Shown in pieces: positions 1 through 64,000 of a DNA stretch of 64,000 nt. The DNA is from an uncultured Gammaproteobacteria bacterium (GTDB taxonomy: Bacteria > Patescibacteriota > Patescibacteriia > Patescibacteriales > UBA12465). Each line of letters begins with the position of its first letter. The first letter of the stretch is position 1. The notes below the pieces were generated by a model that was not told the DNA's origin, ran no database searches, and saw only the letters and a list, made by a program, of their open reading frames with translations. The stretch is from positions 243,832 through 307,831 of the forward strand of contig CAZXEE010000001.1 in assembly GCA_964639785.1 (NCBI GenBank). Direction: 5' to 3'. The translations under genes and the position numbers were made by a program.

Positions 1-1
1 C

Positions 2-586
2 CAAGCCATGGTCCAGTCCGGATACAAACCGGGTAAGGATATCTCCTTCGGTATGGATATCGGTTCTTCTGAATTCTATGATGAAGACAAGAAATCATAC
101 TATCTGCCTTTGGATAAGAAGAATTTTTCTGCGGCTGAACTCATGGCAATCTATAGTGATTGGGTCAAGAAATATCCGATCGTTTCCATTGAGGATGGTT
201 TAGCTGAGAATGATTGGGATAATTGGCAGGCTATGACCAAGTCTTTAGGCAAGAAAGTCTTGCTGATCGGCGATGACTTGTTCGTGACCAATGCTGAGCG
301 CTTGAAGACCGGTATCGAGCATCACGCCGCTAATGCTGTCTTAATCAAATTGAACCAGATCGGCACTGTATCCGAAACCATGGCTACTATCAAATTAGCC
401 CGGAAGAATGACTACAAGCTGATGATTTCCCACCGGAGCGGTGAGACAGCCGATGATTTCATTGCTGATTTGTCCGTAGCTGTTTCCGCTGAATTCATTA
501 AGTCTGGATCGTTGGCCCGCAGCGAACGTTTGGCTAAATATAACCGCTTGATGGAGATCGAGTTAGAATTAAATAAGAAATGGTAA
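2..586 (+). CDS. eno: Enolase, C-terminal ~195 aa (5' end outside window)
   Basis: Frame is open to the window edge. ...LNQIGTVSET...SHRSGETADDFIADLSVA...GSLARSERLAKYNRLMEIE matches the conserved enolase C-terminus. Confidence 0.9.
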   Translation, partial: QAMVQSGYKPGKDISFGMDIGSSEFYDEDKKSYYLPLDKKNFSAAELMAIYSDWVKKYPIVSIEDGLAENDWDNWQAMTKSLGKKVLLIGDDLFVTNAERLKTGIEHHAANAVLIKLNQIGTVSETMATIKLARKNDYKLMISHRSGETADDFIADLSVAVSAEFIKSGSLARSERLAKYNRLMEIELELNKKW

Positions 587-587
587 T

Positions 588-1469
588 ATGAATAATATCA
601 AACCATCTTCAGAACCTTCACCCATCAAACCCCTCCGCCGTCCGATAGTCCTTTTGCTTTTAGATGGCTGGGGAGTTTCTGAGACTAGGGATAATAATGC
701 TATCCGTCAGGCGGAGATCCCGAACTTCAAGCATTTAGTAGCCCATTATCCGGCTGCTGTCATTTCCGGTAGTGCCAAGAAAGACAGCGCCAATTACACG
801 ATGATCGGGACCAGCTCGACCGACTTGGGAGCGGATTCCTTGTCCAAGGTGATTTCTTCTTGCCAACTCAAGCAGATCAAGATTGCTGAAACAGAAAAAT
901 TCGCTTTAGTCAGCAGTTTTTTCAATAATAGTGAGGAGCAGTTTAGAGGGGAAGATTATGGTTTGGTACCTTCGGTAGTGAAAGAAGCGGGAGATATCAA
1001 TATCAAGATGGCCACCCCGGAAGTTATCAAGCGCTTGAACAAAGCTTTGAAGAGCGACCGTTATGATTTTATCTTGTTGAGCTTGGCTAATATCGATAAT
1101 GTCAGCCATACCGGTGATTTCAAGAAGACTATCAAGGCGATAGAGTTCGTTGACCAGTCTTTAAAGAAGATAGCCCAGTCCGTTTTGAACCATCATGGCA
1201 TCCTGATCATCACCAGCAGCCATGGTTATGCCGAACAGGTTTTTGATTTGCAAACCGATCTGGCCACTACCGAGAATACCGACAATCCGGTGCCTTTTAT
1301 AATTGTCGGTGATGAATATGCCGGTAAGACTATCGGTTTGGAAGAGGCTCCGGCTAATGATCTGAGCTTGTTGGAACCGATCGGTTCGATCTTGGATATT
1401 TCTCCAACTATTCTGCATCTGATGGGGTTGGATATTCCAGAGGGAATGACCGGAGAGAGCTTGATCTAG
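588..1469 (+). CDS. Cofactor-independent phosphoglycerate mutase (iPGM)-like metalloenzyme, short form without the central transferase domain
   Basis: N-terminus PIVLLLLDGWGVSE..NNAI..AEIPNF and C-terminal part ANIDNVSHTGDF...IITSSHGYAEQ resemble the two halves of the iPGM phosphatase domain. Only 293 aa. ATG lies 1 nt after the eno stop. Confidence 0.55.
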   Translation: MNNIKPSSEPSPIKPLRRPIVLLLLDGWGVSETRDNNAIRQAEIPNFKHLVAHYPAAVISGSAKKDSANYTMIGTSSTDLGADSLSKVISSCQLKQIKIAETEKFALVSSFFNNSEEQFRGEDYGLVPSVVKEAGDINIKMATPEVIKRLNKALKSDRYDFILLSLANIDNVSHTGDFKKTIKAIEFVDQSLKKIAQSVLNHHGILIITSSHGYAEQVFDLQTDLATTENTDNPVPFIIVGDEYAGKTIGLEEAPANDLSLLEPIGSILDISPTILHLMGLDIPEGMTGESLI

Positions 1470-1531
1470 TATTTGACAACCTTTCTGGTTGATGGTATTT
1501 TGGGATTAATAGTTCATAAAAACCATTAATC

Positions 1532-1747
1532 ATGGGATCAAATAGCAATAACAGCCTTTCCCACTTTGAGTTGGAGGGCTATGTCTTGGGATCTTTGGGA
1601 TATGACAAGGATCACAGTTCTGGATATTACCAGAAGATGGAATCATATCTGAAACAAAGGGAAGTCTTCCGACAGAATCATCCGGCTCCTCCAGGGTATG
1701 ATATCTCTCAGGATCTTGACCTGTTGGTACCTTGTTCACCTCACTGA
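1532..1747 (+). CDS. Hypothetical small protein (71 aa)
   Basis: ORF followed by a hairpin plus T-tract. No recognisable motif. An overlapping minus-strand ORF is equally featureless. Confidence 0.25.
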   Translation: MGSNSNNSLSHFELEGYVLGSLGYDKDHSSGYYQKMESYLKQREVFRQNHPAPPGYDISQDLDLLVPCSPH

Positions 1748-1771
1748 ATTATTTTACATCATCCACAAAAA

Positions 1772-1797
1772 GGCTCGGATTAACTGGGCCTTTTTTC
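1772..1797 (+). terminator. Intrinsic terminator-like hairpin
   Basis: GGCTCGG-attaa-CTGGGCC (7 bp including 2 G-U pairs) followed by TTTTTT. Confidence 0.45.
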
Positions 1798-1882
1798 TTT
1801 TTATCCTAAGTTGACATTTCGTCGCTTGTCTGGTTTAATAATATTAAATAACTCTGGAAGTCAAAACAAAAAAACACCGTCT

Positions 1883-2155
1883 ATGGATAATAATTGTACT
1901 TTATTAAACGAAAAAGAACTGGATCTCCATTCTCGTCTTCGGGCTGATATGGGTTTGCCCTCGTTGCCCAAAGAGAAGCTTTCCAAAGTCGAAGTAATTT
2001 ATGAAACCATCAAGAATTATTTTGCGCGGATTACTGAAGACTTTACTTTGAAGTATGGGGATGATGTTAACGGACTTTATCGTAAAATAACCGGACAAGA
2101 TCATCCGAGTTATACTGAGTTCGTTAATTTAACTGGAACTTTTTATGGCACTTGA
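1883..2155 (+). CDS. Hypothetical protein (90 aa from the ATG; the ORF track starts at TTG 1811)
   Basis: ATG at 1883 in the same frame. Followed by a strong hairpin terminator. No recognisable domain. Confidence 0.4.
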   Translation: MDNNCTLLNEKELDLHSRLRADMGLPSLPKEKLSKVEVIYETIKNYFARITEDFTLKYGDDVNGLYRKITGQDHPSYTEFVNLTGTFYGT

Positions 2156-2170
2156 AATCAAATCAACAAA

Positions 2171-2203
2171 AAACCCTGGTTAAGAAACCAGGGTTTTATT
2201 TTT
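2171..2203. terminator. Bidirectional intrinsic terminator between convergent genes
   Basis: AAACCCTGGTT-aaga-AACCAGGGTTT is a perfect 11-bp stem, flanked by an A-run and a T-run. Confidence 0.75.
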
Positions 2204-2214
2204 CTCAAAAGATT

Positions 2215-2688
2215 TTAGTAAAACAAGACGTAGGCCAAGAGACTGACAATAATACCTAGGGCGCTGCCGGCCAAGACTTCTTTCTTAGTGTGGCCGATCT
2301 TTTCCAAGAGGTGAGGATATTTCTGATCGAGAACATTATCATTCTTCAAGTCTTTGACTAGGATGTTCAGGACTTCGCCGTGTTGGCTGAGATAATTACG
2401 GAGGCGCAAGGCATCATTGATGATGACGATGGCGATGACGAAACTGACGGCGAATTCAGCGGAGTATAATCCTTCAACCAGGGCAGTGATAGTCATCAAT
2501 GAAACCATCAAAGCACTGTGGCCGGATGGCATGCCGGCGTAGGTAAAGACGAAGAAATCACGGATTTTGAGTTTTTGTTTCTTCTGCTTGATGGAGATCT
2601 TGATGATCTGGGCTGTCGCCGCGGCGACGAACGGAGTCAGGAGGACTAGGTGGTGGGAGATGAAGGTCTTGATGATGATGGCCGTCAT
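2215..2688 (-). CDS. Divergent PAP2 (YuiD-like) family membrane protein
   Basis: Multi-TM 157-aa protein with the GMPSGHSALMVSL motif typical of the divergent PAP2 family. Confidence 0.7.
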   Translation of the reverse strand: MTAIIIKTFISHHLVLLTPFVAAATAQIIKISIKQKKQKLKIRDFFVFTYAGMPSGHSALMVSLMTITALVEGLYSAEFAVSFVIAIVIINDALRLRNYLSQHGEVLNILVKDLKNDNVLDQKYPHLLEKIGHTKKEVLAGSALGIIVSLLAYVLFY

Positions 2689-2691
2689 AGT

Positions 2692-4713
2692 TTAGATATC
2701 TAAGTTAGTAACATTCTTGGCATGGGTCTGGATGAAGTGTTTGCGCGGAGCAACGTCATCGCCCATCAGCATGTCGAATATTTTGTCAGCCAGAGCGGCG
2801 TCATCGACAGTAACTTGCTTGATGATTCTTTTTTCCGGGTCCATAGTGGTATCCCAAAGCTGTTCCGGGTTCATTTCACCTAAACCTTTGTATCTCTGGA
2901 TGTTTATCTTTGCAGCTTTTTTTCCTTTAGTCTCTGTTTCTTCTCCTTCTTCATTGTTTTCTTCCTCTTCTTCATTTTCGTCTTCGCTCTTTTCGACTAT
3001 CTCCTCAGCGGCTCCGCCTAATGATTTGACGATCTCGATCTTCTCTTCGTCGGAGTAGGCATAATGGACTGAAGTGCCTTTCTTGATCTGATAGAGAGGA
3101 GGCAGGGCGATATAGACATGTCCGCCGGTAATCAATTGCGGGAAGTGGCGGAAGAATAAGGTCAGCAATAAAGTGCTGATATGGGAACCGTCGACATCGG
3201 CATCAGTCATGATGATGATGCGGTGGTATCTTAATTTGCTTAAATCCAATTGGTCATCGATATTGGTACCAAGGGCAATAACCAGGTTCTTGATTTCGTT
3301 GTTAGCTAGCATCTTATCCAGACGAGCCTTTTCCACGTTTAGGATCTTACCTCGCAAAGGCAGGATGGCTTGGAACTTGCGATTCCGTCCTTGCTTGGCG
3401 CTGCCTCCAGCGGAGTCTCCCTCAACGATATACAGTTCGCATTCTTCCGGATGGCGGGAAGAGCAATCGGCTAATTTTCCCGGCAAAGTCATGCCTTCCA
3501 GGGCGCCTTTGCGCAAGATAGTAGCCCGGGCAGTCCGAGCGGCTAATCGAGCCTGGGCCGAGAGGACGCATTTTCCAATGATAGCTTCCGCTTCTTTCGG
3601 GTGTTCTTCTAGGAAGGTGCTGAAAGTCTCGCTGAAGATCTGTTCGACATAGGCTTTTACTTCAGCATTACCCAGCTTAGCCTTGGTCTGGCCTTCGAAT
3701 TGAGGGTCGACGATCTTGACGCTGATAATAGCGGTTAAGCCTTCGCGGACATCTTCACCGGTCAGATTATCATCCTTTTCTTTAACTAGATTATGTTTGC
3801 GGGCATAAGAATTCAGGGTTCTGGTCAGGGCGGTCTTGAAGCCCATCAGATGGGTGCCACCTTCCGGGTTATGGATATTGTTAGCGAAGCAGATTGAAGT
3901 CTCGTTATATTGGTCATTATACTGCAAGGCGATCTCTACCCTGGTGTCATGCATGGTCTTGTCGCAATAGAAGATAGTTTCATTCTTGACTGTCTGGTTG
4001 CGGTGCAGGGCTTTGACATATGATTTGATGCCGCCTTCAAAATAGAATTGGTAGTGCTTCGGAGTGTGGCCGTCACGTTCGTCAATTACATTCATAGTAA
4101 TACCTTTGTTCAGGTATGATTGCTGTCTCAGGCGGTCAAGGATCTTGCCCCAATCGAATTCGGTTTCAGTGAATATGGTGTCATCCGGTTGGAAAGTGAT
4201 GACAGTTCCGGTCTTCTTGCTGACTCCAGTCGGAGTTACCTTTTTTTGAGGGATACCGATTTTGTATTCTTGGGTCCAGATATGGCCATCGCGATGGATT
4301 TCAGCTTTCAAGTATTTACTCAAAGCATTGACGACAGAAACGCCGACGCCATGAAGACCGCCGGAAACCTTATATCCGCCGCCGCCGAATTTTCCGCCGG
4401 CATGAAGTTTGGTTAGAACCGTTTCCAAAGCGGAAACTCCAGTTATCTTATGCTTATCAACCGGGATACCGCGGCCGTTATCTTCTACCTTAACCATGCC
4501 ATTTTTCAGCAGGGTAGTATTTACTTCGGTAGCATAACCGGCCATAGCTTCATCGATACAGTTATCAACCACTTCCCAGATCAAGTGATGTAAGCCGGCT
4601 GACGAGGTGGATCCGATATACATGCCCGGACGGCGTCTGACTGGGTCTAAGCCTTCAAGGACGGTAATGGCATCCGCGCCGTAGTTCGATTTCGTTTTAT
4701 TGTTTTCAGACAT
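2692..4713 (-). CDS. gyrB: DNA gyrase subunit B (673 aa from ATG 4713; ORF track extends to 4791)
   Basis: GLDPVRRRPGMYIGS, HLIWEVVDNCIDEA, GGLHGVGVSVVNALS, ELYIVEGDSAGGSAKQGR, IMTDADVDGSHI and QRYKGLGEMNPEQLW motifs. The MSENNK start fits the usual N-terminus. Confidence 0.95.
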   Translation of the reverse strand: MSENNKTKSNYGADAITVLEGLDPVRRRPGMYIGSTSSAGLHHLIWEVVDNCIDEAMAGYATEVNTTLLKNGMVKVEDNGRGIPVDKHKITGVSALETVLTKLHAGGKFGGGGYKVSGGLHGVGVSVVNALSKYLKAEIHRDGHIWTQEYKIGIPQKKVTPTGVSKKTGTVITFQPDDTIFTETEFDWGKILDRLRQQSYLNKGITMNVIDERDGHTPKHYQFYFEGGIKSYVKALHRNQTVKNETIFYCDKTMHDTRVEIALQYNDQYNETSICFANNIHNPEGGTHLMGFKTALTRTLNSYARKHNLVKEKDDNLTGEDVREGLTAIISVKIVDPQFEGQTKAKLGNAEVKAYVEQIFSETFSTFLEEHPKEAEAIIGKCVLSAQARLAARTARATILRKGALEGMTLPGKLADCSSRHPEECELYIVEGDSAGGSAKQGRNRKFQAILPLRGKILNVEKARLDKMLANNEIKNLVIALGTNIDDQLDLSKLRYHRIIIMTDADVDGSHISTLLLTLFFRHFPQLITGGHVYIALPPLYQIKKGTSVHYAYSDEEKIEIVKSLGGAAEEIVEKSEDENEEEEENNEEGEETETKGKKAAKINIQRYKGLGEMNPEQLWDTTMDPEKRIIKQVTVDDAALADKIFDMLMGDDVAPRKHFIQTHAKNVTNLDI

Positions 4714-4781
4714 ATAAAAATAAAAAAATACACCAGAATTGTGATATTTTCCCTTTAGTTTTATTAATTTTCTATAGTTAT

Positions 4782-4810
4782 ATGATAGCAAAAAAAACTA
4801 GCTTTGACAA
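4782..4810 (-). promoter_or_regulatory. Sigma70-type promoter for gyrB
   Basis: Minus strand reads TTGTCA-N17-TATCAT, about 70 nt upstream of ATG 4713. Confidence 0.5.
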
Positions 4811-4949
4811 GCGAAAGTTTCATTTTTATCAGCTTAATTATTGTTGACTAATCTAATATTTTATGTTTAGATATTGTCATATTATCAATCGATAATATCC
4901 CGAACTATCCGGGCAAGATAGGCGGTCATTTAACAAAAAACAAATTGTC

Positions 4950-5633
4950 ATGGCAAACAAATTCATTGTCACCGGCGAACAGTATTACAGCATTACCGGC
5001 CAGCTGTGGGAAATCCAGCGCCAGCTCCGTCTAAAAGATGGTAGCCCGTTTGATCCCGAATTGGTCAAAACAGCCTTGCAGAATATCATCGATCAACGCT
5101 TTGATAATCAGGCTCCAATTAAACCAGAATATCTAGAACTTATTTCTGGAGGAGAAAAGATGATAATTGAAGCTTCGAATGGCAAGGAAATTATAGGACG
5201 GTCTAAGGATACTTCTAAATCCTATGTCGATTCTAACTTTAAAGATTATGGCTTGGAAAAACCGGGAGCGGCTACTGCCAAGACCCAATTGGACGTTTAT
5301 GAGATAGTAAAAGATGCTACTTTCGTCCAAATGCTCGATTCATTGACTTCGGATTGGAATAAGCTGGTTATGAGCCAGGCGCAAATCATTATTTTCTGCA
5401 AAAAGTACAAGGATTGGATTAGGCATGAGGGACATGGAACTTTTTTCTTAGTAAAGAAAGATGCTAAAAGATCAGCTACGATCAATAATTTGTTTGTGGT
5501 TGATGTGGATATGCATTCCGCCGGTCTGAGTTTTGATTATTTTGCAGAATTGCATTTTCGCGTTTACCATCTTGATTATAGTACCATTTGGCACATTACG
5601 CATCTCTATCAATTCGTGGTTCCGCAGCTTTAA
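4950..5633 (+). CDS. Hypothetical protein (227 aa)
   Basis: Long ORF with ordinary composition. A hairpin plus T-run follows at about 5668-5725. No motif recognised. Confidence 0.5.
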   Translation: MANKFIVTGEQYYSITGQLWEIQRQLRLKDGSPFDPELVKTALQNIIDQRFDNQAPIKPEYLELISGGEKMIIEASNGKEIIGRSKDTSKSYVDSNFKDYGLEKPGAATAKTQLDVYEIVKDATFVQMLDSLTSDWNKLVMSQAQIIIFCKKYKDWIRHEGHGTFFLVKKDAKRSATINNLFVVDVDMHSAGLSFDYFAELHFRVYHLDYSTIWHITHLYQFVVPQL

Positions 5634-5783
5634 TTTTTGCCTTTGTTTTTGTAAGCTCTTTTTTTACCCCACCTCCAGATTTTTTGGACTACTAAAGTTC
5701 TTGAAATCTGGGGGATTTTTTATTTGGAAATATTGTCTGATTAGTGGTACAATGAGAGGGCTATTACAATTAATTTTATTAAT

Positions 5784-6710
5784 ATGAAAATATTAGTGAC
5801 CGGCGGCGCCGGCTTTATCGGTTCTAATCTGGTGGACAAGCTGATAGAGGCTGGACATCAGGTGGTGATCATCGATAACTTGTCTACGGGTTTGAAGGAA
5901 TATATCAATCCTCAGGCTCATTTCTATCAGATCGATATCTCCGCTCCGAAGGTGGAAGAGATCTTCGCTCTTCAGAAATTCGATGCTGTTTTCCATCTGG
6001 CTGCTCAGATCAGCGTGGTGAAATCAGTGGAGAGTCCGGAGTTTGATAACCAGGTTAATGTCTTGGGCGGATTGAATATCTTGTCTTGTTGTCTGAAGCA
6101 TAATGTAAAGAAAATTATTTTCGTCTCGACCGGAGGCGCTTTATATGGCGAGGCGGAAGTGATCCCGACCCCGGAAGATTATCCGACTTATCCTTTGTCA
6201 CCTTATGGCATCCACAAGCTGACCTTTGAGAAATACCTGAATTATTATCATCAAGTTTTCGGCCAGCCCTATACTATCTTGCGCTTAGCTAATGTCTATG
6301 GTCCGCGCCAATACAAGGGCGGGGAATGCGGCGTCGTCTCGGTCTTTATCGATAATGCCGTCAATGGTCGCGAGAGCATCATCAACGGCGATGGTTCGAA
6401 GACGCGCGATTTTGTCTATGTCGGCGATGTCGTCTCGGCCCTCCTGAAAGCGATGGACACCGATTATATCGGCGCTGTCAATATTGGAACTGGAGTCGAG
6501 AAGAGCGTCAGTGATGTCGTCCTGGCAATCGAACTGGCATTGGGCAAGAGCATCTCGAAGAAAAATGGTCCGGCCAAGGCGGGCGAACAGGAAAGGAGCT
6601 GTTTGGACAACCGGAAAGCGAAAGAGATTCTAGGTTGGGAGCCGCAGGTCATGCTGGACGAGGGAATCAAGAAAACAATCGCTTGGTCGAAAGAGAAATT
6701 GGAAAAATAA
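5784..6710 (+). CDS. NAD-dependent sugar epimerase/dehydratase (UDP-glucose 4-epimerase-like SDR)
   Basis: N-terminal Rossmann motif MKILVTGGAGFIGSNLV and catalytic YGIHK (YxxxK). 308 aa. Confidence 0.8.
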   Translation: MKILVTGGAGFIGSNLVDKLIEAGHQVVIIDNLSTGLKEYINPQAHFYQIDISAPKVEEIFALQKFDAVFHLAAQISVVKSVESPEFDNQVNVLGGLNILSCCLKHNVKKIIFVSTGGALYGEAEVIPTPEDYPTYPLSPYGIHKLTFEKYLNYYHQVFGQPYTILRLANVYGPRQYKGGECGVVSVFIDNAVNGRESIINGDGSKTRDFVYVGDVVSALLKAMDTDYIGAVNIGTGVEKSVSDVVLAIELALGKSISKKNGPAKAGEQERSCLDNRKAKEILGWEPQVMLDEGIKKTIAWSKEKLEK

Positions 6711-6727
6711 GTCTGAAAAATAAAAAA

Positions 6728-6752
6728 GGGGACCTTTATTGGTCTCCTTTTT
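6728..6752. terminator. Bidirectional terminator between convergent genes
   Basis: GGGGACC-tttatt-GGTCTCC followed by TTTTT, with an A-run upstream. Confidence 0.6.
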
Positions 6753-6760
6753 CTTTTTAT

Positions 6761-7324
6761 TTAAAGAAATTTTTCCATCTCAAATCTAATCGCAGCCTTC
6801 TGCTTTTCTTCCTTTGGTCCCAGATCATCGATTAATTTCTGCAGGCTCTTGATGGCTGATTCGGTGAACAATGGGGTACTGCCGTAGTTTTCTAAGATAA
6901 AATCCTTGGCTTTTTGGTAGTTTGATTTGTACATCACTTCTTCGTGAATGTATGAGGCATAGAAAGATCCAGCTTTTTCGGGACTGATGATTAGCTTAAT
7001 ATTTCGGCCGATCTTTTGCCAGTGCGGCTTGGGTTCCGGTTTTAATTGATAGACAATTTTTTCAAAATTGAAAGCGACCTTGGCCTCATATGTTAAGTAG
7101 GCGCGGATCGCTTTATCATCGATGAATCCAATCTTATCCGGCGATGCTTCCAGGAAGCGAGGGTAAATAACTTTGAACGGTCTCCTTTGCCAGAACATCC
7201 TTTCAATCTGGAAGACGTCCACGCTCTCTTTTAATCCTTTAGCCTCGATTGATTTTTTGATCAGACAGATGGCCAGGAAGATAATCAAGGCGGAAAACAG
7301 AAGATAGAAGATGAGATTTTCCAT
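6761..7324 (-). CDS. Hypothetical membrane-anchored protein (187 aa)
   Basis: N-terminal hydrophobic helix IFYLLFSALIIFLAICLI. No recognised domain. Confidence 0.5.
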   Translation of the reverse strand: MENLIFYLLFSALIIFLAICLIKKSIEAKGLKESVDVFQIERMFWQRRPFKVIYPRFLEASPDKIGFIDDKAIRAYLTYEAKVAFNFEKIVYQLKPEPKPHWQKIGRNIKLIISPEKAGSFYASYIHEEVMYKSNYQKAKDFILENYGSTPLFTESAIKSLQKLIDDLGPKEEKQKAAIRFEMEKFL

Positions 7325-7456
7325 GTTTTTTGTTTTTTGGGGTGTTAATGTTCAATGATTGGTTTTAGATTATAATAATAGTTCGTTTTAGTCAAGGAGT
7401 GTTTTTGTGTTTATGCGGTTTTATGATATTATTAAATGGACTAAGATATTTTTCAT

Positions 7457-8080
7457 ATGGGCCAACAACTTTCCATCTTTTCTTATCAACCGGAAGAAGC
7501 TCCTAAGGGCTTCTATCTGTTTTTTGATACGGAAACGACCGGCTTGCCGCAGAATTATAATGCGCCCTATAGCGACCTGGATAATTGGCCGCGAGTCGTG
7601 CAATTAGCCTGGGTTTTAGCTGATGTTGAGAAGAAAATATTGGAAGAGAAGTCTTTTATCATCAAGCCGGATGGTTTCAGCATTCCGGCGGCTTCAGCGG
7701 CGGTCCATGGCATTGATGATGTCAAGGCTAATGAGATGGGAATTCCTTTAGTCGAAGCGCTGGATGCCTTTAATAAATCTTTGAAGGAGGCTAATCCGAC
7801 TTTGGTGGCCCATAATATTCTGTTCGATATCAATGTCTTGGGAGCGGAGTTCTTGCGGACCGAGATCCAAACTAATTTTATGGATCTGTCTCAAGTCTGT
7901 ACGATGAAGAGCAGTATTGAGTTTTGCGGCTTGCCGAACCGAAAATTCCCTAAATTAGCCGAACTGCATCGTCGCTTATTCGGTAGTGATTTTGAGAATG
8001 CTCATGACGCCCTGGCTGATGTCCTGGCTTGCTATCGCTGCTTCTTCGAGTTGAAAGCGCGGAAGATTATCGAGGGATAA
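7457..8080 (+). CDS. DEDDh 3'-5' exonuclease (DNA polymerase III epsilon-like)
   Basis: Exo I FFDTETTGLP, Exo II AHNILFDINVL and Exo III HDALADVLA motifs. Confidence 0.8.
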   Translation: MGQQLSIFSYQPEEAPKGFYLFFDTETTGLPQNYNAPYSDLDNWPRVVQLAWVLADVEKKILEEKSFIIKPDGFSIPAASAAVHGIDDVKANEMGIPLVEALDAFNKSLKEANPTLVAHNILFDINVLGAEFLRTEIQTNFMDLSQVCTMKSSIEFCGLPNRKFPKLAELHRRLFGSDFENAHDALADVLACYRCFFELKARKIIEG

Positions 8081-8098
8081 TTTTTTTTCTTTAAACTA

Positions 8099-8127
8099 TT
8101 GGCTCTTTCCTGGTTTTTTGTTATAAT
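8099..8127 (+). promoter_or_regulatory. Sigma70-type promoter of the pilus operon
   Basis: TTGGCT-N17-TATAAT, about 30 nt upstream of ATG 8159. Confidence 0.55.
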
Positions 8128-8158
8128 TAAGATATAAGAATATTATTTATTTTCCTGT

Positions 8159-8539
8159 ATGGCGACAACCGATTCACCTAAGAAAATTTTAATTGCTGAT
8201 GATGAAAAGGCGATTGCGAAGGCTTTGACTTTGAAGCTGACTAACGCCGGCTTTGCGGCTGATGTGGCGGTTAATGGCATTGAAGCGATCGACAAAATCA
8301 AGGCGGCTAAATTCGACTTGATCGTCTTGGATTTGATCATGCCGGAAAAAGATGGCTTTGCGGTTTTGGAATATATGCGTGACAACAAGATCAACACTCC
8401 GGTCTTGGTGGCTTCCAACTTAAGCCAAGAGGATGATTTGAAACGGGCCAAAGAATTGGGGGCGGTAGATTATTTTATCAAGTCAAATGTTTCTCTCCAA
8501 GAAATAATCAATAACATTAAGAAAACATTAAAAGTATGA
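8159..8539 (+). CDS. Single-domain response regulator (REC only, CheY-like)
   Basis: KILIADDE...DLIVLDLIMPEKDGF...PVLVASN...K receiver pattern. 126 aa with no output domain. Stop overlaps the pilB start (ATGA). Confidence 0.85.
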   Translation: MATTDSPKKILIADDEKAIAKALTLKLTNAGFAADVAVNGIEAIDKIKAAKFDLIVLDLIMPEKDGFAVLEYMRDNKINTPVLVASNLSQEDDLKRAKELGAVDYFIKSNVSLQEIINNIKKTLKV

Positions 8540-10188
8540 TCCTAAAAATAAGCGATGAGCTTTTGCCAGATATCTTGGTGTCCGAGAGCTATGTCTCGGA
8601 TGAGGACATGAAAAAGGCCGTTGATTTTGCCAAGAAGAACAATACTACCGCTTTGGATTATCTCTTCACTCAGAATATACTGACTAATGATTTATTAGGC
8701 CAGGCTCTCGCGGAATACTATAAGATTCCGTATTTTGATTTGAATACCCATGAGCTGAATCCGGCCCAAGTTTTGAAGTTGCCGGAAGAATTAGCCGTTA
8801 AATATAATATCCTTTTCTTGATGGAGAATAAGGATCAGATCTTGTTGGCCACCGATGATCCGACTCAGCCGGAGATGATTGCCGCTTTGCAGCAAGCTTT
8901 CCCGGGCAAGAAGATATTGTTCGCTTTTTCTTTGCCGGACGATATCAAGAGCAAGTTCGTTTTTTATCGCAAGACTTTGGAAACCCGTTTCGCTTCCATC
9001 TTGCAAGAGAAGAAGCGGGTAGCCCCGGAATTAGTGGACGAGATATTCAAGGACGCTATCTTCTATCGCGCTTCCGATATTCACTTTGAGCCGATGGCTA
9101 CTGAGGTCTTGGTTCGTTTCCGTATTGATGGCGTGCTTCAGGATGCCGGCCGGGTTACTAAGGAATATTATGATAATATCTTGAACTTGATTAAAGTTTT
9201 GGCTCATATCCGGACTGATGAACATCTGTCTGCCCAGGATGGAGCTATTCGTTATGGCGTGGAAGGTGGCGGCAGCGTTGATCTTCGTGTTTCTATCATC
9301 CCGACCGTCAATGGTGAGAAAGTGGTTATCCGTCTCTTATCCCAATATATCAGCAACTTATCCTTTTCTGATTTAGGCTTGTCTTACAATGACCATAAGA
9401 TGTTGGATCATAATATGCATCGGCAGTTCGGTATGATCTTGGTTACCGGTCCGACCGGTTCGGGAAAGACCACTACTTTATATGCCGTCTTGAAGGCCGT
9501 CAAGAATCCGGGCGTCAATATCACAACCATTGAAGATCCGGTGGAGTATAAGATCGCTGGCGTCAACCAGATCCAGGTCAATGAACAGACCAACTTAACC
9601 TTTGCTAAGGGTTTGCGCTCTATCATGCGTCAAGATCCTAATATCATCCTCGTGGGTGAAATCCGAGATAAGGAGACTTCGGAAATCGCGGTTAACGCCG
9701 CCTTAACCGGTCATTTATTATTATCTACTTTTCATGCCAATGATGCCTCGACTGCCGTTCCGCGCTTATTGGATATGGGAGTTGAACCGTTCTTGCTGTC
9801 ATCAACTTTGAAATTGATTATCGCTCAGCGTTTGGTCCGTCGCGTTTGTGAAAACTGCCGCCATGGCGTCGAGGTTTCCAAAGCGGCCTTGGACAAGAAA
9901 TATCCTTATTTAAAAACTTATTTCCCGGAGAAGAGCTATACTTTTTATGAAGGTAAGGGCTGCCAGTCTTGCAATTATACCGGCTTCAAGGGTCGGATAG
10001 CCATCTATGAATTAATTAGCATCTCGACCGCTATCCAGGAATTGATCGTAGCCAAGGCTCCGGCTCAGGAAATCTGGAAGGTGGCCGAAAAGGAAGGTTC
10101 TCGCTCTTTGTTTCTGGATGGTCTGGACAAGGTCCGGACCGGTGTCACCACTCTAGACGAGCTTTTGAGAATTGCTCGGCCATTCTAA
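8536..10188 (+). CDS. pilB: Type IV pilus / type II secretion assembly ATPase (PilB/GspE family)
   Basis: Walker A GPTGSGKTTTLYA, DPNIILVGEIRD, GHLLLSTFHAND and the tetracysteine motif CENC...CQSCNYTGFKGR. Confidence 0.9.
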   Translation: MILKISDELLPDILVSESYVSDEDMKKAVDFAKKNNTTALDYLFTQNILTNDLLGQALAEYYKIPYFDLNTHELNPAQVLKLPEELAVKYNILFLMENKDQILLATDDPTQPEMIAALQQAFPGKKILFAFSLPDDIKSKFVFYRKTLETRFASILQEKKRVAPELVDEIFKDAIFYRASDIHFEPMATEVLVRFRIDGVLQDAGRVTKEYYDNILNLIKVLAHIRTDEHLSAQDGAIRYGVEGGGSVDLRVSIIPTVNGEKVVIRLLSQYISNLSFSDLGLSYNDHKMLDHNMHRQFGMILVTGPTGSGKTTTLYAVLKAVKNPGVNITTIEDPVEYKIAGVNQIQVNEQTNLTFAKGLRSIMRQDPNIILVGEIRDKETSEIAVNAALTGHLLLSTFHANDASTAVPRLLDMGVEPFLLSSTLKLIIAQRLVRRVCENCRHGVEVSKAALDKKYPYLKTYFPEKSYTFYEGKGCQSCNYTGFKGRIAIYELISISTAIQELIVAKAPAQEIWKVAEKEGSRSLFLDGLDKVRTGVTTLDELLRIARPF

Positions 10189-10201
10189 TCTATCTAAAAA
10201 T

Positions 10202-11320
10202 ATGACGGAAAATAATAAAGTCGTTTTGCCGCCTAAGCCGGTTCGTAAGAAGAGCCTGTTTAATTTTGGCTATAGGAAAGAAGAAGATTATTTTTTTGAA
10301 AATCTTTCAATCTTGATGAGCTCTGGCATGCCGGTCAGTGAAGCAGTTATTGCTTTGAGCCGGGAAATGCGGACTCCGAGGATGATCGGACGGATTGAAG
10401 TCCTGGAAAGGGAAATCAATAATGGCGCTTCATTATATATCGCTTTAGAGCAGAGCAAGCTATTGCCTAAACATTTTGGTGACCTGATTCGGGTCGGTGA
10501 AAGCTCCGGTTTGTTAGTAGACAATTTCAATATCATTGTCGGCCAGAGACAGAAAGAGAGAGTCTTCAGCTCCCAGATTAAGGTGGCTATGGCTTATCCG
10601 GTGACTGTTCTGGTTGTGGCTGTTTTGATCGGCGTGGCTATCACTTGGTTCTTGTTGCCGGGATTATCCGGAATTTTTTCTTCCATGCAGATCAAGCTGC
10701 CCTTGATTACCAGGGTTATGATCGATTTCGGAAAATTCGTCTCTCGTTCCGGTTATTGGGTCTTACCGCTCTTTACTGTAGCTGTCTTTGCGATCCTTTA
10801 TTTTGTTTTTGCCTACAAGAAGACTAAGTTTATCGGGGAATATATTATCTTGCATTTGCCGGGAGTCAAGAAGATCATCCAGGACTCTGAGGTGTCACGG
10901 TTCTCTTATCTGTTAGGCAGTTTGCTGGGTGCCGGTCTGCCGATTGATGTGACGATCGGATTCTTGGCCGATTCTTCCAATGTTTTAGCTTACAAGAAAT
11001 TTTATAATTATGCCCGGGAAAAAGTAGTCGATGGTGAATCTTTTGCCCGGATTTTTGCTTCTTATCGCGGCATGGATAAATTGATTCCGGTTCCGATCCA
11101 GCAGACTATAGTCAGCGCGGAAAATTCCGGCCGTTTATCCGAAGCCAGTCTCCATATCTCCAAGATCTTCGAAGCGCGCATGGAGATCAATTACAAGCTT
11201 TTAACTACCATGCTCGAACCGATCCTTTTGGTCGTCGTCTGGTTGGGTGTCTTGGCTATCGCCCTGGCTATCGTGTTGCCGATCTATAGTTTGATCGGCG
11301 GTATGGGCCAACAGATTTAA
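10202..11320 (+). CDS. pilC: Type IV pilus platform protein (PilC/GspF family)
   Basis: Two GspF-like repeats with 3 TM segments (..AYPVTVLVVAVLIGV.., ..LEPILLVVVWLGVLAIALAIVLPIYSL). ATG 10202 preferred over TTG 10172. Confidence 0.85.
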   Translation: MTENNKVVLPPKPVRKKSLFNFGYRKEEDYFFENLSILMSSGMPVSEAVIALSREMRTPRMIGRIEVLEREINNGASLYIALEQSKLLPKHFGDLIRVGESSGLLVDNFNIIVGQRQKERVFSSQIKVAMAYPVTVLVVAVLIGVAITWFLLPGLSGIFSSMQIKLPLITRVMIDFGKFVSRSGYWVLPLFTVAVFAILYFVFAYKKTKFIGEYIILHLPGVKKIIQDSEVSRFSYLLGSLLGAGLPIDVTIGFLADSSNVLAYKKFYNYAREKVVDGESFARIFASYRGMDKLIPVPIQQTIVSAENSGRLSEASLHISKIFEARMEINYKLLTTMLEPILLVVVWLGVLAIALAIVLPIYSLIGGMGQQI

Positions 11321-11328
11321 TCAAATTT

Positions 11329-12777
11329 ATGAAGCTAAGAGCCTTCACACTGATCGAAATGTTATTATCGATGGCGGTCATTGCTATTTTAGCGGCAATC
11401 ATGACGCCAGTCTTTTTGTCTTTCCAGACCAGGAATGATGTCGATATTGCGGCTATGAGCTTAGTGCGGAGCATCCGTCGAGCCGAACAATTATCCCGTA
11501 ACGGGGAAGGCGATTCGGCTTGGGGCGTCAACCTGTCGAGCGGGGCGGTGACGGTTTTCAAAGGCAGTACTTATGCCAGCCGTGATGCCGGCTTCGATGA
11601 GATTTTTTCTATTCCTAATAACATAACCTTTACCGGAACTTCTTCGATAGTTTTCAGTAAGTTGTATGGATTGCCGGCGGCTAGCAGCACGATAGTTCTG
11701 ACGTCGGTTAACAATGAGTCGCGGACTATTACTATCAATGCTCGCGGAGCAGTATCTATGTCCATACCGGCAGCAGCGACTTCGACTTCTCCGGTTACTC
11801 CCGTCACCCCATCCGTTACCTTATCAGTTTCTACGGCATCAATAGCCGAAGCGGCCGGGACAGCGACTTTGACAGCAACGCTTTCAGCTACTACCACCAA
11901 TATCGTGACGGTTAATCTGGTTTATTCCGGCTCCGCTACGGTTACCAGCGATTATACTCGTCCATCTTTGATTACGGTTGCGGCTGGTTCTTTGTCTGGG
12001 ACCGGAACTTTGACGGCGGTCCAGGATGCTCTTTATGAGGGTAATGAAACTATCATTATCGATATCGATTCGGTTGTTAATGGTACGGAATCAGGAAGCC
12101 AGCAGCAGACTGTCACCATCGTTGATGACGATCCGGCTGGATTCATTTGCGGCACCGATCAAGTAACTATTACAACGGTGGCTGACCATACCTGCAATAC
12201 CGCTTATCCGGATTATGATACTTGTACTTATGATACGGTTTTGATCGGTTCCCAGTGCTGGATGAAACAGAATCTCAATATCGGTACTAGGATTGACGGT
12301 TATTCTTACTATCAGACCGATAATGGTACTTTGGAAAAATTCTGTTACAACGAGACTACTAGCTATTGTCAGACTTATGGCGGTTTATATGAATTTGATG
12401 AAGCACTGCAATATTCATCATCTGAAGGCGTTCAAGGCATCTGTCCTTCCGGTTGGCATGTTCCGACTGATGCCGAGTGGACAACCTTGTCTTCTTATCT
12501 GACAGCTAATGGCCAATCGGGAACAGAAGGTACTGCCTTGAAAGCAGTTTCTCCGACCTGGGATGGAACTAATAATTTTGGATTTACGGCTATTTCTGCC
12601 GGTAATTTGAATAGTAGTTATTCTTATGCCAGGTTGACTACTGATGTTTATTTCCGGACTTCTTCGGTTAACAGTACTTATGGCTGGTATCGCCGTTTGT
12701 CATCCGGTTCGGCAGTCGTCACCCGTTATTCCGATCTCAAGACTCTGGGCCTTTCGGTCCGCTGTTTGAAGAATTAA
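11329..12777 (+). CDS. Prepilin-type protein fused to a Calx-beta-like module and a FISUMP (Fibrobacter succinogenes major paralogous, TIGR02145-like) domain
   Basis: N-terminus MKLRAFTLIEMLLSMAVIAILAAI (N-methylation motif). Middle ..TLSVSTASIAEAAGTATLTATL..VTSDYT..YEGNETIIIDI..TVTIVDDD. C-terminus GSQCWMKQNLN..YGGLYEFDEA..CPSGWHVPTDAEWTTL..LSVRCLKN. Confidence 0.7.
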   Translation: MKLRAFTLIEMLLSMAVIAILAAIMTPVFLSFQTRNDVDIAAMSLVRSIRRAEQLSRNGEGDSAWGVNLSSGAVTVFKGSTYASRDAGFDEIFSIPNNITFTGTSSIVFSKLYGLPAASSTIVLTSVNNESRTITINARGAVSMSIPAAATSTSPVTPVTPSVTLSVSTASIAEAAGTATLTATLSATTTNIVTVNLVYSGSATVTSDYTRPSLITVAAGSLSGTGTLTAVQDALYEGNETIIIDIDSVVNGTESGSQQQTVTIVDDDPAGFICGTDQVTITTVADHTCNTAYPDYDTCTYDTVLIGSQCWMKQNLNIGTRIDGYSYYQTDNGTLEKFCYNETTSYCQTYGGLYEFDEALQYSSSEGVQGICPSGWHVPTDAEWTTLSSYLTANGQSGTEGTALKAVSPTWDGTNNFGFTAISAGNLNSSYSYARLTTDVYFRTSSVNSTYGWYRRLSSGSAVVTRYSDLKTLGLSVRCLKN

Positions 12778-12795
12778 TTAGGTTAAATTTAGTTT

Positions 12796-14271
12796 ATGAA
12801 TATTGGTAATAAAAAATTGGCTGGATTTTCCATGATCGAAGCCTTGCTGGCCGGGTCTTTATTGGCTTTGCTGGTCTTTACCTTAGCTAGCGTTTTGATT
12901 TTTGGCCAAGAGAGTTCGCGGATTTCGGGTGATCGGCAGAGAGCGGCAGCTTTAGCGGAAGAAGGATTGGAAGTTGCGCGCAATATGAGTGAGTCATCCT
13001 TTTCTAGCTTGAGTGCTGGATCCCATGGTTTGGCCATATCGGGCAACAAGTGGATATTCTCCGGAACTCAGGATGCGTCTGAAATCTTTACTCGCACTCT
13101 GATTGTTTCTGATGTCGATTCTTATACCAAGGCCGTGACTTCAACTGTCAGCTGGGTGGCTAGTCCGCAGCGGACCGGATCGATTTCTTTGACCGGCCGC
13201 TTCACCAATTGGCGCCGGGCAGCTACGAGCAATTGGGCTAGCACTACTGTCGAAGCGGCTTATTCTCCAAGTAATACTACTAACGGTGTTCGGGTTAGGG
13301 TGGATGGAAACTATGCCTATGTCGCTTTGTCATCGGGAACTAATAATTTTCTCGTAATCAATATCGCTAATCCGGCTAGTCCATCTTTAGTGGGCCAGAC
13401 TACAGTTTCCGGCACCATTACTGATATGGAGGTATCGGGAAATTATGTTTATCTTAGCACTACGAATAATACCGGCGAGTTAACTATAGTCAATGTAACG
13501 ACCAAGACCGCCCCGGCGGTTGTCGGATACTATGATGCTTATTATACCAATGACGGTTTGTCGGTTGATGTAATCGGTACCACCGTTTATCTGGGTCGAG
13601 CTTATAGCAGTAGGAATAGCGCTGGTGAATTTTATGTCATCAATGCTTCTACTCCCGGCTCTCCGGCTTTTTTAGGCGGAGTCGATTTGTCTTATTCGGT
13701 TTATGATATCCAAGTATCTTCTGATAGTTATGCCCATCTGGTTACCGATAGTGATTCTTCTGAGTTCTGGATCATTGATGTTATCAGTCCTAGTTCTATG
13801 AGCTTGGCGGATACGGTTGACATTGTTGGTTCCAATACCGCCTTGAATGCCTCGGCTATTGCCATCTTTGATTCTAATGCTAATGGTATAGAAGATATGG
13901 CAGTGGTGGCTCGAGCCGGCGAGGGTCGGATTTGGATGATAAACGCTTCAAGCCCCACTAACTCTACTCTAGTTTTGGCTAATGGTTATACGGTTACTCC
14001 GGTTGGGACGGCAAATATTAATCATCTAGATGTTTTTAATGCTAATAAATATCTGGCTTTGGCTACCAGTGCAGCCACGGCTGAAGAAGTCATTGTTGAT
14101 ATTACGACCCCAGCTTCGCCGACGCTTCTGAGCTCAACCAATATTGCTGGATCCAGCAACTTTGCTGCCATGGGCTTGGCTTATGCGGCCGGTGTCGATC
14201 GTTTATTGCTTGTCGGCACGCGCTTGTCGGCCAATGCCAATTATGTTTTGGAAATCATTAAGCCTAATTAA
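12796..14271 (+). CDS. Prepilin-type protein fused to an LVIVD-repeat-like beta-propeller
   Basis: N-terminus KKLAGFSMIEALLAGSLLALLVF. Repeated GNYAYVALSS..FLVINIANPASPSLVG and GNYVYLST..LTIVNVTTKTAPAVVG blocks. Confidence 0.65.
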   Translation: MNIGNKKLAGFSMIEALLAGSLLALLVFTLASVLIFGQESSRISGDRQRAAALAEEGLEVARNMSESSFSSLSAGSHGLAISGNKWIFSGTQDASEIFTRTLIVSDVDSYTKAVTSTVSWVASPQRTGSISLTGRFTNWRRAATSNWASTTVEAAYSPSNTTNGVRVRVDGNYAYVALSSGTNNFLVINIANPASPSLVGQTTVSGTITDMEVSGNYVYLSTTNNTGELTIVNVTTKTAPAVVGYYDAYYTNDGLSVDVIGTTVYLGRAYSSRNSAGEFYVINASTPGSPAFLGGVDLSYSVYDIQVSSDSYAHLVTDSDSSEFWIIDVISPSSMSLADTVDIVGSNTALNASAIAIFDSNANGIEDMAVVARAGEGRIWMINASSPTNSTLVLANGYTVTPVGTANINHLDVFNANKYLALATSAATAEEVIVDITTPASPTLLSSTNIAGSSNFAAMGLAYAAGVDRLLLVGTRLSANANYVLEIIKPN

Positions 14272-14274
14272 TTT

Positions 14275-14775
14275 ATGAGAAGAGCCGGTTTTACCTTAAT
14301 CGAATTATCCCTGTACATCGCTTTGGCGGCTGTGGTCCTTTTGGGTTCTTCTTCTATGCTGTCGTTGGTATCGGAAGCGCGGATCAAGGATACGGTTATC
14401 AGTGAGGTGGAACAGCAAAGCGATTCAGCCTTGCAGGTGATAACCCAAGGACTGAGGAATGCTACAGCAGTCAATTCTCCGACAGCCGGAGCTAGCTCCA
14501 CTTCTTTGTCTATCAATACGACGGTATCGGCTAATAATCCGACAGTTTTTAGCTTGTCTGACGGAGCTATTATGATCAAGGAAGGTTCGTCTGATGCTGT
14601 AGCTTTGACTAATTCTAATGTTACTATATCCTCTTTAGTCTTTCAGAATCTGGCTCAGACCTCGGCTAAGAGTAGCGTCCGGGTTTCGTTCTCAGCTTCT
14701 TACAAGAGCAATTCTACCAGGCAGGTTTATCAATATAGCCGGAACTTCTATGGTTCCGGATCCTTACGCCAATAA
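14275..14775 (+). CDS. Minor (pseudo)pilin, prepilin-type N-terminus
   Basis: MRRAGFTLIELSLYIALAAVVLL. 166 aa. 3-nt gaps to the neighbouring genes. Confidence 0.7.
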   Translation: MRRAGFTLIELSLYIALAAVVLLGSSSMLSLVSEARIKDTVISEVEQQSDSALQVITQGLRNATAVNSPTAGASSTSLSINTTVSANNPTVFSLSDGAIMIKEGSSDAVALTNSNVTISSLVFQNLAQTSAKSSVRVSFSASYKSNSTRQVYQYSRNFYGSGSLRQ

Positions 14776-14777
14776 TT

Positions 14778-15176
14778 ATGAAACGGATCAATGATCGACA
14801 ACCAGCTTTTGTTTCGATGGTCAGTGTCCTGATTCTAGGTGCGGTCGGCTTGAGCGTATCTTTGTATATCATCCTGTTCTCCTTAGCTGCTTCCAAGAAT
14901 AGCTTGTCATTATCCCAGTCGGTCCAAGCTCGGACTCTGGCTACGGCTTGTGCGGAAAGCGCACTAGAGAAGATTCGAGAGTCTTCATCCTATACCGGAA
15001 CTACAAATATGTCTTTGGGGAATGGTTCTTGTTCTTATACAGTCAGCAATACCGGCGGAGAAACGCGGACAATCGCTGTGACGGCAACGGTAGCTAGCAC
15101 GGTCAGGCGGATTAGCCTGGCAGTAACCGCTATTACGCCGGTGATTACTACCGGTTCTTGGCAGGAGACGCCCTAA
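14778..15176 (+). CDS. PilX-N-like pilus assembly protein (no canonical cleavage motif)
   Basis: N-terminus QPAFVSMVSVLILGAVGLSVSL resembles PilX N-terminal helices. Position within the pilin gene block. Confidence 0.45.
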   Translation: MKRINDRQPAFVSMVSVLILGAVGLSVSLYIILFSLAASKNSLSLSQSVQARTLATACAESALEKIRESSSYTGTTNMSLGNGSCSYTVSNTGGETRTIAVTATVASTVRRISLAVTAITPVITTGSWQETP

Positions 15177-15235
15177 AACTTAGGATTTGGTTTTTTTCGT
15201 TATTTTATGTATACTATATAGGTATTATAAATTCA

Positions 15236-15260
15236 TTTAGCTGCAAAAGGTCGAGCTAAA
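15236..15260 (+). promoter_or_regulatory. Conserved leader hairpin, copy 1
   Basis: TTTAGCT-gcaaaaggtcg-AGCTAAA, ending 26 nt before the ATG. Identical in all three cassettes. Confidence 0.5.
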
Positions 15261-15285
15261 TAACCTTTAATTTATTAATAAACAT

Positions 15286-15717
15286 ATGAAAAATAAAAAA
15301 GCTTTTACTTTGTTAGAAATCTTGTTAGTAGTCGCTGCGATTGCTATTTTAGCCGGTATCGTCATTTTGGCTATCAACCCGACTAAGCAGTTAGGTGACA
15401 CTAGAAATTCCCAGCGCCGTATCGATGTTAACACCATCTTGAATGCTGTTTATCAATACGCTATCGATAATAATGGCACCTTGCCAGCATCCGTAACTAC
15501 TACTGTCCAGAATATTTGTAAAACTGGCGGCAGCACATCTTCTTGTGCTGATCTATCAGTTTTGACTACCGACGCTAAGTATTTGGTTTCTATTCCAACC
15601 GATCCATCTGGAGCTGAGACTTATGCTAACTACAATATCCAGAGAACTGCTACTGGCCGCATTACTGTTTCCGCTCCAAATGCTGAACAGGGTGCTACCA
15701 TCTCCGTTACTAGATAA
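15286..15717 (+). CDS. Type IV major pilin paralogue 1 (143 aa)
   Basis: MKNKKAFTLLEILLVVAAIAILAGIVILAI prepilin N-terminus. Two conserved Cys. C-terminus GATISVTR. Confidence 0.85.
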   Translation: MKNKKAFTLLEILLVVAAIAILAGIVILAINPTKQLGDTRNSQRRIDVNTILNAVYQYAIDNNGTLPASVTTTVQNICKTGGSTSSCADLSVLTTDAKYLVSIPTDPSGAETYANYNIQRTATGRITVSAPNAEQGATISVTR

Positions 15718-15790
15718 TAAATATGTGATAGAATCTGCCTGCTTTCTTTTCTGAAATCGGGCAGACTGGATTATGTATTTATCATTTTCC

Positions 15791-15815
15791 TTTAGCTGCA
15801 AAAGGTCGAGCTAAA
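15791..15815 (+). promoter_or_regulatory. Conserved leader hairpin, copy 2
   Basis: Same 25-nt sequence as at 15236, 26 nt before ATG 15841. Confidence 0.5.
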
Positions 15816-15840
15816 TAACCTTTAATTTATCAATAAACAT

Positions 15841-16293
15841 ATGAAAAATAAAAAAGCTTTTACTTTGTTAGAAATCTTGTTAGTAGTCGCTGCGATTGCT
15901 ATTTTAGCCGGTATCGTCATCTTGGCTATCAACCCGACTAAGCAGTTAGGTGACACTAGGAATTCCCAGCGCCGTATTGATGTCAACACTATCTTGAATG
16001 CTGTTTATCAATACGCCGTTGATAATAACGGCAATCTGCCGACTATTATCCCGACTTCCACTGCTACCGTTACTTACGGTATCTGTAAGACTAATGCTAC
16101 CCCAACCACCAGTTGTTATGACTTATCAGTTTTGACTGATAATGCTAAATACTTGGTTTCCATTCCAACTGATCCATCTGGAGTTATCAATACCGTTGAT
16201 AGCAATTATCGTATCCAGAGAACCTCTACTGGCCGCGTTACTGTCTGGGCTAATGCTCCGGAACAGGGTGCTACCATTTCCGTTACTCGCTAA
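15841..16293 (+). CDS. Type IV major pilin paralogue 2 (150 aa)
   Basis: First 59 aa identical to paralogue 1. The central loop and the segment after DPSG are divergent. Confidence 0.85.
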   Translation: MKNKKAFTLLEILLVVAAIAILAGIVILAINPTKQLGDTRNSQRRIDVNTILNAVYQYAVDNNGNLPTIIPTSTATVTYGICKTNATPTTSCYDLSVLTDNAKYLVSIPTDPSGVINTVDSNYRIQRTSTGRVTVWANAPEQGATISVTR

Positions 16294-16366
16294 TAAATAT
16301 GCGATAGAATCTGCCTGCTTTCTTTTCTGAAATCGGGCAGACTGGATTATGTATTTATCATTTTCC

Positions 16367-16391
16367 TTTAGCTGCAAAAGGTCGAGCTAAA
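16367..16391 (+). promoter_or_regulatory. Conserved leader hairpin, copy 3
   Basis: Same 25-nt sequence, 26 nt before ATG 16417. Confidence 0.5.
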
Positions 16392-16416
16392 TAACCTTTA
16401 ATTTATCAATAAACAT

Positions 16417-16854
16417 ATGAAAAATAAAAAAGCTTTTACTTTGTTAGAAATCTTGTTAGTAGTCGCTGCGATTGCTATTTTAGCCGGTATCGTCATCTTG
16501 GCTATCAACCCGACTAAGCAGTTAGGTGACACTAGGAATTCTCAGCGCCGTATTGATGTTAACACCATCTTGAATGCTGTTTACCAATACGCTATCGACA
16601 ACAATGGCACTTTGCCAACAGCCGTAACTACTACTGTCAAGAGCGTTTGCAAGACTGATGCCGAAAGCACTTCCACTTGTGCCGATTTGTCAGTTCTAAC
16701 TACTGATGCTAAATACTTGGTTTCCATTCCAACTGATCCATCCGGAGCCGGTACTAATGATTCCAATTACAGCATCTTGAGAACCGCTACCGGTCGTATC
16801 ACTGTTTCTGCTCCAAATGCTGAACAGGGTGCTACTATTTCCGTTACTAGATAA
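16417..16854 (+). CDS. Type IV major pilin paralogue 3 (145 aa)
   Basis: Same N- and C-termini as paralogues 1 and 2, with a divergent centre. Confidence 0.85.
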   Translation: MKNKKAFTLLEILLVVAAIAILAGIVILAINPTKQLGDTRNSQRRIDVNTILNAVYQYAIDNNGTLPTAVTTTVKSVCKTDAESTSTCADLSVLTTDAKYLVSIPTDPSGAGTNDSNYSILRTATGRITVSAPNAEQGATISVTR

Positions 16855-16937
16855 TAAATATGTGATAGAATCTGCTTGATTTTTATGATTATAAAATCAA
16901 GCAGACTTGATCACGTATTTACTCTTATTACTTTTTT

Positions 16938-18470
16938 ATGTCTTTCCGTAAAAAAATCATCATTTTTGTCATCCTGGTTTCATCCGGACTTTTGATTTTT
17001 TTATATTCTTCTCTCTTATTCGTCTTGAATAAGAATTTTTCTTATTTGGAAGATGATGCTGTCGACCGCCGCTTGAAAAGAGTGGAGAGCGTTGCTAATA
17101 CTTATTTTAATTCATTGAAATCCAAAGCTTATGACTGGGGCGAATGGGATGAAGCTTATGATTTCACGGTTGACCAGAACCAGGTTTTTGTCGAGAGTAA
17201 TTTGAATGATATCTCTTTGATAAACTTAGATGTTAATGCCATAGCTTTTGTGGACAATGATGGTAACGTCCAGGGTGTGGCAGCTTATGATTTCGTTACC
17301 GAGAAGACTGATCCGGATTTTCTCAATTTGCTTAAAGGAGAGCTGACCGATCCTTATTTCAAGAAGTATTTTATGTCTAACGATTATCAGCAGGGTATAG
17401 TGCTTTTCTCGGGTGATCGTCCGCCGTTCCTCATGGTTTCCAAGCAGGTTTTGCGTAGCGATAAGAGCGGACCAGCTTTGGGCCATGTCTTCATGGGTCG
17501 CTTCTTAGATGAGGCTTTCGTCAATTATCGTTTTGGCGATATCGCCCTGTATTCCACCATGCTGGAGCGGGTTGATAGCGCTAAACTGCCCAATGATTTT
17601 TTGGAGGCTAGGAACAGACTGATTCTGAATGATAGCTATGTCATTTCTCCTAAAAATTCCCAGAATATTTATGGTTACTCTCTCTTCAAGGATTACAGCA
17701 ATAATCCGGCTTTTGTTTTTCGGATCGAGACCGATCGTCTGCTTTACCAATATGAGATTAATATCCTGATATACATCTCAGTCTTATTATTCGCGATGAT
17801 CCTGATATTCGTCTTGTTCTTCTTGTGGATGATTAATCGGGTGTTTGTCAGCCGTTTGATTAAGATGTTTAATAAGGTGGAGGAATACAAGAAGAATCCG
17901 GATGCGGAGGATATCGATATCAGCATTCCTGGCAAAGATGAATTGTCGGCTTTGTCAGATGAATTTAATAATCTGGTCAAGGAATTGGCTGATTCCCGTA
18001 ACTTCTATCGTAATCTTTTAGTCCGTTTGCCGGATATCGTTATCTTAGCCAAAGCTGGACGGGCTATCTATGTCAATGATGCTTTTGAGGCCGCTACTGG
18101 CTTCAAGAAGGAGGATTTTATGGGCAAGGATGTCTTCAGTTTTGTCAGTCCGGAATATCAGGACGTAGTCAATCAGAACATGAAGATGCGCTTCTCTGGA
18201 GTGGATGTCGAACCTTATATCATCAAGATAGCGACCAGCAAGAAAGATCTCTATGCCCGGGTTAATGCGAAAGTTATCAATTATCAGGGAGACAAAGTGG
18301 ATCTGATCGTGTTGACCGATGTCAGCGCGACGATTGAGAGCCAGAAGAATGTGGAGGAGAAGGTCGATGAATTGGAGCGTTTGAACCGGATTATGATCAA
18401 TCGAGAATTGAAGATGATGGATCTCAAGAAGAAGATTGAAGAATCTGACAATGCTAACCAGAAGAAATAG
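16938..18470 (+). CDS. Membrane sensor protein: CHASE4-like extracytoplasmic domain, HAMP-like linker, PAS domain and coiled coil, with no transmitter domain
   Basis: TM1 IIIFVILVSSGLLIF. YDWGEWDEAYDF..VFVESNL pattern (CHASE4-like). TM2 ILIYISVLLFAMILIFVLFFLW. PAS-like ..ILAKAGRAIYVNDAFEAATGFKKEDFMGKD... No H-box or ATPase motifs. Confidence 0.6.
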   Translation: MSFRKKIIIFVILVSSGLLIFLYSSLLFVLNKNFSYLEDDAVDRRLKRVESVANTYFNSLKSKAYDWGEWDEAYDFTVDQNQVFVESNLNDISLINLDVNAIAFVDNDGNVQGVAAYDFVTEKTDPDFLNLLKGELTDPYFKKYFMSNDYQQGIVLFSGDRPPFLMVSKQVLRSDKSGPALGHVFMGRFLDEAFVNYRFGDIALYSTMLERVDSAKLPNDFLEARNRLILNDSYVISPKNSQNIYGYSLFKDYSNNPAFVFRIETDRLLYQYEINILIYISVLLFAMILIFVLFFLWMINRVFVSRLIKMFNKVEEYKKNPDAEDIDISIPGKDELSALSDEFNNLVKELADSRNFYRNLLVRLPDIVILAKAGRAIYVNDAFEAATGFKKEDFMGKDVFSFVSPEYQDVVNQNMKMRFSGVDVEPYIIKIATSKKDLYARVNAKVINYQGDKVDLIVLTDVSATIESQKNVEEKVDELERLNRIMINRELKMMDLKKKIEESDNANQKK

Positions 18471-18491
18471 GCTTTTGGCCGTGCTCAAATT

Positions 18492-20555
18492 ATGAAGTAT
18501 ATAAATAGCAAGCCGACAATTTTTTTCGTTAATATCTTAGCCAGTTTTTTTCTGGTTTTTAGTTTTTTGTTCGTCTATTTGAGCTTCAATTATTTTGACG
18601 CCGCTTCCAAGGTAGTTTCCAGTCAGTCTAATGATTTCTTGCTGGTGGAAAGTGCCAACAATCTTTTGACCGATTGGAACAGGTCATTATTCATGATGGA
18701 TCGTAGCCTGGAAGATGAAAGTTATCAGCCGACCGTTGAACAGGAGAATTTTTATACGGACCAGTCTAAGCATAATCTGGATATCATGAAGGATTATTAT
18801 GCTTCTTCCAATGAGAAATATAGCCAAAGTCCAGACTTAGCGGAAGTTTTCTTGAATATCGGCAATGATATCAATATGCTGGATTCTTATTCGGCCCAGT
18901 TCTATAATTACATCCGCCAAGGCAATCGGGAAGCGGCTCATTCTCTGCGTCATAAGGAGGTTTATCAACTGCAGAATAGCTTGAATAGCAATATCAATTT
19001 GTTCGTAGATAAGGTTAGGCAGCAGAATTTCGCTTCCGGCCAGCAGATCGTAGCCAAGCAAAGATCCGACACCCGCTGGTTCATATTTATTTTCTTCTTT
19101 TATTTTATTCTGGTCGTCGTAGCCCCGATCCTGATCTATCGGATGATCGGCCGTTATTTCAAGAATTTGCATCAGACTATCTACAAGATAATATCCGGCG
19201 ACTTGTCCCAGCGTCTCAAGGAGGATGCCGGTCCGTTGGAGTTCTGCGAACTAAGCAAGATTTTCAATAAGATGACTAGAAAATTGCAAGATTCAAACTC
19301 TTCGTTGGAAGCTAAGATTAAGGAAAAGGTTATGGCTTTAGATGAGCAATTGGCTCGGAGCAAGGAACAGGAATTATCTCTGGAAGAACAGAAGGAGGAT
19401 ATGGAAAAGACTAAGGCTTCAATTCTGAACGTGTTGGAGGATGTCAACGAAGAAAGGACTCGAGCCGACTCGCTCGCTCAAGATTTGCAGAAATTCAAAT
19501 TGGCCGTAGATAATGCTTCGGATTATATTGCTATTACCAATCGCGAGGGAATCATCCTTTATGCTAACCACGGAGTTGAGAAGATTACCGGATTTAGCAT
19601 TGAAGAAGCTTTGGGAAAAAAGGTTGGAAATAAGCAATTATGGGGTGGAAATATGCCGCTCGAATTTTATAAAGGATTATGGGACACTATCAAGGTCAAG
19701 AAACAGAATTTTGTCGGAGAGTTTAATAATCGACGAAAGAACGGGGAGGATTTTGTGGCTGCTATCAGTATCTCTCCGATCCTGAATGCTGCCGGCGATG
19801 TCGAATTCTTCGTCTCTATCGGACGCGATATTACCGTAGCCAAGAGAATCGATATGGCCAAGACGGAATTCGTTTCTTTGGCCTCGCATCAGCTCCGGAC
19901 TCCGCTGACATCGGTTAAGTGGCATGCTGAGATGTTGCTTGATGGCGATGCCGGTCCTTTGGGAGAAGAGCAGAAGGATTTCACCCAGGAAATTTACAAC
20001 AGCAATGAAAGGATGATCGATCTGGTTGATTCTCTTTTGGATGTTTCCCGTTTGGATTTAGGAACCTTAAAGGTTGAAGGTTTGCCGACCGATATTTTGG
20101 AATTGGTCAAAGGTTTGGTAGGCGAGGTCGGACCATTGATTGCCAAGAAAAAAGTTAAATTATTTGAGAAATATGACCAGAAATTGCCGATTATTGAGTT
20201 GGACAAGAAACTTTCATATATGATCATCCAAAACTTGCTGACTAATGCGGTCAAGTATAGCCGTTCCGGCGGAGAAGTGACGATTGAGATCAAGAATGAT
20301 GGAGCTAAGCAGATTCTAGTCAAAGTAACCGACCAGGGCTATGGTATCCCGCTTCAAGATCAAGATCGGATTGCTTCTAAATTGTTCCGAGCTGACAATG
20401 CCCGGAAGATGGAGCCGGATGGCAATGGCTTAGGATTATACATTGTCAAATCGATTGTCAATCAAGCCGGCGGAAAATTCTGGTTCGAATCTAAGGAGAA
20501 TGAAGGTTCTACCTTCTTCGTTTCCTTGCCGATTAAACTACCTAAGAAAAAATAA
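18492..20555 (+). CDS. Sensor histidine kinase (TM sensor, HAMP, coiled coil, PAS, HisKA, HATPase_c)
   Basis: H-box FVSLASHQLRTPLTSV, N-box LLTNAVKYS, and G-boxes DQGYGIP and GNGLGLYIVKSIV. Confidence 0.9.
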   Translation: MKYINSKPTIFFVNILASFFLVFSFLFVYLSFNYFDAASKVVSSQSNDFLLVESANNLLTDWNRSLFMMDRSLEDESYQPTVEQENFYTDQSKHNLDIMKDYYASSNEKYSQSPDLAEVFLNIGNDINMLDSYSAQFYNYIRQGNREAAHSLRHKEVYQLQNSLNSNINLFVDKVRQQNFASGQQIVAKQRSDTRWFIFIFFFYFILVVVAPILIYRMIGRYFKNLHQTIYKIISGDLSQRLKEDAGPLEFCELSKIFNKMTRKLQDSNSSLEAKIKEKVMALDEQLARSKEQELSLEEQKEDMEKTKASILNVLEDVNEERTRADSLAQDLQKFKLAVDNASDYIAITNREGIILYANHGVEKITGFSIEEALGKKVGNKQLWGGNMPLEFYKGLWDTIKVKKQNFVGEFNNRRKNGEDFVAAISISPILNAAGDVEFFVSIGRDITVAKRIDMAKTEFVSLASHQLRTPLTSVKWHAEMLLDGDAGPLGEEQKDFTQEIYNSNERMIDLVDSLLDVSRLDLGTLKVEGLPTDILELVKGLVGEVGPLIAKKKVKLFEKYDQKLPIIELDKKLSYMIIQNLLTNAVKYSRSGGEVTIEIKNDGAKQILVKVTDQGYGIPLQDQDRIASKLFRADNARKMEPDGNGLGLYIVKSIVNQAGGKFWFESKENEGSTFFVSLPIKLPKKK

Positions 20556-20557
20556 AT

Positions 20558-21301
20558 ATGCCAGACAAGAAAATTATCATTGCTAACTGGAAGATGAAGA
20601 TGCCATATCGGAAGGCTTCTGCTTCACTGAAAAAGTTTAGCTCTTTACCGATTCCATCAAGCATCCAAGCGGCTATCTGTCCGGACTTCATCAGTTTGCC
20701 GGCAGCCGCTGCAATCTTATCTAAAACCAAATTGGGGTTAGGAGCCCAGGACGCTGCTTGGGTGGACAGGGGCGCTTATACTGGAGAAGTGTCTCCGGTT
20801 GATTTGAAAAGTTTGGGAGTGAAATATGTCATTTTGGGCCATAGCGAGAGAAGGCAATACCTGTTTGAGTCCGATGAGCTGATCAATCAGAAATTAAAAG
20901 CAGTTCTAGCTGTTAAAGGCTTGGTCCCGGTTTTGTGTGTGGGAGAAAAGATTAGAGGAAAGAATCCGAAGGCCATCTTGTTTAAGCAATTGGAAGGCGC
21001 CTTGAAAGATATTAAATTGTCATCCAATCAATCTATTATTGTCGCCTATGAACCGATTTGGGCTATCGGCACCGGACGAGTGGTCAGCCCAGCTGAAGTT
21101 ACCTTGGCCCATCTTCTGATTAAGGGATTTTTGACCAAGAGATTTTCTCCGAGCCAGTGCTGGGTAATCTATGGTGGTAGTGTAGATGCCAAGAATTCAG
21201 CTAATTTTCGTGATATTATGGTGGTAGACGGACTTCTAGTTGGCGGCGCTAGCCTTGATCCGAAAGATTTTTTGACGATTTGCCGGAATATGCTAAAATA
21301 G
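20558..21301 (+). CDS. tpiA: Triosephosphate isomerase
   Basis: IIANWKMK, ILGHSERR, VAYEPIWAIGTG and YGGSV motifs. Confidence 0.9.
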   Translation: MPDKKIIIANWKMKMPYRKASASLKKFSSLPIPSSIQAAICPDFISLPAAAAILSKTKLGLGAQDAAWVDRGAYTGEVSPVDLKSLGVKYVILGHSERRQYLFESDELINQKLKAVLAVKGLVPVLCVGEKIRGKNPKAILFKQLEGALKDIKLSSNQSIIVAYEPIWAIGTGRVVSPAEVTLAHLLIKGFLTKRFSPSQCWVIYGGSVDAKNSANFRDIMVVDGLLVGGASLDPKDFLTICRNMLK

Positions 21302-21308
21302 GTTTCAT

Positions 21309-22103
21309 ATGTACGATATCATTCCTTTGATTCTCATCTTAATCAGCCTGATCATCATTATCGTGATCATTGTTCGCAAATTTCCGCAATTGGCGATTTT
21401 AGATGTGGAGAATATGCCCTCGGAGAAAGAAGGGAAGATCAAGGAGCAGATTATCAAGAGTCGCTTGGAACGGGATTTCACTAAATGGAATGTCCGGGTA
21501 GCCGATTTCTTGAAGGCGGCAGGCAAGCGTTTGAATTTTTTCAGTGCTTGGTTGGAGAGATTAAAAGAATTGAAAGAGAAGCGCCAGGAAGAGAAGAAGC
21601 TGTCTCAGATCAGCCAAGAAGAGAAGATCAGATTATTCATGGATCAGGCTCAAGAGTTGGTAAAGAAAGAAGATCAGGAATCATTGTCTGAGGCAGAAGC
21701 TAAGCTGATTGAAATCGTCAGCCTGGATCAGAAATATTTGCCGGCTTTTATCGAGCTGGGTGAAGTCTATGCTAAGCTCAAGAAGTATGCTGAAGCTAAA
21801 CAGACTTTCATTTATGCTTTGCGTTTGTTGGAATTGAAGAATGACCCTAAGACTGAAGCGGAAATCAACTATCAATTGTCTTTGGCTAATGAGAATCTGG
21901 ATAACCTTGACGAAGCTAGGGATAATATTATAGAATCATTAAGGATCGAGCCTAACCATCCGCGCTACTTGAATACTTTGCTGGATTTAGCTATTATGCA
22001 GAAGGACAAGGCTCTGGCCCAAGAAACCTTAGACCGTCTAGTGGAAGTTAATTCGGAGAATCAGAAGATAGGCGAGTGGCAGGCCACGATTGATAATTTA
22101 TAA
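21309..22103 (+). CDS. Membrane-anchored TPR-repeat protein
   Basis: N-terminal TM IIPLILILISLIIIIVII. C-terminal TPR-like helices (..LGEVYAKLKKYAEAKQTFIYAL.., ..NLDEARDNIIESLRIEPNH..). Confidence 0.6.
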   Translation: MYDIIPLILILISLIIIIVIIVRKFPQLAILDVENMPSEKEGKIKEQIIKSRLERDFTKWNVRVADFLKAAGKRLNFFSAWLERLKELKEKRQEEKKLSQISQEEKIRLFMDQAQELVKKEDQESLSEAEAKLIEIVSLDQKYLPAFIELGEVYAKLKKYAEAKQTFIYALRLLELKNDPKTEAEINYQLSLANENLDNLDEARDNIIESLRIEPNHPRYLNTLLDLAIMQKDKALAQETLDRLVEVNSENQKIGEWQATIDNL

Positions 22104-22110
22104 TTTGTTT

Positions 22111-22183
22111 GCCGTTGTAGCTCAGCTGGTAGAGCATCTCCATGGTAAGGAGAAGGTCACCGGTTCAATCCCGGTCAACGGCT
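22111..22183 (+). tRNA. tRNA-Thr (anticodon GGT)
   Basis: Manual cloverleaf. Acceptor GCCGTTG/CAACGGC, D arm GCTC..GAGC, anticodon stem TCTCC/GGAGA with loop ATGGTAA, T arm ACCGG-TTCAATC-CCGGT. Confidence 0.9.
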
Positions 22184-22193
22184 CAGTATAGAA

Positions 22194-22226
22194 AGAATCA
22201 AGTTTTAGCTTGGTTCTTTTTGTTTT
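22194..22226 (+). terminator. Intrinsic terminator after tRNA-Thr
   Basis: AGAATCAAG-ttttag-CTTGGTTCT followed by a TTTTTGTTTTT tract. Confidence 0.65.
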
Positions 22227-22229
22227 TGT

Positions 22230-22258
22230 TTGACTTTTATTTAAATTCGTGTTAATAT
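22230..22258 (+). promoter_or_regulatory. Sigma70-type promoter
   Basis: TTGACT-N17-TAATAT upstream of the 22332-24064 gene trio. Confidence 0.55.
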
Positions 22259-22331
22259 ATCCCCAGGTATTCAAAAGAAAACAGACAGATGATATACTGG
22301 AAATAACTAATTAATCTATCTAATAAATCAT

Positions 22332-22628
22332 ATGGATTCAGTAAATAATAACCAATTAGAACAGGTCTTATCCGGCTTGTCTGAAGAAGAAAAGATCGAT
22401 GTCTTGAAAAAGATGGGGGCTGTCTCATACCAGAAGATCTTGCTCCGGGCTATGGATATCTTGAGTGAAGACAAGAAGACGGTCTTAGAATATCTGATGT
22501 CCCAGGATTCTTTTTCCCAGGAGGCCTTGATGGAATTTTTGCAGAAAGAAATACCTGACCTGGAAGCTATCGTCGAAGAAGAAACCAAGAAAACCGCCGA
22601 TGACTTTGTCGCTATCCTAACTAAGTAA
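22332..22628 (+). CDS. Hypothetical small acidic protein (98 aa)
   Basis: ORF with no recognised domain. First gene of a tightly packed trio. Confidence 0.5.
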   Translation: MDSVNNNQLEQVLSGLSEEEKIDVLKKMGAVSYQKILLRAMDILSEDKKTVLEYLMSQDSFSQEALMEFLQKEIPDLEAIVEEETKKTADDFVAILTK

Positions 22629-22632
22629 CAGT

Positions 22633-22812
22633 ATGGAGGATAATAATATTAGGAAGGAAAAAAATATCGAGACCGCCAAGGAGTACTTGTCCGAGCTCAA
22701 TTCTTCTTTACAAGAAATCGTAGCCGATAGCCGGCAGAAGATGGGCAATATCCTAAAGAAGCAAGAAGAGAAGAAGGTTAGCGATATTCTAAATGAATTA
22801 AAAGGAATGTAA
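22633..22812 (+). CDS. Hypothetical 59-aa protein (below the ORF-track cutoff)
   Basis: ATG 22633 to TAA 22810-22812 encodes MEDNNIRKEKNIETAKEYLSELNSSLQEIVADSRQKMGNILKKQEEKKVSDILNELKGM. It fills the gap exactly, 4 nt after the previous stop and 1 nt before the next ATG. Confidence 0.45.
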   Translation: MEDNNIRKEKNIETAKEYLSELNSSLQEIVADSRQKMGNILKKQEEKKVSDILNELKGM

Positions 22813-22813
22813 T

Positions 22814-24064
22814 ATGCCTAATTTTGAAAATAAGAACAAACAGGAAGAGATCAATGTCTTTCCTACGTCTGAACTTAGCCCGGAGAAGGATCCGCTTAGT
22901 CCGGAAAATTCTTGGGAAGACATCAAGAATGAAGTTGAGAGCCGAGGCGAAGCTGCTGTCAGCGAATCCCTGGGCAATATTAACCGTGACTTTGAGAATT
23001 TTTTGATGGCTACCAAATCAGAGGCCGGTCCGGCTGCCGAGTTGGAAACTATCAAGGCTGAAGCTGAGGCTAAAGTAGCGGAAAAGAAAGGCGACTTTAA
23101 GGGAAAGCTTGAGTCTTTGGAGGAAGCTCCTGATAATAAGGCAGAGAGCCAGGAAGACCATTTGAATTCAGTTAAGGCTAATTATGCTGAGGCTAAGGCT
23201 TTAGAGAAGGAATTGAAAGACTGCAAGGATCCAGTTAAGAAATTCGAATTGGAATATCGTTTGAAAGACAAGAAGGATGCTTTGGAAAAATCGGAAGCGG
23301 CCTATAAGAGCTCTTTGGGCGAGAAGGTCAAGGAAGGTTTCAAGAATGATCCAGAGATGAACCAGGCCAAGGCCTTGAAAGAAATCATCTTGCCAGGACT
23401 TAATACTTTAGAACAAGAGAAGATCAATGCGCTTCCAGTCAAAGAAAAGAATTTGATTCAGAAAGCTTTGCAGATAGCCGGTAAGCATTTGCCAAAAGGA
23501 AAATTAGCTCGGACTCTGACTGTGGCCAGTGCTATTGCCGTGGCTAGCGTAGCTTTAGGTCCGGCTGCCGCCGGCAGTCTGCCGGTTTATCTTGGCGCCA
23601 AGATCGGGCGTTCATTGGCCGGTTCTTTCGTGGGTGAGAAAGTCAGTGAAATGGTAGAGCATGGAATGAATAAGAAATCAGAAAAGCGCCAGGCGGAGAA
23701 TCTGGAGAAGATGAATTTTAGCAAAGAAGATATTGATAACTCAGTGGATGAGTTAGTAAAAATGGGAGAAGCTGAGTTGAAGAGCCAGAAAGTCCAAGAT
23801 AAGATCAAAAAGTTCGTTAAGATCGGTACTCACATCGCTGTGGCTGGTGCCACTATGGCCGGATTGGAATTAGCCGAAATGGGAATCCATCATGCTGTGG
23901 CTGGAGCGGCTGAAGCCAGCGTTGAGGCCGGTTCGCATGCCGCTGGAGCTTCTACTTTAGCAGCTGAAGCCTTCGTGGTCAGCAGTAAACACGCTGGTTT
24001 AGATTTAGCAGTTGATAAGACTGTGGAAAAGGCGGTTGACCTCCATTTAGAAGATGCTATTTAA
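22814..24064 (+). CDS. Hypothetical protein with a coiled-coil N-terminal half and an Ala/Gly-rich hydrophobic C-terminal half (416 aa)
   Basis: KE-rich helical region followed by LTVASAIAVASVALGPAAAGSLPVYLGA and IAVAGATMAGLELAEMGIHHAVAGAA segments. Confidence 0.55.
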   Translation: MPNFENKNKQEEINVFPTSELSPEKDPLSPENSWEDIKNEVESRGEAAVSESLGNINRDFENFLMATKSEAGPAAELETIKAEAEAKVAEKKGDFKGKLESLEEAPDNKAESQEDHLNSVKANYAEAKALEKELKDCKDPVKKFELEYRLKDKKDALEKSEAAYKSSLGEKVKEGFKNDPEMNQAKALKEIILPGLNTLEQEKINALPVKEKNLIQKALQIAGKHLPKGKLARTLTVASAIAVASVALGPAAAGSLPVYLGAKIGRSLAGSFVGEKVSEMVEHGMNKKSEKRQAENLEKMNFSKEDIDNSVDELVKMGEAELKSQKVQDKIKKFVKIGTHIAVAGATMAGLELAEMGIHHAVAGAAEASVEAGSHAAGASTLAAEAFVVSSKHAGLDLAVDKTVEKAVDLHLEDAI

Positions 24065-24086
24065 TTGATTTTAGAGTTTTATTTAT

Positions 24087-24113
24087 AAAAAGGGCCAATT
24101 TGGCTCTTTTTTG
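24087..24113 (+). terminator. Intrinsic terminator
   Basis: AGGGCCA-att-TGGCTCT followed by TTTTTTG. Confidence 0.55.
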
Positions 24114-24122
24114 TTTGTTTTA

Positions 24123-24151
24123 TTGACAAAAATAATAAAATATGATATAAT
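24123..24151 (+). promoter_or_regulatory. Perfect-consensus sigma70 promoter
   Basis: TTGACA-N17-TATAAT. The -10 overlaps the ORF-track start at 24151, which argues for ATG 24208 as the real start. Confidence 0.7.
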
Positions 24152-24207
24152 TGGCCTACAATGAATGTTGTTTAAAAACTGAATATAAACAAAAAAAACC
24201 ATATAAC

Positions 24208-25251
24208 ATGAACCAAAATTCTAAGGTTGATTTCAGCACTAAGAAGCTGGACGCCATCAGTATCTATTTGACCATCGGAGTTTCCGTGGTCGTCGGCCTC
24301 TTGGCCGCCATTCCGTTTTATTTCTTCCTTGGAGCCGCTTATAGCCTTCTAGGCTTTATCCTGGCGATGATCGTTTCCGCTTTTATCATTTTTGCTTATT
24401 CTTTCGTTAACGTCCAGAAAGTTCCTGAAAACCATGTTTGGTTGATTGAATTCTGGGGCGGTTTCCATGTCATCTGGGCAGCCGGCGGACATTTCTACTT
24501 TCCGCTGTTCAGTTGGATTGAGATGCGAGAAGAAATCTTTTTGGGAGAAGAGGAGATAGAATTATTTCCTAGCCAAGGAGATCTGATCGACTTGGAAGAT
24601 ACTTCTTGTCACTTTGATGCCTATTTAGTTATCAAGGTAAAAGATCCTTATCTGGCCGTTTATAATATTGCCAATTTCAAGGAAGCAGTTAGAATCCAAG
24701 TGGCCGGATTGCTTCGGTCTCATTTGAGTAAATCCACCCTAGACCAGGCCAATGAAATGAAGTTGGAATTAGATCTTCCTCGCATTATTTCCGAGGCCAA
24801 AGATGGCAAAGATTGGAAGGCGACAAGATTCTACATCAACATTCTGGAAGATTGGGGTGTGGAGCTTTGCAAGATGTTCGTTGACGATCTTGATATGTCA
24901 GCTGATGATATTGCTAAGCGTAAGCAGAAACAAGACGCCAAGATTGCCGAAGAAACTGCTCAGAACCGAAAACGGGTTAAGATTATCGAAGCCGAAGGCG
25001 AAGCCGAAGCTATTAAGCTGGTGGCTCAAGCTATGCAGGAAAAACTGCAGAAAGAAGGTTTGGGCGTCGCTCAGCAGATTGAGGCCTTGGTAAAACAAGG
25101 ACTCACAGTTGAAGCCGCTACCGCCCTGGTTACTGACAGATTCAAATGGAGCCAGATCGGTGACAAGTCATTGATTATCGAAGGTAGTTCAGGCGCAGCT
25201 GGAGAAGGTGCCAAGTTTGGCGCCGGTATGAAAAAAAGTAATGAAATTTAA
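24208..25251 (+). CDS. SPFH/Band-7 (stomatin/prohibitin/HflK-C-like) membrane protein
   Basis: Two N-terminal TM helices, then VPENHVWLIEFWGGF.. and ..RKRVKIIEAEGEAEAIKLVAQA.., typical of SPFH domains. Confidence 0.75.
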   Translation: MNQNSKVDFSTKKLDAISIYLTIGVSVVVGLLAAIPFYFFLGAAYSLLGFILAMIVSAFIIFAYSFVNVQKVPENHVWLIEFWGGFHVIWAAGGHFYFPLFSWIEMREEIFLGEEEIELFPSQGDLIDLEDTSCHFDAYLVIKVKDPYLAVYNIANFKEAVRIQVAGLLRSHLSKSTLDQANEMKLELDLPRIISEAKDGKDWKATRFYINILEDWGVELCKMFVDDLDMSADDIAKRKQKQDAKIAEETAQNRKRVKIIEAEGEAEAIKLVAQAMQEKLQKEGLGVAQQIEALVKQGLTVEAATALVTDRFKWSQIGDKSLIIEGSSGAAGEGAKFGAGMKKSNEI

Positions 25252-25269
25252 AGTTAGGAGGATTAAACA

Positions 25270-26157
25270 ATGGCAACAATGAAAAAGCGCCCTAACTTTA
25301 AAGGTCAGGGCCAAGTTACGACAAGAAAACCAGTGGAAGAGGAAAAGACAGATAATGTTTCCCAATCCAAATGGTATCAGAAATTTTTTGAAGAGGGTAC
25401 TTTAGCGCATAAGTTTTTCAAGGTATTCCTTTCATTCCTTATCGCCTGGTTCGTATTATGGTTATCGAATAAGCTGTGGTTTGACCATCATTCTTTTTCG
25501 GTCAATGACCATTATGATTTCTGGGCCAAGACCGCTTGTGTCTTTATTGCTGGCGGGTTGATCTTGTTGGTGGTTGATGCGGTCTTTCAGACTGATGGCA
25601 ATTCGACTAAGCTGGCTGTCTTATTATTATTTTTTGTAACTGTTGCTGGGCATTATTTTCCAGCACCTTATTACAAGGATGGCAAACCGACAGTCTATGT
25701 GAACAGCCGTACCGGCGATGTCTATCAGAACGCTTATGCCGATATCAAGCATGATGCTCGGACTAACCGTGATTATTTTCTTCACCCGCGTTCTAATGAC
25801 ACTTGCTGGAATGATGCTCCTGCCAATGTTGAGCTTCTGTCTTTTGATGATAGTGATAATGAGGTGATCGGATCTAATTCTGGTTATAATCCGCCGTCAG
25901 AGGAGCTGGTCTATTACGTTGGAATATTCAATTTCAACTTGAGGGCTGGAGAAACCTTGAACCATTGGATAGCTTTCAGAGAACCGGTTCATATTGAATT
26001 ACTCTCGGATAATTATGATTACAAGATCATCTATTCCGAAAGCGAGCAATATCATGATGGTCCCGGTGTAGTTATACCTGATCGTTCTGGCACCAGATTT
26101 TTCCTAAAGGCCGGAAGTACGAATCAAAGTATTGTTATGAAAGTAACTCCGTTGTAA
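25270..26157 (+). CDS. Hypothetical membrane protein (3 TM plus a beta-rich C-terminal domain), co-operonic with the SPFH gene
   Basis: Preceded by one of the few clear Shine-Dalgarno sites (AGGAGG, 8 nt before the ATG). TM helices FKVFLSFLIAWFVLWL, CVFIAGGLILLVV and LAVLLLFFVTVAG. Confidence 0.6.
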   Translation: MATMKKRPNFKGQGQVTTRKPVEEEKTDNVSQSKWYQKFFEEGTLAHKFFKVFLSFLIAWFVLWLSNKLWFDHHSFSVNDHYDFWAKTACVFIAGGLILLVVDAVFQTDGNSTKLAVLLLFFVTVAGHYFPAPYYKDGKPTVYVNSRTGDVYQNAYADIKHDARTNRDYFLHPRSNDTCWNDAPANVELLSFDDSDNEVIGSNSGYNPPSEELVYYVGIFNFNLRAGETLNHWIAFREPVHIELLSDNYDYKIIYSESEQYHDGPGVVIPDRSGTRFFLKAGSTNQSIVMKVTPL

Positions 26158-26170
26158 AAAGAAACCTATA

Positions 26171-26198
26171 AAGGGGGTGATAACACCCCCTTTTTTTA
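26171..26198 (+). terminator. Intrinsic terminator
   Basis: AAGGGGGTG-ataa-CACCCCCTT followed by TTTTTT. Confidence 0.8.
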
Positions 26199-26251
26199 TT
26201 TTCTAAAATATGGTTTAATATAAATAGCTTTTAATCAATATTATTAATAAT

Positions 26252-26617
26252 ATGCGCAAAAAATTAATCTTATTAATTTTGCCGATGCTTTTTACTTTTT
26301 TGGTAGCTTTTCCGGTAATTGCTGCTAGCACTAATAATACTAGCGTTGTCAGCCTGAACAATCCTCTTGCCGCTGCTGGAGTAACCACTCCGCAACAATT
26401 GATTGGTAAAGTGATTAGCGCCATCTTGGGAGTTATCGGTTCCGTTGCTTTATTGATGTTTGTCTATGGCGGTTTTGTTTGGATGACAGCAGCTGGAAAT
26501 GAGAAGAAGGTTAGTCAGGGCAGGGACGTATTGATGTGGGCTGCCATCGGTTTAGTTATCATCTTTATCTCCTACGCCGCTGTCAAATTCTTGATTGGGG
26601 AAGTGATCGGAGTTTAA
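26252..26617 (+). CDS. Small TrbC/VirB2-like (type IV secretion pilin-like) membrane protein
   Basis: Signal peptide, ..NPLAAAGVTTPQQLIGKVI.., then two TM helices separated by MTAAGNEKKVSQGRD. This layout is typical of VirB2-like pilins common in CPR genomes. Confidence 0.5.
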   Translation: MRKKLILLILPMLFTFLVAFPVIAASTNNTSVVSLNNPLAAAGVTTPQQLIGKVISAILGVIGSVALLMFVYGGFVWMTAAGNEKKVSQGRDVLMWAAIGLVIIFISYAAVKFLIGEVIGV

Positions 26618-26644
26618 GCTGAAAAGGAAAATAGGTTGTTCTAT

Positions 26645-26672
26645 TTGACAATCTATTTTTATTGTGTAAAAT
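26645..26672 (+). promoter_or_regulatory. Sigma70-type promoter of tRNA-Tyr
   Basis: TTGACA-N16-TAAAAT, 23 nt upstream of the tRNA 5' end. Confidence 0.65.
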
Positions 26673-26694
26673 ATATATGTCATTTTGATATATT

Positions 26695-26777
26695 GGGTCG
26701 ATACCAAAGCGGTCAACTGGGGCAGACTGTAAATCTGCTGGCATCAGCCTTCGTAGGTTCGAATCCTACTCGGCCCA
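26695..26777 (+). tRNA. tRNA-Tyr (anticodon GTA), long variable arm
   Basis: Acceptor GGGTCGA/TCGGCCC, anticodon stem GCAGA/TCTGC with loop CTGTAAA, long variable arm, T arm GTAGG-TTCGAAT-CCTAC. Confidence 0.9.
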
Positions 26778-26780
26778 CTG

Positions 26781-26809
26781 AAGAGCTTGGAATATTCCAA
26801 GCTCTTTTT
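26781..26809 (+). terminator. Intrinsic terminator after tRNA-Tyr
   Basis: AAGAGCTTGG-aatatt-CCAAGCTCTT followed by TTTATTT. Confidence 0.8.
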
Positions 26810-26861
26810 ATTTGACCGAAACGGTTTTTTTTGGTTTAATTAAGGTATTAATCATAATCAT

Positions 26862-26972
26862 ATGCCTCATTTAATCGATTCGAATAAGATCGGCCGCAGC
26901 CTGATGAAGATTATCGGCGTTTTGCTTTTAGTCTTGCTAGCGGTCGGTATTGCTTTATATCTAATCAAGTAG
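26862..26972 (+). CDS. Possible 36-aa single-TM peptide
   Basis: MPHLIDSNKIGRSLMKIIGVLLLVLLAVGIALYLIK. Ends 4 nt before the mutM ATG. Only ORF logic supports it. Confidence 0.25.
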   Translation: MPHLIDSNKIGRSLMKIIGVLLLVLLAVGIALYLIK

Positions 26973-26976
26973 CTAT

Positions 26977-27855
26977 ATGCCTGAATTGCCGGAAGTGGAA
27001 ACTATCAGACGGGATCTGGAGACTTATCTCTTGAAAAAGAAGATCAAGACAGTTGAAGTCTTGGCGCCTAAGTCGATTTTTCCTGCGTCCCAGAAATTTG
27101 TTTCAACTTTGTCGGGGCAGTCTTTTTTGGGAATTGATCGGATTGGGAAGCTATTGATATTCCGTTTGTCTGATAAGAAGCATTTCTTGCTGGTCCATTT
27201 GAAGATGACTGGGCAGTTGGTCTATTCTTTCCACAACAAGCTGTTAGCCGGAGGCCATAGCTTGAAGGCTGAGAGCCTGTCGGGTTATGTCGGTGGAGAA
27301 TTGCCTAATCGGTCAACCAGAGTCTGGTTTTCTTTGGCTGATGGCAGCCGGCTCTTTTTCAATGATCAGCGCCGTTTCGGATATATGAAGCTGGTGGATT
27401 TGGAAGAAGTGGAGAGGGTCAAACAGGGATATGGGATCGAGCCGTTGACCCCAAACTTTACTGAAAAGAATTTTGTTCTGGCTATTAAAGGCCGGACCAA
27501 AAACATCAAAGCCTTATTATTAGATCAGACGCTGATTTCCGGGTTAGGTAATATTTATGCCGATGAGGCCTTATTTGCTGCCGGTATCCGGCCGAGCCGT
27601 CGAGCTTCCAGCCTGACCAAGGCTGAGATAGCGCGTTTGTATGGGGTGATAGAGGGATTAATTAGGCAAGCTATCAAGTATCGAGGGACGACTTTCAATA
27701 ATTATGTTGATGCCCAGGGAAAAAAGGGTAATTTTGTGAAGAAATTGCAGGTTTATGGCCGTTCTAAACAGGAATGCTTGAAATGCGGCGGTTTGATCAA
27801 AAAGACGAAAGTAGCCGGAAGAGGGACTCATTTTTGTCCCAATTGTCAAAAATAG
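26977..27855 (+). CDS. mutM: Formamidopyrimidine-DNA glycosylase
   Basis: N-terminal MPELPEVE and a C-terminal zinc finger CLKCGG...GRGTHFCPNCQ. Confidence 0.9.
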   Translation: MPELPEVETIRRDLETYLLKKKIKTVEVLAPKSIFPASQKFVSTLSGQSFLGIDRIGKLLIFRLSDKKHFLLVHLKMTGQLVYSFHNKLLAGGHSLKAESLSGYVGGELPNRSTRVWFSLADGSRLFFNDQRRFGYMKLVDLEEVERVKQGYGIEPLTPNFTEKNFVLAIKGRTKNIKALLLDQTLISGLGNIYADEALFAAGIRPSRRASSLTKAEIARLYGVIEGLIRQAIKYRGTTFNNYVDAQGKKGNFVKKLQVYGRSKQECLKCGGLIKKTKVAGRGTHFCPNCQK

Positions 27856-27863
27856 GCCGGAAA

Positions 27864-27892
27864 TTGACTTTCCTCGAACTATATTATATATT
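27864..27892 (+). promoter_or_regulatory. Sigma70-type promoter upstream of rpmG
   Basis: TTGACT-N17-TATATT. Confidence 0.45.
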
Positions 27893-27969
27893 AGAAGTAT
27901 AATAAATTTATATAACAACAAAACCATAGATGCTAGATGGCTTTTATGTTTTTAGTGTTAACAGAGATT

Positions 27970-28125
27970 ATGTCGCAAGACAACATGATTAAGTTGGAAT
28001 GCACCGAGTGCAAGACTATCAATTATCATTCTCATAAGAATAAGAAGATCTTAAAGGAGAGATTGGAAATGAATAAGTTTTGTAACGTCTGCCGCAAGCA
28101 CACTTTGCACAAGGAAACCAAATAA
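27970..28125 (+). CDS. rpmG: 50S ribosomal protein L33
   Basis: ..[40 protein letters not shown] fits the L33 pattern. ATG 27970 is preferred over 27937. Confidence 0.85.
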
Positions 28126-28154
28126 TAATTTAAGATGTCTATCACTCTAAAAAT

Positions 28155-29324
28155 ATGGACAACAAACTAAGCAAGCCGTTTTTGCTCTTGTTGGTCGTTT
28201 TTGTTTTAGCTGCCTGCTATCTGGTCTTCAAGCCGTTCTTGATCGAGATCGTTATTGCAGCCGTTCTGGTTTCTATCCTTTACAAGCCGTATGACAAGAT
28301 CAGGCGTCTTTTGGGCAATAGCCGGAATGCCGCTGCCTTGATTATGTGCTTGTCGGTCATTATCTTGATCGTTCTGCCTTTGTCGGAAGGGATGATCCTG
28401 GCTGGGAGAAAATCAGTTACAGCCTATAACGACGTTGTCCAGTTCTTTGGCCAGAATAATGAAGTTATCCAGAGTAAATATCTGAGACAATTGGATTTTG
28501 TCGGTTTAGATAATAGCAATGTAGAGAATTTCGTGATAGACATCGTCAAGCGCTCCAGCGATTGGATGGTGGGAGCGGCAACCTTTATCTTGAAGGGAAC
28601 TACCAGCTTCTTCGTTTCCTTGTTCTTTATCATCTTCGCTATGTTCTTTTTCTTTAGGGACGGCGAACGGATGCTGCGGAAACTGATGCTCTGGTCTCCG
28701 CTTCAGGACAAGTACAATTTGCGTCTTTTCAAGAAGTTCAAAGATGTCAGCTATTCGACTATCATTTCAACTTTCGTAACAGCTTTTGCCCAAGGCATCG
28801 TCGGTGCCATCGGTTATGCGATAATTGGTGTTCCGGCTTTTTTCCCAGGTATCTTGATAGCTTTCACTTCGCTTTTGCCATATATCGGTTCGATGCTGAT
28901 CTATATCCCGACTGGTATCTATCTGCTTATCACCGGTCAGATCTGGCAAGGTATATTCATCCTGTTGTGGGGGGCGATAGTTATCGGTAATACTGATAAT
29001 ATTATCCGGACCTATATGATCCAGGGTAAGGCTCATGTCAATCCGGTTTTCGTTTTCTTTTCTATCTTGGGGGGCGTTTCCTTGTTCGGTTTCTGGGGCG
29101 TAGTTATCGGTCCGTTAATCATCTCTATCGCTATCACCGTTTTCCATATCTATGAATTGGAGTATGGCTTGGTGCCGGAAGAGGAGGTTAAGGAGATTGT
29201 TGCTTCAGACAAGATTGATCAGAAACGGATAATGGAGAAAAATAAACAGGAGGAGGCAGAAGCTGCAAAAGAAAGGAAGGAAGAATTGAAAGAGAAGAAA
29301 GAAAAGGAAAAGGAGAAAAAATAA
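28155..29324 (+). CDS. AI-2E family transporter (PerM/UPF0118) with a Lys/Glu-rich tail
   Basis: Multi-TM protein with ..FVTAFAQGIVGAIGYAIIGVPAFFPGILIAFTSLLPYIGS.. typical of the family. The C-terminus is KE-rich. Confidence 0.75.
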   Translation: MDNKLSKPFLLLLVVFVLAACYLVFKPFLIEIVIAAVLVSILYKPYDKIRRLLGNSRNAAALIMCLSVIILIVLPLSEGMILAGRKSVTAYNDVVQFFGQNNEVIQSKYLRQLDFVGLDNSNVENFVIDIVKRSSDWMVGAATFILKGTTSFFVSLFFIIFAMFFFFRDGERMLRKLMLWSPLQDKYNLRLFKKFKDVSYSTIISTFVTAFAQGIVGAIGYAIIGVPAFFPGILIAFTSLLPYIGSMLIYIPTGIYLLITGQIWQGIFILLWGAIVIGNTDNIIRTYMIQGKAHVNPVFVFFSILGGVSLFGFWGVVIGPLIISIAITVFHIYELEYGLVPEEEVKEIVASDKIDQKRIMEKNKQEEAEAAKERKEELKEKKEKEKEKK

Positions 29325-29337
29325 TCAGATTATTTAT

Positions 29338-29408
29338 ACGGGATTCGTATAGTGGTAGTACAGCGGACTCCAAACCCGCTGGCGGGGGTTCGATTCCTCC
29401 ATCCCGTG
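29338..29408 (+). tRNA. tRNA-Trp (anticodon CCA)
   Basis: Acceptor ACGGGAT/ATCCCGT, anticodon loop CTCCAAA (the 31-39 pair is an A-C mismatch), T arm GGGGG-TTCGATT-CCTCC. Confidence 0.8.
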
Positions 29409-29417
29409 CAATATCAA

Positions 29418-29448
29418 AGAGACACAGCGACGCTGTGTCTCTTTTTTT
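29418..29448 (+). terminator. Intrinsic terminator after tRNA-Trp
   Basis: AGAGACACAG-cgacg-CTGTGTCTCT followed by TTTTTT. Confidence 0.85.
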
Positions 29449-29452
29449 ATGT

Positions 29453-29481
29453 TTGACAATTTCAGAGATATTGGATATTAT
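29453..29481 (+). promoter_or_regulatory. Sigma70-type promoter of an ORF-less transcription unit
   Basis: TTGACA-N17-TATTAT, directly after the tRNA-Trp terminator. Confidence 0.6.
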
Positions 29482-29487
29482 TGAGCT

Positions 29488-29734
29488 AACAGTGGTGGAG
29501 ATTAACCGGATCCACCATCTCCTCATAAGAGGCGACATGCTTAAGGTTATTATCAGTTTTTAAAATTGTTCTAAGTAGCGGCAAGCGAACAGGCAAGCAA
29601 AGGGGGGTCTGAACGGATAAGGCTCATATCCTAATACTCTTCGCCCTTTTATCAATATTTTTTAAACTGATGATTTTTAAATCGGACCACCGAAATTTAT
29701 AAAGCAAAGCTTTGTAGAAATCGGTGGTTTTTTC
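29488..29734 (+). ncRNA. Candidate structured small RNA (~245 nt), class unknown
   Basis: Bounded by its own promoter and by the long hairpin CCACCGA...TCGGTGG plus TTTTTT (29687-29734). No ORF longer than 8 codons. Internal helices include ATCAGTTT/AAACTGAT long-range pairing, GGATA-N7-TATCC and AAAGGG/CCCTTT. Confidence 0.4.
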
Positions 29735-29741
29735 TTTGTCA

Positions 29742-29770
29742 TTGACATTATTAATATATCGTGGTATTAT
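29742..29770 (+). promoter_or_regulatory. Sigma70-type promoter for the 29797 gene
   Basis: TTGACA-N17-TATTAT, the same hexamers as the promoter at 29453. Confidence 0.6.
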
Positions 29771-29796
29771 TAAAGGTCCTTTAAAATGTTGTAGAA

Positions 29797-30093
29797 ATGA
29801 AAAAAGAAGTTAAAAAATCGGAACCAAGGAAGTTATCTCTGGATGAGGTAACCACCCTTGAACGCTGGAGGTATGCCAGAAGCATGGCTACTGATCCGGT
29901 GGAAGTCAAAAAGCTCGATACGATCGCCAGGATAATTGCTCAGAATGATGTTAAGTCTGCCGTTATCTTTATCCGGGGGCACTGGTCCATCAGTCCGGAC
30001 CTCATATTGATCGTTTTCGGAGTCTTGGTCAGAAGCCAATATATTCTGGCTAAAAAGCTAAGGAAGGAAATTAAGTTTTCCTTTGTCGTTTAA
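29797..30093 (+). CDS. Hypothetical protein (98 aa)
   Basis: ORF between a consensus promoter and a hairpin terminator. No motif recognised. Confidence 0.5.
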   Translation: MKKEVKKSEPRKLSLDEVTTLERWRYARSMATDPVEVKKLDTIARIIAQNDVKSAVIFIRGHWSISPDLILIVFGVLVRSQYILAKKLRKEIKFSFVV

Positions 30094-30112
30094 AAACAGG
30101 ATATTTCTTCAA

Positions 30113-30145
30113 AAGGTCTGGATTCGTCCAGACTTTTCTTTTTTA
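30113..30145 (+). terminator. Intrinsic terminator
   Basis: GGTCTGGA-ttcg-TCCAGACT followed by TTTCTTTTTT. Confidence 0.75.
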
Positions 30146-30153
30146 GCCTGGTA

Positions 30154-30182
30154 TTAACATTTTATTATTATTGGGCTATAAT
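30154..30182 (+). promoter_or_regulatory. Sigma70-type promoter of kup
   Basis: TTAACA-N17-TATAAT, about 38 nt upstream of ATG 30220. Confidence 0.55.
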
Positions 30183-30235
30183 CATACAGTATTTCGTTTC
30201 ATATCATTTTTGAATCTCTATGAGTATTAGTAGCG

Positions 30236-30265
30236 AAAAGGCCGCCAAAAGGCCGCCAAAAGGCC
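30236..30265 (+). repeat. 11-bp tandem repeat (AAAAGGCCGCC x2.7) at the 5' end of kup
   Basis: Units at 30236-30246 and 30247-30257, with a partial third at 30258-30265. Confidence 0.95.
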
Positions 30266-30272
30266 TTTTAAT

Positions 30273-32162
30273 TTGTTATTGATAGTCGGCGCCTTAGGCG
30301 TCGTTTTTGGCGATATCGGAACCTCTCCTTTGTATGCCCTGACTGAGACTTTCTTCGGCCACCATCCTTTGGCTCGCAGTTTGGATAATGTTATGGGTGT
30401 CTTATCGCTGATCTTCTGGACCCTGATGATTGTCGTTACTATCAAATATATCTATCTGATCATGCGGGCTGACAACAAAGGGGAAGGGGGAATCTTTGCC
30501 TTGTTAGCTTTGTTGCGCCAAGGAAGGGTTAAGAAGGTCCTGGGATTGAGCGTAACGGTAGTCGTACTTATGGGCGCTACTTTGCTCTATGGCGATGGCA
30601 TGATTACTCCAGTCATTTCGGTCTTGTCGGCAGTGGAGGGTTTCAAAGTCTTGTCGCCTAACTTTTCTCCTTTTGTCGTTCCGGTGACTATCGCCATTCT
30701 CGTGTTGTTATTTTCCATCCAAAAGAAGGGAACAGGCAAGGTTGGCGGTTGGTTTGGTCCGATTATGGTTGTCTGGTTTGTAACCTTAATATTGTTAGGT
30801 CTACCTAAAATCATACAGCAGCCACAAGTTTTATGGGCTATTAACCCGATTTATGCTTTGAAATTTATCGGTCAGCATGGCTGGTTGACGCTCTTCGTTT
30901 TGAGCTCTATAGCTTTGTGTATTACTGGTTGCGAAGCTCTTTATGCTGATATGGGGCATTTCAATCGCCAGACCATTACTTGGGCTTGGACAGTATTAGT
31001 TTATCCGGCGTTGATTATCAATTATTTCGGTCAGGGCGCTTTATTGTTGTCAGGTGATGCTATTCCAAGCAATAATATTTTTTATGCCTTAGCTCCGCAA
31101 TGGGCTTTCTTGGGCGTGGTTGTAATAGCTACTGTGGCGACTATTGTTGCTAGCCAAGCTTTGATTTCCGGTGTTTATTCTCTCACTAGTCAAGCGGTTG
31201 CTTTGGGCTTATTCCCGAAGATCAAAATTATCCACACTAATCCGGATGTCGAAGGACAGATCTATGTTCCGGCTATGAATAAGGTCTTGGCTGTCGGTTG
31301 TATTATTTTGGCCTTGGTGTTCAGGACTTCGAGTGGCCTGGCAGCAGCCTATGGCATTGCAGTTACCGGTACCATGGTCATTACGACTTTAGTCTTTTAT
31401 CTTATCGTCCGGTATCTGTGGCACTGGTCTTGGTGGATGATCGCTCCGGTATTTTCTTTTTTGATAATTTTTGATTTGTCATTCTTTGCCAGTACTGTCT
31501 TGAAATTCTGGCAGGGCGGTTTCATTTCGATTCTGATTGCGGCCGCCTTATTCTTGATCATGTCGACTTGGGATTGGGGCCGGAAGATATCTCGAGCAGC
31601 CCATCTGTCCTTGCCGGGATTCTCGATTGCAGAATTGACTGAATTCCAGAATGATCCGAGCCAGAAATTTTTGAACCGTTCTATCGTCGTCATGTCCTCA
31701 CGTCCGATAACCAGAAGGCAGGATCGGATTCCGGCAGCTTTGAATTCATTTTTTTCTAAGTGGGGCTTGTTGTTGCCTAAGCATATCATCTTCTTGAATG
31801 TTTCATTCTTGAACAGCCCGCATGCCCGGAAAGCTGATCGTTACAGTATTATCAATTTCCAGCCGGATTCCAGCCGCGGCCGGATCATTTCCATCCAAGC
31901 CTTTTATGGTTACATGCAGCAGCCCAATATCCGCCATCTGTTAGTGGAGTTGAAACGGGACGGGAAGATCAAGATTCCGGCTGAAGCCCAGAAATGGCTG
32001 GTAATGGTCGCTCGAGACCGCTTCATTCTCCGTCCGCGCAATATCTTCAAGCGGATCAGGATTAATATTTTAAATGCCATGATCAGTTACACCAAGCCGA
32101 CTGTCAATTATTATGGCCTGAGCTATGACCACAAGGTGGATATCGAGACGATTAATATATAG
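30273..32162 (+). CDS. kup: KUP/HAK/KT potassium uptake transporter. As sequenced it starts at TTG; the ATG at 30220 is out of frame.
   Basis: GVVFGDIGTSPLYAL near the N-terminus, ~12 TM segments, GCEALYADMGHF, and a cytoplasmic C-terminal domain. Confidence 0.85.
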   Translation: MLLIVGALGVVFGDIGTSPLYALTETFFGHHPLARSLDNVMGVLSLIFWTLMIVVTIKYIYLIMRADNKGEGGIFALLALLRQGRVKKVLGLSVTVVVLMGATLLYGDGMITPVISVLSAVEGFKVLSPNFSPFVVPVTIAILVLLFSIQKKGTGKVGGWFGPIMVVWFVTLILLGLPKIIQQPQVLWAINPIYALKFIGQHGWLTLFVLSSIALCITGCEALYADMGHFNRQTITWAWTVLVYPALIINYFGQGALLLSGDAIPSNNIFYALAPQWAFLGVVVIATVATIVASQALISGVYSLTSQAVALGLFPKIKIIHTNPDVEGQIYVPAMNKVLAVGCIILALVFRTSSGLAAAYGIAVTGTMVITTLVFYLIVRYLWHWSWWMIAPVFSFLIIFDLSFFASTVLKFWQGGFISILIAAALFLIMSTWDWGRKISRAAHLSLPGFSIAELTEFQNDPSQKFLNRSIVVMSSRPITRRQDRIPAALNSFFSKWGLLLPKHIIFLNVSFLNSPHARKADRYSIINFQPDSSRGRIISIQAFYGYMQQPNIRHLLVELKRDGKIKIPAEAQKWLVMVARDRFILRPRNIFKRIRINILNAMISYTKPTVNYYGLSYDHKVDIETINI

Positions 32163-32172
32163 GAATAGCAAA

Positions 32173-32198
32173 AACCCTCGGAAAGTCTGAGGGTTTTT
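32173..32198 (+). terminator. Intrinsic terminator after kup
   Basis: CCCTC-ggaaagtct-GAGGG followed by TTTTT. Confidence 0.6.
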
Positions 32199-32243
32199 AT
32201 ATTAGAGGCGAAAGATGGTATAATATGGGTATAATATAATCAT

Positions 32244-32618
32244 ATGAACTTAGCTCCGAAGAGAAGTTTCTTGGCCTGGGGGTTGCTGTTATTGGCCGTC
32301 TTGGCTTTGATTTATTTCATCAGTCCGCATCGGGCTGATTATCTGCGGTATCTTAGGGAGCCGCAAGCGGGTATCGCTCTCCACCAACCCCTAACCCTAG
32401 AAGACGTTCCCATGATCCAATCCTGGATGACCTTTGATTATCTTAATCGGGTTTTCGGTTTGCCGGCTTATTACCTAGCGGCTGTCTTGGAGATTAATGA
32501 TGAGAATTATCCGAATCTGGTTATCCAGCATTATGTCAGTGACCAGGGGTTGGATCTACAGTCGTTTTCAGCTCGAGTCCAGGCGGTGATAACTGATTAT
32601 CTAAGTTCAAAGCCATGA
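32244..32618 (+). CDS. Hypothetical membrane-anchored protein (124 aa)
   Basis: N-terminal TM FLAWGLLLLAVLALIYFI. Its stop overlaps the next start (ATGA at 32615). Confidence 0.5.
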   Translation: MNLAPKRSFLAWGLLLLAVLALIYFISPHRADYLRYLREPQAGIALHQPLTLEDVPMIQSWMTFDYLNRVFGLPAYYLAAVLEINDENYPNLVIQHYVSDQGLDLQSFSARVQAVITDYLSSKP

Positions 32619-33223
32619 GTTCTATCTTAGCTCTAGCTTTATCTTATGTTTTGCTCTATAAATACCTGGCGCTATTTATCATGATTTTCGGGGCGGCTTT
32701 GGTTTTGCCGATCCCGTCCAATGTCGTCATGATCGCGGTTGGCGTGTTCTGCAATCAGGGCTATATGGATCCGCTGGCTTCTTTTGCGGTGATTTTTCTG
32801 GCTAATGTCCTGGGTGACTTAGCTGGTTATTTTTTGACTAGGCATTACGGCCAATCCCTTTGGCAGAGATTCATCCGTCGCCAGCCCGCCTATCTCGTTA
32901 ATCTGGAAAGATACATCAAGAGTTCGGTCGGTTGGACGATTGTCATTACGCGCTTCATCAATACTATCGGATTCGTGGTTAATCTTTTTTGCGATTTGGT
33001 TAAGTTGCCTTTCAAAAAATTTTTGGGCTGGGACATCATCGGCAATATATTGGGAATTTCATTGATGATGGTCATCGGTTTCGTCTTCAGCAAATATTGG
33101 GGGCAGGCTGCTGATTTTGCCAATCTATTCAGTCTCGGATTGCTGTTTATCTTGATAGTTTCAGTGATTATCAAGATTACCTCCTGGAATCGTCATCGGC
33201 CGCCGGAAATGGCAGTGAAATAA
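32615..33223 (+). CDS. DedA/SNARE-associated (VTT domain) family membrane protein
   Basis: ..LVLPIPSNVVMIAVG.. and ..FLANVLGDLAGYFLTRHYG.. fit the DedA pattern. Confidence 0.6.
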   Translation: MSSILALALSYVLLYKYLALFIMIFGAALVLPIPSNVVMIAVGVFCNQGYMDPLASFAVIFLANVLGDLAGYFLTRHYGQSLWQRFIRRQPAYLVNLERYIKSSVGWTIVITRFINTIGFVVNLFCDLVKLPFKKFLGWDIIGNILGISLMMVIGFVFSKYWGQAADFANLFSLGLLFILIVSVIIKITSWNRHRPPEMAVK

Positions 33224-33253
33224 AAAGCTCCCGCTATCAGCGAGAGCTTTTTT
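33223..33253. terminator. Bidirectional terminator between convergent genes
   Basis: AGCTCCCGCT-atc-AGCGAGAGCT (one mismatch), flanked by an A-run and a T-run. Confidence 0.7.
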
Positions 33254-33265
33254 GGTTCCAGTTAA

Positions 33266-33673
33266 TTATTGTTTGTTCATCTCTTCCAAGAGGGCGGTGA
33301 ATTCCGGCAGCTTGGATCTGTTTTCGTTTGGGATAATATCTTCGAGCTTCATCTCGATACTGGCTGTCGCATCTTGGAGCAGGTTCTTGCCGGCTGAGGT
33401 AATTGTGGCATATCGGGCTCGGGCATCGGATTCATCCAGGTCCCGTTCGATGATACCTAGTTTCTCTAAAGGCAAGAGCATGCGGGTGATGCCGGAAGCG
33501 GTTAGTCCCATTTTCTCGGCCAGGTCGATACGGCGCAGTTTCTGGTTTGGAGCTTCATTAAGATATGACAGAATCATGAAGTCGGTAAAGTCCAGGCCGT
33601 GGACGCTGAGACGGCGAGCTAGGATGGCGTTAGTTTTGATGAGTGAAAAAAGGAAGGGAATGGTGTTTTTCAT
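33266..33673 (-). CDS. MarR family transcriptional regulator (135 aa from ATG 33673)
   Basis: ..LDFTDFMILSYLNEAPNQKLRRIDLAEKMGLTASGITRMLLPLEKLGIIERD.. is a winged-HTH MarR pattern. Confidence 0.8.
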   Translation of the reverse strand: MKNTIPFLFSLIKTNAILARRLSVHGLDFTDFMILSYLNEAPNQKLRRIDLAEKMGLTASGITRMLLPLEKLGIIERDLDESDARARYATITSAGKNLLQDATASIEMKLEDIIPNENRSKLPEFTALLEEMNKQ

Positions 33674-33694
33674 AGGTTTTGGTTGATTTATTAA

Positions 33695-33738
33695 TTGATA
33701 TATCAAGTATATAGCTATGTTATTGATATGTCAAGTAT
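33695..33738. promoter_or_regulatory. Two direct copies of a palindromic 16-mer, candidate MarR operators
   Basis: TTGATATATCAAGTAT (33695-33710; the core TTGATATATCAA is a perfect palindrome) and TTGATATGTCAAGTAT (33723-33738), in the divergent intergenic region. Confidence 0.5.
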
Positions 33739-33830
33739 TTGATGAAATGGGAAAAATTCCTTTATTGTGTTAATATGTGGAATGCAGTGATTAGTTAAGA
33801 ATATAAAAATAATCAATTTAATTATTCAAT

Positions 33831-34457
33831 ATGAAAAATAAGATTCAAATATTGCATATCCATGGCGGGGGAACTTTCAAGAGTCGGGCTGATTATTTGT
33901 CATTCTTGCGCGAAGCGCCGGTATCGATAGAGAAGAAGGTTCGTTGGAGCGGCGAGTGGTTGGAAAAGAAATTAGGTCCTGATTTTGAAATTATCAAACC
34001 CTCAATGCCTTTGAAAGAAAATGCTCGCTATTCTGATTGGAAAATCTATTTCGAAAGATTTTTTCCTTACTTGCATAGCAATATTATCCTAATTGGCAAT
34101 TCTTTGGGCGGGATATTTTTGGCTAAGTATCTGTCGGAGAATAAATTTCCTAAGAAGATATTATCTGTTTACTTAGTCTGTCCGCCTTTTGATGGCAGCC
34201 TGTCCGATGAAGCCTTGGTCGGAGGTTTCAAGTTGGGGTCGGATCTGTCATTGATCGAAAAGAATTGTCGGAATGTTAATCTGTTGTTTTCCCAGAATGA
34301 TGATGTCGTGCCAGTCGCTCATGCCGAGAAATATGCTCGGAAACTGAAGAATTCTAATATCCTGGTTTTTCCGCATATCAAGGGCCATTTCAAGGTAGCT
34401 GAGTTCCCGGAGATAGTAAAAATGATCAAGGATGATGTCAAAAAGCTAAGAAAATAG
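33831..34457 (+). CDS. Alpha/beta-fold serine hydrolase (YdeN/RBBP9-like)
   Basis: ILHIHGGG.., nucleophile elbow GNSLGG, and late ..D..H residues. 208 aa. Confidence 0.55.
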   Translation: MKNKIQILHIHGGGTFKSRADYLSFLREAPVSIEKKVRWSGEWLEKKLGPDFEIIKPSMPLKENARYSDWKIYFERFFPYLHSNIILIGNSLGGIFLAKYLSENKFPKKILSVYLVCPPFDGSLSDEALVGGFKLGSDLSLIEKNCRNVNLLFSQNDDVVPVAHAEKYARKLKNSNILVFPHIKGHFKVAEFPEIVKMIKDDVKKLRK

Positions 34458-34472
34458 GGTAATTTTAAGCAC

Positions 34473-34501
34473 TTGACTTAGTTTTAGGTTTGTTGTACCA
34501 T
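34473..34501 (+). promoter_or_regulatory. Sigma70-type promoter of an ORF-less unit
   Basis: TTGACT-N17-TACCAT. Confidence 0.4.
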
Positions 34502-34507
34502 TTGGTT

Positions 34508-34655
34508 TATGAATTTGGTTCTTTCTGAAGAATATAAAGATTGTAGGATTGATAGCTAGTACTGATGGTCTGGGTGCGGCCATACAGTCGTAAGAGGATG
34601 AAGCGAAAGTCCGCTAGTGATACAATCCGCCTCCCTGGAAACAGGGAGGTTTTTT
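34508..34655 (+). ncRNA. Candidate structured small RNA (~150 nt), class unknown
   Basis: Closing helix GGATTG..CAATCC extended by ATAGCTAG/CTAGTGAT. Inner hairpin ACTG-ATGGTC-tgggtgc-GGCCAT-a-CAGT. Strong terminator CCTCCCTG-gaaa-CAGGGAGG plus TTTTTT. About 130 nt of AT-rich DNA separates it from the next ATG. Confidence 0.4.
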
Positions 34656-34783
34656 ATTTTTTAAAGGAATTGAATAATAATATTTAGCATAATTTTTGAA
34701 ATAATATCTTCGGTTGTTGGTTATTTTTCATTAAAATGCTATAATATAATCTGAACCCAAGATAATAATTAAATCCAGTTTAT

Positions 34784-34987
34784 ATGAAAAAAAATGAGAG
34801 CTTGATAGACCGTTTTGCCCGGATCGTCATCGCTTTGCTGGTGATGTTCGTGGCTTATGTGATGTTGACCGGTTTCTGGCAGTGGGTAGCTTATGCCTTT
34901 TCCGCTTTCCTGGCTATCAGCGCCGGTACCGGAGTCTGTCTGATTTATAAATTGCTCGGTATCAACACCAACAAATTAGATTATTAA
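34784..34987 (+). CDS. DUF2892 (YgaP-TM-like) small membrane protein
   Basis: ..IDRFARIVIALLVMFVAY...LAISAGTGVCLIYKLLGINT fits the DUF2892 pattern. Confidence 0.6.
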   Translation: MKKNESLIDRFARIVIALLVMFVAYVMLTGFWQWVAYAFSAFLAISAGTGVCLIYKLLGINTNKLDY

Positions 34988-35002
34988 TCTGAAACTTCTA
35001 TT

Positions 35003-35033
35003 AAAAAACCCTATTCTGAGAATAGGGTTTTTT
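35003..35033. terminator. Bidirectional terminator
   Basis: AAAAAACCCTATTC-tgag-AATAGGGTTTTTT. Confidence 0.8.
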
Positions 35034-35043
35034 ATTTATTCGA

Positions 35044-36792
35044 TTAAGCATTCAATATCAGCCACTCATCTTCTTTTTCTTTGATAGCCATTTTGGTTTC
35101 TTCCAGTTCTTTAACCTTGATAGGGTCATAGCTGCTGGGATTCTTAAGGAAGAAATCAATCAGTTTCTTTTCTTTGTTTTTTAATTTTTCCAGATCTCTT
35201 TCCAGGCTTTTAGTCATCTTCTGGTTTTCTTTTTTTTCTAAGTATCTGTTCCTGGCCTCTTCGTTCTTATTATTATTGGAATTACTCTCGGCTATTTCTC
35301 GCTCCAATTGTTTTTCTAATCTGTCGACATATTCTTCATAGCTTTCCATCAGCTGCTTGGCCTGTCCGTTCTTGATTTCCACCAATCCGGTAGCCAGCAG
35401 ATTGGTAAAGGTTCGGTCATGGCTGGTGAAGATGATGGTGCCGTTCCATCTTTGTAAAGCTGAGCCGAGAGCTTCAGTGGTTTCAAAGTCGAGGTGGCAG
35501 GTCGGTTCATCCAAAATGAAGATATCCGGTTTGGATAATAGCAGTCCGGCGAGAAGCAGGCGGGATTTTTCGCCGCCGGATAGGACGCCGATCGGTTTCT
35601 TCAGCTCTTCATCTTTGAAAAGGAAATCTCCAGCCATCTTCAAGACTGATTCGGTCTTGATTTCGGCGGCAGCTGAGCGCCTAAGGTAGGTTCCGACCTG
35701 TTCCTTGTCGTTTAAGGTAATGATAGCTTCTTGGCCGTGATAGGCGATGCGGCTATCAGTTGAGAGCCGGAAAGAGCCGGAAACGACCGGTAAAGATCCG
35801 ATTATCGTCCGGATAAAGGTAGTTTTGCCTTGGCCGTTTAAACCGAGGATAGATATCTTTTCGCTGGATCGGCAATCGATATTGATGTCTGAAACTATGG
35901 CTTGGCCGTCATAGCCGATAGCCAGGTCGTTCGTCCGCAGGGCGATATTGTGGCGCTTGATGGTTGGCGGGATATTGATCCGGGTGATACCGGCGCGATG
36001 TTCGATAGTGATCCGTTTGTTTTCCATTTTGCTGATCTTCTTGATGACTGCCTGCGCTTGCTTGGCTTTAGTAGCCTTGAATCGGAAGCGATCAACGAAC
36101 TCCTGCATATGTTTCTGTTGGCGGTCCAGGCTTTCATTGGCTTTGATCAGGGCAGCCAGCTTTTGTTCCTTGAAAGCGAGATAGGCTTCAATGTTGCCGG
36201 AATAGTGGTAGCAGCCGGTGGCGGATATGTCTAGAGTTTCATGACAGGTCCGTTTGAGGAATTCTCGGTCATGGGAGATGATGAGGAAGCTGCCTTTATA
36301 TGACTTCAGATAGTTTTCTAGTAATAATAAAGTGTTCAAGTCCAGATAGTTAGTTGGTTCATCGAGCAGGAAGAGGTTCGGTTCGTTTAAGAGCATGGCC
36401 GTCAGTTTCAAGCGCATGCGCCAGCCACCGGAAAGATTATCAGCTGGTCCGTTCAATTTGTCTTCGCCTAATTGGAACTTGGAGGCCAGTTTCTTGATAG
36501 TCCATTCTTCGCGCCCGCTGATCCGCTTGAGATAGTCTAGGGCGCTTTCTGAAATTTCGAATCTTTCCTCTTGTTTCAAGTAGCCGATCCGAGCTTCGCT
36601 CCCGATCATAATCTGTCCGTTATCGGCTGTTTCTTCGTTAGTGAGGATACGGAAGAGGGTGGATTTTCCGGCGCCGTTCTTGCCGATGACTCCGATCTTC
36701 TGGCGGGTGGAGACGGTAAAAGTGAGGCCGGAAAATATTTTCTGGCCGCTATAGCTTTTACTCAGATTGTTGACTTGGAGTAATATAGACAT
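35044..36792 (-). CDS. ABC-F family ATPase (two ABC domains, no TM; 582 aa from ATG 36792)
   Basis: Walker A GKNGAGKST and GLNGQGKTT. Signatures LSGGWRMRL and LSGGEKSRL. Coiled-coil C-terminal tail. Confidence 0.85.
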   Translation of the reverse strand: MSILLQVNNLSKSYSGQKIFSGLTFTVSTRQKIGVIGKNGAGKSTLFRILTNEETADNGQIMIGSEARIGYLKQEERFEISESALDYLKRISGREEWTIKKLASKFQLGEDKLNGPADNLSGGWRMRLKLTAMLLNEPNLFLLDEPTNYLDLNTLLLLENYLKSYKGSFLIISHDREFLKRTCHETLDISATGCYHYSGNIEAYLAFKEQKLAALIKANESLDRQQKHMQEFVDRFRFKATKAKQAQAVIKKISKMENKRITIEHRAGITRINIPPTIKRHNIALRTNDLAIGYDGQAIVSDINIDCRSSEKISILGLNGQGKTTFIRTIIGSLPVVSGSFRLSTDSRIAYHGQEAIITLNDKEQVGTYLRRSAAAEIKTESVLKMAGDFLFKDEELKKPIGVLSGGEKSRLLLAGLLLSKPDIFILDEPTCHLDFETTEALGSALQRWNGTIIFTSHDRTFTNLLATGLVEIKNGQAKQLMESYEEYVDRLEKQLEREIAESNSNNNKNEEARNRYLEKKENQKMTKSLERDLEKLKNKEKKLIDFFLKNPSSYDPIKVKELEETKMAIKEKEDEWLILNA

Positions 36793-36867
36793 AGTCGATA
36801 CTATTAATTTAAGCGTAATAACGGATATTTTGCAAATAGTGCCGCTTTTTACTATACTGATAGGACT

Positions 36868-38166
36868 ATGAAACAAAAGGATGCCTTAGCGATACTTGAA
36901 GCAGGCCATAATGTCCTCTTGACCGGTCCAGCCGGCAGCGGCAAGACTTTTTTGTTGAACAAATATATCGCTTATCTGAAGAAAAAGGGCATCGGAGTGG
37001 CTGTTACCGCCTCAACCGGCATTGCGGCGACGCATATCGGCGGCCGGACTATCCACTCTTGGGCCGGAATCGGGATCAAGGATCATCTGACTCCGCGCGA
37101 TATCCAGAGTTTGACTAAGAGATCATATCTCAAGAAACAATTTGCGCAGACGGAGGTGTTGGTGATCGATGAAGTTTCCATGCTCCACGCCCATCGCTTG
37201 GATATGGTTGATAGGGTTTGCCAGGCTTTTAAGAAGAATTTTCTGCCTTTCGGTGGCATCCAGGTAGTGATGTCCGGAGATTTTTTCCAATTGCCACCGG
37301 TGTCTTCTGGGGGAGATGAAGCAGAGTTTGTCTACAAAGCAGATGTCTGGTCTGAGATGGATTTGCGGATTTGCTATCTGGATGAACAGCATCGTCAGAA
37401 CGATCAGAAGATGACTAAGATCTTGCAGAGTTTTCGGCAGAATGCGGTCGATGAAGAAGTGGTCCGGATGCTTGAAGCCAGGATTAACCAGAAGCCGAAA
37501 AGCAGTTTGCGCCCAGTCCGTCTCTTTACCCATAATATCGATGTCGATGCGATCAATGAGGCTGAGCTGGCCAAGATTGCAGCGCCGGAGTTTAGCTATC
37601 GGATGTCAGGCGATGGAGAAAAGAAATTAGTGGAATCTCTCAAGAAGAATTGCTTGGCGCCGGAAACCTTGATTTTGAAGAAGGGCGCTTTAGTGATGTT
37701 CGTCAAGAACAAGTTCAAAGATGAGCGGGCAGTCTATGTTAACGGCAGTATGGGAATAGTGGTCGGTTTCGATGAGAATGATTTTCCCATCGTCCGTCTC
37801 AATTCCGGCCAAGAGGTTCTGGTGACACCGGATAGCTGGACTATTGATGACGAGCATCAGATACTAGCCAAGATTACCCAGCTTCCGCTCCGGCTGGCTT
37901 GGGCTATTACGGTTCATAAGAGCCAGGGAATGACCCTGGAGATGGCTGAAATCGACCTGAGCCGCTCTTTCGGCTATGGTATGGGTTATGTGGCCTTGTC
38001 TCGTCTAACTAGCCTAGAGGGGCTGTATTTGCTGGGAATCAATCAGATGGCCTATCAGCTTGATCCTCAGGTTTTCGCTTATGACAAGGAGCTTTTGGCC
38101 TTGTCGCGGCAAGCCAAGGCCGATATCCCATCAAAAGTGCGGAAGAAACAAGGAGTCCTGGTTTAA
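36868..38166 (+). CDS. PIF1/RecD-like superfamily 1 DNA helicase
   Basis: Walker A GPAGSGKTF, VLVIDEVSML, GDFFQLPPV and AITVHKSQGMT motifs. Confidence 0.75.
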   Translation: MKQKDALAILEAGHNVLLTGPAGSGKTFLLNKYIAYLKKKGIGVAVTASTGIAATHIGGRTIHSWAGIGIKDHLTPRDIQSLTKRSYLKKQFAQTEVLVIDEVSMLHAHRLDMVDRVCQAFKKNFLPFGGIQVVMSGDFFQLPPVSSGGDEAEFVYKADVWSEMDLRICYLDEQHRQNDQKMTKILQSFRQNAVDEEVVRMLEARINQKPKSSLRPVRLFTHNIDVDAINEAELAKIAAPEFSYRMSGDGEKKLVESLKKNCLAPETLILKKGALVMFVKNKFKDERAVYVNGSMGIVVGFDENDFPIVRLNSGQEVLVTPDSWTIDDEHQILAKITQLPLRLAWAITVHKSQGMTLEMAEIDLSRSFGYGMGYVALSRLTSLEGLYLLGINQMAYQLDPQVFAYDKELLALSRQAKADIPSKVRKKQGVLV

Positions 38167-38254
38167 TTGGGGAGGGGTGAAAGAAAATTGCCAATATCCG
38201 GCAATTTTTAGTTTTTGCTGGGATGTGATAAAATAAGAAGGTAATTTAAATACT

Positions 38255-39175
38255 ATGTCTGAAATTCTTTTAGAGGCGCTTTTAGATAGTGTCAAGATGA
38301 TTCCGTTTCTGCTCATCGTTTATATCGGTATCGAATTAATTGAATATAAGTTCAGTAATCGGATCAGGGAGGGCGTCCAGAGGGCCGGTTCGGCCGGACC
38401 CTTGGTTGGAGCTTTGGCTGGCACCTTGCCTCAATGCGGTTTTTCCGTCGTGGCAACTGCTTTGTATACCCAGAGACTGGCAACGATCGGAACTCTGATG
38501 GCTGTCTATATCGCGACTTCCGATGAGGCTATCCCTATTATCTTGTCCCAGCCGGACAAGATCGGAGTCATCTGGCCTTTGCTTTTAATTAATTTTATCG
38601 TAGCGGTTATTTTCGGTTATCTGTTGGATTTGATATTCAGGAAAAGGAATCGGAAGATCTTGTCTCATGCCGAAGCCTATAGCCATGGCCATGATGAAAA
38701 GGGGCATGACCATCATTCAATATTGGATGAAACCGCTTGCTGTGGCCATAGTGCCAGTTGCTCCGCCAAAAAATTCAATGTCGAGGAAATATTCTTGCAT
38801 CCGATAATCCATACCGCCAAGATTTTCGTTTTTATCTTTATCATTTCTTTTTTGATCAATCTGGTTTTTTTCAAATTGAATGATGAAGCTCTGACTAGTA
38901 TCTTTCTGCATAATAGTTTTTGGCAACCGTTTATAGCCGCCTTGTTCGGATTGATCCCTAATTGTGCCGCTTCGGTGGGGATCACGGAATTATATCTCCG
39001 GGGAGTGATCTCTTTCGGTTCGGTCATTGCCGGCTTATGCGCTAGCGGCGGCTTGGGTATCTTGATCCTGTTCCGAGAAGAAAAGGACAAGAGGCAGGTT
39101 TTCCAAATAATCGGTTTGCTTTTTGGGATCAGTGTCATTTCCGGATTATTGATCCAATATTTCTTTAAATTCTAA
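38255..39175 (+). CDS. Putative 10-TM heavy-metal permease (ArsP_2-like) with a His/Cys-rich loop
   Basis: ..GTLPQCGFSVVATALY.. and ..LIPNCAASVGITELY.. pseudo-repeat. Central loop HAEAYSHGHDEKGHDHHSILDETACCGHSASC. Confidence 0.5.
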   Translation: MSEILLEALLDSVKMIPFLLIVYIGIELIEYKFSNRIREGVQRAGSAGPLVGALAGTLPQCGFSVVATALYTQRLATIGTLMAVYIATSDEAIPIILSQPDKIGVIWPLLLINFIVAVIFGYLLDLIFRKRNRKILSHAEAYSHGHDEKGHDHHSILDETACCGHSASCSAKKFNVEEIFLHPIIHTAKIFVFIFIISFLINLVFFKLNDEALTSIFLHNSFWQPFIAALFGLIPNCAASVGITELYLRGVISFGSVIAGLCASGGLGILILFREEKDKRQVFQIIGLLFGISVISGLLIQYFFKF

Positions 39176-39186
39176 TATTTACTCTT

Positions 39187-40107
39187 ATGATTAACATTTT
39201 CCATCGCACTATCAAAGAAGAGAAATTGGTCCGTTTGGACCGTTTCAAGGTAGCTTCTTGGGTTAATTTATGTGAGCCGACAGAGGCCGAGATGGATGAG
39301 GTGGTGGAGATGTTGGGAGTTGATCGGAGCTTGATTACTGATTCTCTGGATATCAATGAGATGCCTCGTTTGGAAATGGAAAAGAAGGTCGCTTATATCT
39401 ATGTCCGCGTTCCGGAGAAGGTTAATGGCAATATTATTACTGTTCCATTATTAATTGCTGTCGGCCAGGATTTCGTCTTGACGGTATCCAGCCGGAAATG
39501 CAGCCTGCTTAATGATTTTATCTCCGGCAAAGTTAATTTTTATACCACTCAGAAGACAAAGTTCTTCTTGCAACTCTTCTTTGCTATCAATGAGAAATAC
39601 AACAACCTGCTGATCGATATGAACAAGCGGCTTCGGAACATCAAGGTCCGCTTGGAGCGCGTGGATGCCAAGGACTTGGTCCAATTCGTGGATTTCGAGC
39701 AGGTCTTGAATGATTTCTTGTCGGCCCTGGTTCCGACTGATTCCATCCTGCAGAAGATTTTGACCGGCCGTTATATCGAGCTATATGAGAAAGACAAGGA
39801 TTTGATTGAAGATATTTCTTTGGGTAATACCCAGCTGATTGAAGTCAGTAAGTCGTCTTTGCGCTATGCGGTTAACATCCGGGACACTTATTCCAATATC
39901 GCCACTCATGATTTGAATCGGATCATGAAGATCTTAACCGTGCTGACTATTTTACTCACTATCCCAAATGTTATTTTTGGTTTCTTCGGAATGAACGTGT
40001 TGATCCCCGGAATGGACTTGTCTCATTCTTATCTCTGGATTATCGGTTCGACTGTCGTGTTATTAGTTACACTTTTGTTCGTGTTTATAAAAAACAAGTG
40101 GCTCTAA
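39187..40107 (+). CDS. corA: CorA family Mg2+/Co2+ transporter
   Basis: C-terminal two TM helices with the FGFFGMNV (GMN) signature. Confidence 0.85.
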   Translation: MINIFHRTIKEEKLVRLDRFKVASWVNLCEPTEAEMDEVVEMLGVDRSLITDSLDINEMPRLEMEKKVAYIYVRVPEKVNGNIITVPLLIAVGQDFVLTVSSRKCSLLNDFISGKVNFYTTQKTKFFLQLFFAINEKYNNLLIDMNKRLRNIKVRLERVDAKDLVQFVDFEQVLNDFLSALVPTDSILQKILTGRYIELYEKDKDLIEDISLGNTQLIEVSKSSLRYAVNIRDTYSNIATHDLNRIMKILTVLTILLTIPNVIFGFFGMNVLIPGMDLSHSYLWIIGSTVVLLVTLLFVFIKNKWL

Positions 40108-40111
40108 ATAT

Positions 40112-40333
40112 ATGGCTAACGACCCTTTGCATGGTATTACCCTCAAGCAGATGATGACCGACCTGGTAGAATGGTGCGGTTGGGAAGACTTGGCGCGGCG
40201 GATAAGGATTAATTGTTTCGCTAATGACCCGAGTCTCAACTCCAGCCTGAAGTTCTTGCGGCGTACTCCTTGGGCCAGGGAAAAAGTGGAACGTCTGTAT
40301 CTGGAAATGTCTAAGCGCCATCGATTAGAATAA
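40112..40333 (+). CDS. VF530/DUF2132 family small DNA-binding protein
   Basis: DPLHGITLKQMMTDLVEWCGWEDL...NSSLKFLRRTPWAREKVERLYL matches the family pattern. Confidence 0.7.
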   Translation: MANDPLHGITLKQMMTDLVEWCGWEDLARRIRINCFANDPSLNSSLKFLRRTPWAREKVERLYLEMSKRHRLE

Positions 40334-40347
40334 TAATATCTAAAGAT

Positions 40348-40932
40348 ATGAATTACACTATCAAGATTCAAAAAGCTATCAAGTTTGCGGCTAAAACCCA
40401 CGATCTGTACCAAAAGCAGACGCGGAAAGGCAAAAATATCGCTTATATCACCCATCCTTTGACGGTTGGGATCATCTTGTCTTTGGCCGGTGCTTCAGAA
40501 GATGTCATCGTGGCCGGAATCTTGCATGACACCGTAGAGGACAGTATTGAAGAGAAAAAGGTGACAGCTGAAATGCTGACTGAAAGATTCGGTGCTGAAG
40601 TGGCTGAGATAGTGCTTAGTGTAACGGAAAGCGACAAAGCCTTGTCTTGGGATGAAAGAAAATTGGAAGCCTTGGATCGAATCTGCGGCTATTCCCATGA
40701 TTCTCTATTAGTGAAATCAGCGGATATCATCAGTAATATGTCCGAGACCCTGGATGATTATCTGCGCTATGGCGATGAAGTTTTCTCCAGATTTAGCGTA
40801 TCCAAAGAAAAAGTCATTGCTCATCAATTGAAAGCGATTAATGCCATCGCTATCTGTTGGAAAAAAAATCCTCTAGCGCCGGATTTATACCGGATTGCTA
40901 AAGGATTGGAAAGCTTATCTAAAATCGTCTAA
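40348..40932 (+). CDS. HD-domain (p)ppGpp hydrolase-like protein (small alarmone hydrolase type)
   Basis: ..YITHPLTVGIIL...VAGILHDTVEDS.. is a RelA/SpoT-type HD motif. 194 aa with no synthetase domain. Confidence 0.7.
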   Translation: MNYTIKIQKAIKFAAKTHDLYQKQTRKGKNIAYITHPLTVGIILSLAGASEDVIVAGILHDTVEDSIEEKKVTAEMLTERFGAEVAEIVLSVTESDKALSWDERKLEALDRICGYSHDSLLVKSADIISNMSETLDDYLRYGDEVFSRFSVSKEKVIAHQLKAINAIAICWKKNPLAPDLYRIAKGLESLSKIV

Positions 40933-40935
40933 GCG

Positions 40936-41436
40936 TTATTCAATCTTCACTATCTTATATCTCACTACCCGATCGGCCAGCTCGACTTCAGCTGAGTCGC
41001 CGATTCTTTTTCCGATCAGGGCTTGGCCCAAAGGAGAATTATGGGAAATGATCCCGGCTCCGGGGTTAGTTTCTTTTGATCCTAGGATCTGGTATCTTTT
41101 TAATTTTCCGTTTATCTCAACGATGACCGAATGGCCTAATTGGACCGAGTCTTTTTTGTCCGATGGTTCGATGATTTCAGCTCTTTTTAACAGGTCTTCG
41201 ATTTCCAGGATTCGATAATTGATGCCACGCAAACGGCTTTTGGCTAATTGGTATCCGGCATTTTCTGAAAAGTCGCCCATTAGAGCCAATCTTTTGACTT
41301 CTTCTCCGGCTCGCGGCCGGCTGACCTTAGTCAATCTTTCCAATTTTTCCTTGAGTTCCAAATACTTGGCCGCAGTGATGTGCGGATCGGATTTAGTGCG
41401 GGGTAGTTTGTCGGCTCTTCTGGTTGGTACTTGCAT
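40936..41436 (-). CDS. greA: Transcription elongation factor GreA
   Basis: Coiled-coil N-terminus with ..GDFSENAGYQLAK... C-terminal ..GIISHNSPLGQALIGKRIGD... Confidence 0.85.
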   Translation of the reverse strand: MQVPTRRADKLPRTKSDPHITAAKYLELKEKLERLTKVSRPRAGEEVKRLALMGDFSENAGYQLAKSRLRGINYRILEIEDLLKRAEIIEPSDKKDSVQLGHSVIVEINGKLKRYQILGSKETNPGAGIISHNSPLGQALIGKRIGDSAEVELADRVVRYKIVKIE

Positions 41437-41547
41437 AGTTTTAGTGTTTATCCCTTCTATTATACCATATAAAATTTCTCTCTCAAAAACTGGCTAATCT
41501 GGGCCGGTATTGCTATAATATAAGTAAGATAATTAAGCTATACCAAT

Positions 41548-42093
41548 ATGAAAAAACTTCTTTTTGGTTCCTTGCTGCTTTCGCTCTTGGTCCTTTCCGG
41601 TTGCGGCCAGAAGCCGATTATTAACATTCCAAGCGTTGAGCCGATTCCTAACATCCCGTTGGCTACTTCGACTTCGAATGAACCGGTTCCTCTGGATCTG
41701 GTTTCTCCGGACGGATCAATCCTGGCAACCACTACCGATTCCTGCCAGGAAAATAGAGGAACTTGGCTGAAAGAATACCGGGAATGTGAGAACATCGGTT
41801 CGGATTGGTGCTTGCGCCATGGTGGCGTTTTCAATGAATGTGGTTCAGCTTGCCGTCATCAGCCCCAGGCTACTGTCTGCACCTTGCAATGCGTGCCATT
41901 CTGCAGTTTGGCGGAGGTTAAATCAGAACCGCAAACCTTGCTCAATATCGGTGAAGTTAAACCTGACGGTGAATGCGCCCCTTGTCCGCAATATGCCGCT
42001 CCGAAACCGGGATGGTGCCGAGATGGAATAATTATCCAGCCAGAGAAGGATAGTTGCGGTTGCGTTGGCCGACCGGTCTGCCGGACGAAATAA
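41548..42093 (+). CDS. Cysteine-rich lipoprotein (181 aa)
   Basis: Lipobox LLVLSGC. 14 further Cys in the mature part. Confidence 0.6.
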   Translation: MKKLLFGSLLLSLLVLSGCGQKPIINIPSVEPIPNIPLATSTSNEPVPLDLVSPDGSILATTTDSCQENRGTWLKEYRECENIGSDWCLRHGGVFNECGSACRHQPQATVCTLQCVPFCSLAEVKSEPQTLLNIGEVKPDGECAPCPQYAAPKPGWCRDGIIIQPEKDSCGCVGRPVCRTK

Positions 42094-42107
42094 TAATATT
42101 TGGAAAT

Positions 42108-42141
42108 AAAAAAAGACCCGATCTCCTCGGGCCTTTTTTTA
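42108..42141. terminator. Bidirectional terminator
   Basis: AGACCCGA-tctcc-TCGGGCCT flanked by an A-run and a T-run. Confidence 0.7.
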
Positions 42142-42900
42142 TTTGTCATTATCAACGAAGAATTCATAGCCTCCGATCAAGACTGGGGTGGAGAGGAAGT
42201 ACCAGATGATGATGTCATCTAGAGGGAAGACTTGGCCCTCGACCTTAATCGGGAGAAGATAATTTCCCGGCCAGAACCAGCTGCCGAGCCGGAGCGAGAC
42301 TAATTCATAGAAAAAGAAAACTAAGGCAAAGAAAATAGTTGGCAGGATGGTTTTCTTGAGTAATTTGGGATTTTGCCAGAATATCAGGATGCCGGGGACT
42401 ATCAGGATAATGACGGCTATCGTGGCGTAATTAGAGGCGACTAACTGTCGGTTGTAGAAAAAGAGGCTATAGACTAGGGAAGCGAATACTAGGTAGAGCG
42501 CTATCAGGTATTTGAATTTCTGGTTGGCTGTTTCTTTCCGGTCCTTGTCAATGAAGTATTCATAGAAGCAGAGGACCCAGAAGAAATTCAAGAAAGCGAA
42601 GAGCATGTTCTCGAGCGGGATCAATTCGAAGGGTCGCTCAAAGATCGAAGCTACATCCCAGACATTCATGAGGCGGGCCATCAATTCGACCGGCGGAGCG
42701 AAGAGCAGGGCGGAGAGCAGGGAAAAGACAAGTATCTTGCCGCGGGAGTTTCTTAGCCAAAAGAAATTGATGAGGCTGGGCGGTAACAAGACAATGATGA
42801 TAGACAAAATATATACTGGTTTGATAATCAGAACAAAAATCAAGGCCAAGATGATATAGAGAGCCAAGGAAGCTAGTCTGATTTTCTTTTTATGTTCCAT
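42139..42900 (-). CDS. Lycopene-cyclase-domain-like polytopic membrane protein
   Basis: Two repeats carrying ..FELIPLENMLFAFLNFFW.. and ..VFPLDDIIIWYFLSTP.., resembling the PxE(E/D) motif of the CrtYc/d lycopene cyclase domain. Confidence 0.45.
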   Translation of the reverse strand: MEHKKKIRLASLALYIILALIFVLIIKPVYILSIIIVLLPPSLINFFWLRNSRGKILVFSLLSALLFAPPVELMARLMNVWDVASIFERPFELIPLENMLFAFLNFFWVLCFYEYFIDKDRKETANQKFKYLIALYLVFASLVYSLFFYNRQLVASNYATIAVIILIVPGILIFWQNPKLLKKTILPTIFFALVFFFYELVSLRLGSWFWPGNYLLPIKVEGQVFPLDDIIIWYFLSTPVLIGGYEFFVDNDK

Positions 42901-42975
42901 ATGTTCATATTATAGCTTAGATTGGGTGATAAAAAAACACTCCTGGCCTAGGAGTGTTTTTAAGTGATTAATTAT

Positions 42976-43257
42976 TTACATGCTAAGGGTGTAAGCCTTC
43001 TTCATTCTGGCCATGGCTGTGATCCTGTTTATCACGTCTGGTCCAGCGTTGATTGGCACTCCTCCCTTAGGTAAGATGTAACGAACTTTTTGTTTCCCTG
43101 AGAATAATCTTTTGAAGTAGGGAATTTTTAGACTGAATTTTCCATCGTTCTCTTGAGCGATGAGATTGTGGTTGTCATTTTTTAAGCTGATACCCATCTG
43201 TCTGGATGAGCTAGTTAGCACCACGCGGCTAACTATTATTTCCGGTTGCTTAATCAT
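42976..43257 (-). CDS. Hypothetical 93-aa protein (ORF track extends to 43407)
   Basis: A consensus minus-strand promoter lies inside the extended ORF, so ATG 43257 (MIKQPEII...) is the likely start. No motif recognised. Confidence 0.45.
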   Translation of the reverse strand: MIKQPEIIVSRVVLTSSSRQMGISLKNDNHNLIAQENDGKFSLKIPYFKRLFSGKQKVRYILPKGGVPINAGPDVINRITAMARMKKAYTLSM

Positions 43258-43299
43258 AAAATTTTTTTTAGTTTTTAATGTTTTATTATTTATAACCAT

Positions 43300-43328
43300 A
43301 TTATAGCAAGCGTCAAAAAAGCTGTCAA
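43300..43328 (-). promoter_or_regulatory. Perfect-consensus sigma70 promoter (minus strand)
   Basis: Minus strand reads TTGACA-N17-TATAAT, about 40 nt upstream of ATG 43257. Confidence 0.65.
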
Positions 43329-43354
43329 GAGTGTCAACACCTTCAAAGAAAAGC

Positions 43355-43383
43355 TTGACTATTCCTTGACAATGCCCTATAAT
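43355..43383 (+). promoter_or_regulatory. Sigma70-type promoter of the LexA-like gene
   Basis: TTGACT-N17-TATAAT, 28 nt upstream of ATG 43412. Its -35 lies 27 bp from the divergent -35. Confidence 0.65.
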
Positions 43384-43411
43384 ATAATCATATAAATAAC
43401 TATCCAAAAAT

Positions 43412-44041
43412 ATGCATCAAATCCAGGAAAAACTCTTAGAATTATCTAAAAAAATGAGTTTGCGCGGCAAATCCCTCCGGGAAATCGGGGAAATGGTGGG
43501 AGTGGATAACCAGCCCCAGAAGATCAAGCATCATTTGGCCCAATTAGAGAAGAAGGGCTTTATCGATCTCTTGGGTGGCGGTTCCGATGTCCGCCGGGTG
43601 GAAAAGTCTATCGGCGGCTTGATACCGGTACCGATCCTGGGAACGGCCAATTGCGGCGAGGCTAGCATGTTTGCGGATGACAATGTCGAAGGCTATCTCA
43701 AGGTTTCTCCGAGCATGTTGAAGAAGAAAAGCAATATCTTCGCTATCCGAGCTACCGGTTTTTCGATGAATAAAGCCAATGTTAATGGGGAAAGCATCGA
43801 TCAGGGCGATTTCGTGATAGTTGATAGCGAGAACAAGAATCCCCATAATGGCGATTATGTCCTATCAATAATTGATGGCGTGGCCAATATCAAGAAGATC
43901 AATATCGATGAAAAGCGGAAACAGATCGTGCTTTTATCAGAATCATCTAAAGATTATGCTCCGATCTATATCCATGCGGCTGATTCCGATTGCTACCATG
44001 TCGGTGGCAAGGTATTGCAGGTTATCAAGAAACCGAGGTAA
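43412..44041 (+). CDS. LexA-like repressor (wHTH plus S24 peptidase domain)
   Basis: N-terminal ..SLREIGEMVGV..IKHHLAQLEKKGFI... S24 part ..AIRATGFSMN.. (Ser nucleophile) and ..GVANIKK.. (Lys). Confidence 0.7.
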   Translation: MHQIQEKLLELSKKMSLRGKSLREIGEMVGVDNQPQKIKHHLAQLEKKGFIDLLGGGSDVRRVEKSIGGLIPVPILGTANCGEASMFADDNVEGYLKVSPSMLKKKSNIFAIRATGFSMNKANVNGESIDQGDFVIVDSENKNPHNGDYVLSIIDGVANIKKINIDEKRKQIVLLSESSKDYAPIYIHAADSDCYHVGGKVLQVIKKPR

Positions 44042-44118
44042 TATTTGCTGTTATTCGGTATTGAGCATTTAAATTTTTTTAAAAAATGGCTATTTTTAAC
44101 TAAATTAATTATCCACAG

Positions 44119-44144
44119 ATGTTTTCCTGATGTCAGGAAGACAT
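44119..44144. promoter_or_regulatory. Inverted repeat upstream of dinD, candidate operator
   Basis: ATGTTTTCCTGA-tg-TCAGGAAGACAT (core TTCCTGA/TCAGGAA is perfect), 18 nt before ATG 44162. Confidence 0.4.
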
Positions 44145-44161
44145 AAGATGTTAACAAAAAT

Positions 44162-45019
44162 ATGAAATTGGATAATATAATAAATTATTTTAATAATTTT
44201 AATAAATTTGTTTACGAGGTTGATGGTCTTGAGTTTTGGTTTGCTAGGGACTTACAAAATCTATTAGGTTACTCTAAATGGGAGAACTTTTTAAATGCTA
44301 TTGAAAAGGCAAAAAATGCTTGTATTAATTCAGGTATAAAAACTGATGACCATTTTGCTAATACTGTTAGAGCGGTTAATATGCCAAATGGTGGTATTAA
44401 AGAAGTGGAAGATTTATTTCTTACCAGATATGCTTGTTATTTAATAGCTCAGAATAGTGATCCAGCAAAAGAACAAGTAGCTTTTGCGATGAGTTATTTT
44501 GCTATTCAAACCAGAAAACAAGAATTATTAGAAAAAAGATTAGGAGAGTTGGAGAGATTGCAAGCTCGGGAAAAATTAAGTAATTCAGAAAAAGAGTTAT
44601 CTGGCATGATTTATGAAAGGGGTGTAGATGGCCAGGGTTTTGCATTAATTAAGAGCAAAGGTGACCAAGCTTTGTTTGGCGGATATAGCACTGGAGATAT
44701 GAAGAAGAGATTAGGTATTCCAAGTAATAGGGCTTTGGCCGATTTTTTGCCAACCATTACTATAAAAGCTAAAGATTTTGCTAATGAAATTACTGTCTTT
44801 AATCTAAAGAAAGAAGGCTCAATAAGAAGTATGTTAGGAGTTAGTGGAGAACATGAAAAAAACAATCGTGATGTTAGAAATTTATTAATTCAGAAAGGAA
44901 TTACTCCAGAAACCTTACCCATTGAAGAAGATGTTCAGAAATTGAAAAGAAAAATTAAGAGTGATGATCGATTAATTTTAAAAACTGCTAAAAAAATCAA
45001 AGCCAAAGGCAAAAATTAA
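44162..45019 (+). CDS. dinD: DNA-damage-inducible protein D homologue
   Basis: ..FWFARDLQNLLGYSKWENF...KAKNACINSG...TRYACYLIAQNSDPAKEQVAFAMSYFAIQTRKQEL closely parallels the E. coli DinD sequence as remembered. Confidence 0.75.
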   Translation: MKLDNIINYFNNFNKFVYEVDGLEFWFARDLQNLLGYSKWENFLNAIEKAKNACINSGIKTDDHFANTVRAVNMPNGGIKEVEDLFLTRYACYLIAQNSDPAKEQVAFAMSYFAIQTRKQELLEKRLGELERLQAREKLSNSEKELSGMIYERGVDGQGFALIKSKGDQALFGGYSTGDMKKRLGIPSNRALADFLPTITIKAKDFANEITVFNLKKEGSIRSMLGVSGEHEKNNRDVRNLLIQKGITPETLPIEEDVQKLKRKIKSDDRLILKTAKKIKAKGKN

Positions 45020-45164
45020 TTAGGTTTTGGCTCTTAGTGTTAGAGTTTTATTTAAATTTGACTTAAATTGAGATATGTGATAACTTTGATTAGTTATAAA
45101 CAGATTCGAATCTATAGTCATTATCTTTAAGTGGCCTACAGAAGTCGGGTCACTTAATTTTTTT

Positions 45165-46679
45165 ATGAAAGAAAACAAAGAAAAAGAACAAAAAGATCCT
45201 GGTTTTTCCGAATTGGGCATCAAGCCGAATATTTTGGCAGTTTTAGAAAAGATGAAATTTTCTACTCCAACTCCTATTCAGAGAGAAGCTATTCCGGTAG
45301 CTATTTCCGGTCAAGACGTCATTGGCGTGGCTCAGACCGGAACCGGTAAGACCTTGGCTTTCGGAATCCCGATGGTCCAGTGCTTGTCAGCTTCACGCGG
45401 CAAGGGCTTGATTTTGCTTCCTACCAGAGAATTAGCCCTCCAAGTAGAAGAGAATTTACGCCGTTTCACTATTCCTTTCGGCTTGAAGATCGTTTCCTTG
45501 ATCGGCGGCCAGGCGATTTCCAATCAGATTTTCGCTTTGAAGCGGAGACCGGATATCATCGTGGCCACTCCTGGACGCTTAATCGACCATCTCAAGAGAA
45601 AAACGGTTAATCTATCTGACGTCAAAGTCTTGGTGTTGGATGAGGCTGATATGATGTTTGATATGGGTTTTGCGCCTCAGATCGAGGAAGTATTGGCTAG
45701 CGTTCCAAAAGCGCGCCAGACCATGCTTTTTTCCGCTACCATGCCTCCGGCTATCGTCAAATTAGCTGCCAAGCATCTGCAGACCCCGATCCATATCGAG
45801 ATGGCTCCATCCGGAACTACTGCCAAGCTGGTTGACCAGGAGATGTATATCATCAGGAAAGATGACAAGTTTGCGCAATTGGAAAAGATTTTGAATAAAT
45901 ATTCCGGATCAGTCCTGATCTTCACCCGTACCAAGCATGGCGCTTCTAACCTGACCAAGACCCTTTTGAAGGCCGGTCAGAAAGCGGTAGAAATCCATTC
46001 TAATCTGTCATTCGGCCGTCGCCGTTTGGCTTTGGCTGATTTCAAATCCAAGAAGAGTCGGATATTGGTAGCGACCGATATCGCTGCTCGAGGAATCGAT
46101 GTTTCCGGTATTGAATTAGTAGTGAACTACAACTTGCCGGATAATTCCGAGGACTATGTCCACCGCATCGGCCGTACCGGTCGAGCCGGACTGACCGGCA
46201 AAGCGATCTCTTTTGCTACTCCAGATCAAATGAAAGATATTCGAAGCATCGAGCGTGTAATCAACAAGACTTTTACTCTTAACAAATTAGCTGAACCAGA
46301 TAAATCAGCCTCAGTTTTTTCTTCCCATTCCCGTTCTGGCCGTCGCCAGAGTTTTAATCGGAACAACAAGCCGGCTGATTATTTCAGCGGTTCCAGGCCG
46401 AGTAAGTCTCGCAGTTTTGGCCAGAAGCCAATGAGAAGTGAACGCCCAGCTAGAGCTGTTGATCGTCCGGTCGTTCCCAAGAAAAAGGAAGACTCAAGCG
46501 ATCCTTTTAGCCGTTATTTTGAGATACCGGAAGGACGTCCAGAAAGGAAGAGAAGCGATCGTTCTGGCTATAAAGGCGGGCAGGTTAGCAGCTACAAGGG
46601 GCAAGGCGGTTTCAAGAAGAATAAGGCTCGTGGTGGGTCATATCAAGGCCGTTCCAAGAGTTTTGGCCGCCGTCCCTAG
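45165..46679 (+). CDS. DEAD-box RNA helicase with an Arg/Gly/Ser-rich tail
   Basis: Q-motif FSTPTPIQ, AQTGTGKT, PTRELA, DEAD, SAT and HRIGRTGRAG motifs. Confidence 0.9.
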   Translation: MKENKEKEQKDPGFSELGIKPNILAVLEKMKFSTPTPIQREAIPVAISGQDVIGVAQTGTGKTLAFGIPMVQCLSASRGKGLILLPTRELALQVEENLRRFTIPFGLKIVSLIGGQAISNQIFALKRRPDIIVATPGRLIDHLKRKTVNLSDVKVLVLDEADMMFDMGFAPQIEEVLASVPKARQTMLFSATMPPAIVKLAAKHLQTPIHIEMAPSGTTAKLVDQEMYIIRKDDKFAQLEKILNKYSGSVLIFTRTKHGASNLTKTLLKAGQKAVEIHSNLSFGRRRLALADFKSKKSRILVATDIAARGIDVSGIELVVNYNLPDNSEDYVHRIGRTGRAGLTGKAISFATPDQMKDIRSIERVINKTFTLNKLAEPDKSASVFSSHSRSGRRQSFNRNNKPADYFSGSRPSKSRSFGQKPMRSERPARAVDRPVVPKKKEDSSDPFSRYFEIPEGRPERKRSDRSGYKGGQVSSYKGQGGFKKNKARGGSYQGRSKSFGRRP

Positions 46680-46735
46680 GAAAATAGGTTTGGTTTGTGG
46701 TATAATTACATCATTAATCATCAATATTCAAATAT

Positions 46736-47494
46736 ATGGGCTACATTAGTGATATCCAACTTTTTCGCGATATAAATAAGAATCCCGATGTCTATGGCCA
46801 GCATATTGACGAAGAGACTAAGCAGGAGATAGAAAGGGAAGAGAAAGAAAAAATTGATTCTGGCGTTGTCGAGCCTAAAGCTGAAAAGCTGGGACCGACA
46901 GCAGCTAACTTCGAGCAGGTCTTTACTACTATTTCCGATTTCCATTTGAAGTCGGAGTTCTCTGATGATGATCCGGAGTATGAATTATTGCAATCTCGTA
47001 AGAAGGTGACTGTTGAGTTCTTGTCTAAGATTTTGGAAGATGTGAAGCGCTATGTCGGCACCGTCAACAGTTTTAACTTTATTCGTGATAACCAGGAAGA
47101 GGCTCGGAGCCGGGAGGAGTATTTGGATAATATCAAGGATATCGATACCGAACGCCGGGCTGTCCATAATCGTCTGATTTCTGATTTGAAAATTATGATC
47201 AGGTTGGTAAACACGAACTTCAATCTTAACTTTGATCCGAAGCTCCGTTTCGAAGCAGAGCGCCAGATGCCCGATCGGAAGAATCTGTCTGATGAAGAAT
47301 TGAAAGCCGCTTTAGATAAGAGGGAATATGTTGCTTTTGAAAAAAAGAATTTCCTGTTTGAAAATTTGCCTTCAGATCCTCAGAATGAAAGAGACTTCAT
47401 AAAGGAATGGTCCTTCGGTCTCTATCATGATTTGACCAAACTCAATGACGATTTGAAACTAGTATTGAATAAAAAAGAAAAAGACCGGGATTAG
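46736..47494 (+). CDS. Hypothetical protein (252 aa)
   Basis: Charged, helical-looking ORF. The hairpin AGACCGGGA-ttag-TTCCTGGTCT overlaps the stop. Confidence 0.5.
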   Translation: MGYISDIQLFRDINKNPDVYGQHIDEETKQEIEREEKEKIDSGVVEPKAEKLGPTAANFEQVFTTISDFHLKSEFSDDDPEYELLQSRKKVTVEFLSKILEDVKRYVGTVNSFNFIRDNQEEARSREEYLDNIKDIDTERRAVHNRLISDLKIMIRLVNTNFNLNFDPKLRFEAERQMPDRKNLSDEELKAALDKREYVAFEKKNFLFENLPSDPQNERDFIKEWSFGLYHDLTKLNDDLKLVLNKKEKDRD

Positions 47495-47529
47495 TTCCTG
47501 GTCTTTTTAGTTTTTGGCAAACCGTTAAG

Positions 47530-47796
47530 TTAATTGGTTAGCTTGAGGATCACCGGACGGATGATGTTTTCATAGACGTCGTCCGAGGCGATTTCAGTCG
47601 AAGGAGCTACGATCTCTTCCAGCTTCAGCGAAGTTATAAATTCTTCAATCAAGGTTTCAATCTTTTTAGGATTCTTCGGCTCTTTCTTTAAGAGCTGATT
47701 CCCGTTTTGATCAAAGACCAGATTAGATATTCGCTGCGCTTGTTTAATCAAGCTTTTATTTCGGCCAACCTTTTCGACAATAGGTTTAAAGTCCAT
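47530..47796 (-). CDS. Hypothetical protein (88 aa)
   Basis: ORF with its own promoter. No motif recognised. Confidence 0.45.
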   Translation of the reverse strand: MDFKPIVEKVGRNKSLIKQAQRISNLVFDQNGNQLLKKEPKNPKKIETLIEEFITSLKLEEIVAPSTEIASDDVYENIIRPVILKLTN

Positions 47797-47825
47797 TTCT
47801 GACAGTTTTGTAGGTTTGTGTCTCT

Positions 47826-47853
47826 ATATTACATGAAATTAGAAAATTGTCAA
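47826..47853 (-). promoter_or_regulatory. Sigma70-type promoter (minus strand)
   Basis: Minus strand reads TTGACA-N16-TAATAT, about 30 nt upstream of ATG 47796. Confidence 0.55.
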
Positions 47854-47863
47854 TATAGGTAAT

Positions 47864-47892
47864 AAAAAAAGGCCTTTTGTGGGCCTTTTTGA
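47864..47892. terminator. Hairpin terminator for the 47899-48210 gene
   Basis: AAAAAGGCC-ttttgtg-GGCCTTTTT. Confidence 0.6.
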
Positions 47893-47898
47893 TTTTTT

Positions 47899-48210
47899 TC
47901 ACATGATTTTTCCCAGTAATTTTTTTATCCAGCTTTTTTTGGGTGGCGGGACAATCAGTGATGGGACAACATACTTGAGAAAAATCGCTTTATTATCCAG
48001 CGTTTTAGCTTTTTGGCTGTCGACAATGGATTTTTCTTCCAATTTTTGGCGATATTCAACCATCTTGCTGTTCATTTCCCGGTATTGTTCAGGATTGAAG
48101 AAATTCTGGCCCTGGCAACTGAAGTGCAATTGCTTGATTTCTCTGGCTAATTTCAGGAGTTCGGGATCTTTCCGAATCTTACTGAGATTCTCTTTGGTTT
48201 CTGTCATCAT
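47899..48210 (-). CDS. Hypothetical protein (103 aa from ATG 48210)
   Basis: MMTETKENLSKIRKDPELLKLAREIK... is a plausible charged protein. The overlapping plus-strand ORF is F/W/C-rich junk. Minus-strand TTTACA-N17-TATCAT lies upstream. Confidence 0.45.
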   Translation of the reverse strand: MMTETKENLSKIRKDPELLKLAREIKQLHFSCQGQNFFNPEQYREMNSKMVEYRQKLEEKSIVDSQKAKTLDNKAIFLKYVVPSLIVPPPKKSWIKKLLGKIM

Positions 48211-48271
48211 TTTTTGGTTTAATGTACTTAGTTGGTATGATACAATAAAAATGAGGAGTTGTAAAGGGCAG

Positions 48272-48300
48272 TTGACCAAAAGCGCTTTTAGCTCTATTAT
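48272..48300 (+). promoter_or_regulatory. Sigma70-type promoter of alaS
   Basis: TTGACC-N17-TATTAT, 35 nt upstream of the ATG. Confidence 0.6.
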
Positions 48301-48335
48301 TTTACTATATTATTAATTAATCCATTATAACCGAT

Positions 48336-50123
48336 ATGATTACCAGCCGCGAACTGCGCCAGAAATATTTAGATTTCTTCAAATCCAAAGGACATACTAT
48401 CATCTCCTCGGCTTCTTTGATTCCCGAGAATGATCCGACCGTCCTTTTCACGACTGCCGGCATGCATCCGTTAGTTCCATATCTCTTGGGAGAGAAGCAT
48501 CCGGGCGGGGTCCGTCTGACTGATGCCCAGAAATGTATCCGGACTGGCGATATCGATGAAGTGGGTGATACTACGCACCATACTTTTTTTGAGATGATGG
48601 GTAATTGGTCTTTGGGTGATTATTTCAAGCAAGATTCTATCAGGTTCAGCTTTGAGTTTTTGACTTCGAAAGAATGGCTAGGAATCGACATCAACCGTTT
48701 GGCGGTTTCAGTCTTTGTCGGTGATGACGATGCTCCATTCGATGAAGAAGCCTACAATCTTTGGAAAGAATTAGGTATTACGGAAAAGCGCATTGCCAAG
48801 CTGCCAAAGAAGAATAATTGGTGGGGTCCAGCCGGGACTTCCGGTCCTTGCGGTCCGGATAGCGAGATTTTCTATTGGGTTGGTGATCCGAATCAGGTGC
48901 CAGACAGCTTCAATGATGACAATGACCTCTGGGTGGAGATTTGGAATAATGTTTTTATGCAATATAATAAGGATGTATCAGGACAATTCGAGCCGCTGAC
49001 TCAGAAGAATGTGGACACCGGCTTGGGCCTGGAAAGGGTCTTGGCGGTCTTAAACGGCTTAGATGATAATTACAAAACAGAATTATTTAGCCATTTGATC
49101 AAGGAAGTAGAAGTGCTGAGCGGCCGCCAATATGGCGAAGATGCTGAGACTACCAGGATGATGCGGATCGTGGCTGACCATTTGAAAGCCGCCGCTTTTA
49201 TCATTGGTGACGACAAAGGCATTGCGCCTTCCAATAATGACCAGGGTTACGTGGTCCGGAGATTGATCCGTCGGGCAATCCGTTTCGGCCGCCAATTGGG
49301 CATCGGAGAGGATTCTTGGATCAGCCGGATGGCGATGATCGTCATTGAAGACTATGCTGATATCTATGATGAATTGAGACGCAACCAGGCCTTTATCCTC
49401 GAACAATTCGGCAAGGAAGAGGCCAAGTTCAACCGGACTTTGGAGAATGGCTTGAAAGAATTCGAGAAGATCCAGGCAGAAAATGGCGTCGTGAGCGGCC
49501 ATGATGCTTTCAACTTGTTCCAATCATTCGGTTTTCCTTTGGAAATGACTGAAGAATTGGCCCGGGAAAAGTCTTGGACTGTCGATCAGGAAGTTTTTGC
49601 AACTGAATTGAAGAAACATCAGGATTTGTCTCGGACTGCTTCAGCTGGAAAATTCAAAGGCGGTTTGGCTGATTCCGGCGAAGAGACTACCAAGTTACAC
49701 ACTACCGCTCATTTGCTTTTGGCGGCTCTTCGGAAAGTCTTGGGAGATCATGTCTTCCAGAAAGGCAGCAATATTACTCCGGAGAGATTACGCTTAGATT
49801 TTTCTCATCCGGACAAGATGACCCCAGAACAGATCAAGGCCGTAGAGGATATGGTCAATGTGGAAATCCAGAAAGCTTTGCCGGTCAATTGTGAACAGAT
49901 GCCTTTAGCTGAAGCCAAGGCCAAAGGCGCAATGGGCGTCTTCGAATCTAAGTATGGCGAAGAGGTGAAGGTCTACAAGATTGGTGAAAGCGATCAGGTC
50001 TTTTCATATGAAATCTGTGGCGGACCGCACGTCGAGAATATTTCTGTCTTGGGCCATTTCAAGATCTTGAAAGAAGAGAGTAGCAGTTCCGGTGTCAGAC
50101 GTATCAAGGCGGTATTGGAATAG
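48336..50123 (+). CDS. alaS: Alanyl-tRNA synthetase, short form (595 aa)
   Basis: SRELRQKYLDFFKSKGH..SSASLIP.NDPTVLFTTAGM, ..FFEMMGNWSLGDY.., and editing-domain motifs HTTAHLL and CGGPHV. No sequence is left for a C-Ala domain. Confidence 0.85.
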   Translation: MITSRELRQKYLDFFKSKGHTIISSASLIPENDPTVLFTTAGMHPLVPYLLGEKHPGGVRLTDAQKCIRTGDIDEVGDTTHHTFFEMMGNWSLGDYFKQDSIRFSFEFLTSKEWLGIDINRLAVSVFVGDDDAPFDEEAYNLWKELGITEKRIAKLPKKNNWWGPAGTSGPCGPDSEIFYWVGDPNQVPDSFNDDNDLWVEIWNNVFMQYNKDVSGQFEPLTQKNVDTGLGLERVLAVLNGLDDNYKTELFSHLIKEVEVLSGRQYGEDAETTRMMRIVADHLKAAAFIIGDDKGIAPSNNDQGYVVRRLIRRAIRFGRQLGIGEDSWISRMAMIVIEDYADIYDELRRNQAFILEQFGKEEAKFNRTLENGLKEFEKIQAENGVVSGHDAFNLFQSFGFPLEMTEELAREKSWTVDQEVFATELKKHQDLSRTASAGKFKGGLADSGEETTKLHTTAHLLLAALRKVLGDHVFQKGSNITPERLRLDFSHPDKMTPEQIKAVEDMVNVEIQKALPVNCEQMPLAEAKAKGAMGVFESKYGEEVKVYKIGESDQVFSYEICGGPHVENISVLGHFKILKEESSSSGVRRIKAVLE

Positions 50124-50208
50124 GATTTTTACTCAAGGTTGTTAATATCCGTCTCTAGTCTTTTTGTGGTATAATTAAGTTATAGAAAATAATCAATAAA
50201 ATATCATT

Positions 50209-51708
50209 ATGAAACATTCCCAAAAGGCCTTTACTCTCATTGAGCTTTTGGTGGTTATTGCTATCATCGGTATCTTGGCGACCGTTTCGATCGTGGTCCT
50301 GGCAAATGCTCGGGCTAAATCGCGGGACGCCAAAAGGGTAGGTGATATCAAACAGATCCAAACAGCCTTAGAGCTGTTTTTTAATGATAATAACCGCTAT
50401 CCGACTATTGAAGAATGGAATACCGGCAAAATATTTTCTACTTCGACTGGGGCTACTTCAACTTATATGGAGATTATCCCATCAGCTCCGACTCCTTATG
50501 ACGGTTCTTGTAATGAAGCTCAGAACTCTATTTCTTATCAGCCGACTGAAGACGGTTCTTCTTATTCAATTTCTTTCTGTCTGGGCAATACCACTGGAGC
50601 TTTAGCTCCGGGGCCGAAATGCTTGACCCCAGGAGGAGTCGTCGACGTGGATTGTTCTCCAGCTCCGGTAGTTTTGACTTGTAATGAAGATCCGAGCGAT
50701 TGCTCTATTCAATATGTGGGCAATCCCGGCTTTACCAGCTCTTATGGCCTTTATACTTCAATTTCTGTTTATGGTGGCACTCCTTATCTGGCCTATGCTA
50801 ACGGCGGCAGTTCTCTCAAGGCGACGGTTGTGAAGTATAACGGTTCAGCTTGGGAAGATGTCGGTAATGCCAATTTTTCGGCTGGTTCAGCTACTTTTGT
50901 TTCCTTGGCCTTTTCTGGTAATACTCCATATGTGGCTTATCAGGACTCGGCTTATTCATATAAGGCGACGGTTATGAAGTATAATGGTTCGATTTGGGAA
51001 AATGTCGGCGATCCGGGATTTTCAGCTAATAAAGTGGGACAAGATTTTTCTTTCGCAATTAGCAACGGCACCCCATACGTAGCTTACCCTGACAATACAA
51101 ATCCTGGTAACGTGACCGTCATGAAGTATAACGGTTCGGCCTGGGAACTTGTTGGCGCTCAAGGCTTTTCTCCCTTGGCCGGAATAGTATCTTTAGCAGT
51201 TGATAATAATACGCCTTATGTAGCTTTTTCTGATAGTAGTAATGGTTGGAGAGCGACCGTCATGAAGTATAACGGTTCAGCTTGGGAAAATGTCGGTACT
51301 CCTGGTTTCTCTGTCGGGCAAGCCAGTTATATCAACTTGTTAATTTCCAATGGAACTCCTTATATAGCTTATGTCGACAGTGGAAATTATTGGAAAATAA
51401 CAGTCAAAAAATATAATGGTTCGGCCTGGGAAAATGTTGGCAACGCAGGTTTTAGTGGCCAATATTCCAGTGAGGCGGTCATGTCGTTTTATAATAATAC
51501 GCCTTATGTGGCTTATATGGATGGTTCGACCGGAAAGGCTAATATTATGAAATATAACGGTTCGGCTTGGGTGACTGTCGGTGCTTCTAATTTTTCAGCT
51601 GGTATCGCTGAGCATATTTCTCTGGATGTCTATAATGGCGCGGCTTATATTTCTTTCAAGGATGGCGCTTATGGCAACAGAATAACAGTAATGAAATTTG
51701 ATAAATAA
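50209..51708 (+). CDS. Prepilin-type (GspG/PilA-like N-terminus) protein fused to seven tandem ~47-aa repeats
   Basis: MKHSQKAFTLIELLVVIAIIGILATVSIVVLANARAKSRDAKR... A Cys-containing linker follows. Then repeats of TPYVAY.D....KATVMKYNGSAWENVG.PGFS. Confidence 0.75.
   Translation: MKHSQKAFTLIELLVVIAIIGILATVSIVVLANARAKSRDAKRVGDIKQIQTALELFFNDNNRYPTIEEWNTGKIFSTSTGATSTYMEIIPSAPTPYDGSCNEAQNSISYQPTEDGSSYSISFCLGNTTGALAPGPKCLTPGGVVDVDCSPAPVVLTCNEDPSDCSIQYVGNPGFTSSYGLYTSISVYGGTPYLAYANGGSSLKATVVKYNGSAWEDVGNANFSAGSATFVSLAFSGNTPYVAYQDSAYSYKATVMKYNGSIWENVGDPGFSANKVGQDFSFAISNGTPYVAYPDNTNPGNVTVMKYNGSAWELVGAQGFSPLAGIVSLAVDNNTPYVAFSDSSNGWRATVMKYNGSAWENVGTPGFSVGQASYINLLISNGTPYIAYVDSGNYWKITVKKYNGSAWENVGNAGFSGQYSSEAVMSFYNNTPYVAYMDGSTGKANIMKYNGSAWVTVGASNFSAGIAEHISLDVYNGAAYISFKDGAYGNRITVMKFDK
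50713..51705 (+). repeat. Seven in-frame tandem repeats, period ~141-150 bp
   Basis: The recurrent DNA block ATGAAGTATAAYGGTTCRGCYTGGGAA occurs near 50827, 50971, 51121, 51262, 51406 and 51547. Confidence 0.85.
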
Positions 51709-51716
51709 TTATCTAT

Positions 51717-52376
51717 ATGAAAAATATTAAATACTTTATCGTCTTAGCTTTATTCTTTCCCTTGATAACTTCGGCCAAGGATAATATTTTGTTATCCGTT
51801 CCGTTCACCGTCCAGGCGCCGGAACAGGAATGGAAGGATAGCCGTTTCCAGGATGCCTGCGAAGAGGCTAGCGTTTTGATGGCGGTTAAATGGACTAAAG
51901 GTGAGAAGATCACATTAGACAAAGCCGGACGCCGAGCTATCCATAATGAGATTATCAAGATGGCTGATTATCAGCAGAAGAAATACAAGAATTATCACGA
52001 TACTTCGGCCGCGGATACTGCCAGCAGATTATTGAGCGGTTATTTCAAGTATGATAAATGGGAGGTCAAGAAAGATATCACTATCAAAGAAATCATTTCT
52101 TATTTAGAGAAGGGAAAAGTAGTTATCGTTCCGACTGATGGCCGTCTGCTCAAGAATCCTTACTTTACTGCACCGGGTCCGGAACGCCATATGGTCCTGA
52201 TCAAGGGGTATGATTACAAGACTAAGCGTTTTATCACTAATGATCCTGGAACTAAAAGAGGGGAAAACTATCGTTATCCGGAAAAAGTCTTATACTCAGC
52301 TATTGTGGATTATCCGACTGGTTATCATGAAAAGATTTTGAAAATCAAGAAAAACGCTATAATTATCAGCAAATAG
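51717..52376 (+). CDS. Secreted C39-like (Peptidase_C39_2-type) cysteine peptidase homologue
   Basis: Signal peptide. LSVPFTVQAPE...QDACEEASVLMAV (candidate Cys) and later ..ERHMVLIKGYD.. (candidate His). Confidence 0.5.
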   Translation: MKNIKYFIVLALFFPLITSAKDNILLSVPFTVQAPEQEWKDSRFQDACEEASVLMAVKWTKGEKITLDKAGRRAIHNEIIKMADYQQKKYKNYHDTSAADTASRLLSGYFKYDKWEVKKDITIKEIISYLEKGKVVIVPTDGRLLKNPYFTAPGPERHMVLIKGYDYKTKRFITNDPGTKRGENYRYPEKVLYSAIVDYPTGYHEKILKIKKNAIIISK

Positions 52377-52396
52377 GGCCAAAAAGCCCTATTTTT
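52374..52396 (+). terminator. Intrinsic terminator overlapping the stop codon
   Basis: TAGGGC-caaaaa-GCCCTA followed by TTTTT. Confidence 0.6.
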
Positions 52397-52544
52397 GGTA
52401 TATTCTTGAAAATGGCTTGAATATTGCGGTCTTTTTTTAGAAATGCTATAATTATATTAAGAAATTTAAAAAATGTTCATAATTAACAAAGTCTTGGAAA
52501 TCTAATCCGAATTATTTCTTATTAGATTTTCAGGTTCAAATTTT

Positions 52545-52826
52545 ATGGCTAAAATGACAAAATCACAGTTGATGGCTGCTTTGTCCGAAAAAAGCGGATT
52601 AGCAAAGAAGCAAGTTGTAAGCTTCATGGAAATGTTATCAACTATGGCTTATAAAGAAGTTAAGTCTAGTGGAGAATTCGTATTACCAGGTTTCGGTAAA
52701 TTGGTTAAGATCCAGAGAAAAGCTAGAACTGGTCGTAACCCATTGACCGGTGCTGAGATCCAGATCCCAGCTAAGACTGTCGTAAAATTCAAGGTCGCTA
52801 AGGCTGTTAAGGATGCTATCCTTTAA
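52545..52826 (+). CDS. hup: HU/IHF family nucleoid protein
   Basis: ..MTKSQLMAALSEKSGL.KKQV...FGKL.....KARTGRNPLTGAEIQIPAK.VVKFK. Confidence 0.9.
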   Translation: MAKMTKSQLMAALSEKSGLAKKQVVSFMEMLSTMAYKEVKSSGEFVLPGFGKLVKIQRKARTGRNPLTGAEIQIPAKTVVKFKVAKAVKDAIL

Positions 52827-52845
52827 TTCCAAATAGTGACTCTCT

Positions 52846-52884
52846 AAAAGCGAAGACCAACGGAATCTGGTCTTCGCTTTTTTA
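52846..52884 (+). terminator. Intrinsic terminator after hup
   Basis: AAAAGCGAAGACCA-acggaatc-TGGTCTTCGCTTTTTT. Confidence 0.85.
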
Positions 52885-52963
52885 TTTGTCCAATTGACAT
52901 CATCCGTTTCCGGTTGTAAGGTAAGGGTAATTAGTCCTTTTAAACCCTTTAAAACTTTGTATC

Positions 52964-53563
52964 ATGGAAAAGACCAAGAAGAACCAATTGTGGCGTTTGC
53001 CATTATTGATCTTATCGTTAGCCGTCCTGGCTTATAGTATCGCTTTCTTGTTCTGGGGCTTGGTTCCTTGCGTCGGCAAGATCCAATTCTTCGCGGAAGT
53101 CGATTCTAAGTACATTATTCCCGGTTGGTCGCAAACTGTCAGTCTGCCGTTCATCTATTGGTTTATCTGGAATGCCGTCTTCATTTTTATTTCGACAAGC
53201 GTCATTGTCCTGACTGTTCATCACCTGGGCAAGCGACAAGTTGAAAAACCATTGTTGGTTTGGAAGTTTGGGTTGTCTATCGGCCTTTCAGTCGGATTGC
53301 TGATGGCCTTTACTATTGATCCGCTGGTCGGGTTGATCTTGGCGGCCATTATCTGGTTTGCTTTCCGGGAGGAGACAGATCTTCTGGGTAGTATGATTAT
53401 CGGCCTGGTGTTATCTTTCATATTCGGATTCTTGTTCGGCTTCATCTATTCCGTTTTGATCATCTTGTTGTTGGTGATAATCCTGGGAGTCATCTTGGCA
53501 CTTAAGGCCTTCACTGAATCAAGATTGTTTAAAAAGATCAGGGCCTGGGTAGAAGGGGAATAG
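52964..53563 (+). CDS. Hypothetical polytopic membrane protein (199 aa)
   Basis: Five or six hydrophobic helices. A hairpin plus T-run follows at about 53584-53612. Confidence 0.55.
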   Translation: MEKTKKNQLWRLPLLILSLAVLAYSIAFLFWGLVPCVGKIQFFAEVDSKYIIPGWSQTVSLPFIYWFIWNAVFIFISTSVIVLTVHHLGKRQVEKPLLVWKFGLSIGLSVGLLMAFTIDPLVGLILAAIIWFAFREETDLLGSMIIGLVLSFIFGFLFGFIYSVLIILLLVIILGVILALKAFTESRLFKKIRAWVEGE

Positions 53564-53627
53564 CAATCCAAAAGAAAATTTTCAAAGCCATCCAAAGGGG
53601 TGGCTTTTTTATTTTATCCGTTGAGTT

Positions 53628-53654
53628 GAACTATCCGGAATTTCCGGATGGTTC
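53628..53654. repeat. 13-bp inverted repeat
   Basis: GAACTATCCGGAA-t-TTCCGGATGGTTC (one G-T position). Confidence 0.6.
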
Positions 53655-53814
53655 AAGAAAGGATGGTATGGATTTTTGTGGAGCGTGGTAAAAATTTAGT
53701 AGTCAAGGAATTCTTGACCACTGCTTTACTGATTATAATTTGGTGTTCAGACTGAAGACATTAGTCTCTCCCGGCGTACTATTTGGCAGGGACAGTTCCT
53801 GGTTTTTGGATACC

Positions 53815-53843
53815 AAAAAACTATCCTCGTCGGATAGTTTTTT
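53815..53843. terminator. Bidirectional terminator
   Basis: AAAAAACTATCC-tcgtc-GGATAGTTTTTT. Confidence 0.8.
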
Positions 53844-53850
53844 GTCCATC

Positions 53851-54126
53851 TTATAACTTGATATTTTTCCACTCCTTGATATACTGTCCTATACCGTGTT
53901 CGTTTAGTTTGTTCTGGAGCTTGGTGTTCTTGTGGAGGTAGATGATGAGGGAGCTCAGATTGATGAAATAGCGGTTGCCCTTGACCTTGAATTCGAGATC
54001 CTTCTTGATGGCCCGACGGATGGTCTTGGTCTGGACTCCGCCGATCTTGGCGGCCTCGGAGACCGAGAGCCAGAGGGGGTTCTCGACGTTAATTTCGGTT
54101 TTGGGGCTGTTGATAGCTTTCTCCAT
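53851..54126 (-). CDS. Small helix-turn-helix DNA-binding protein (excisionase/MerR-type HTH_17-like)
   Basis: ..WLSVSEAAKIGGVQTKTIRRAIKKDLEFKVKGNRYFI.. fits the excisionase-family HTH pattern. 91 aa. Confidence 0.55.
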   Translation of the reverse strand: MEKAINSPKTEINVENPLWLSVSEAAKIGGVQTKTIRRAIKKDLEFKVKGNRYFINLSSLIIYLHKNTKLQNKLNEHGIGQYIKEWKNIKL

Positions 54127-54206
54127 ATGGGTGAGAAAAAAGTGAAATTTTTATCTATTTTTTTAGTTCGATTTTAGTCCTGGTTTTTTGGGTCAAAGCT
54201 CTCCTG

Positions 54207-54299
54207 GACTTAAGTCGGAAAGAGGCAGGAATCAAGGTTTGAAAAAGCTTTGATTTTTTCAATTTTTAGGGACTTAAGTCTAGGAATTTTTAGACTTAA
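54207..54299. promoter_or_regulatory. Repeated palindrome GACTTAAGTC (two perfect copies plus one half-site)
   Basis: Perfect copies at 54207-54216 and 54271-54280. GACTTAA at 54293-54299. They lie between the divergent HTH and sigma genes. Confidence 0.45.
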
Positions 54300-54349
54300 A
54301 CCAGTATTTATTCATATTAGCACAGTTATTGTTTTAGTCAAATGATCGC

Positions 54350-54377
54350 TTGATTTTCTCCTTTGTTATGATAGAAT
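54350..54377 (+). promoter_or_regulatory. Sigma70-type promoter of the sigma-factor gene
   Basis: TTGATT-N16-TAGAAT, about 50 nt upstream of ATG 54429. Confidence 0.4.
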
Positions 54378-54428
54378 TCCTACTGTAACATTTTGGCAAA
54401 TTCATCGTATTATTAATTGGAAAATAAA

Positions 54429-54998
54429 ATGACCAGTCGTAACCCCGTACAAAAATTTAAAGAGAGGAATTTATTTTCCCGCTTGAAAAAGAAGGACAAG
54501 GATGCTTTTATTGAAGCCTACGATTTGTATGTTGATGACATCCATCGCTTTGTCTATTTCAAGATCGGAAACAAGGAAGAGGCCAACGATTTGACCTCCA
54601 TCATCTTTTTGAAAACTTGGGAGTACATCAAGAATAATTCGCTCACCGATAGCCGGACATTGCGCGCCCTCTTATATAAGGTGGCTCGCACTTCCATCAT
54701 CGATTACTATCGTCAGAACCAGGCAGTCTCATCACTCGATGATGAGAACCATCCGATCGATGTCGTCGATGAAGGCCAGAGCGTGATCGAACAGATTAAT
54801 CTGAATTCTGATTTGGAAATCATCCGGAAGAAATTGCCGGAGCTCAAGATGGAATATCGCGAGGTGATCATCATGCGCTTCATCAATGACTTGGAGCTGG
54901 AAGAGATCGCTGAGATCACCGGCAAGACCAAGGGCAATGTCCGGGTTCTCCTGTTCCGCGCCTTGAAGGCGCTCAGGGAATCGATCGAAGAAAAATAA
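54429..54998 (+). CDS. ECF-type sigma-70 family sigma factor (alternative TTG start at 54417)
   Basis: Region 2 ..FIEAYDLYVDDIHRFVYFKIGNKEEANDLTSIIFLKTW... Region 4 ..YREVIIMRFINDLELEEIAEITGKTKGNVRVLLFRALKAL.. Confidence 0.85.
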   Translation: MTSRNPVQKFKERNLFSRLKKKDKDAFIEAYDLYVDDIHRFVYFKIGNKEEANDLTSIIFLKTWEYIKNNSLTDSRTLRALLYKVARTSIIDYYRQNQAVSSLDDENHPIDVVDEGQSVIEQINLNSDLEIIRKKLPELKMEYREVIIMRFINDLELEEIAEITGKTKGNVRVLLFRALKALRESIEEK

Positions 54999-55008
54999 AA
55001 ATAATATT

Positions 55009-55743
55009 ATGACCGACAGGGAACTGATCAAAAAATTGAATAACCTGAATAACGTTAAACCCGATGAAAGCTGGAAAGCTAGTCACCGGGAGATTTTGCT
55101 TTCCCAGGTCGAGAATACTAGTGGTGATTTCCATGTTTCCAAGATGGAGAATGTCTGGATGCTGACTCGCAACTTCTTGGCTTCCGTACCGCAGTTCGCT
55201 TACGCCTCTTTAGCTATCGTTGTCTTCTTGGCTACTGGAATCTTCTTTGGCGATAGATTGCCGGTCGGTCCTAACAATTCCTTATTCATCGCCCGGACCA
55301 TCAGCGAGAGAGCTAAGTTGAGCACTATGTCCGATGGAGAAGCTAAGAGCCGTTTGACTGTCCAATATGCTTCCGAGCATGCCCAGGACATCGCCAACAC
55401 TTTGTCAGAGAACAAGAGCGATGCTAACCAGGATGAAGTAGCTAAATTGAATACCACTTTCAAGACTGAGATCGCTAAGGTAAAAGAGAACTTGCCAGCT
55501 GCGAAGAATACTGATGATGAAGTCGTGACCATCGCTGAGTCTGATGTCGCTACCACCGGCTTATCCGTCTATGCTAATCCAGAGACTGGTGATAATAAAG
55601 GAGTGGTTGCTAGCTCAACACCGGTTGAGACCAAGAAAGATCCGAAGACTATTTTAGATGAAGCTGAGAAATTATTTGACGCCAAGGATTATTCCGGCGC
55701 TTTGGATAAATTGAAAGAGGCAGACGAGGTCATCAAGCAATAA
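55009..55743 (+). CDS. Membrane-anchored protein, putative anti-sigma factor
   Basis: Lies directly after the sigma gene. Short cytoplasmic N-terminus, single TM FAYASLAIVVFLATGIFF, and an acidic extracytoplasmic part. Confidence 0.4.
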   Translation: MTDRELIKKLNNLNNVKPDESWKASHREILLSQVENTSGDFHVSKMENVWMLTRNFLASVPQFAYASLAIVVFLATGIFFGDRLPVGPNNSLFIARTISERAKLSTMSDGEAKSRLTVQYASEHAQDIANTLSENKSDANQDEVAKLNTTFKTEIAKVKENLPAAKNTDDEVVTIAESDVATTGLSVYANPETGDNKGVVASSTPVETKKDPKTILDEAEKLFDAKDYSGALDKLKEADEVIKQ

Positions 55744-56063
55744 TCAATAGGACTTTGAAAATAAGCCGACGAGAATTGGTTTTTTATCGTTATCGTTAGT
55801 ATGGATCTGGAGCGAGATTGGTTCAGTCTCCCTGCAAATCCATATTAGTTCTGGAATTCGTTCCGGGATTGATCGGATTAACGAAACCGCGCAAGGTCGA
55901 TTTTCGATGTTAATCGAAAAGGTTTTGTTCTTAACACAATTCGCTCGTTGGATCTTAAAGATTTCCAATCTTTCCTAAGAAGGTATCTTCCATTTCACTT
56001 TAGCTTAAGGTGAAGTCGGGACCATTGGCTTTTAGGGAAGGAGTAAACCAACTAAGCTTTTTT

Positions 56064-56163
56064 CCGCGCGCTTATACATATAAGATGTATGTACTAAAGT
56101 CAGCGCTGGAGGCAAAAATTATTCCCATGATTTTTTCCCCTGCTTATATCTATAAGCGCGCGG
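56064..56163. repeat. 13-bp perfect inverted repeat enclosing ~75 nt
   Basis: CCGCGCGCTTATA (56064-56076) and TATAAGCGCGCGG (56151-56163). Each arm also belongs to a local palindrome: CTTATACATATAAG at 56071 and CTTATATCTATAAG at 56143. Confidence 0.85.
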
Positions 56164-56317
56164 GGAAGCGGGATTCCGGTTGATTTGCTGCCTACCCCTA
56201 TCAAGGCTTAATCATCCTGATATTAGCTACGGCTGATAGAGAGATAGATTATTCCGGATCGGGAAGGAGGAAAAGATCTTTGAGACTTATCTGACGAGTC
56301 AATTTCCTTCACGAAGA

Positions 56318-56341
56318 TAATATCCATCTATATGGATATTA
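56318..56341. promoter_or_regulatory. Perfect 10-bp inverted repeat just upstream of the surface-protein ATG
   Basis: TAATATCCAT-ctat-ATGGATATTA, ending 22 nt before ATG 56364 and overlapping a possible GATAAT -10 element. Confidence 0.45.
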
Positions 56342-56363
56342 CCCAAGTGACTTAAATCAAATT

Positions 56364-59300
56364 ATGAAAAACTTACGCAAATTCTTTGCAGTAAGCGTCA
56401 TGGCTTTGACTATCTTCGCTATGTCCGGTATTAGCCCAGTAAAGGCTAGTGCACAGGCTGGTGATTTAATCAAGAAAGACGGTTTATCAACCGTTTATTA
56501 CCTTGGTGCTGATGGCAAGAGATATGTATTCCCTAACGATGCTACCTATTTCTCATGGCATAAGGATTTTTCAGGTGTAGTAACTGTTTCTGCAACTGAA
56601 TTATCTTCTTATCCTTTAGGTGCAAACATCGTAATTCGTCCTGGTACTAAATTAGTAAAGATCACTACTGATCCTTCTGTTTATGCTGTCGAAGCTAACG
56701 GTGTTTTGAGAAAGATCCAGAGTGAATCTGACGCTATTGCTCTTTACGGCTCTAACTGGGCTAAGAGAGTAGTTGACGTTGCTGATTCATTCTTCACCAA
56801 CTACACTATCGGTACTCCATTACCTACAGGAACTGTTCCTGCTGGTTCATTGGTAAAGACTGCTGGTGCTGCAACTATCTACTACTTCGATGGTTCTACC
56901 TATCGCAGTATCGCTACCGAAGCTGCTTTCAACGCTAACAGATTCGATTTCAGCAATGTTATCACTGTTTCCGCTATCGGCACTTTAGGTACTCCAGTTG
57001 CTGGTGCTGAAGAAATGATCACCAAGGATTCACAGGGTGGTGCTACTGGCCCAGTTGTTACTGGTTCAAACTTAATGGTTTCATTAAGCTCCGCTACCCC
57101 AGCTGCTGCTTCTGTTCCACAGAACGGCGCTCGTGTTCCTTTCACCAAAGTTAACCTGACCGCAGCTAATGACGGTGCTGTTTCAGTAAATTCTATTACT
57201 GTAAAGAGAATCGGTCTTTCTAGCTACACTAACGTTGACAAGGTTTGGGCAGAAAAGGATGGTGTTGTTGTTGCTGCCAAGAAATCAATGAACTCCAATG
57301 ACGAATCAATCTTGACTTTCGTTCCAGCTTTAACTGTTGGTGCTGGTCAGACTGTTTCTTTGGACATCATTGCTTCTTTGACTGGTACTGGTGCTGGTAA
57401 CATCGGCTTAGGTGTCGCTTCCGCTTCAATGGTTAGCGCTTCCGCAGCTTCTGTAACTGGTTCTTTCCCAGTTAATGGTAACTTAATGTCACCAACTTCT
57501 TACAACGTTGTTAATTTATACATTTCATCAACTTCAACTGCAGCTACTACTGTAAAGGTTGGTGATGAAAAAGTAGAATTAGCTAAGGTTGGTTTAGATT
57601 TCAATGGTACTGCTAAAGATGCTGTAGTTAAATCTATCACTTTGAAGAACTCAGGTGTTGAAGATTTGGCTTCTGCTGCTATGAATCTTTACTTAGAATA
57701 CAATGGTAATAAGGTTTCCGAATCTACCGTTGTTAGTGGTCGTTACGTAACCTTCAACATGCCAGCCGCTGGTTTCGACATGTTAAAGGATGATGGTCAG
57801 AAATTGTTCTACGTTAAAGGTGATGTAGTTTCAAAAGCAAACACTGCTTCTGATAGCTTTACCTTCACTGTAAACAAGAGCACTGATGTTGTAGTTATTG
57901 AAAAAGCTACTGGTTTCGGTGCTAACGTTTACACCACTTCTAATGGTTCTACCGTTGCTGATGCTTATCCAATCTCTAGCGTTACTATTGACGCTGGTGC
58001 TTTGTCTGTTTCTAAGAAAACAACTTCCCCTTCTGATACCACTATCATCAAGGGTTCTGATAACGTTGTTTTATTAGCAAACATCAGAGCTGATGAAGCT
58101 ATCGTAGCTGACGGTTTGAAATTGATCTACGGTTCTAACGGTTCTAACGCTACTACCACTGATCAATTCGAGAATGTAAGAGTTTACGTTAATGGTAATC
58201 TTTTAGATTCTTTCGATCCTGCTTCCAGCACCAGCGCTTTGATCACTAAATCAATTGACAGCAATGTTTCATTGAATAAGGGTGATAACGAAGTTAAGGT
58301 AATGGTAAAGGCTAAATCTAATGCTACTGCAGCTTCTGCTTTCATGGCTAAATTAGATGGCACTACTATCTTTGCTGGAATGAATGGTGAATATGTAAGC
58401 TCTGGTAATGCAATTGCTAACCCAAGTGGTTCTGCAACCGGTGCTATCTTCACTGTTCAGGGTGCAAACTTGACCACTGTTAGAAATGATGGTTACTCCA
58501 ATGGTAAGATCATCGTTCGTGGTGGAAGTGATGTATCTTTGGGCAAATTTACTTTAAAGGCTGGCAATGACAGCGTTAAAGTAACTTCTATCGCTTTGGC
58601 TTCAAGCACTGGTACCACTTCAGCTTCTTATATCTCTGATATGAAGTTGTTTGTTGATGGTGTCCAGGTTGGTAATACCGTTGACTTCGGTTCAACTGGT
58701 GCTACCTTCTCTAGCTTGAATTTCACCATTGCTAAAGATGCTACTAAGAGCATTGAATTGAAAGGTTCTTTCGATTCTTCCGCTGCTGGTGCAGCTAATG
58801 GTTTCCAGACTGTTATGACCATTAATGCACAGGATTCCAGAGGCACTACTGTCACTGGTCCTTCCATCACTGGTACTACTGTTCAGTTCGCTATTTCAGA
58901 ACAGGGTTCTTTGAACCTGGCTGTTAATGGTGATACTCCAAGTGCCGGTATGTTAGCTACCAATGCTTCCGAGCATGAAGTTGCTCAATTCAAATTTACC
59001 TCTATCGATGATAGCGCTAATTTGACTGAGATCACTTTAGGTAACTATGCTACCTCTGGTGCTGCAATCACTACCTCTACCGATTCTAGAATTTCTGCTA
59101 TCAAATTATATGATGGCACCACTTTAATCGATAGCTTTGTTCCAGTTAATGGAGAAGGTACCTTCACTATTAGTGATAACAAGGTTAGTCTTGCTGCTAA
59201 CACCCAGAAAGTATTGTCTGTTAAGGTTGTTTTAAACAACATCGTTAATGACAATACCGCTACTGACAAAGACTTGAGATTTATGATCACTGATTATCAA

Positions 59301-59861
59301 TACAAGACTTCTGCCGGTACTTTGGTTGATACTCCAAACCAGACCGTTATTGCTAATAACTTCCGTATCAGAAAGACTGTTCCAACTGTAGCTATCTTAG
59401 CTTTACCTGATACCACCTTAAATGCTGGTAACAAGGTTGTTTCTAAGTTTACAGTTACTGCTGATGCTAATGCTGATGTAACTTTGAGAAAAGTCGTATT
59501 AACTTACGCTACTACCTCTCAGGCTACTATCGCTACTTTAGCTTCTAACTCAGTTAAGGTTAACGGTTCTACTAAGGCTGCTTCTTCTACTGTTGATGCT
59601 GCTTTAAAGACTGTTACTTTAGCTTTCGGTACTGAAGAAGTTATCGCTGCTGGTACTACCAAGACTTTTGAAATCTTGGCTACTGTCGGCGTTTCTGGTC
59701 AGGGCTCTGATTCCATCACTACTTCAATCGTAGAGGATGCTTCTTATGCCACTACCGGTAGCTTCGAATGGTCTGATAATGCTTCTATTTCTACTCCTAC
59801 CTGGTCAAATGGTCACACTGTTAAAGGTTTGACTACTGATACTCAGGTATTGTCTAAATAG
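56364..59861 (+). CDS. Large secreted surface protein, S-layer-like (1165 aa)
   Basis: Signal peptide MKNLRKFFAVSVMALTIFAMSGISPVKASA. No Cys. Thr/Ser/Ala/Val/Gly-rich beta-type sequence. Strong bias to T-ending codons. Very strong terminator. Confidence 0.6.
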   Translation: MKNLRKFFAVSVMALTIFAMSGISPVKASAQAGDLIKKDGLSTVYYLGADGKRYVFPNDATYFSWHKDFSGVVTVSATELSSYPLGANIVIRPGTKLVKITTDPSVYAVEANGVLRKIQSESDAIALYGSNWAKRVVDVADSFFTNYTIGTPLPTGTVPAGSLVKTAGAATIYYFDGSTYRSIATEAAFNANRFDFSNVITVSAIGTLGTPVAGAEEMITKDSQGGATGPVVTGSNLMVSLSSATPAAASVPQNGARVPFTKVNLTAANDGAVSVNSITVKRIGLSSYTNVDKVWAEKDGVVVAAKKSMNSNDESILTFVPALTVGAGQTVSLDIIASLTGTGAGNIGLGVASASMVSASAASVTGSFPVNGNLMSPTSYNVVNLYISSTSTAATTVKVGDEKVELAKVGLDFNGTAKDAVVKSITLKNSGVEDLASAAMNLYLEYNGNKVSESTVVSGRYVTFNMPAAGFDMLKDDGQKLFYVKGDVVSKANTASDSFTFTVNKSTDVVVIEKATGFGANVYTTSNGSTVADAYPISSVTIDAGALSVSKKTTSPSDTTIIKGSDNVVLLANIRADEAIVADGLKLIYGSNGSNATTTDQFENVRVYVNGNLLDSFDPASSTSALITKSIDSNVSLNKGDNEVKVMVKAKSNATAASAFMAKLDGTTIFAGMNGEYVSSGNAIANPSGSATGAIFTVQGANLTTVRNDGYSNGKIIVRGGSDVSLGKFTLKAGNDSVKVTSIALASSTGTTSASYISDMKLFVDGVQVGNTVDFGSTGATFSSLNFTIAKDATKSIELKGSFDSSAAGAANGFQTVMTINAQDSRGTTVTGPSITGTTVQFAISEQGSLNLAVNGDTPSAGMLATNASEHEVAQFKFTSIDDSANLTEITLGNYATSGAAITTSTDSRISAIKLYDGTTLIDSFVPVNGEGTFTISDNKVSLAANTQKVLSVKVVLNNIVNDNTATDKDLRFMITDYQYKTSAGTLVDTPNQTVIANNFRIRKTVPTVAILALPDTTLNAGNKVVSKFTVTADANADVTLRKVVLTYATTSQATIATLASNSVKVNGSTKAASSTVDAALKTVTLAFGTEEVIAAGTTKTFEILATVGVSGQGSDSITTSIVEDASYATTGSFEWSDNASISTPTWSNGHTVKGLTTDTQVLSK

Positions 59862-59894
59862 TTAGTTTTCTCGATTTATTCGTAGATCGTGAAT

Positions 59895-59925
59895 AAAAAA
59901 GAGCGGGCTTCGGCCCGCTCTTTTT
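59895..59925 (+). terminator. Strong intrinsic terminator
   Basis: AAAAAGAGCGGGC-ttcg-GCCCGCTCTTTTT. Confidence 0.9.
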
Positions 59926-59980
59926 GTTTTTATGAAATTGAGCTAGAATGATTTCATATAATAAATTAAGCTTATATATT

Positions 59981-60844
59981 ATGTCTGGATCATTAAAGAT
60001 CGGTTTTATCGGTCAGGGTTTCATCGGGAAGAATTATGCTGATGATTTTGAGAATCGCGGCTTTGAGATTGTCCGTTATTCTCGTCGTTTGGATAGTGAA
60101 GAAAATCGGAAAAAATTGGCTGAGTGTGATATTGTCTTTATCGCTGTGCCTACCCCGACTACCCCTGATGGTTTTAGTTTTGATACGATTAGCGGAGTGC
60201 TGTCTTTAGTTGGATCAGGAAAATCAGCTGTTATCAAGTCGACTATTTTGCCTGGAACTTGTGAAAAGCTGCAAGCTAAATATCCGGATAAATATATATT
60301 TCATTCACCTGAATTCTTGACTGAAGTTAAAGCTGCTTTTGATGCTGCTAATCCGACTCGAAATATAGTGGGATATCCGATTGATAATGAGGAATACAGG
60401 AGAAGGGCTGAAGAGATATTGAGCGTTTTGCCGGATTCTCCGCTTAATTTCATTTGTAAGGCTAAAGAAGCAGAATTAGTTAAATATGCTAGTAACTGCT
60501 TTTTGTTTATGAAAGTTATCTATGCCAATATCCTTTATGATCTAGCGCAAAAAGAGGGAAGTGATTGGCAAAAAATCAGATCTGGGATGTCTTCTGACCC
60601 AAGGATAGGTTCGAGCCATTTAGACCCGGTTCATGCTTCGGGAACGGATATTAATACTGGCCGTGGAGCCGGTGGACACTGCTTTATAAAGGATTTTGCA
60701 GCTCTAAGGCTCTATGCTGAAGAAATGGGCCTAGACAAGGCTTCTTTAGACTTCTTAAAGGCCGCTGAAGCTAAGAATATTGAATTATTGAAGGGAAGTG
60801 AAAAAGATTTAGATCTTCTGAGGGGGGTTTATGGTGAAATTTAG
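59981..60844 (+). CDS. UDP-glucose/GDP-mannose dehydrogenase family protein, short form (287 aa from ATG 59981)
   Basis: N-terminal Rossmann motif KIGFIGQGFIGKN, SPEFLTE, and catalytic-Cys context GGHCFIKD. No C-terminal UDP-binding domain. Confidence 0.6.
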   Translation: MSGSLKIGFIGQGFIGKNYADDFENRGFEIVRYSRRLDSEENRKKLAECDIVFIAVPTPTTPDGFSFDTISGVLSLVGSGKSAVIKSTILPGTCEKLQAKYPDKYIFHSPEFLTEVKAAFDAANPTRNIVGYPIDNEEYRRRAEEILSVLPDSPLNFICKAKEAELVKYASNCFLFMKVIYANILYDLAQKEGSDWQKIRSGMSSDPRIGSSHLDPVHASGTDINTGRGAGGHCFIKDFAALRLYAEEMGLDKASLDFLKAAEAKNIELLKGSEKDLDLLRGVYGEI

Positions 60845-60945
60845 CAATTTTTATTGGGTTTTTTAAGTGTTTTTGTTTAAATACTTTTGATTTTTTGAAA
60901 TTAAGAGTATTTTTTGTTATTTTGGCTATTTTTTAATAATTTAAG

Positions 60946-60974
60946 TTGAATTTTATTTGGTAAAATGGTAGAAT
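60946..60974 (+). promoter_or_regulatory. Sigma70-type promoter of the glycan cluster
   Basis: TTGAAT-N17-TAGAAT. Confidence 0.45.
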
Positions 60975-61026
60975 TGCTATGTCGTATTGTTTTGTTAAGG
61001 TCGATAAATTTGGTTAAAATAAGCTG

Positions 61027-62340
61027 ATGTTAACTAGAATTTTTGCAAAAATTGAGAGATTTATCCCTAAAAAATGGCGTTGGGTTTTGAACCATGAAGG
61101 ATTCAAGCGTTATTTTGCTAATACCGGATGGATGTTTTTTGGCCAAATGTTCAACTTAGGTTTGTCTTTTTGCATAGGCATCTGGATGGCTCGATATTTG
61201 GGGCCTGAAAATTATGGTATTTTGAATTATGTATTAGCTTTTGTTGGACTTTTTGCTTTTATAGCGGATCTGGGTGTTAATAGTATTTTAAATAGAGAAT
61301 TAGTAAAATTTCCCGAGAAGAGAGATGAGCTTTTAGGGACGGCTTTGCGTTTGAAGATCGGGGGCGGAATAGTTGCTTTTTTGGTGACGGTTTGCGTGGT
61401 ATTTTTTACAAATGCTTCGCCTATGATAAGAGGGTTGGTTATTTTGTATTCTCTGACCTTTGTCCTTCAGGCTGTTAATGTCATTAGTACCTTTTTCCAG
61501 GCTAGAGTAGAAGCTAAAAACAATGTTCGTTCTCAAATTATTTCTTCTTCAATTTCATCGGTTCTGAAGATTTTCATGATCTTATCCGGTTTTGGGGTTA
61601 TTTGGTTGATGCTCATTTATGTTTTGGATTCCATTTGGTTGGGAATTGCCTTAATGGTGGCTTATCGCCGATCAGGGCTAGAAATAAGATCTTGGAATTT
61701 TAGTTGGATAGTTGCCAAAAGAATGTTGTCTGATTCTTGGTTGTTAATGTTAACCAGTGTTTCCATTTCTATCTATATGAGGATTGATCAGGTTATGATT
61801 AAGCAGATGGTTAATGAGACAGCTGTTGGTTTGTATTCGGCTGCCACAAAGCTCTCAGAGGTTTGGTATGTTATTCCTATGACAATTTGTCCATCATTAT
61901 TTTCGGCTATAGTAAATTCTAGAAAGATTGACAAGAATTTATATTTTAGCAGATTAAAAAAGCTTTTTTTCTTGATGTTATTTTTAGCGATAGTCGTCGC
62001 AACCTCTATTACGTTATTAGCAAAACCGATAATCTCTATATTATTTGGAAGTGCATATATGGGATCAGTTTCTGCTTTGCGTATTTATGTTTGGTCGGTT
62101 ATCGGTACGTTTTTAGGTGTGGTTATTGGTCAGTATTTAATTACGGAAAATTATAGTAAGATTTATTTTCTGATTACTGTTTTTGGAGCGATCGCTAATG
62201 TCATTTTAAATATTCTGTTGATTCCAAAAATGGGAATAAATGGCGCAGCCTTAGCAACAGTCGTTTCTTATCTTGTTGTTGTGTTATCCTTGTTATTTTT
62301 TAGAAAAACTAGAACTGATTTTTTGAAAATGTTATTTTAA
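61027..62340 (+). CDS. Polysaccharide flippase (Wzx/MOP superfamily)
   Basis: 437 aa with about 12-14 TM helices. The layout is typical of polysaccharide biosynthesis (Wzx) proteins. Confidence 0.65.
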   Translation: MLTRIFAKIERFIPKKWRWVLNHEGFKRYFANTGWMFFGQMFNLGLSFCIGIWMARYLGPENYGILNYVLAFVGLFAFIADLGVNSILNRELVKFPEKRDELLGTALRLKIGGGIVAFLVTVCVVFFTNASPMIRGLVILYSLTFVLQAVNVISTFFQARVEAKNNVRSQIISSSISSVLKIFMILSGFGVIWLMLIYVLDSIWLGIALMVAYRRSGLEIRSWNFSWIVAKRMLSDSWLLMLTSVSISIYMRIDQVMIKQMVNETAVGLYSAATKLSEVWYVIPMTICPSLFSAIVNSRKIDKNLYFSRLKKLFFLMLFLAIVVATSITLLAKPIISILFGSAYMGSVSALRIYVWSVIGTFLGVVIGQYLITENYSKIYFLITVFGAIANVILNILLIPKMGINGAALATVVSYLVVVLSLLFFRKTRTDFLKMLF

Positions 62341-62360
62341 TATTAAATTAATTCCTATTT

Positions 62361-63032
62361 ATGTTTAAAAAATTAAAATCCAAAGTAATATTTTATTTGC
62401 CAATAATTAAGATTTTATTCAGTCAGCCTAAATATATTAAATATATTTTTTCTTGGGGTAGATCACCTTTATCTAATGAGGTTCCCTGGGTTAACTTTGA
62501 TTTAAAAGAATGGCTTGACCGAAATCTTAATAAGGAAATGATAGTTTTTGAATATGGTAGTGGTGGTTCAACTTTATATTATTCAAAAAGAGTTAAGAAG
62601 GTCGTGACTGTTGAGCATGATCAATCTTGGTATGAAATAGTTAAAAAGCATTTGGTCGCGAAGAAAATAATGAATGTGGATATTTATTGTTGTCCACCAG
62701 AAAAAAATATTAATGGTGAAACCTTTGTTTCTCTAAGTAGTGATAAAAATTATGAAGGTCAAAACTTTAATAAATACGTAGAAAAAATTAAAGAATACCC
62801 TGATAATTATTTTGATTTAATAGTGGTTGATGGTCGAGCAAGAAATAGTTGTATGAACAATGTTTTATCCAAAATAAAAGATGGTGGTTATATATTACTT
62901 GATAATTCGGAACGGGAAGAATATGGGCCAGCTATTAATTTATTAGATAAATTTGATGTTATGGTATTTTTTGGTCCAGGTTTTTATTGCAATGGTCCAT
63001 GGGAGGCTAGAGTTTGGAAGATAAAGAAGTAG
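62361..63032 (+). CDS. Putative class I SAM-dependent methyltransferase
   Basis: Motif I-like VFEYGSGGST, later DLIVVDG and GGYILLDN. Confidence 0.45.
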   Translation: MFKKLKSKVIFYLPIIKILFSQPKYIKYIFSWGRSPLSNEVPWVNFDLKEWLDRNLNKEMIVFEYGSGGSTLYYSKRVKKVVTVEHDQSWYEIVKKHLVAKKIMNVDIYCCPPEKNINGETFVSLSSDKNYEGQNFNKYVEKIKEYPDNYFDLIVVDGRARNSCMNNVLSKIKDGGYILLDNSEREEYGPAINLLDKFDVMVFFGPGFYCNGPWEARVWKIKK

Positions 63033-63048
63033 TTATTAAATAAAATAT

Positions 63049-63735
63049 ATGAAAAATATATTGGATAAGATCTATTCAGCCTATAATCAAAAAACTTTTA
63101 AAAAAGAGGATAATGTTGTTTTCAAATTTTTTGATAATTTAAAAATTAATGAAAATAATATTGAATATTTAGAGGTTGGTTCTGGTTTGTGTAGATTTCC
63201 AATGATGGTTAGAGACAAATATAAAAATTTTAATATTAAGTGCCTGGAAAAGAATGTTGACCTGGTCAATTTAGGCGTGAATAATGGATTGAATGCCACC
63301 GTCGGGGATATAGTCGAATTATCTTTTAATGATGAAAAATTTAATGTTATCCATTGTTCTCATGTCATTGAACATCTAGATTATAAAAGTATTGTTAGTT
63401 CTTTGGATGAAATGTTTAGGGTTTTAAAGTCTGGTGGATATTTAATATTAAGGAGTCCTTTGATGTATCCCGGCTTTTATTTCGACATAGATCATGTCAG
63501 GCCTTATCCCCCGGAATCTATACTTAATTATTTCAACAATAGGCAGCAGCAGAGGGTTGGATCTTATAAGATCTTCGAAGTTTTAAGGTGGTATAGAAGA
63601 GAAGCCGCTTCGTTTTATAATTCAAATTGTGGCATTGTTAAAATATTTAATTATCTTTTAAAGCTGTTTTGGTTAGTGATTGGTTTCCCGAGGTCTAAAC
63701 CGAATGGTTATATTTTGGTAATAAAAAAGAATTAA
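63049..63735 (+). CDS. Class I SAM-dependent methyltransferase
   Basis: YLEVGSGLCRF (motif I), FNVIHCSHVIEHL and LKSGGYLILRSP. Confidence 0.65.
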   Translation: MKNILDKIYSAYNQKTFKKEDNVVFKFFDNLKINENNIEYLEVGSGLCRFPMMVRDKYKNFNIKCLEKNVDLVNLGVNNGLNATVGDIVELSFNDEKFNVIHCSHVIEHLDYKSIVSSLDEMFRVLKSGGYLILRSPLMYPGFYFDIDHVRPYPPESILNYFNNRQQQRVGSYKIFEVLRWYRREAASFYNSNCGIVKIFNYLLKLFWLVIGFPRSKPNGYILVIKKN

Positions 63736-63736
63736 T

Positions 63737-64000
63737 ATGAAATTAGCCCCAATAGCTTTGTTTGTTTATAACCGACTCTGGCATACTCAAAAAACAATTG
63801 AAGCTTTACAAAAAAATACTCTAGCTTTAGATAGTGATCTTATCATTTTTTCTGATGGTCCAAAGGATAATTTGGATAGTAAAAAAAGTGTTTTGGAGTT
63901 GCGGGAATATTTAAAAATCATATCTGGTTTTAAGAATGTTAAAATTATTACTAGAGAAAAAAATTATGGTTTAGGCAAATCTATTATAGCTGGTGTTTCT
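63737..64000 (+). CDS. Glycosyltransferase (GT2-like), N-terminal 88 aa; runs off the window
   Basis: MKLAPIALFVYNRLWHTQKTIEALQKN...LIIFSDGPK...NYGLGKSIIAGVS. ATG lies 1 nt after the previous stop. The frame is open to the window end. Confidence 0.6.
   Translation, partial: MKLAPIALFVYNRLWHTQKTIEALQKNTLALDSDLIIFSDGPKDNLDSKKSVLELREYLKIISGFKNVKIITREKNYGLGKSIIAGVS

Follow-up and report, generated by a model that had tools for sequence, protein, structure and literature searches.

The window analysed here, a 64-kb stretch of DNA, carries an ECF sigma gene, an anti-sigma-like gene and a gene for a secreted surface protein in a row on the + strand. Between the anti-sigma stop codon (55741-55743) and the ATG of the surface-protein gene at 56364 lies a gap, 55744-56363. 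A sequence-only reading had described this gap as ORF-free, hairpin-dense and not AT-rich, and all three descriptions hold. Its extent was given correctly, from stop codon to ATG, and the longest ORFs within it, of 74 aa on the - strand and 57 aa on the + strand, are not convincing. The gap has a GC content of 0.41-0.43, whereas other spacers, 52300-52599 and 54250-54549 among them, have 0.29-0.33. The + strand of the gap has an MFE of -208.5 kcal/mol, compared with -156.4 +/- 6.7 for shuffled sequences (z -7.8). The - strand reaches -169.5 kcal/mol (z -5.2), so the + strand folds 39 kcal/mol better. The further claim that this is by far the longest non-coding stretch was too strong, as 34458-35043 is a 586-nt gap with ORFs of at most 67 aa. 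The features of the locus are as follows.

54384-54410 (+): ECF-type promoter motif TGTAAC-N16-CGTAT, just 5' of the sigma gene; sole match in the window
54417/54429-54998 (+): ECF sigma gene (Pfam Sigma70_r2/r4, NCBIfam ECF models)
55009-55743 (+): anti-sigma-like gene (weak DUF5667 match)
55766-55785 (+): weak hairpin CCGA..TTGG followed by T6, read from the sequence
55797-55808 (+): alpha strand TAGTATGGATCT, 5' strand of helix H1, partner of beta (inverted-repeat search, window MFE fold)
55809-55831 (+): variable inner hairpin enclosed by H1
55836-55847 (+): beta strand AAATCCATATTA, 3' strand of H1 and also 5' strand of helix H2
55848-55869 (+): optional hairpin GTTCTGGAATTCGTTCCGGGAT in the H2 loop (window MFE fold), variably present among relatives
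55873-55879 (+): A3 strand TCGGATT, 3' strand of H2, adjoining the B domain
55880-55929 (+): B domain (model R1 match, A5 alignment)
55930-56042 (+): linker; its U-rich motif AATTCGCTCGTTGG is weakly conserved, and it contains a sub-lineage-specific insert of ~90 nt
56043-56058 (+): P_a 5' strand GTAAACCAAC, then TAAGCT, of which TAA is unpaired and GCT opens P_b
56056-56169 (+): P_b, the long stem of the 3' domain, GCTTTT..CCGCGCGCTTATA with TATAAGCGCGCGG..AAGC (inverted-repeat search, A6 alignment)
56170-56178 (+): block D, unpaired near-invariant motif GGGATTCCG, the most conserved stretch of the family
56179-56188 (+): P_a 3' strand GTTGATTTGC, 3' end of the conserved RNA (A6, model R2)
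56189-56363 (+): spacer to the start codon, with no terminator or promoter-like site
56364-59861 (+): surface-protein gene, 1165 aa, signal peptide, Ser/Thr/Ala/Val-rich, no known domain

By composition the downstream protein appears S-layer-like, and its gene is presumably the target of the leader described below. Polysaccharide genes on the same strand follow it (a UDP-glucose dehydrogenase and a Polysacc_synt flippase, 59948-62340).

A conserved RNA of Patescibacteria

Positions 55797-56188 on the + strand hold one copy of a conserved, presumably expressed RNA with two domains and a length of about 390 nt. We found this RNA at 46 homologous loci, all from Falkowbacteria-like Patescibacteria, a group of the candidate phyla. 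In RNA-bearing loci with enough flanking sequence the order is ECF sigma, anti-sigma, RNA, secreted surface protein, and an orthologue of the surface protein lies downstream of the RNA in every one of them. Forty loci were found via the surface protein and 21 more via a DNA pattern alone, the block D motif GGGATTCCG, with identical gene order. Roughly 100 of the 120 metagenome matches to this pattern were due to chance. A phage origin was considered and rejected: the 12 pattern matches in viral contigs were all chance, and the RNA is absent from viral contigs. Three loci (L017, L027 and L029) have the sigma and anti-sigma genes without a detectable copy of the RNA.

MAFFT alignment of the whole gap followed by RNAalifold on the raw alignments recovered H2 only. 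These alignments were too noisy, so anchored sub-alignments and two covariance models were used instead. Model R1 gives a single match per locus, 46 of them at the expected position; its sole match in the window is 55832-55930 (31 bits, E 1e-4). The R2 match in the window is 56144-56189, and neither model finds further copies elsewhere in the 64 kb. For alignment A6 the sequences were trimmed to exclude the variable inner part of the 3' domain, so members with a long interior are only partly aligned by R2.

Three near-invariant motifs lie outside the helices: AAGGUCG, AAGCU (whose GCU overlaps the start of P_b) and GGGAUUCCG. They are retained although the surface proteins share only 30-45% identity.

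The RNA matches no known family. The sequence-only reading had proposed an Rfam scan and had noticed a partial resemblance to the CR-I element of RNase P. With Rfam 15 (4227 models) at gathering thresholds, the whole window yields only three tRNAs, all elsewhere. At E<=10, the region 55600-56500 gives three chance-level matches (13-17 bits against gathering scores of 50-56), RNase P not among them, and the gaps of nine homologous loci give nothing at E<=1. The resemblance to RNase P RNA is spurious and limited to a 14-nt string, GGTGAAGTCGGGAC, that loosely resembles GAGGAAAGUCCGGGC. This string sits in the linker insert, which is not conserved beyond the window and L008, and it is absent from L007, L062 and all other relatives. 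The papers searched contain nothing relevant on such an RNA or gene cluster, and no lineage-specific structured RNA for Patescibacteria/CPR bacteria is described in them. The RNA at 55797-56188 is previously undescribed.

Helices, covariation and competing folds

The sequence-only reading had also suggested aligning orthologous regions for covariation, and here the evidence is strong. All five helix sets tested covary, with compensatory changes in every set: 85-98% of the positions are paired, against 24-55% when the partners are slid. Related sequences and alignments partly fitted to the structure inflate such measures, but the slid controls indicate that inflation is not the whole signal. 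G.U outnumbers A.C among the paired cells (186 to 38), which identifies the RNA strand as the + strand, that of the genes. The MFE fold of the window reproduces the comparative helices.

In the 5' domain, alpha and beta form H1, and beta and A3 form H2. Seven beta positions are common to both helices, which are thus mutually exclusive. In alignment A7, H1 is 87.1% paired, with compensatory changes in 11 of its 12 pairs, and H2 is 91.3% paired, with such changes in 7 of 7. In the window H2 pairs 55837-55841 with 55875-55879. Next to it, helix H3 of the B domain (55880-55888 with 55921-55929) encloses a bulge and the hairpin H4 (55900-55920). The bulge, 55893-55899, is the near-invariant AAGGTCG, of which GGTCG is invariant or nearly so in A5. 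Alignment A5, which covers H2, H3 and H4, is 88.9% paired, compared with 72.2% when shuffled and 32-55% when slid, and all 17 pairs show compensatory changes. Its covariation score is 0.544 versus 0.257, and none of 500 shuffles scored as high. A pairing of GATTAACGAAA with TTTCGATGTTAATC at 55875-55915, pointed out earlier from the sequence, can be found in the window; it competes with the covarying H3 and H4 and is lost in L007.

The two folds of the 5' domain are close in energy. Over 33 sequences ddG(H2-H1) ranges from -1.7 to +9.9 kcal/mol (median +4.9), and H1 is the predicted ground state almost everywhere. The commonest mismatch in H1 is CC in beta, and these positions are always paired in H2. 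That H1 and H2 both covary and lie only about 5 kcal/mol apart suggests a switch, as judged from comparative sequence and predicted energies. Since H1 is the ground state nearly everywhere, H2 could form only after processing or as a folding intermediate.

Type I relatives have a longer arm with a conserved stem, GUUAGUUUAUCUC/GAGAUAAAUUAAC, in place of the inner hairpin. Together with H1 this stem makes a terminal duplex of about 26 bp, straight after the anti-sigma stop codon. Alpha begins 0-25 nt after that stop in type I, 53 nt in the window and 60 to more than 200 nt in type II. If ribosomes unwound alpha on completing the anti-sigma ORF, the distances of type I would suit; those of the window and type II would not, and the idea was set aside.

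The linker contains the series TCTTA-AAGATT...AATCTT...TAAGA that had been read as a hairpin. It is present, at 55954-55981, but belongs to the sub-lineage insert and is not kept even in L008.

The 3' domain is closed by P_a, which is 97.7% paired in A6, with compensatory changes in 6 of 10 pairs. P_b is 85.7% paired, with 9 of 12 pairs compensatory. For the two combined the figures are 91.2% and 15 of 22, again with 0 of 500 shuffles as high. P_b encloses an apical hairpin (56114-56135) whose CCCATG loop is kept in about 20 non-type-I relatives. Block D corresponds to A6 columns 47-55, each invariant or at least 90% conserved. A perfect 13-bp long-range inverted repeat had been noticed in this domain. 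The repeat is real and longer than described (56064-56084 with 56143-56163, 21 nt at 95%), it covaries, and it forms the main stem of the domain. The alternative pairing proposed for it, a local palindrome in each arm, is possible in the window; it costs about 10 kcal/mol more than the long stem and occurs in strict form in 6 of 51 relatives. We therefore rejected the local palindromes as a general second switch, the strict form being limited to these six.

By eye, a possible competition of a looser kind among three strands (X with X'1 or X'2) can be made out in L130, L141, L085, L125, L032 and L016. Inspection by eye gave no convincing tertiary pairing among AAGGUCG, GGGAUUCCG, the CCCAUG loop and the linker. 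It also gave no convincing pairing of block D with the SD. Invariant bases cannot covary.

A candidate cis-acting leader

The RNA appears to be part of the mRNA of the gene that follows it. Its spacers to the ATG run from 39 to 188 nt, and no terminator was found in any of the 46. A single terminator-like call on the + strand, 56161-56178, is an artefact, being block D inside P_a. No sigma-70-like sites were found in 55400-56600, and the 75 nt preceding alpha, once aligned, revealed no motif at a constant distance. The weak hairpin at 55766-55785 is confined to the sub-lineage of the window, is conserved in L007, L008 and L062 and, to judge from its sequence, might act as a leaky terminator for the sigma/anti-sigma transcript; the terminator scan of the window did not call it. 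Closer to the gene, the region adjoining the ATG differs between sub-lineages, and no conserved pairing of the RNA to the SD or start region was found. The 10-bp repeat TAATATCCAT-ctat-ATGGATATTA lies where it had been placed, at 56318-56341, ending 22 nt before the ATG. L007 and L008 keep an equivalent hairpin in which the stems have changed and the CTAT loop has not.

The ECF-type motif occurs once per homologous locus, upstream of sigma in type II and window-type loci and upstream of anti-sigma in type I. It resembles SigW/SigX-type promoters (TGAAAC/TGTAAC-N16-17-CGTA/CGAC). The gap lacks it in 50 of 51 loci, the remaining one having a loose version. In the window it lies 1.4 kb upstream and probably drives the transcript that contains the RNA, rather than being a promoter in the gap. 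The motif at 54384-54410 is likely the promoter of the whole sigma/anti-sigma/RNA/surface-protein unit. The tie of the RNA to the ECF system runs via shared operon membership.

Three options had been offered for the gap: a long stabilising or regulatory 5' UTR, an independent structured RNA, and operator sites perhaps linked to the ECF sigma. A long 5' UTR is the most likely of these, an independent RNA is less so, and operator sites are not supported. A structured RNA on the strand of the gene, its covariation and G.U excess, the lack, in 46 loci, of a terminator or promoter before the ATG, and spacers that can be only 39 nt long lead to the leader reading. We consider it reasonably probable, on comparative and modelled grounds, that the RNA belongs to the surface-protein mRNA as a new bistable leader, or as an intercistronic part of it, and acts in cis. 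The sequence-only interpretation is partly supported. It did not foresee a conserved two-domain family with invariant unpaired motifs and competing helices, which goes beyond a passive stabiliser.

We propose that the RNA acts in cis as a conformational switch on production of the surface protein. The invariant unpaired motifs would bind a partner, either a protein, for example unassembled surface protein, or a small ligand, and binding would shift the balance between H1 and H2. With H1 formed, the 5' end would be locked in a long terminal stem, and the message would be protected or the duplex offered for processing. With H2 formed, the 5' end would be free. The amount of translatable surface-protein mRNA obtained from ECF-driven transcription would then depend on this balance.

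Riboswitches and orphan candidates share much with this RNA: a predicted 5' leader, covarying helices, conserved unpaired nucleotides (here AAGGUCG and GGGAUUCCG), and exclusive helices that share a strand. However, at ~390 nt the RNA is far larger than typical aptamers, and it has no recognisable expression platform or Rfam match. Nothing was found that links H1/H2 to a terminator, of which the 46 spacers have none, or to the ribosome-binding site. The RNA is also tied to one gene family in one lineage instead of to metabolic or transport genes, and this context, a single family of surface proteins, offers no hint of a ligand. Metabolite riboswitches rarely show so fixed a link to one gene, and this speaks against a switch.

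Alternative readings

It is possible, if rather doubtful, that the RNA is a new large sensing RNA specific to CPR bacteria or a catalytic self-processing RNA that splits the operon transcript. As a sensor, it would have invariant pockets, formed by AAGGUCG and AAGCU/GGGAUUCCG, for a metabolite, the surface protein itself or a second messenger, and the resulting flip between H1 and H2 would couple envelope-stress (ECF) signalling to production of the main surface protein. As a catalyst, it would process itself and so separate the regulatory from the structural part of the operon transcript.

A passive role is unlikely. Here the RNA would be the long structured 5' UTR of an abundant mRNA, stabilising or processing it and sensing nothing; it may offer a double-stranded cut site in the polycistronic ECF transcript, with H2 forming after removal of alpha. 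S-layer mRNAs are known to carry long stabilising 5' UTRs, and the mRNAs of the highly expressed slpA gene in Lactobacillus acidophilus and L. crispatus have a long leader with predicted stable structure that includes the 5' end (PMC3666127). Like the RNA described here, those leaders are untranslated and lie 5' of a secreted surface-protein gene. Position, strand and the lack of an intervening terminator or promoter fit an S-layer leader, and the gene downstream is S-layer-like, though without a recognised S-layer domain. The type I terminal duplex right after the anti-sigma stop codon and the lack of an expression platform also agree with a passive element. The slpA leaders are short, one to two hundred nt. 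They are not described as conserved multi-domain RNAs and lie behind a strong promoter of their own, whereas the RNA here has two domains, near-invariant motifs and competing helices and is apparently inside an ECF sigma/anti-sigma operon. What a stabiliser requires is stable stems; it has no use for three near-invariant unpaired motifs across such divergent proteins or for a second domain of about 150 nt. It also leaves unexplained the covariation of A3 with beta and the narrow, conserved energy gap between H1 and H2.

Less likely still is an independent large ncRNA released from the operon transcript (an RNP scaffold, ribozyme or trans regulator), whose proximity to the surface-protein gene would mean no more than co-expression. 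It is rare for a structured bacterial RNA to be several hundred nucleotides long and to covary strongly; historically, those that do have proved to be ribozymes, riboswitches or RNP scaffolds. OLE, GOLLD, ROOL and raiA share with this RNA their size of several hundred nucleotides, a multi-helix fold, strong covariation and a narrow phylogenetic range, and its several domains and invariant unpaired bases are further traits in common with large structured ncRNAs. The 3' domain is neatly closed off by P_a, and the spacers to the ATG are unconserved. In contrast to those RNAs, the one described here lies strictly 39-188 nt 5' of one gene and lacks a terminator in 46 of 46 loci, with several copies only 39-58 nt from the ATG. 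It occurs strictly once per locus, with constant position, orientation and context in all 46 copies. Other copies in the window or in viral contigs are missing, as are promoter-like or terminator-like sites of its own.

We give little weight to processive antitermination, by which the nascent RNA would modify RNA polymerase for passage through the 3.5-kb surface-protein gene and the polysaccharide genes, or its fold would block Rho loading on the long untranslated stretch. Antitermination RNAs such as EAR in the Bacillus eps operon and put of phage HK022 act in cis on their own transcript, and EAR is likewise a structured RNA between genes of a cell-surface operon. The RNA here sits inside an operon: short regulatory genes precede it, a very long gene and then polysaccharide genes come after it, and the untranslated gap of 400-600 nt would otherwise be open to polarity. 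But the RNA is much larger than EAR or put, matches no antitermination family in Rfam in sequence or structure, and its H1/H2 competition would go unexplained.

Operators or a promoter acting at the DNA level, for the adjacent ECF sigma or another regulator, are contradicted by the data: the sigma/anti-sigma pair is adjacent and GCGGATT-like sequences occur in alpha, A3 and block D and, inverted, in beta, but the ECF motif lies once per locus, 5' of sigma/anti-sigma and outside the gap, the repeats drift between lineages at spacings of 20 to more than 100 nt yet stay complementary, as expected of RNA rather than of a DNA site bound by protein, and the G.U excess reflects selection on one RNA strand.

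Patescibacteria/CPR bacteria are ultra-small, mostly uncultured and largely host-dependent, and their surface proteins are thought to mediate attachment. As a candidate bistable leader, the RNA offers a testable handle on how a dominant surface protein is controlled and how that control is tied to an ECF sigma/anti-sigma sensor. For structure determination, about 45 natural variants of the sequence are at hand, and both the 66-70 nt sub-domains and the whole RNA are within reach of synthesis.

The gap between the anti-sigma and surface-protein genes

The gap upstream of the surface-protein gene (window 55744-56363) encodes a new structured RNA of about 390 nt, most likely the cis-acting leader of the surface-protein mRNA. 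A sequence-only reading had described this gap as ORF-free, not AT-rich and dense in hairpins, and the description holds: its ORFs are short, its GC content is 0.41-0.43 vs about 0.30 in other spacers, and it folds at -208.5 kcal/mol on the + strand (z -7.8 vs shuffled sequence) and -169.5 kcal/mol on the - strand (z -5.2 vs shuffled sequence). All four pairings named there are present in the sequence, and the 13-bp long-range repeat is real, being the core of helix P_b. To call the gap by far the longest non-coding stretch was an overstatement, as 34458-35043 is comparable (586 nt, ORFs of at most 67 aa, flanking genes at 33831-34457 (+) and 35044-36876 (-)).

The aligned sequences consist of conserved blocks with variable hairpins between them. 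In the 5' domain, strand beta can pair with alpha (helix H1) or with A3 (helix H2), and helices H3 and H4 follow; the 3' domain contains helices P_a and P_b.

Features of the RNA and its surroundings (window coordinates, strand, feature)
54384-54410, +, TGTAAC-N16-CGTAT just upstream of the sigma gene, sole match in 64 kb
55009-55743, +, anti-sigma-like gene, 244 aa; its stop codon is the 5' limit of the gap
55797-55808, +, alpha, then a variable inner hairpin
55836-55847, +, beta, then an optional hairpin
55873-55879, +, A3
55880-55888 with 55921-55929, +, helix H3, enclosing a bulge and hairpin H4
55893-55899, +, near-invariant AAGGTCG in the H3 bulge
between H3 and P_a, +, linker and a roughly 90-nt insert confined to the window's sub-lineage
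56043-56052, +, P_a 5' strand, then TAAGCT
56056-56169, +, P_b long stem with apical hairpin
56170-56178, +, unpaired near-invariant GGGATTCCG
56179-56188, +, P_a 3' strand
56364-59861, +, surface-protein gene, 1165 aa; its ATG is the 3' limit of the gap

Three architectural sub-types occur among the homologous loci (L numbers). In type I (e.g. L003, L011, L043) the 5' domain carries a long, conserved inner arm and the interior of the 3' domain is different, type II (e.g. L028, L033, L090) is more compact, and the window type comprises the window's own copy, L007, L008 and L062. The CCCATG loop of the P_b apical hairpin is conserved in about 20 relatives outside type I. Palindromic repeats resembling REP/MITE elements (GTCATTCC(C)GCGAAGGCGGGAATGAC or ...CGCAATGACAAT) are inserted between the anti-sigma stop codon and alpha in L102 (several copies), L130, L045, L090/L133 and L031.

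By its matches to Pfam Sigma70_r2/r4 and to NCBIfam ECF models, the gene preceding the anti-sigma gene encodes an ECF sigma factor. The 1165-aa protein starts with a signal peptide, is rich in Ser/Thr/Ala/Val and has no relative in Pfam, NCBIfam or PDB; it is S-layer-like by composition only. Upstream of the sigma gene lies an AT-rich region (53564-54416) whose sole content is a small HTH_17-like ORF (53851-54126, - strand), preceded by a 199-aa ORF (52964-53563) with no family match.

Covariation and the competing helices H1 and H2

Alignment of orthologous regions, a check proposed in the sequence-only reading, revealed covarying helices. Model R1 (beta, H2, H3, AAGGUCG and H4) was built from 17 relatives with the window left out. 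It gives one match per locus, 46 of them at the expected place, and exactly one in the 64-kb window (55832-55930 (+), 31 bits, E 1e-4). In its alignment 88.9% of cells are paired, vs 72.2% when shuffled and 32-55% when the partners are slid; each of the 17 pairs has changes on both sides, and the covariation score of 0.544 vs 0.257 was reached by 0/500 shuffles. The 3' domain was aligned from the two ends of each of 35 sequences, omitting the variable interior. Here P_a is 97.7% paired (6 of 10 pairs compensatory), P_b 85.7% (9 of 12), and the score is 0.470 vs 0.242, again with 0/500 shuffles as high; the resulting model R2 has one window site, 56144-56189. Relatedness among the sequences and the partial fitting of the alignments to structure are caveats, but the slid-partner controls and the window's single-sequence fold argue for a real signal. 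That fold, the minimum-energy one for 55795-56192 (-136 kcal/mol), recovers H1, H3/H4 and their bulge, P_a, P_b and the apical hairpin. Paired cells include 186 G.U vs 38 A.C/C.A, so the selected strand is +.

Beta can form 12 bp with alpha or 7 bp with A3, and seven beta positions are common to both helices. Over 33 sequences, extracted by anchors and aligned free of gaps, pairing reaches 87.1% in H1 (11 of 12 pairs compensatory) and 91.3% in H2 (7 of 7). A change in beta goes together with matching changes in alpha as well as in A3 (e.g. beta AAUCCGC / AAUUCGC / AGUCCG / GGUCUG). Mismatches in H1 are commonest at beta CC, which H2 always pairs and which could be the starting point for a displacing strand. 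When each helix was enforced in turn, the H2 state lay a median of 4.9 kcal/mol above the H1 state (range -1.7 to +9.9), the folds themselves having energies of -33 to -79 kcal/mol; for the window the difference is 3.3 to 4.6 kcal/mol, varying with the stretch folded. This three-strand arrangement, with its small conserved energy gap, has the appearance of regulatory RNA switches, and from it we infer switching itself.

By eye, the 3' domain interior of L130, L141, L085, L125, L032, L016, L012 and L025 also offers a three-strand pairing choice. The P_b 5' strand (X) can pair with a nearby imperfect copy of the 3' strand (X'1), forming a local hairpin, or with the distal 3' strand itself (X'2), forming P_b, and the three vary together between lineages (e.g. 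CCCCGCGC / GCGGGG / GCGCGGGG vs CCCACAC / GUGUGGG / GUGUGGGG). This arrangement may be a second switch, a candidate from inspection.

Conservation and transcription of the locus

The contig comes from a Patescibacteria assembly, and its relatives are labelled mostly Candidatus Falkowbacteria. With the N-terminal third of the surface protein as query, species-representative genomes yielded 40 loci, in most of which the orthologous gene has an upstream gap of 340-700 nt. BLAST of the window's gap gave full-length similarity to L008 (81%) and L007 (71%) only; a roughly 28-nt block, GRAGCGGGATTCCGRYYGATTTR, is shared by many further loci, where it lies 40-200 nt before the ATG. A scan of metagenome contigs with the DNA pattern GCGGGATTCCGNNNGATTT alone found 120 stretches, about 21 of them true copies and the remainder chance, and 0 of 12 matches in viral contigs were real. 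Every true metagenome copy on a long enough contig shows the order ECF sigma, anti-sigma, element, surface-protein gene, as do all RNA-bearing genome loci. Thus the element could be recovered without the protein as a guide, and its tie to this context is strict.

Three loci (L017, L027, L029; gaps of 421, 209 and 134 nt) retain the sigma/anti-sigma pair and the surface-protein gene with no detectable RNA copy, the element being either lost or diverged past the models' reach. Nine MAG records (L004, L005, L013, L015, L016, L018, L022, L028, L032) are titled 'uncultured Gammaproteobacteria bacterium' despite a clearly Patescibacteria-type locus, probably a default or wrong taxonomic label.

A scan of 55400-56600 for sigma-70-like promoters made no call, vs about 2.5 in shuffled sequence. 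In 36 of 51 loci the classical ECF-type motif TGTAAC-N16-CGTAT is present once, on the + strand and outside the RNA gap; the RNA-bearing gap lacks it, with a loose match in 1 of 51 loci only. In the window type and type II it lies just upstream of sigma, often as CGTATAATTAA-ATG, a layout that makes the sigma transcript nearly leaderless. In type I it has moved into the space separating sigma from anti-sigma, which ends auto-regulation of sigma from it, and alpha starts 0-25 nt past the anti-sigma stop codon. The simplest reading is one ECF-driven transcript of (sigma), anti-sigma, RNA and surface protein. A weak hairpin with T6 (55766-55785) in the window's sub-lineage could be a leaky terminator. 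Seven type I loci (L144, L003, L013, L005, L002, L156, L010) have a sigma-70-like promoter, TTGC..N17..TGnTAnAAT, about 20-70 nt upstream of sigma, followed in the type I sigma leader by a conserved GC hairpin and U run (GGCGGG..N..CCCGTTATTTTTT) that looks like a terminator or attenuator.

Possible functions of the leader

The 5' UTR offered as one option in the sequence-only reading stands most probably, as an mRNA leader, and S-layer stabilising leaders occupy the same position. A passive stabilising or processing leader, as in Lactobacillus slpA (PMC3666127), is the closest rival, but the unpaired motifs that stay invariant and the competition between H1 and H2 favour a sensing switch over a mere stabiliser. 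Further rivals are a large ncRNA freed from the transcript as an independent molecule and an EAR/put-like antitermination element. From P_a to the ATG no intrinsic terminator was found in 46 loci; the spacers there are 39-188 nt, in many loci too short for a separate promoter and leader. DNA operators, also raised earlier, are rejected, as is the resemblance to RNase P CR-I.

No conserved expression platform was found, and conservation of the hairpin immediately ahead of the ATG does not extend beyond sub-lineages. The last 90 nt or so before the ATG in L003, L004, L006 and L035 hold a long hairpin with conserved loop ACTACTATTG, whose 5' arm ATCATTATTAATC is repeated at the start codon as AATCATTATTTATG, so the 3' arm could pair with either copy. 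This is a possible translational on/off arrangement in four close relatives that are weakly independent.

The proposed Rfam scan gave no match in Rfam 15 for the gap in the window or in nine relatives, and we found no description of the RNA or gene cluster in the literature searched. In its proposed working the element is most like riboswitch-type bistable leaders. It lacks a full match to the defining features of any known family. We rate it a new class within structured cis-regulatory leader RNAs.

These observations point to a putative sensing switch, whose output would be mRNA protection, processing or translation. Downstream of the surface-protein gene, 59948-63735 holds polysaccharide-related genes on the same strand: a UDP-glucose/GDP-mannose dehydrogenase (298 aa, short for its family), a Polysacc_synt flippase and methyltransferase-like ORFs. 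The leader-controlled unit may therefore exceed one gene.
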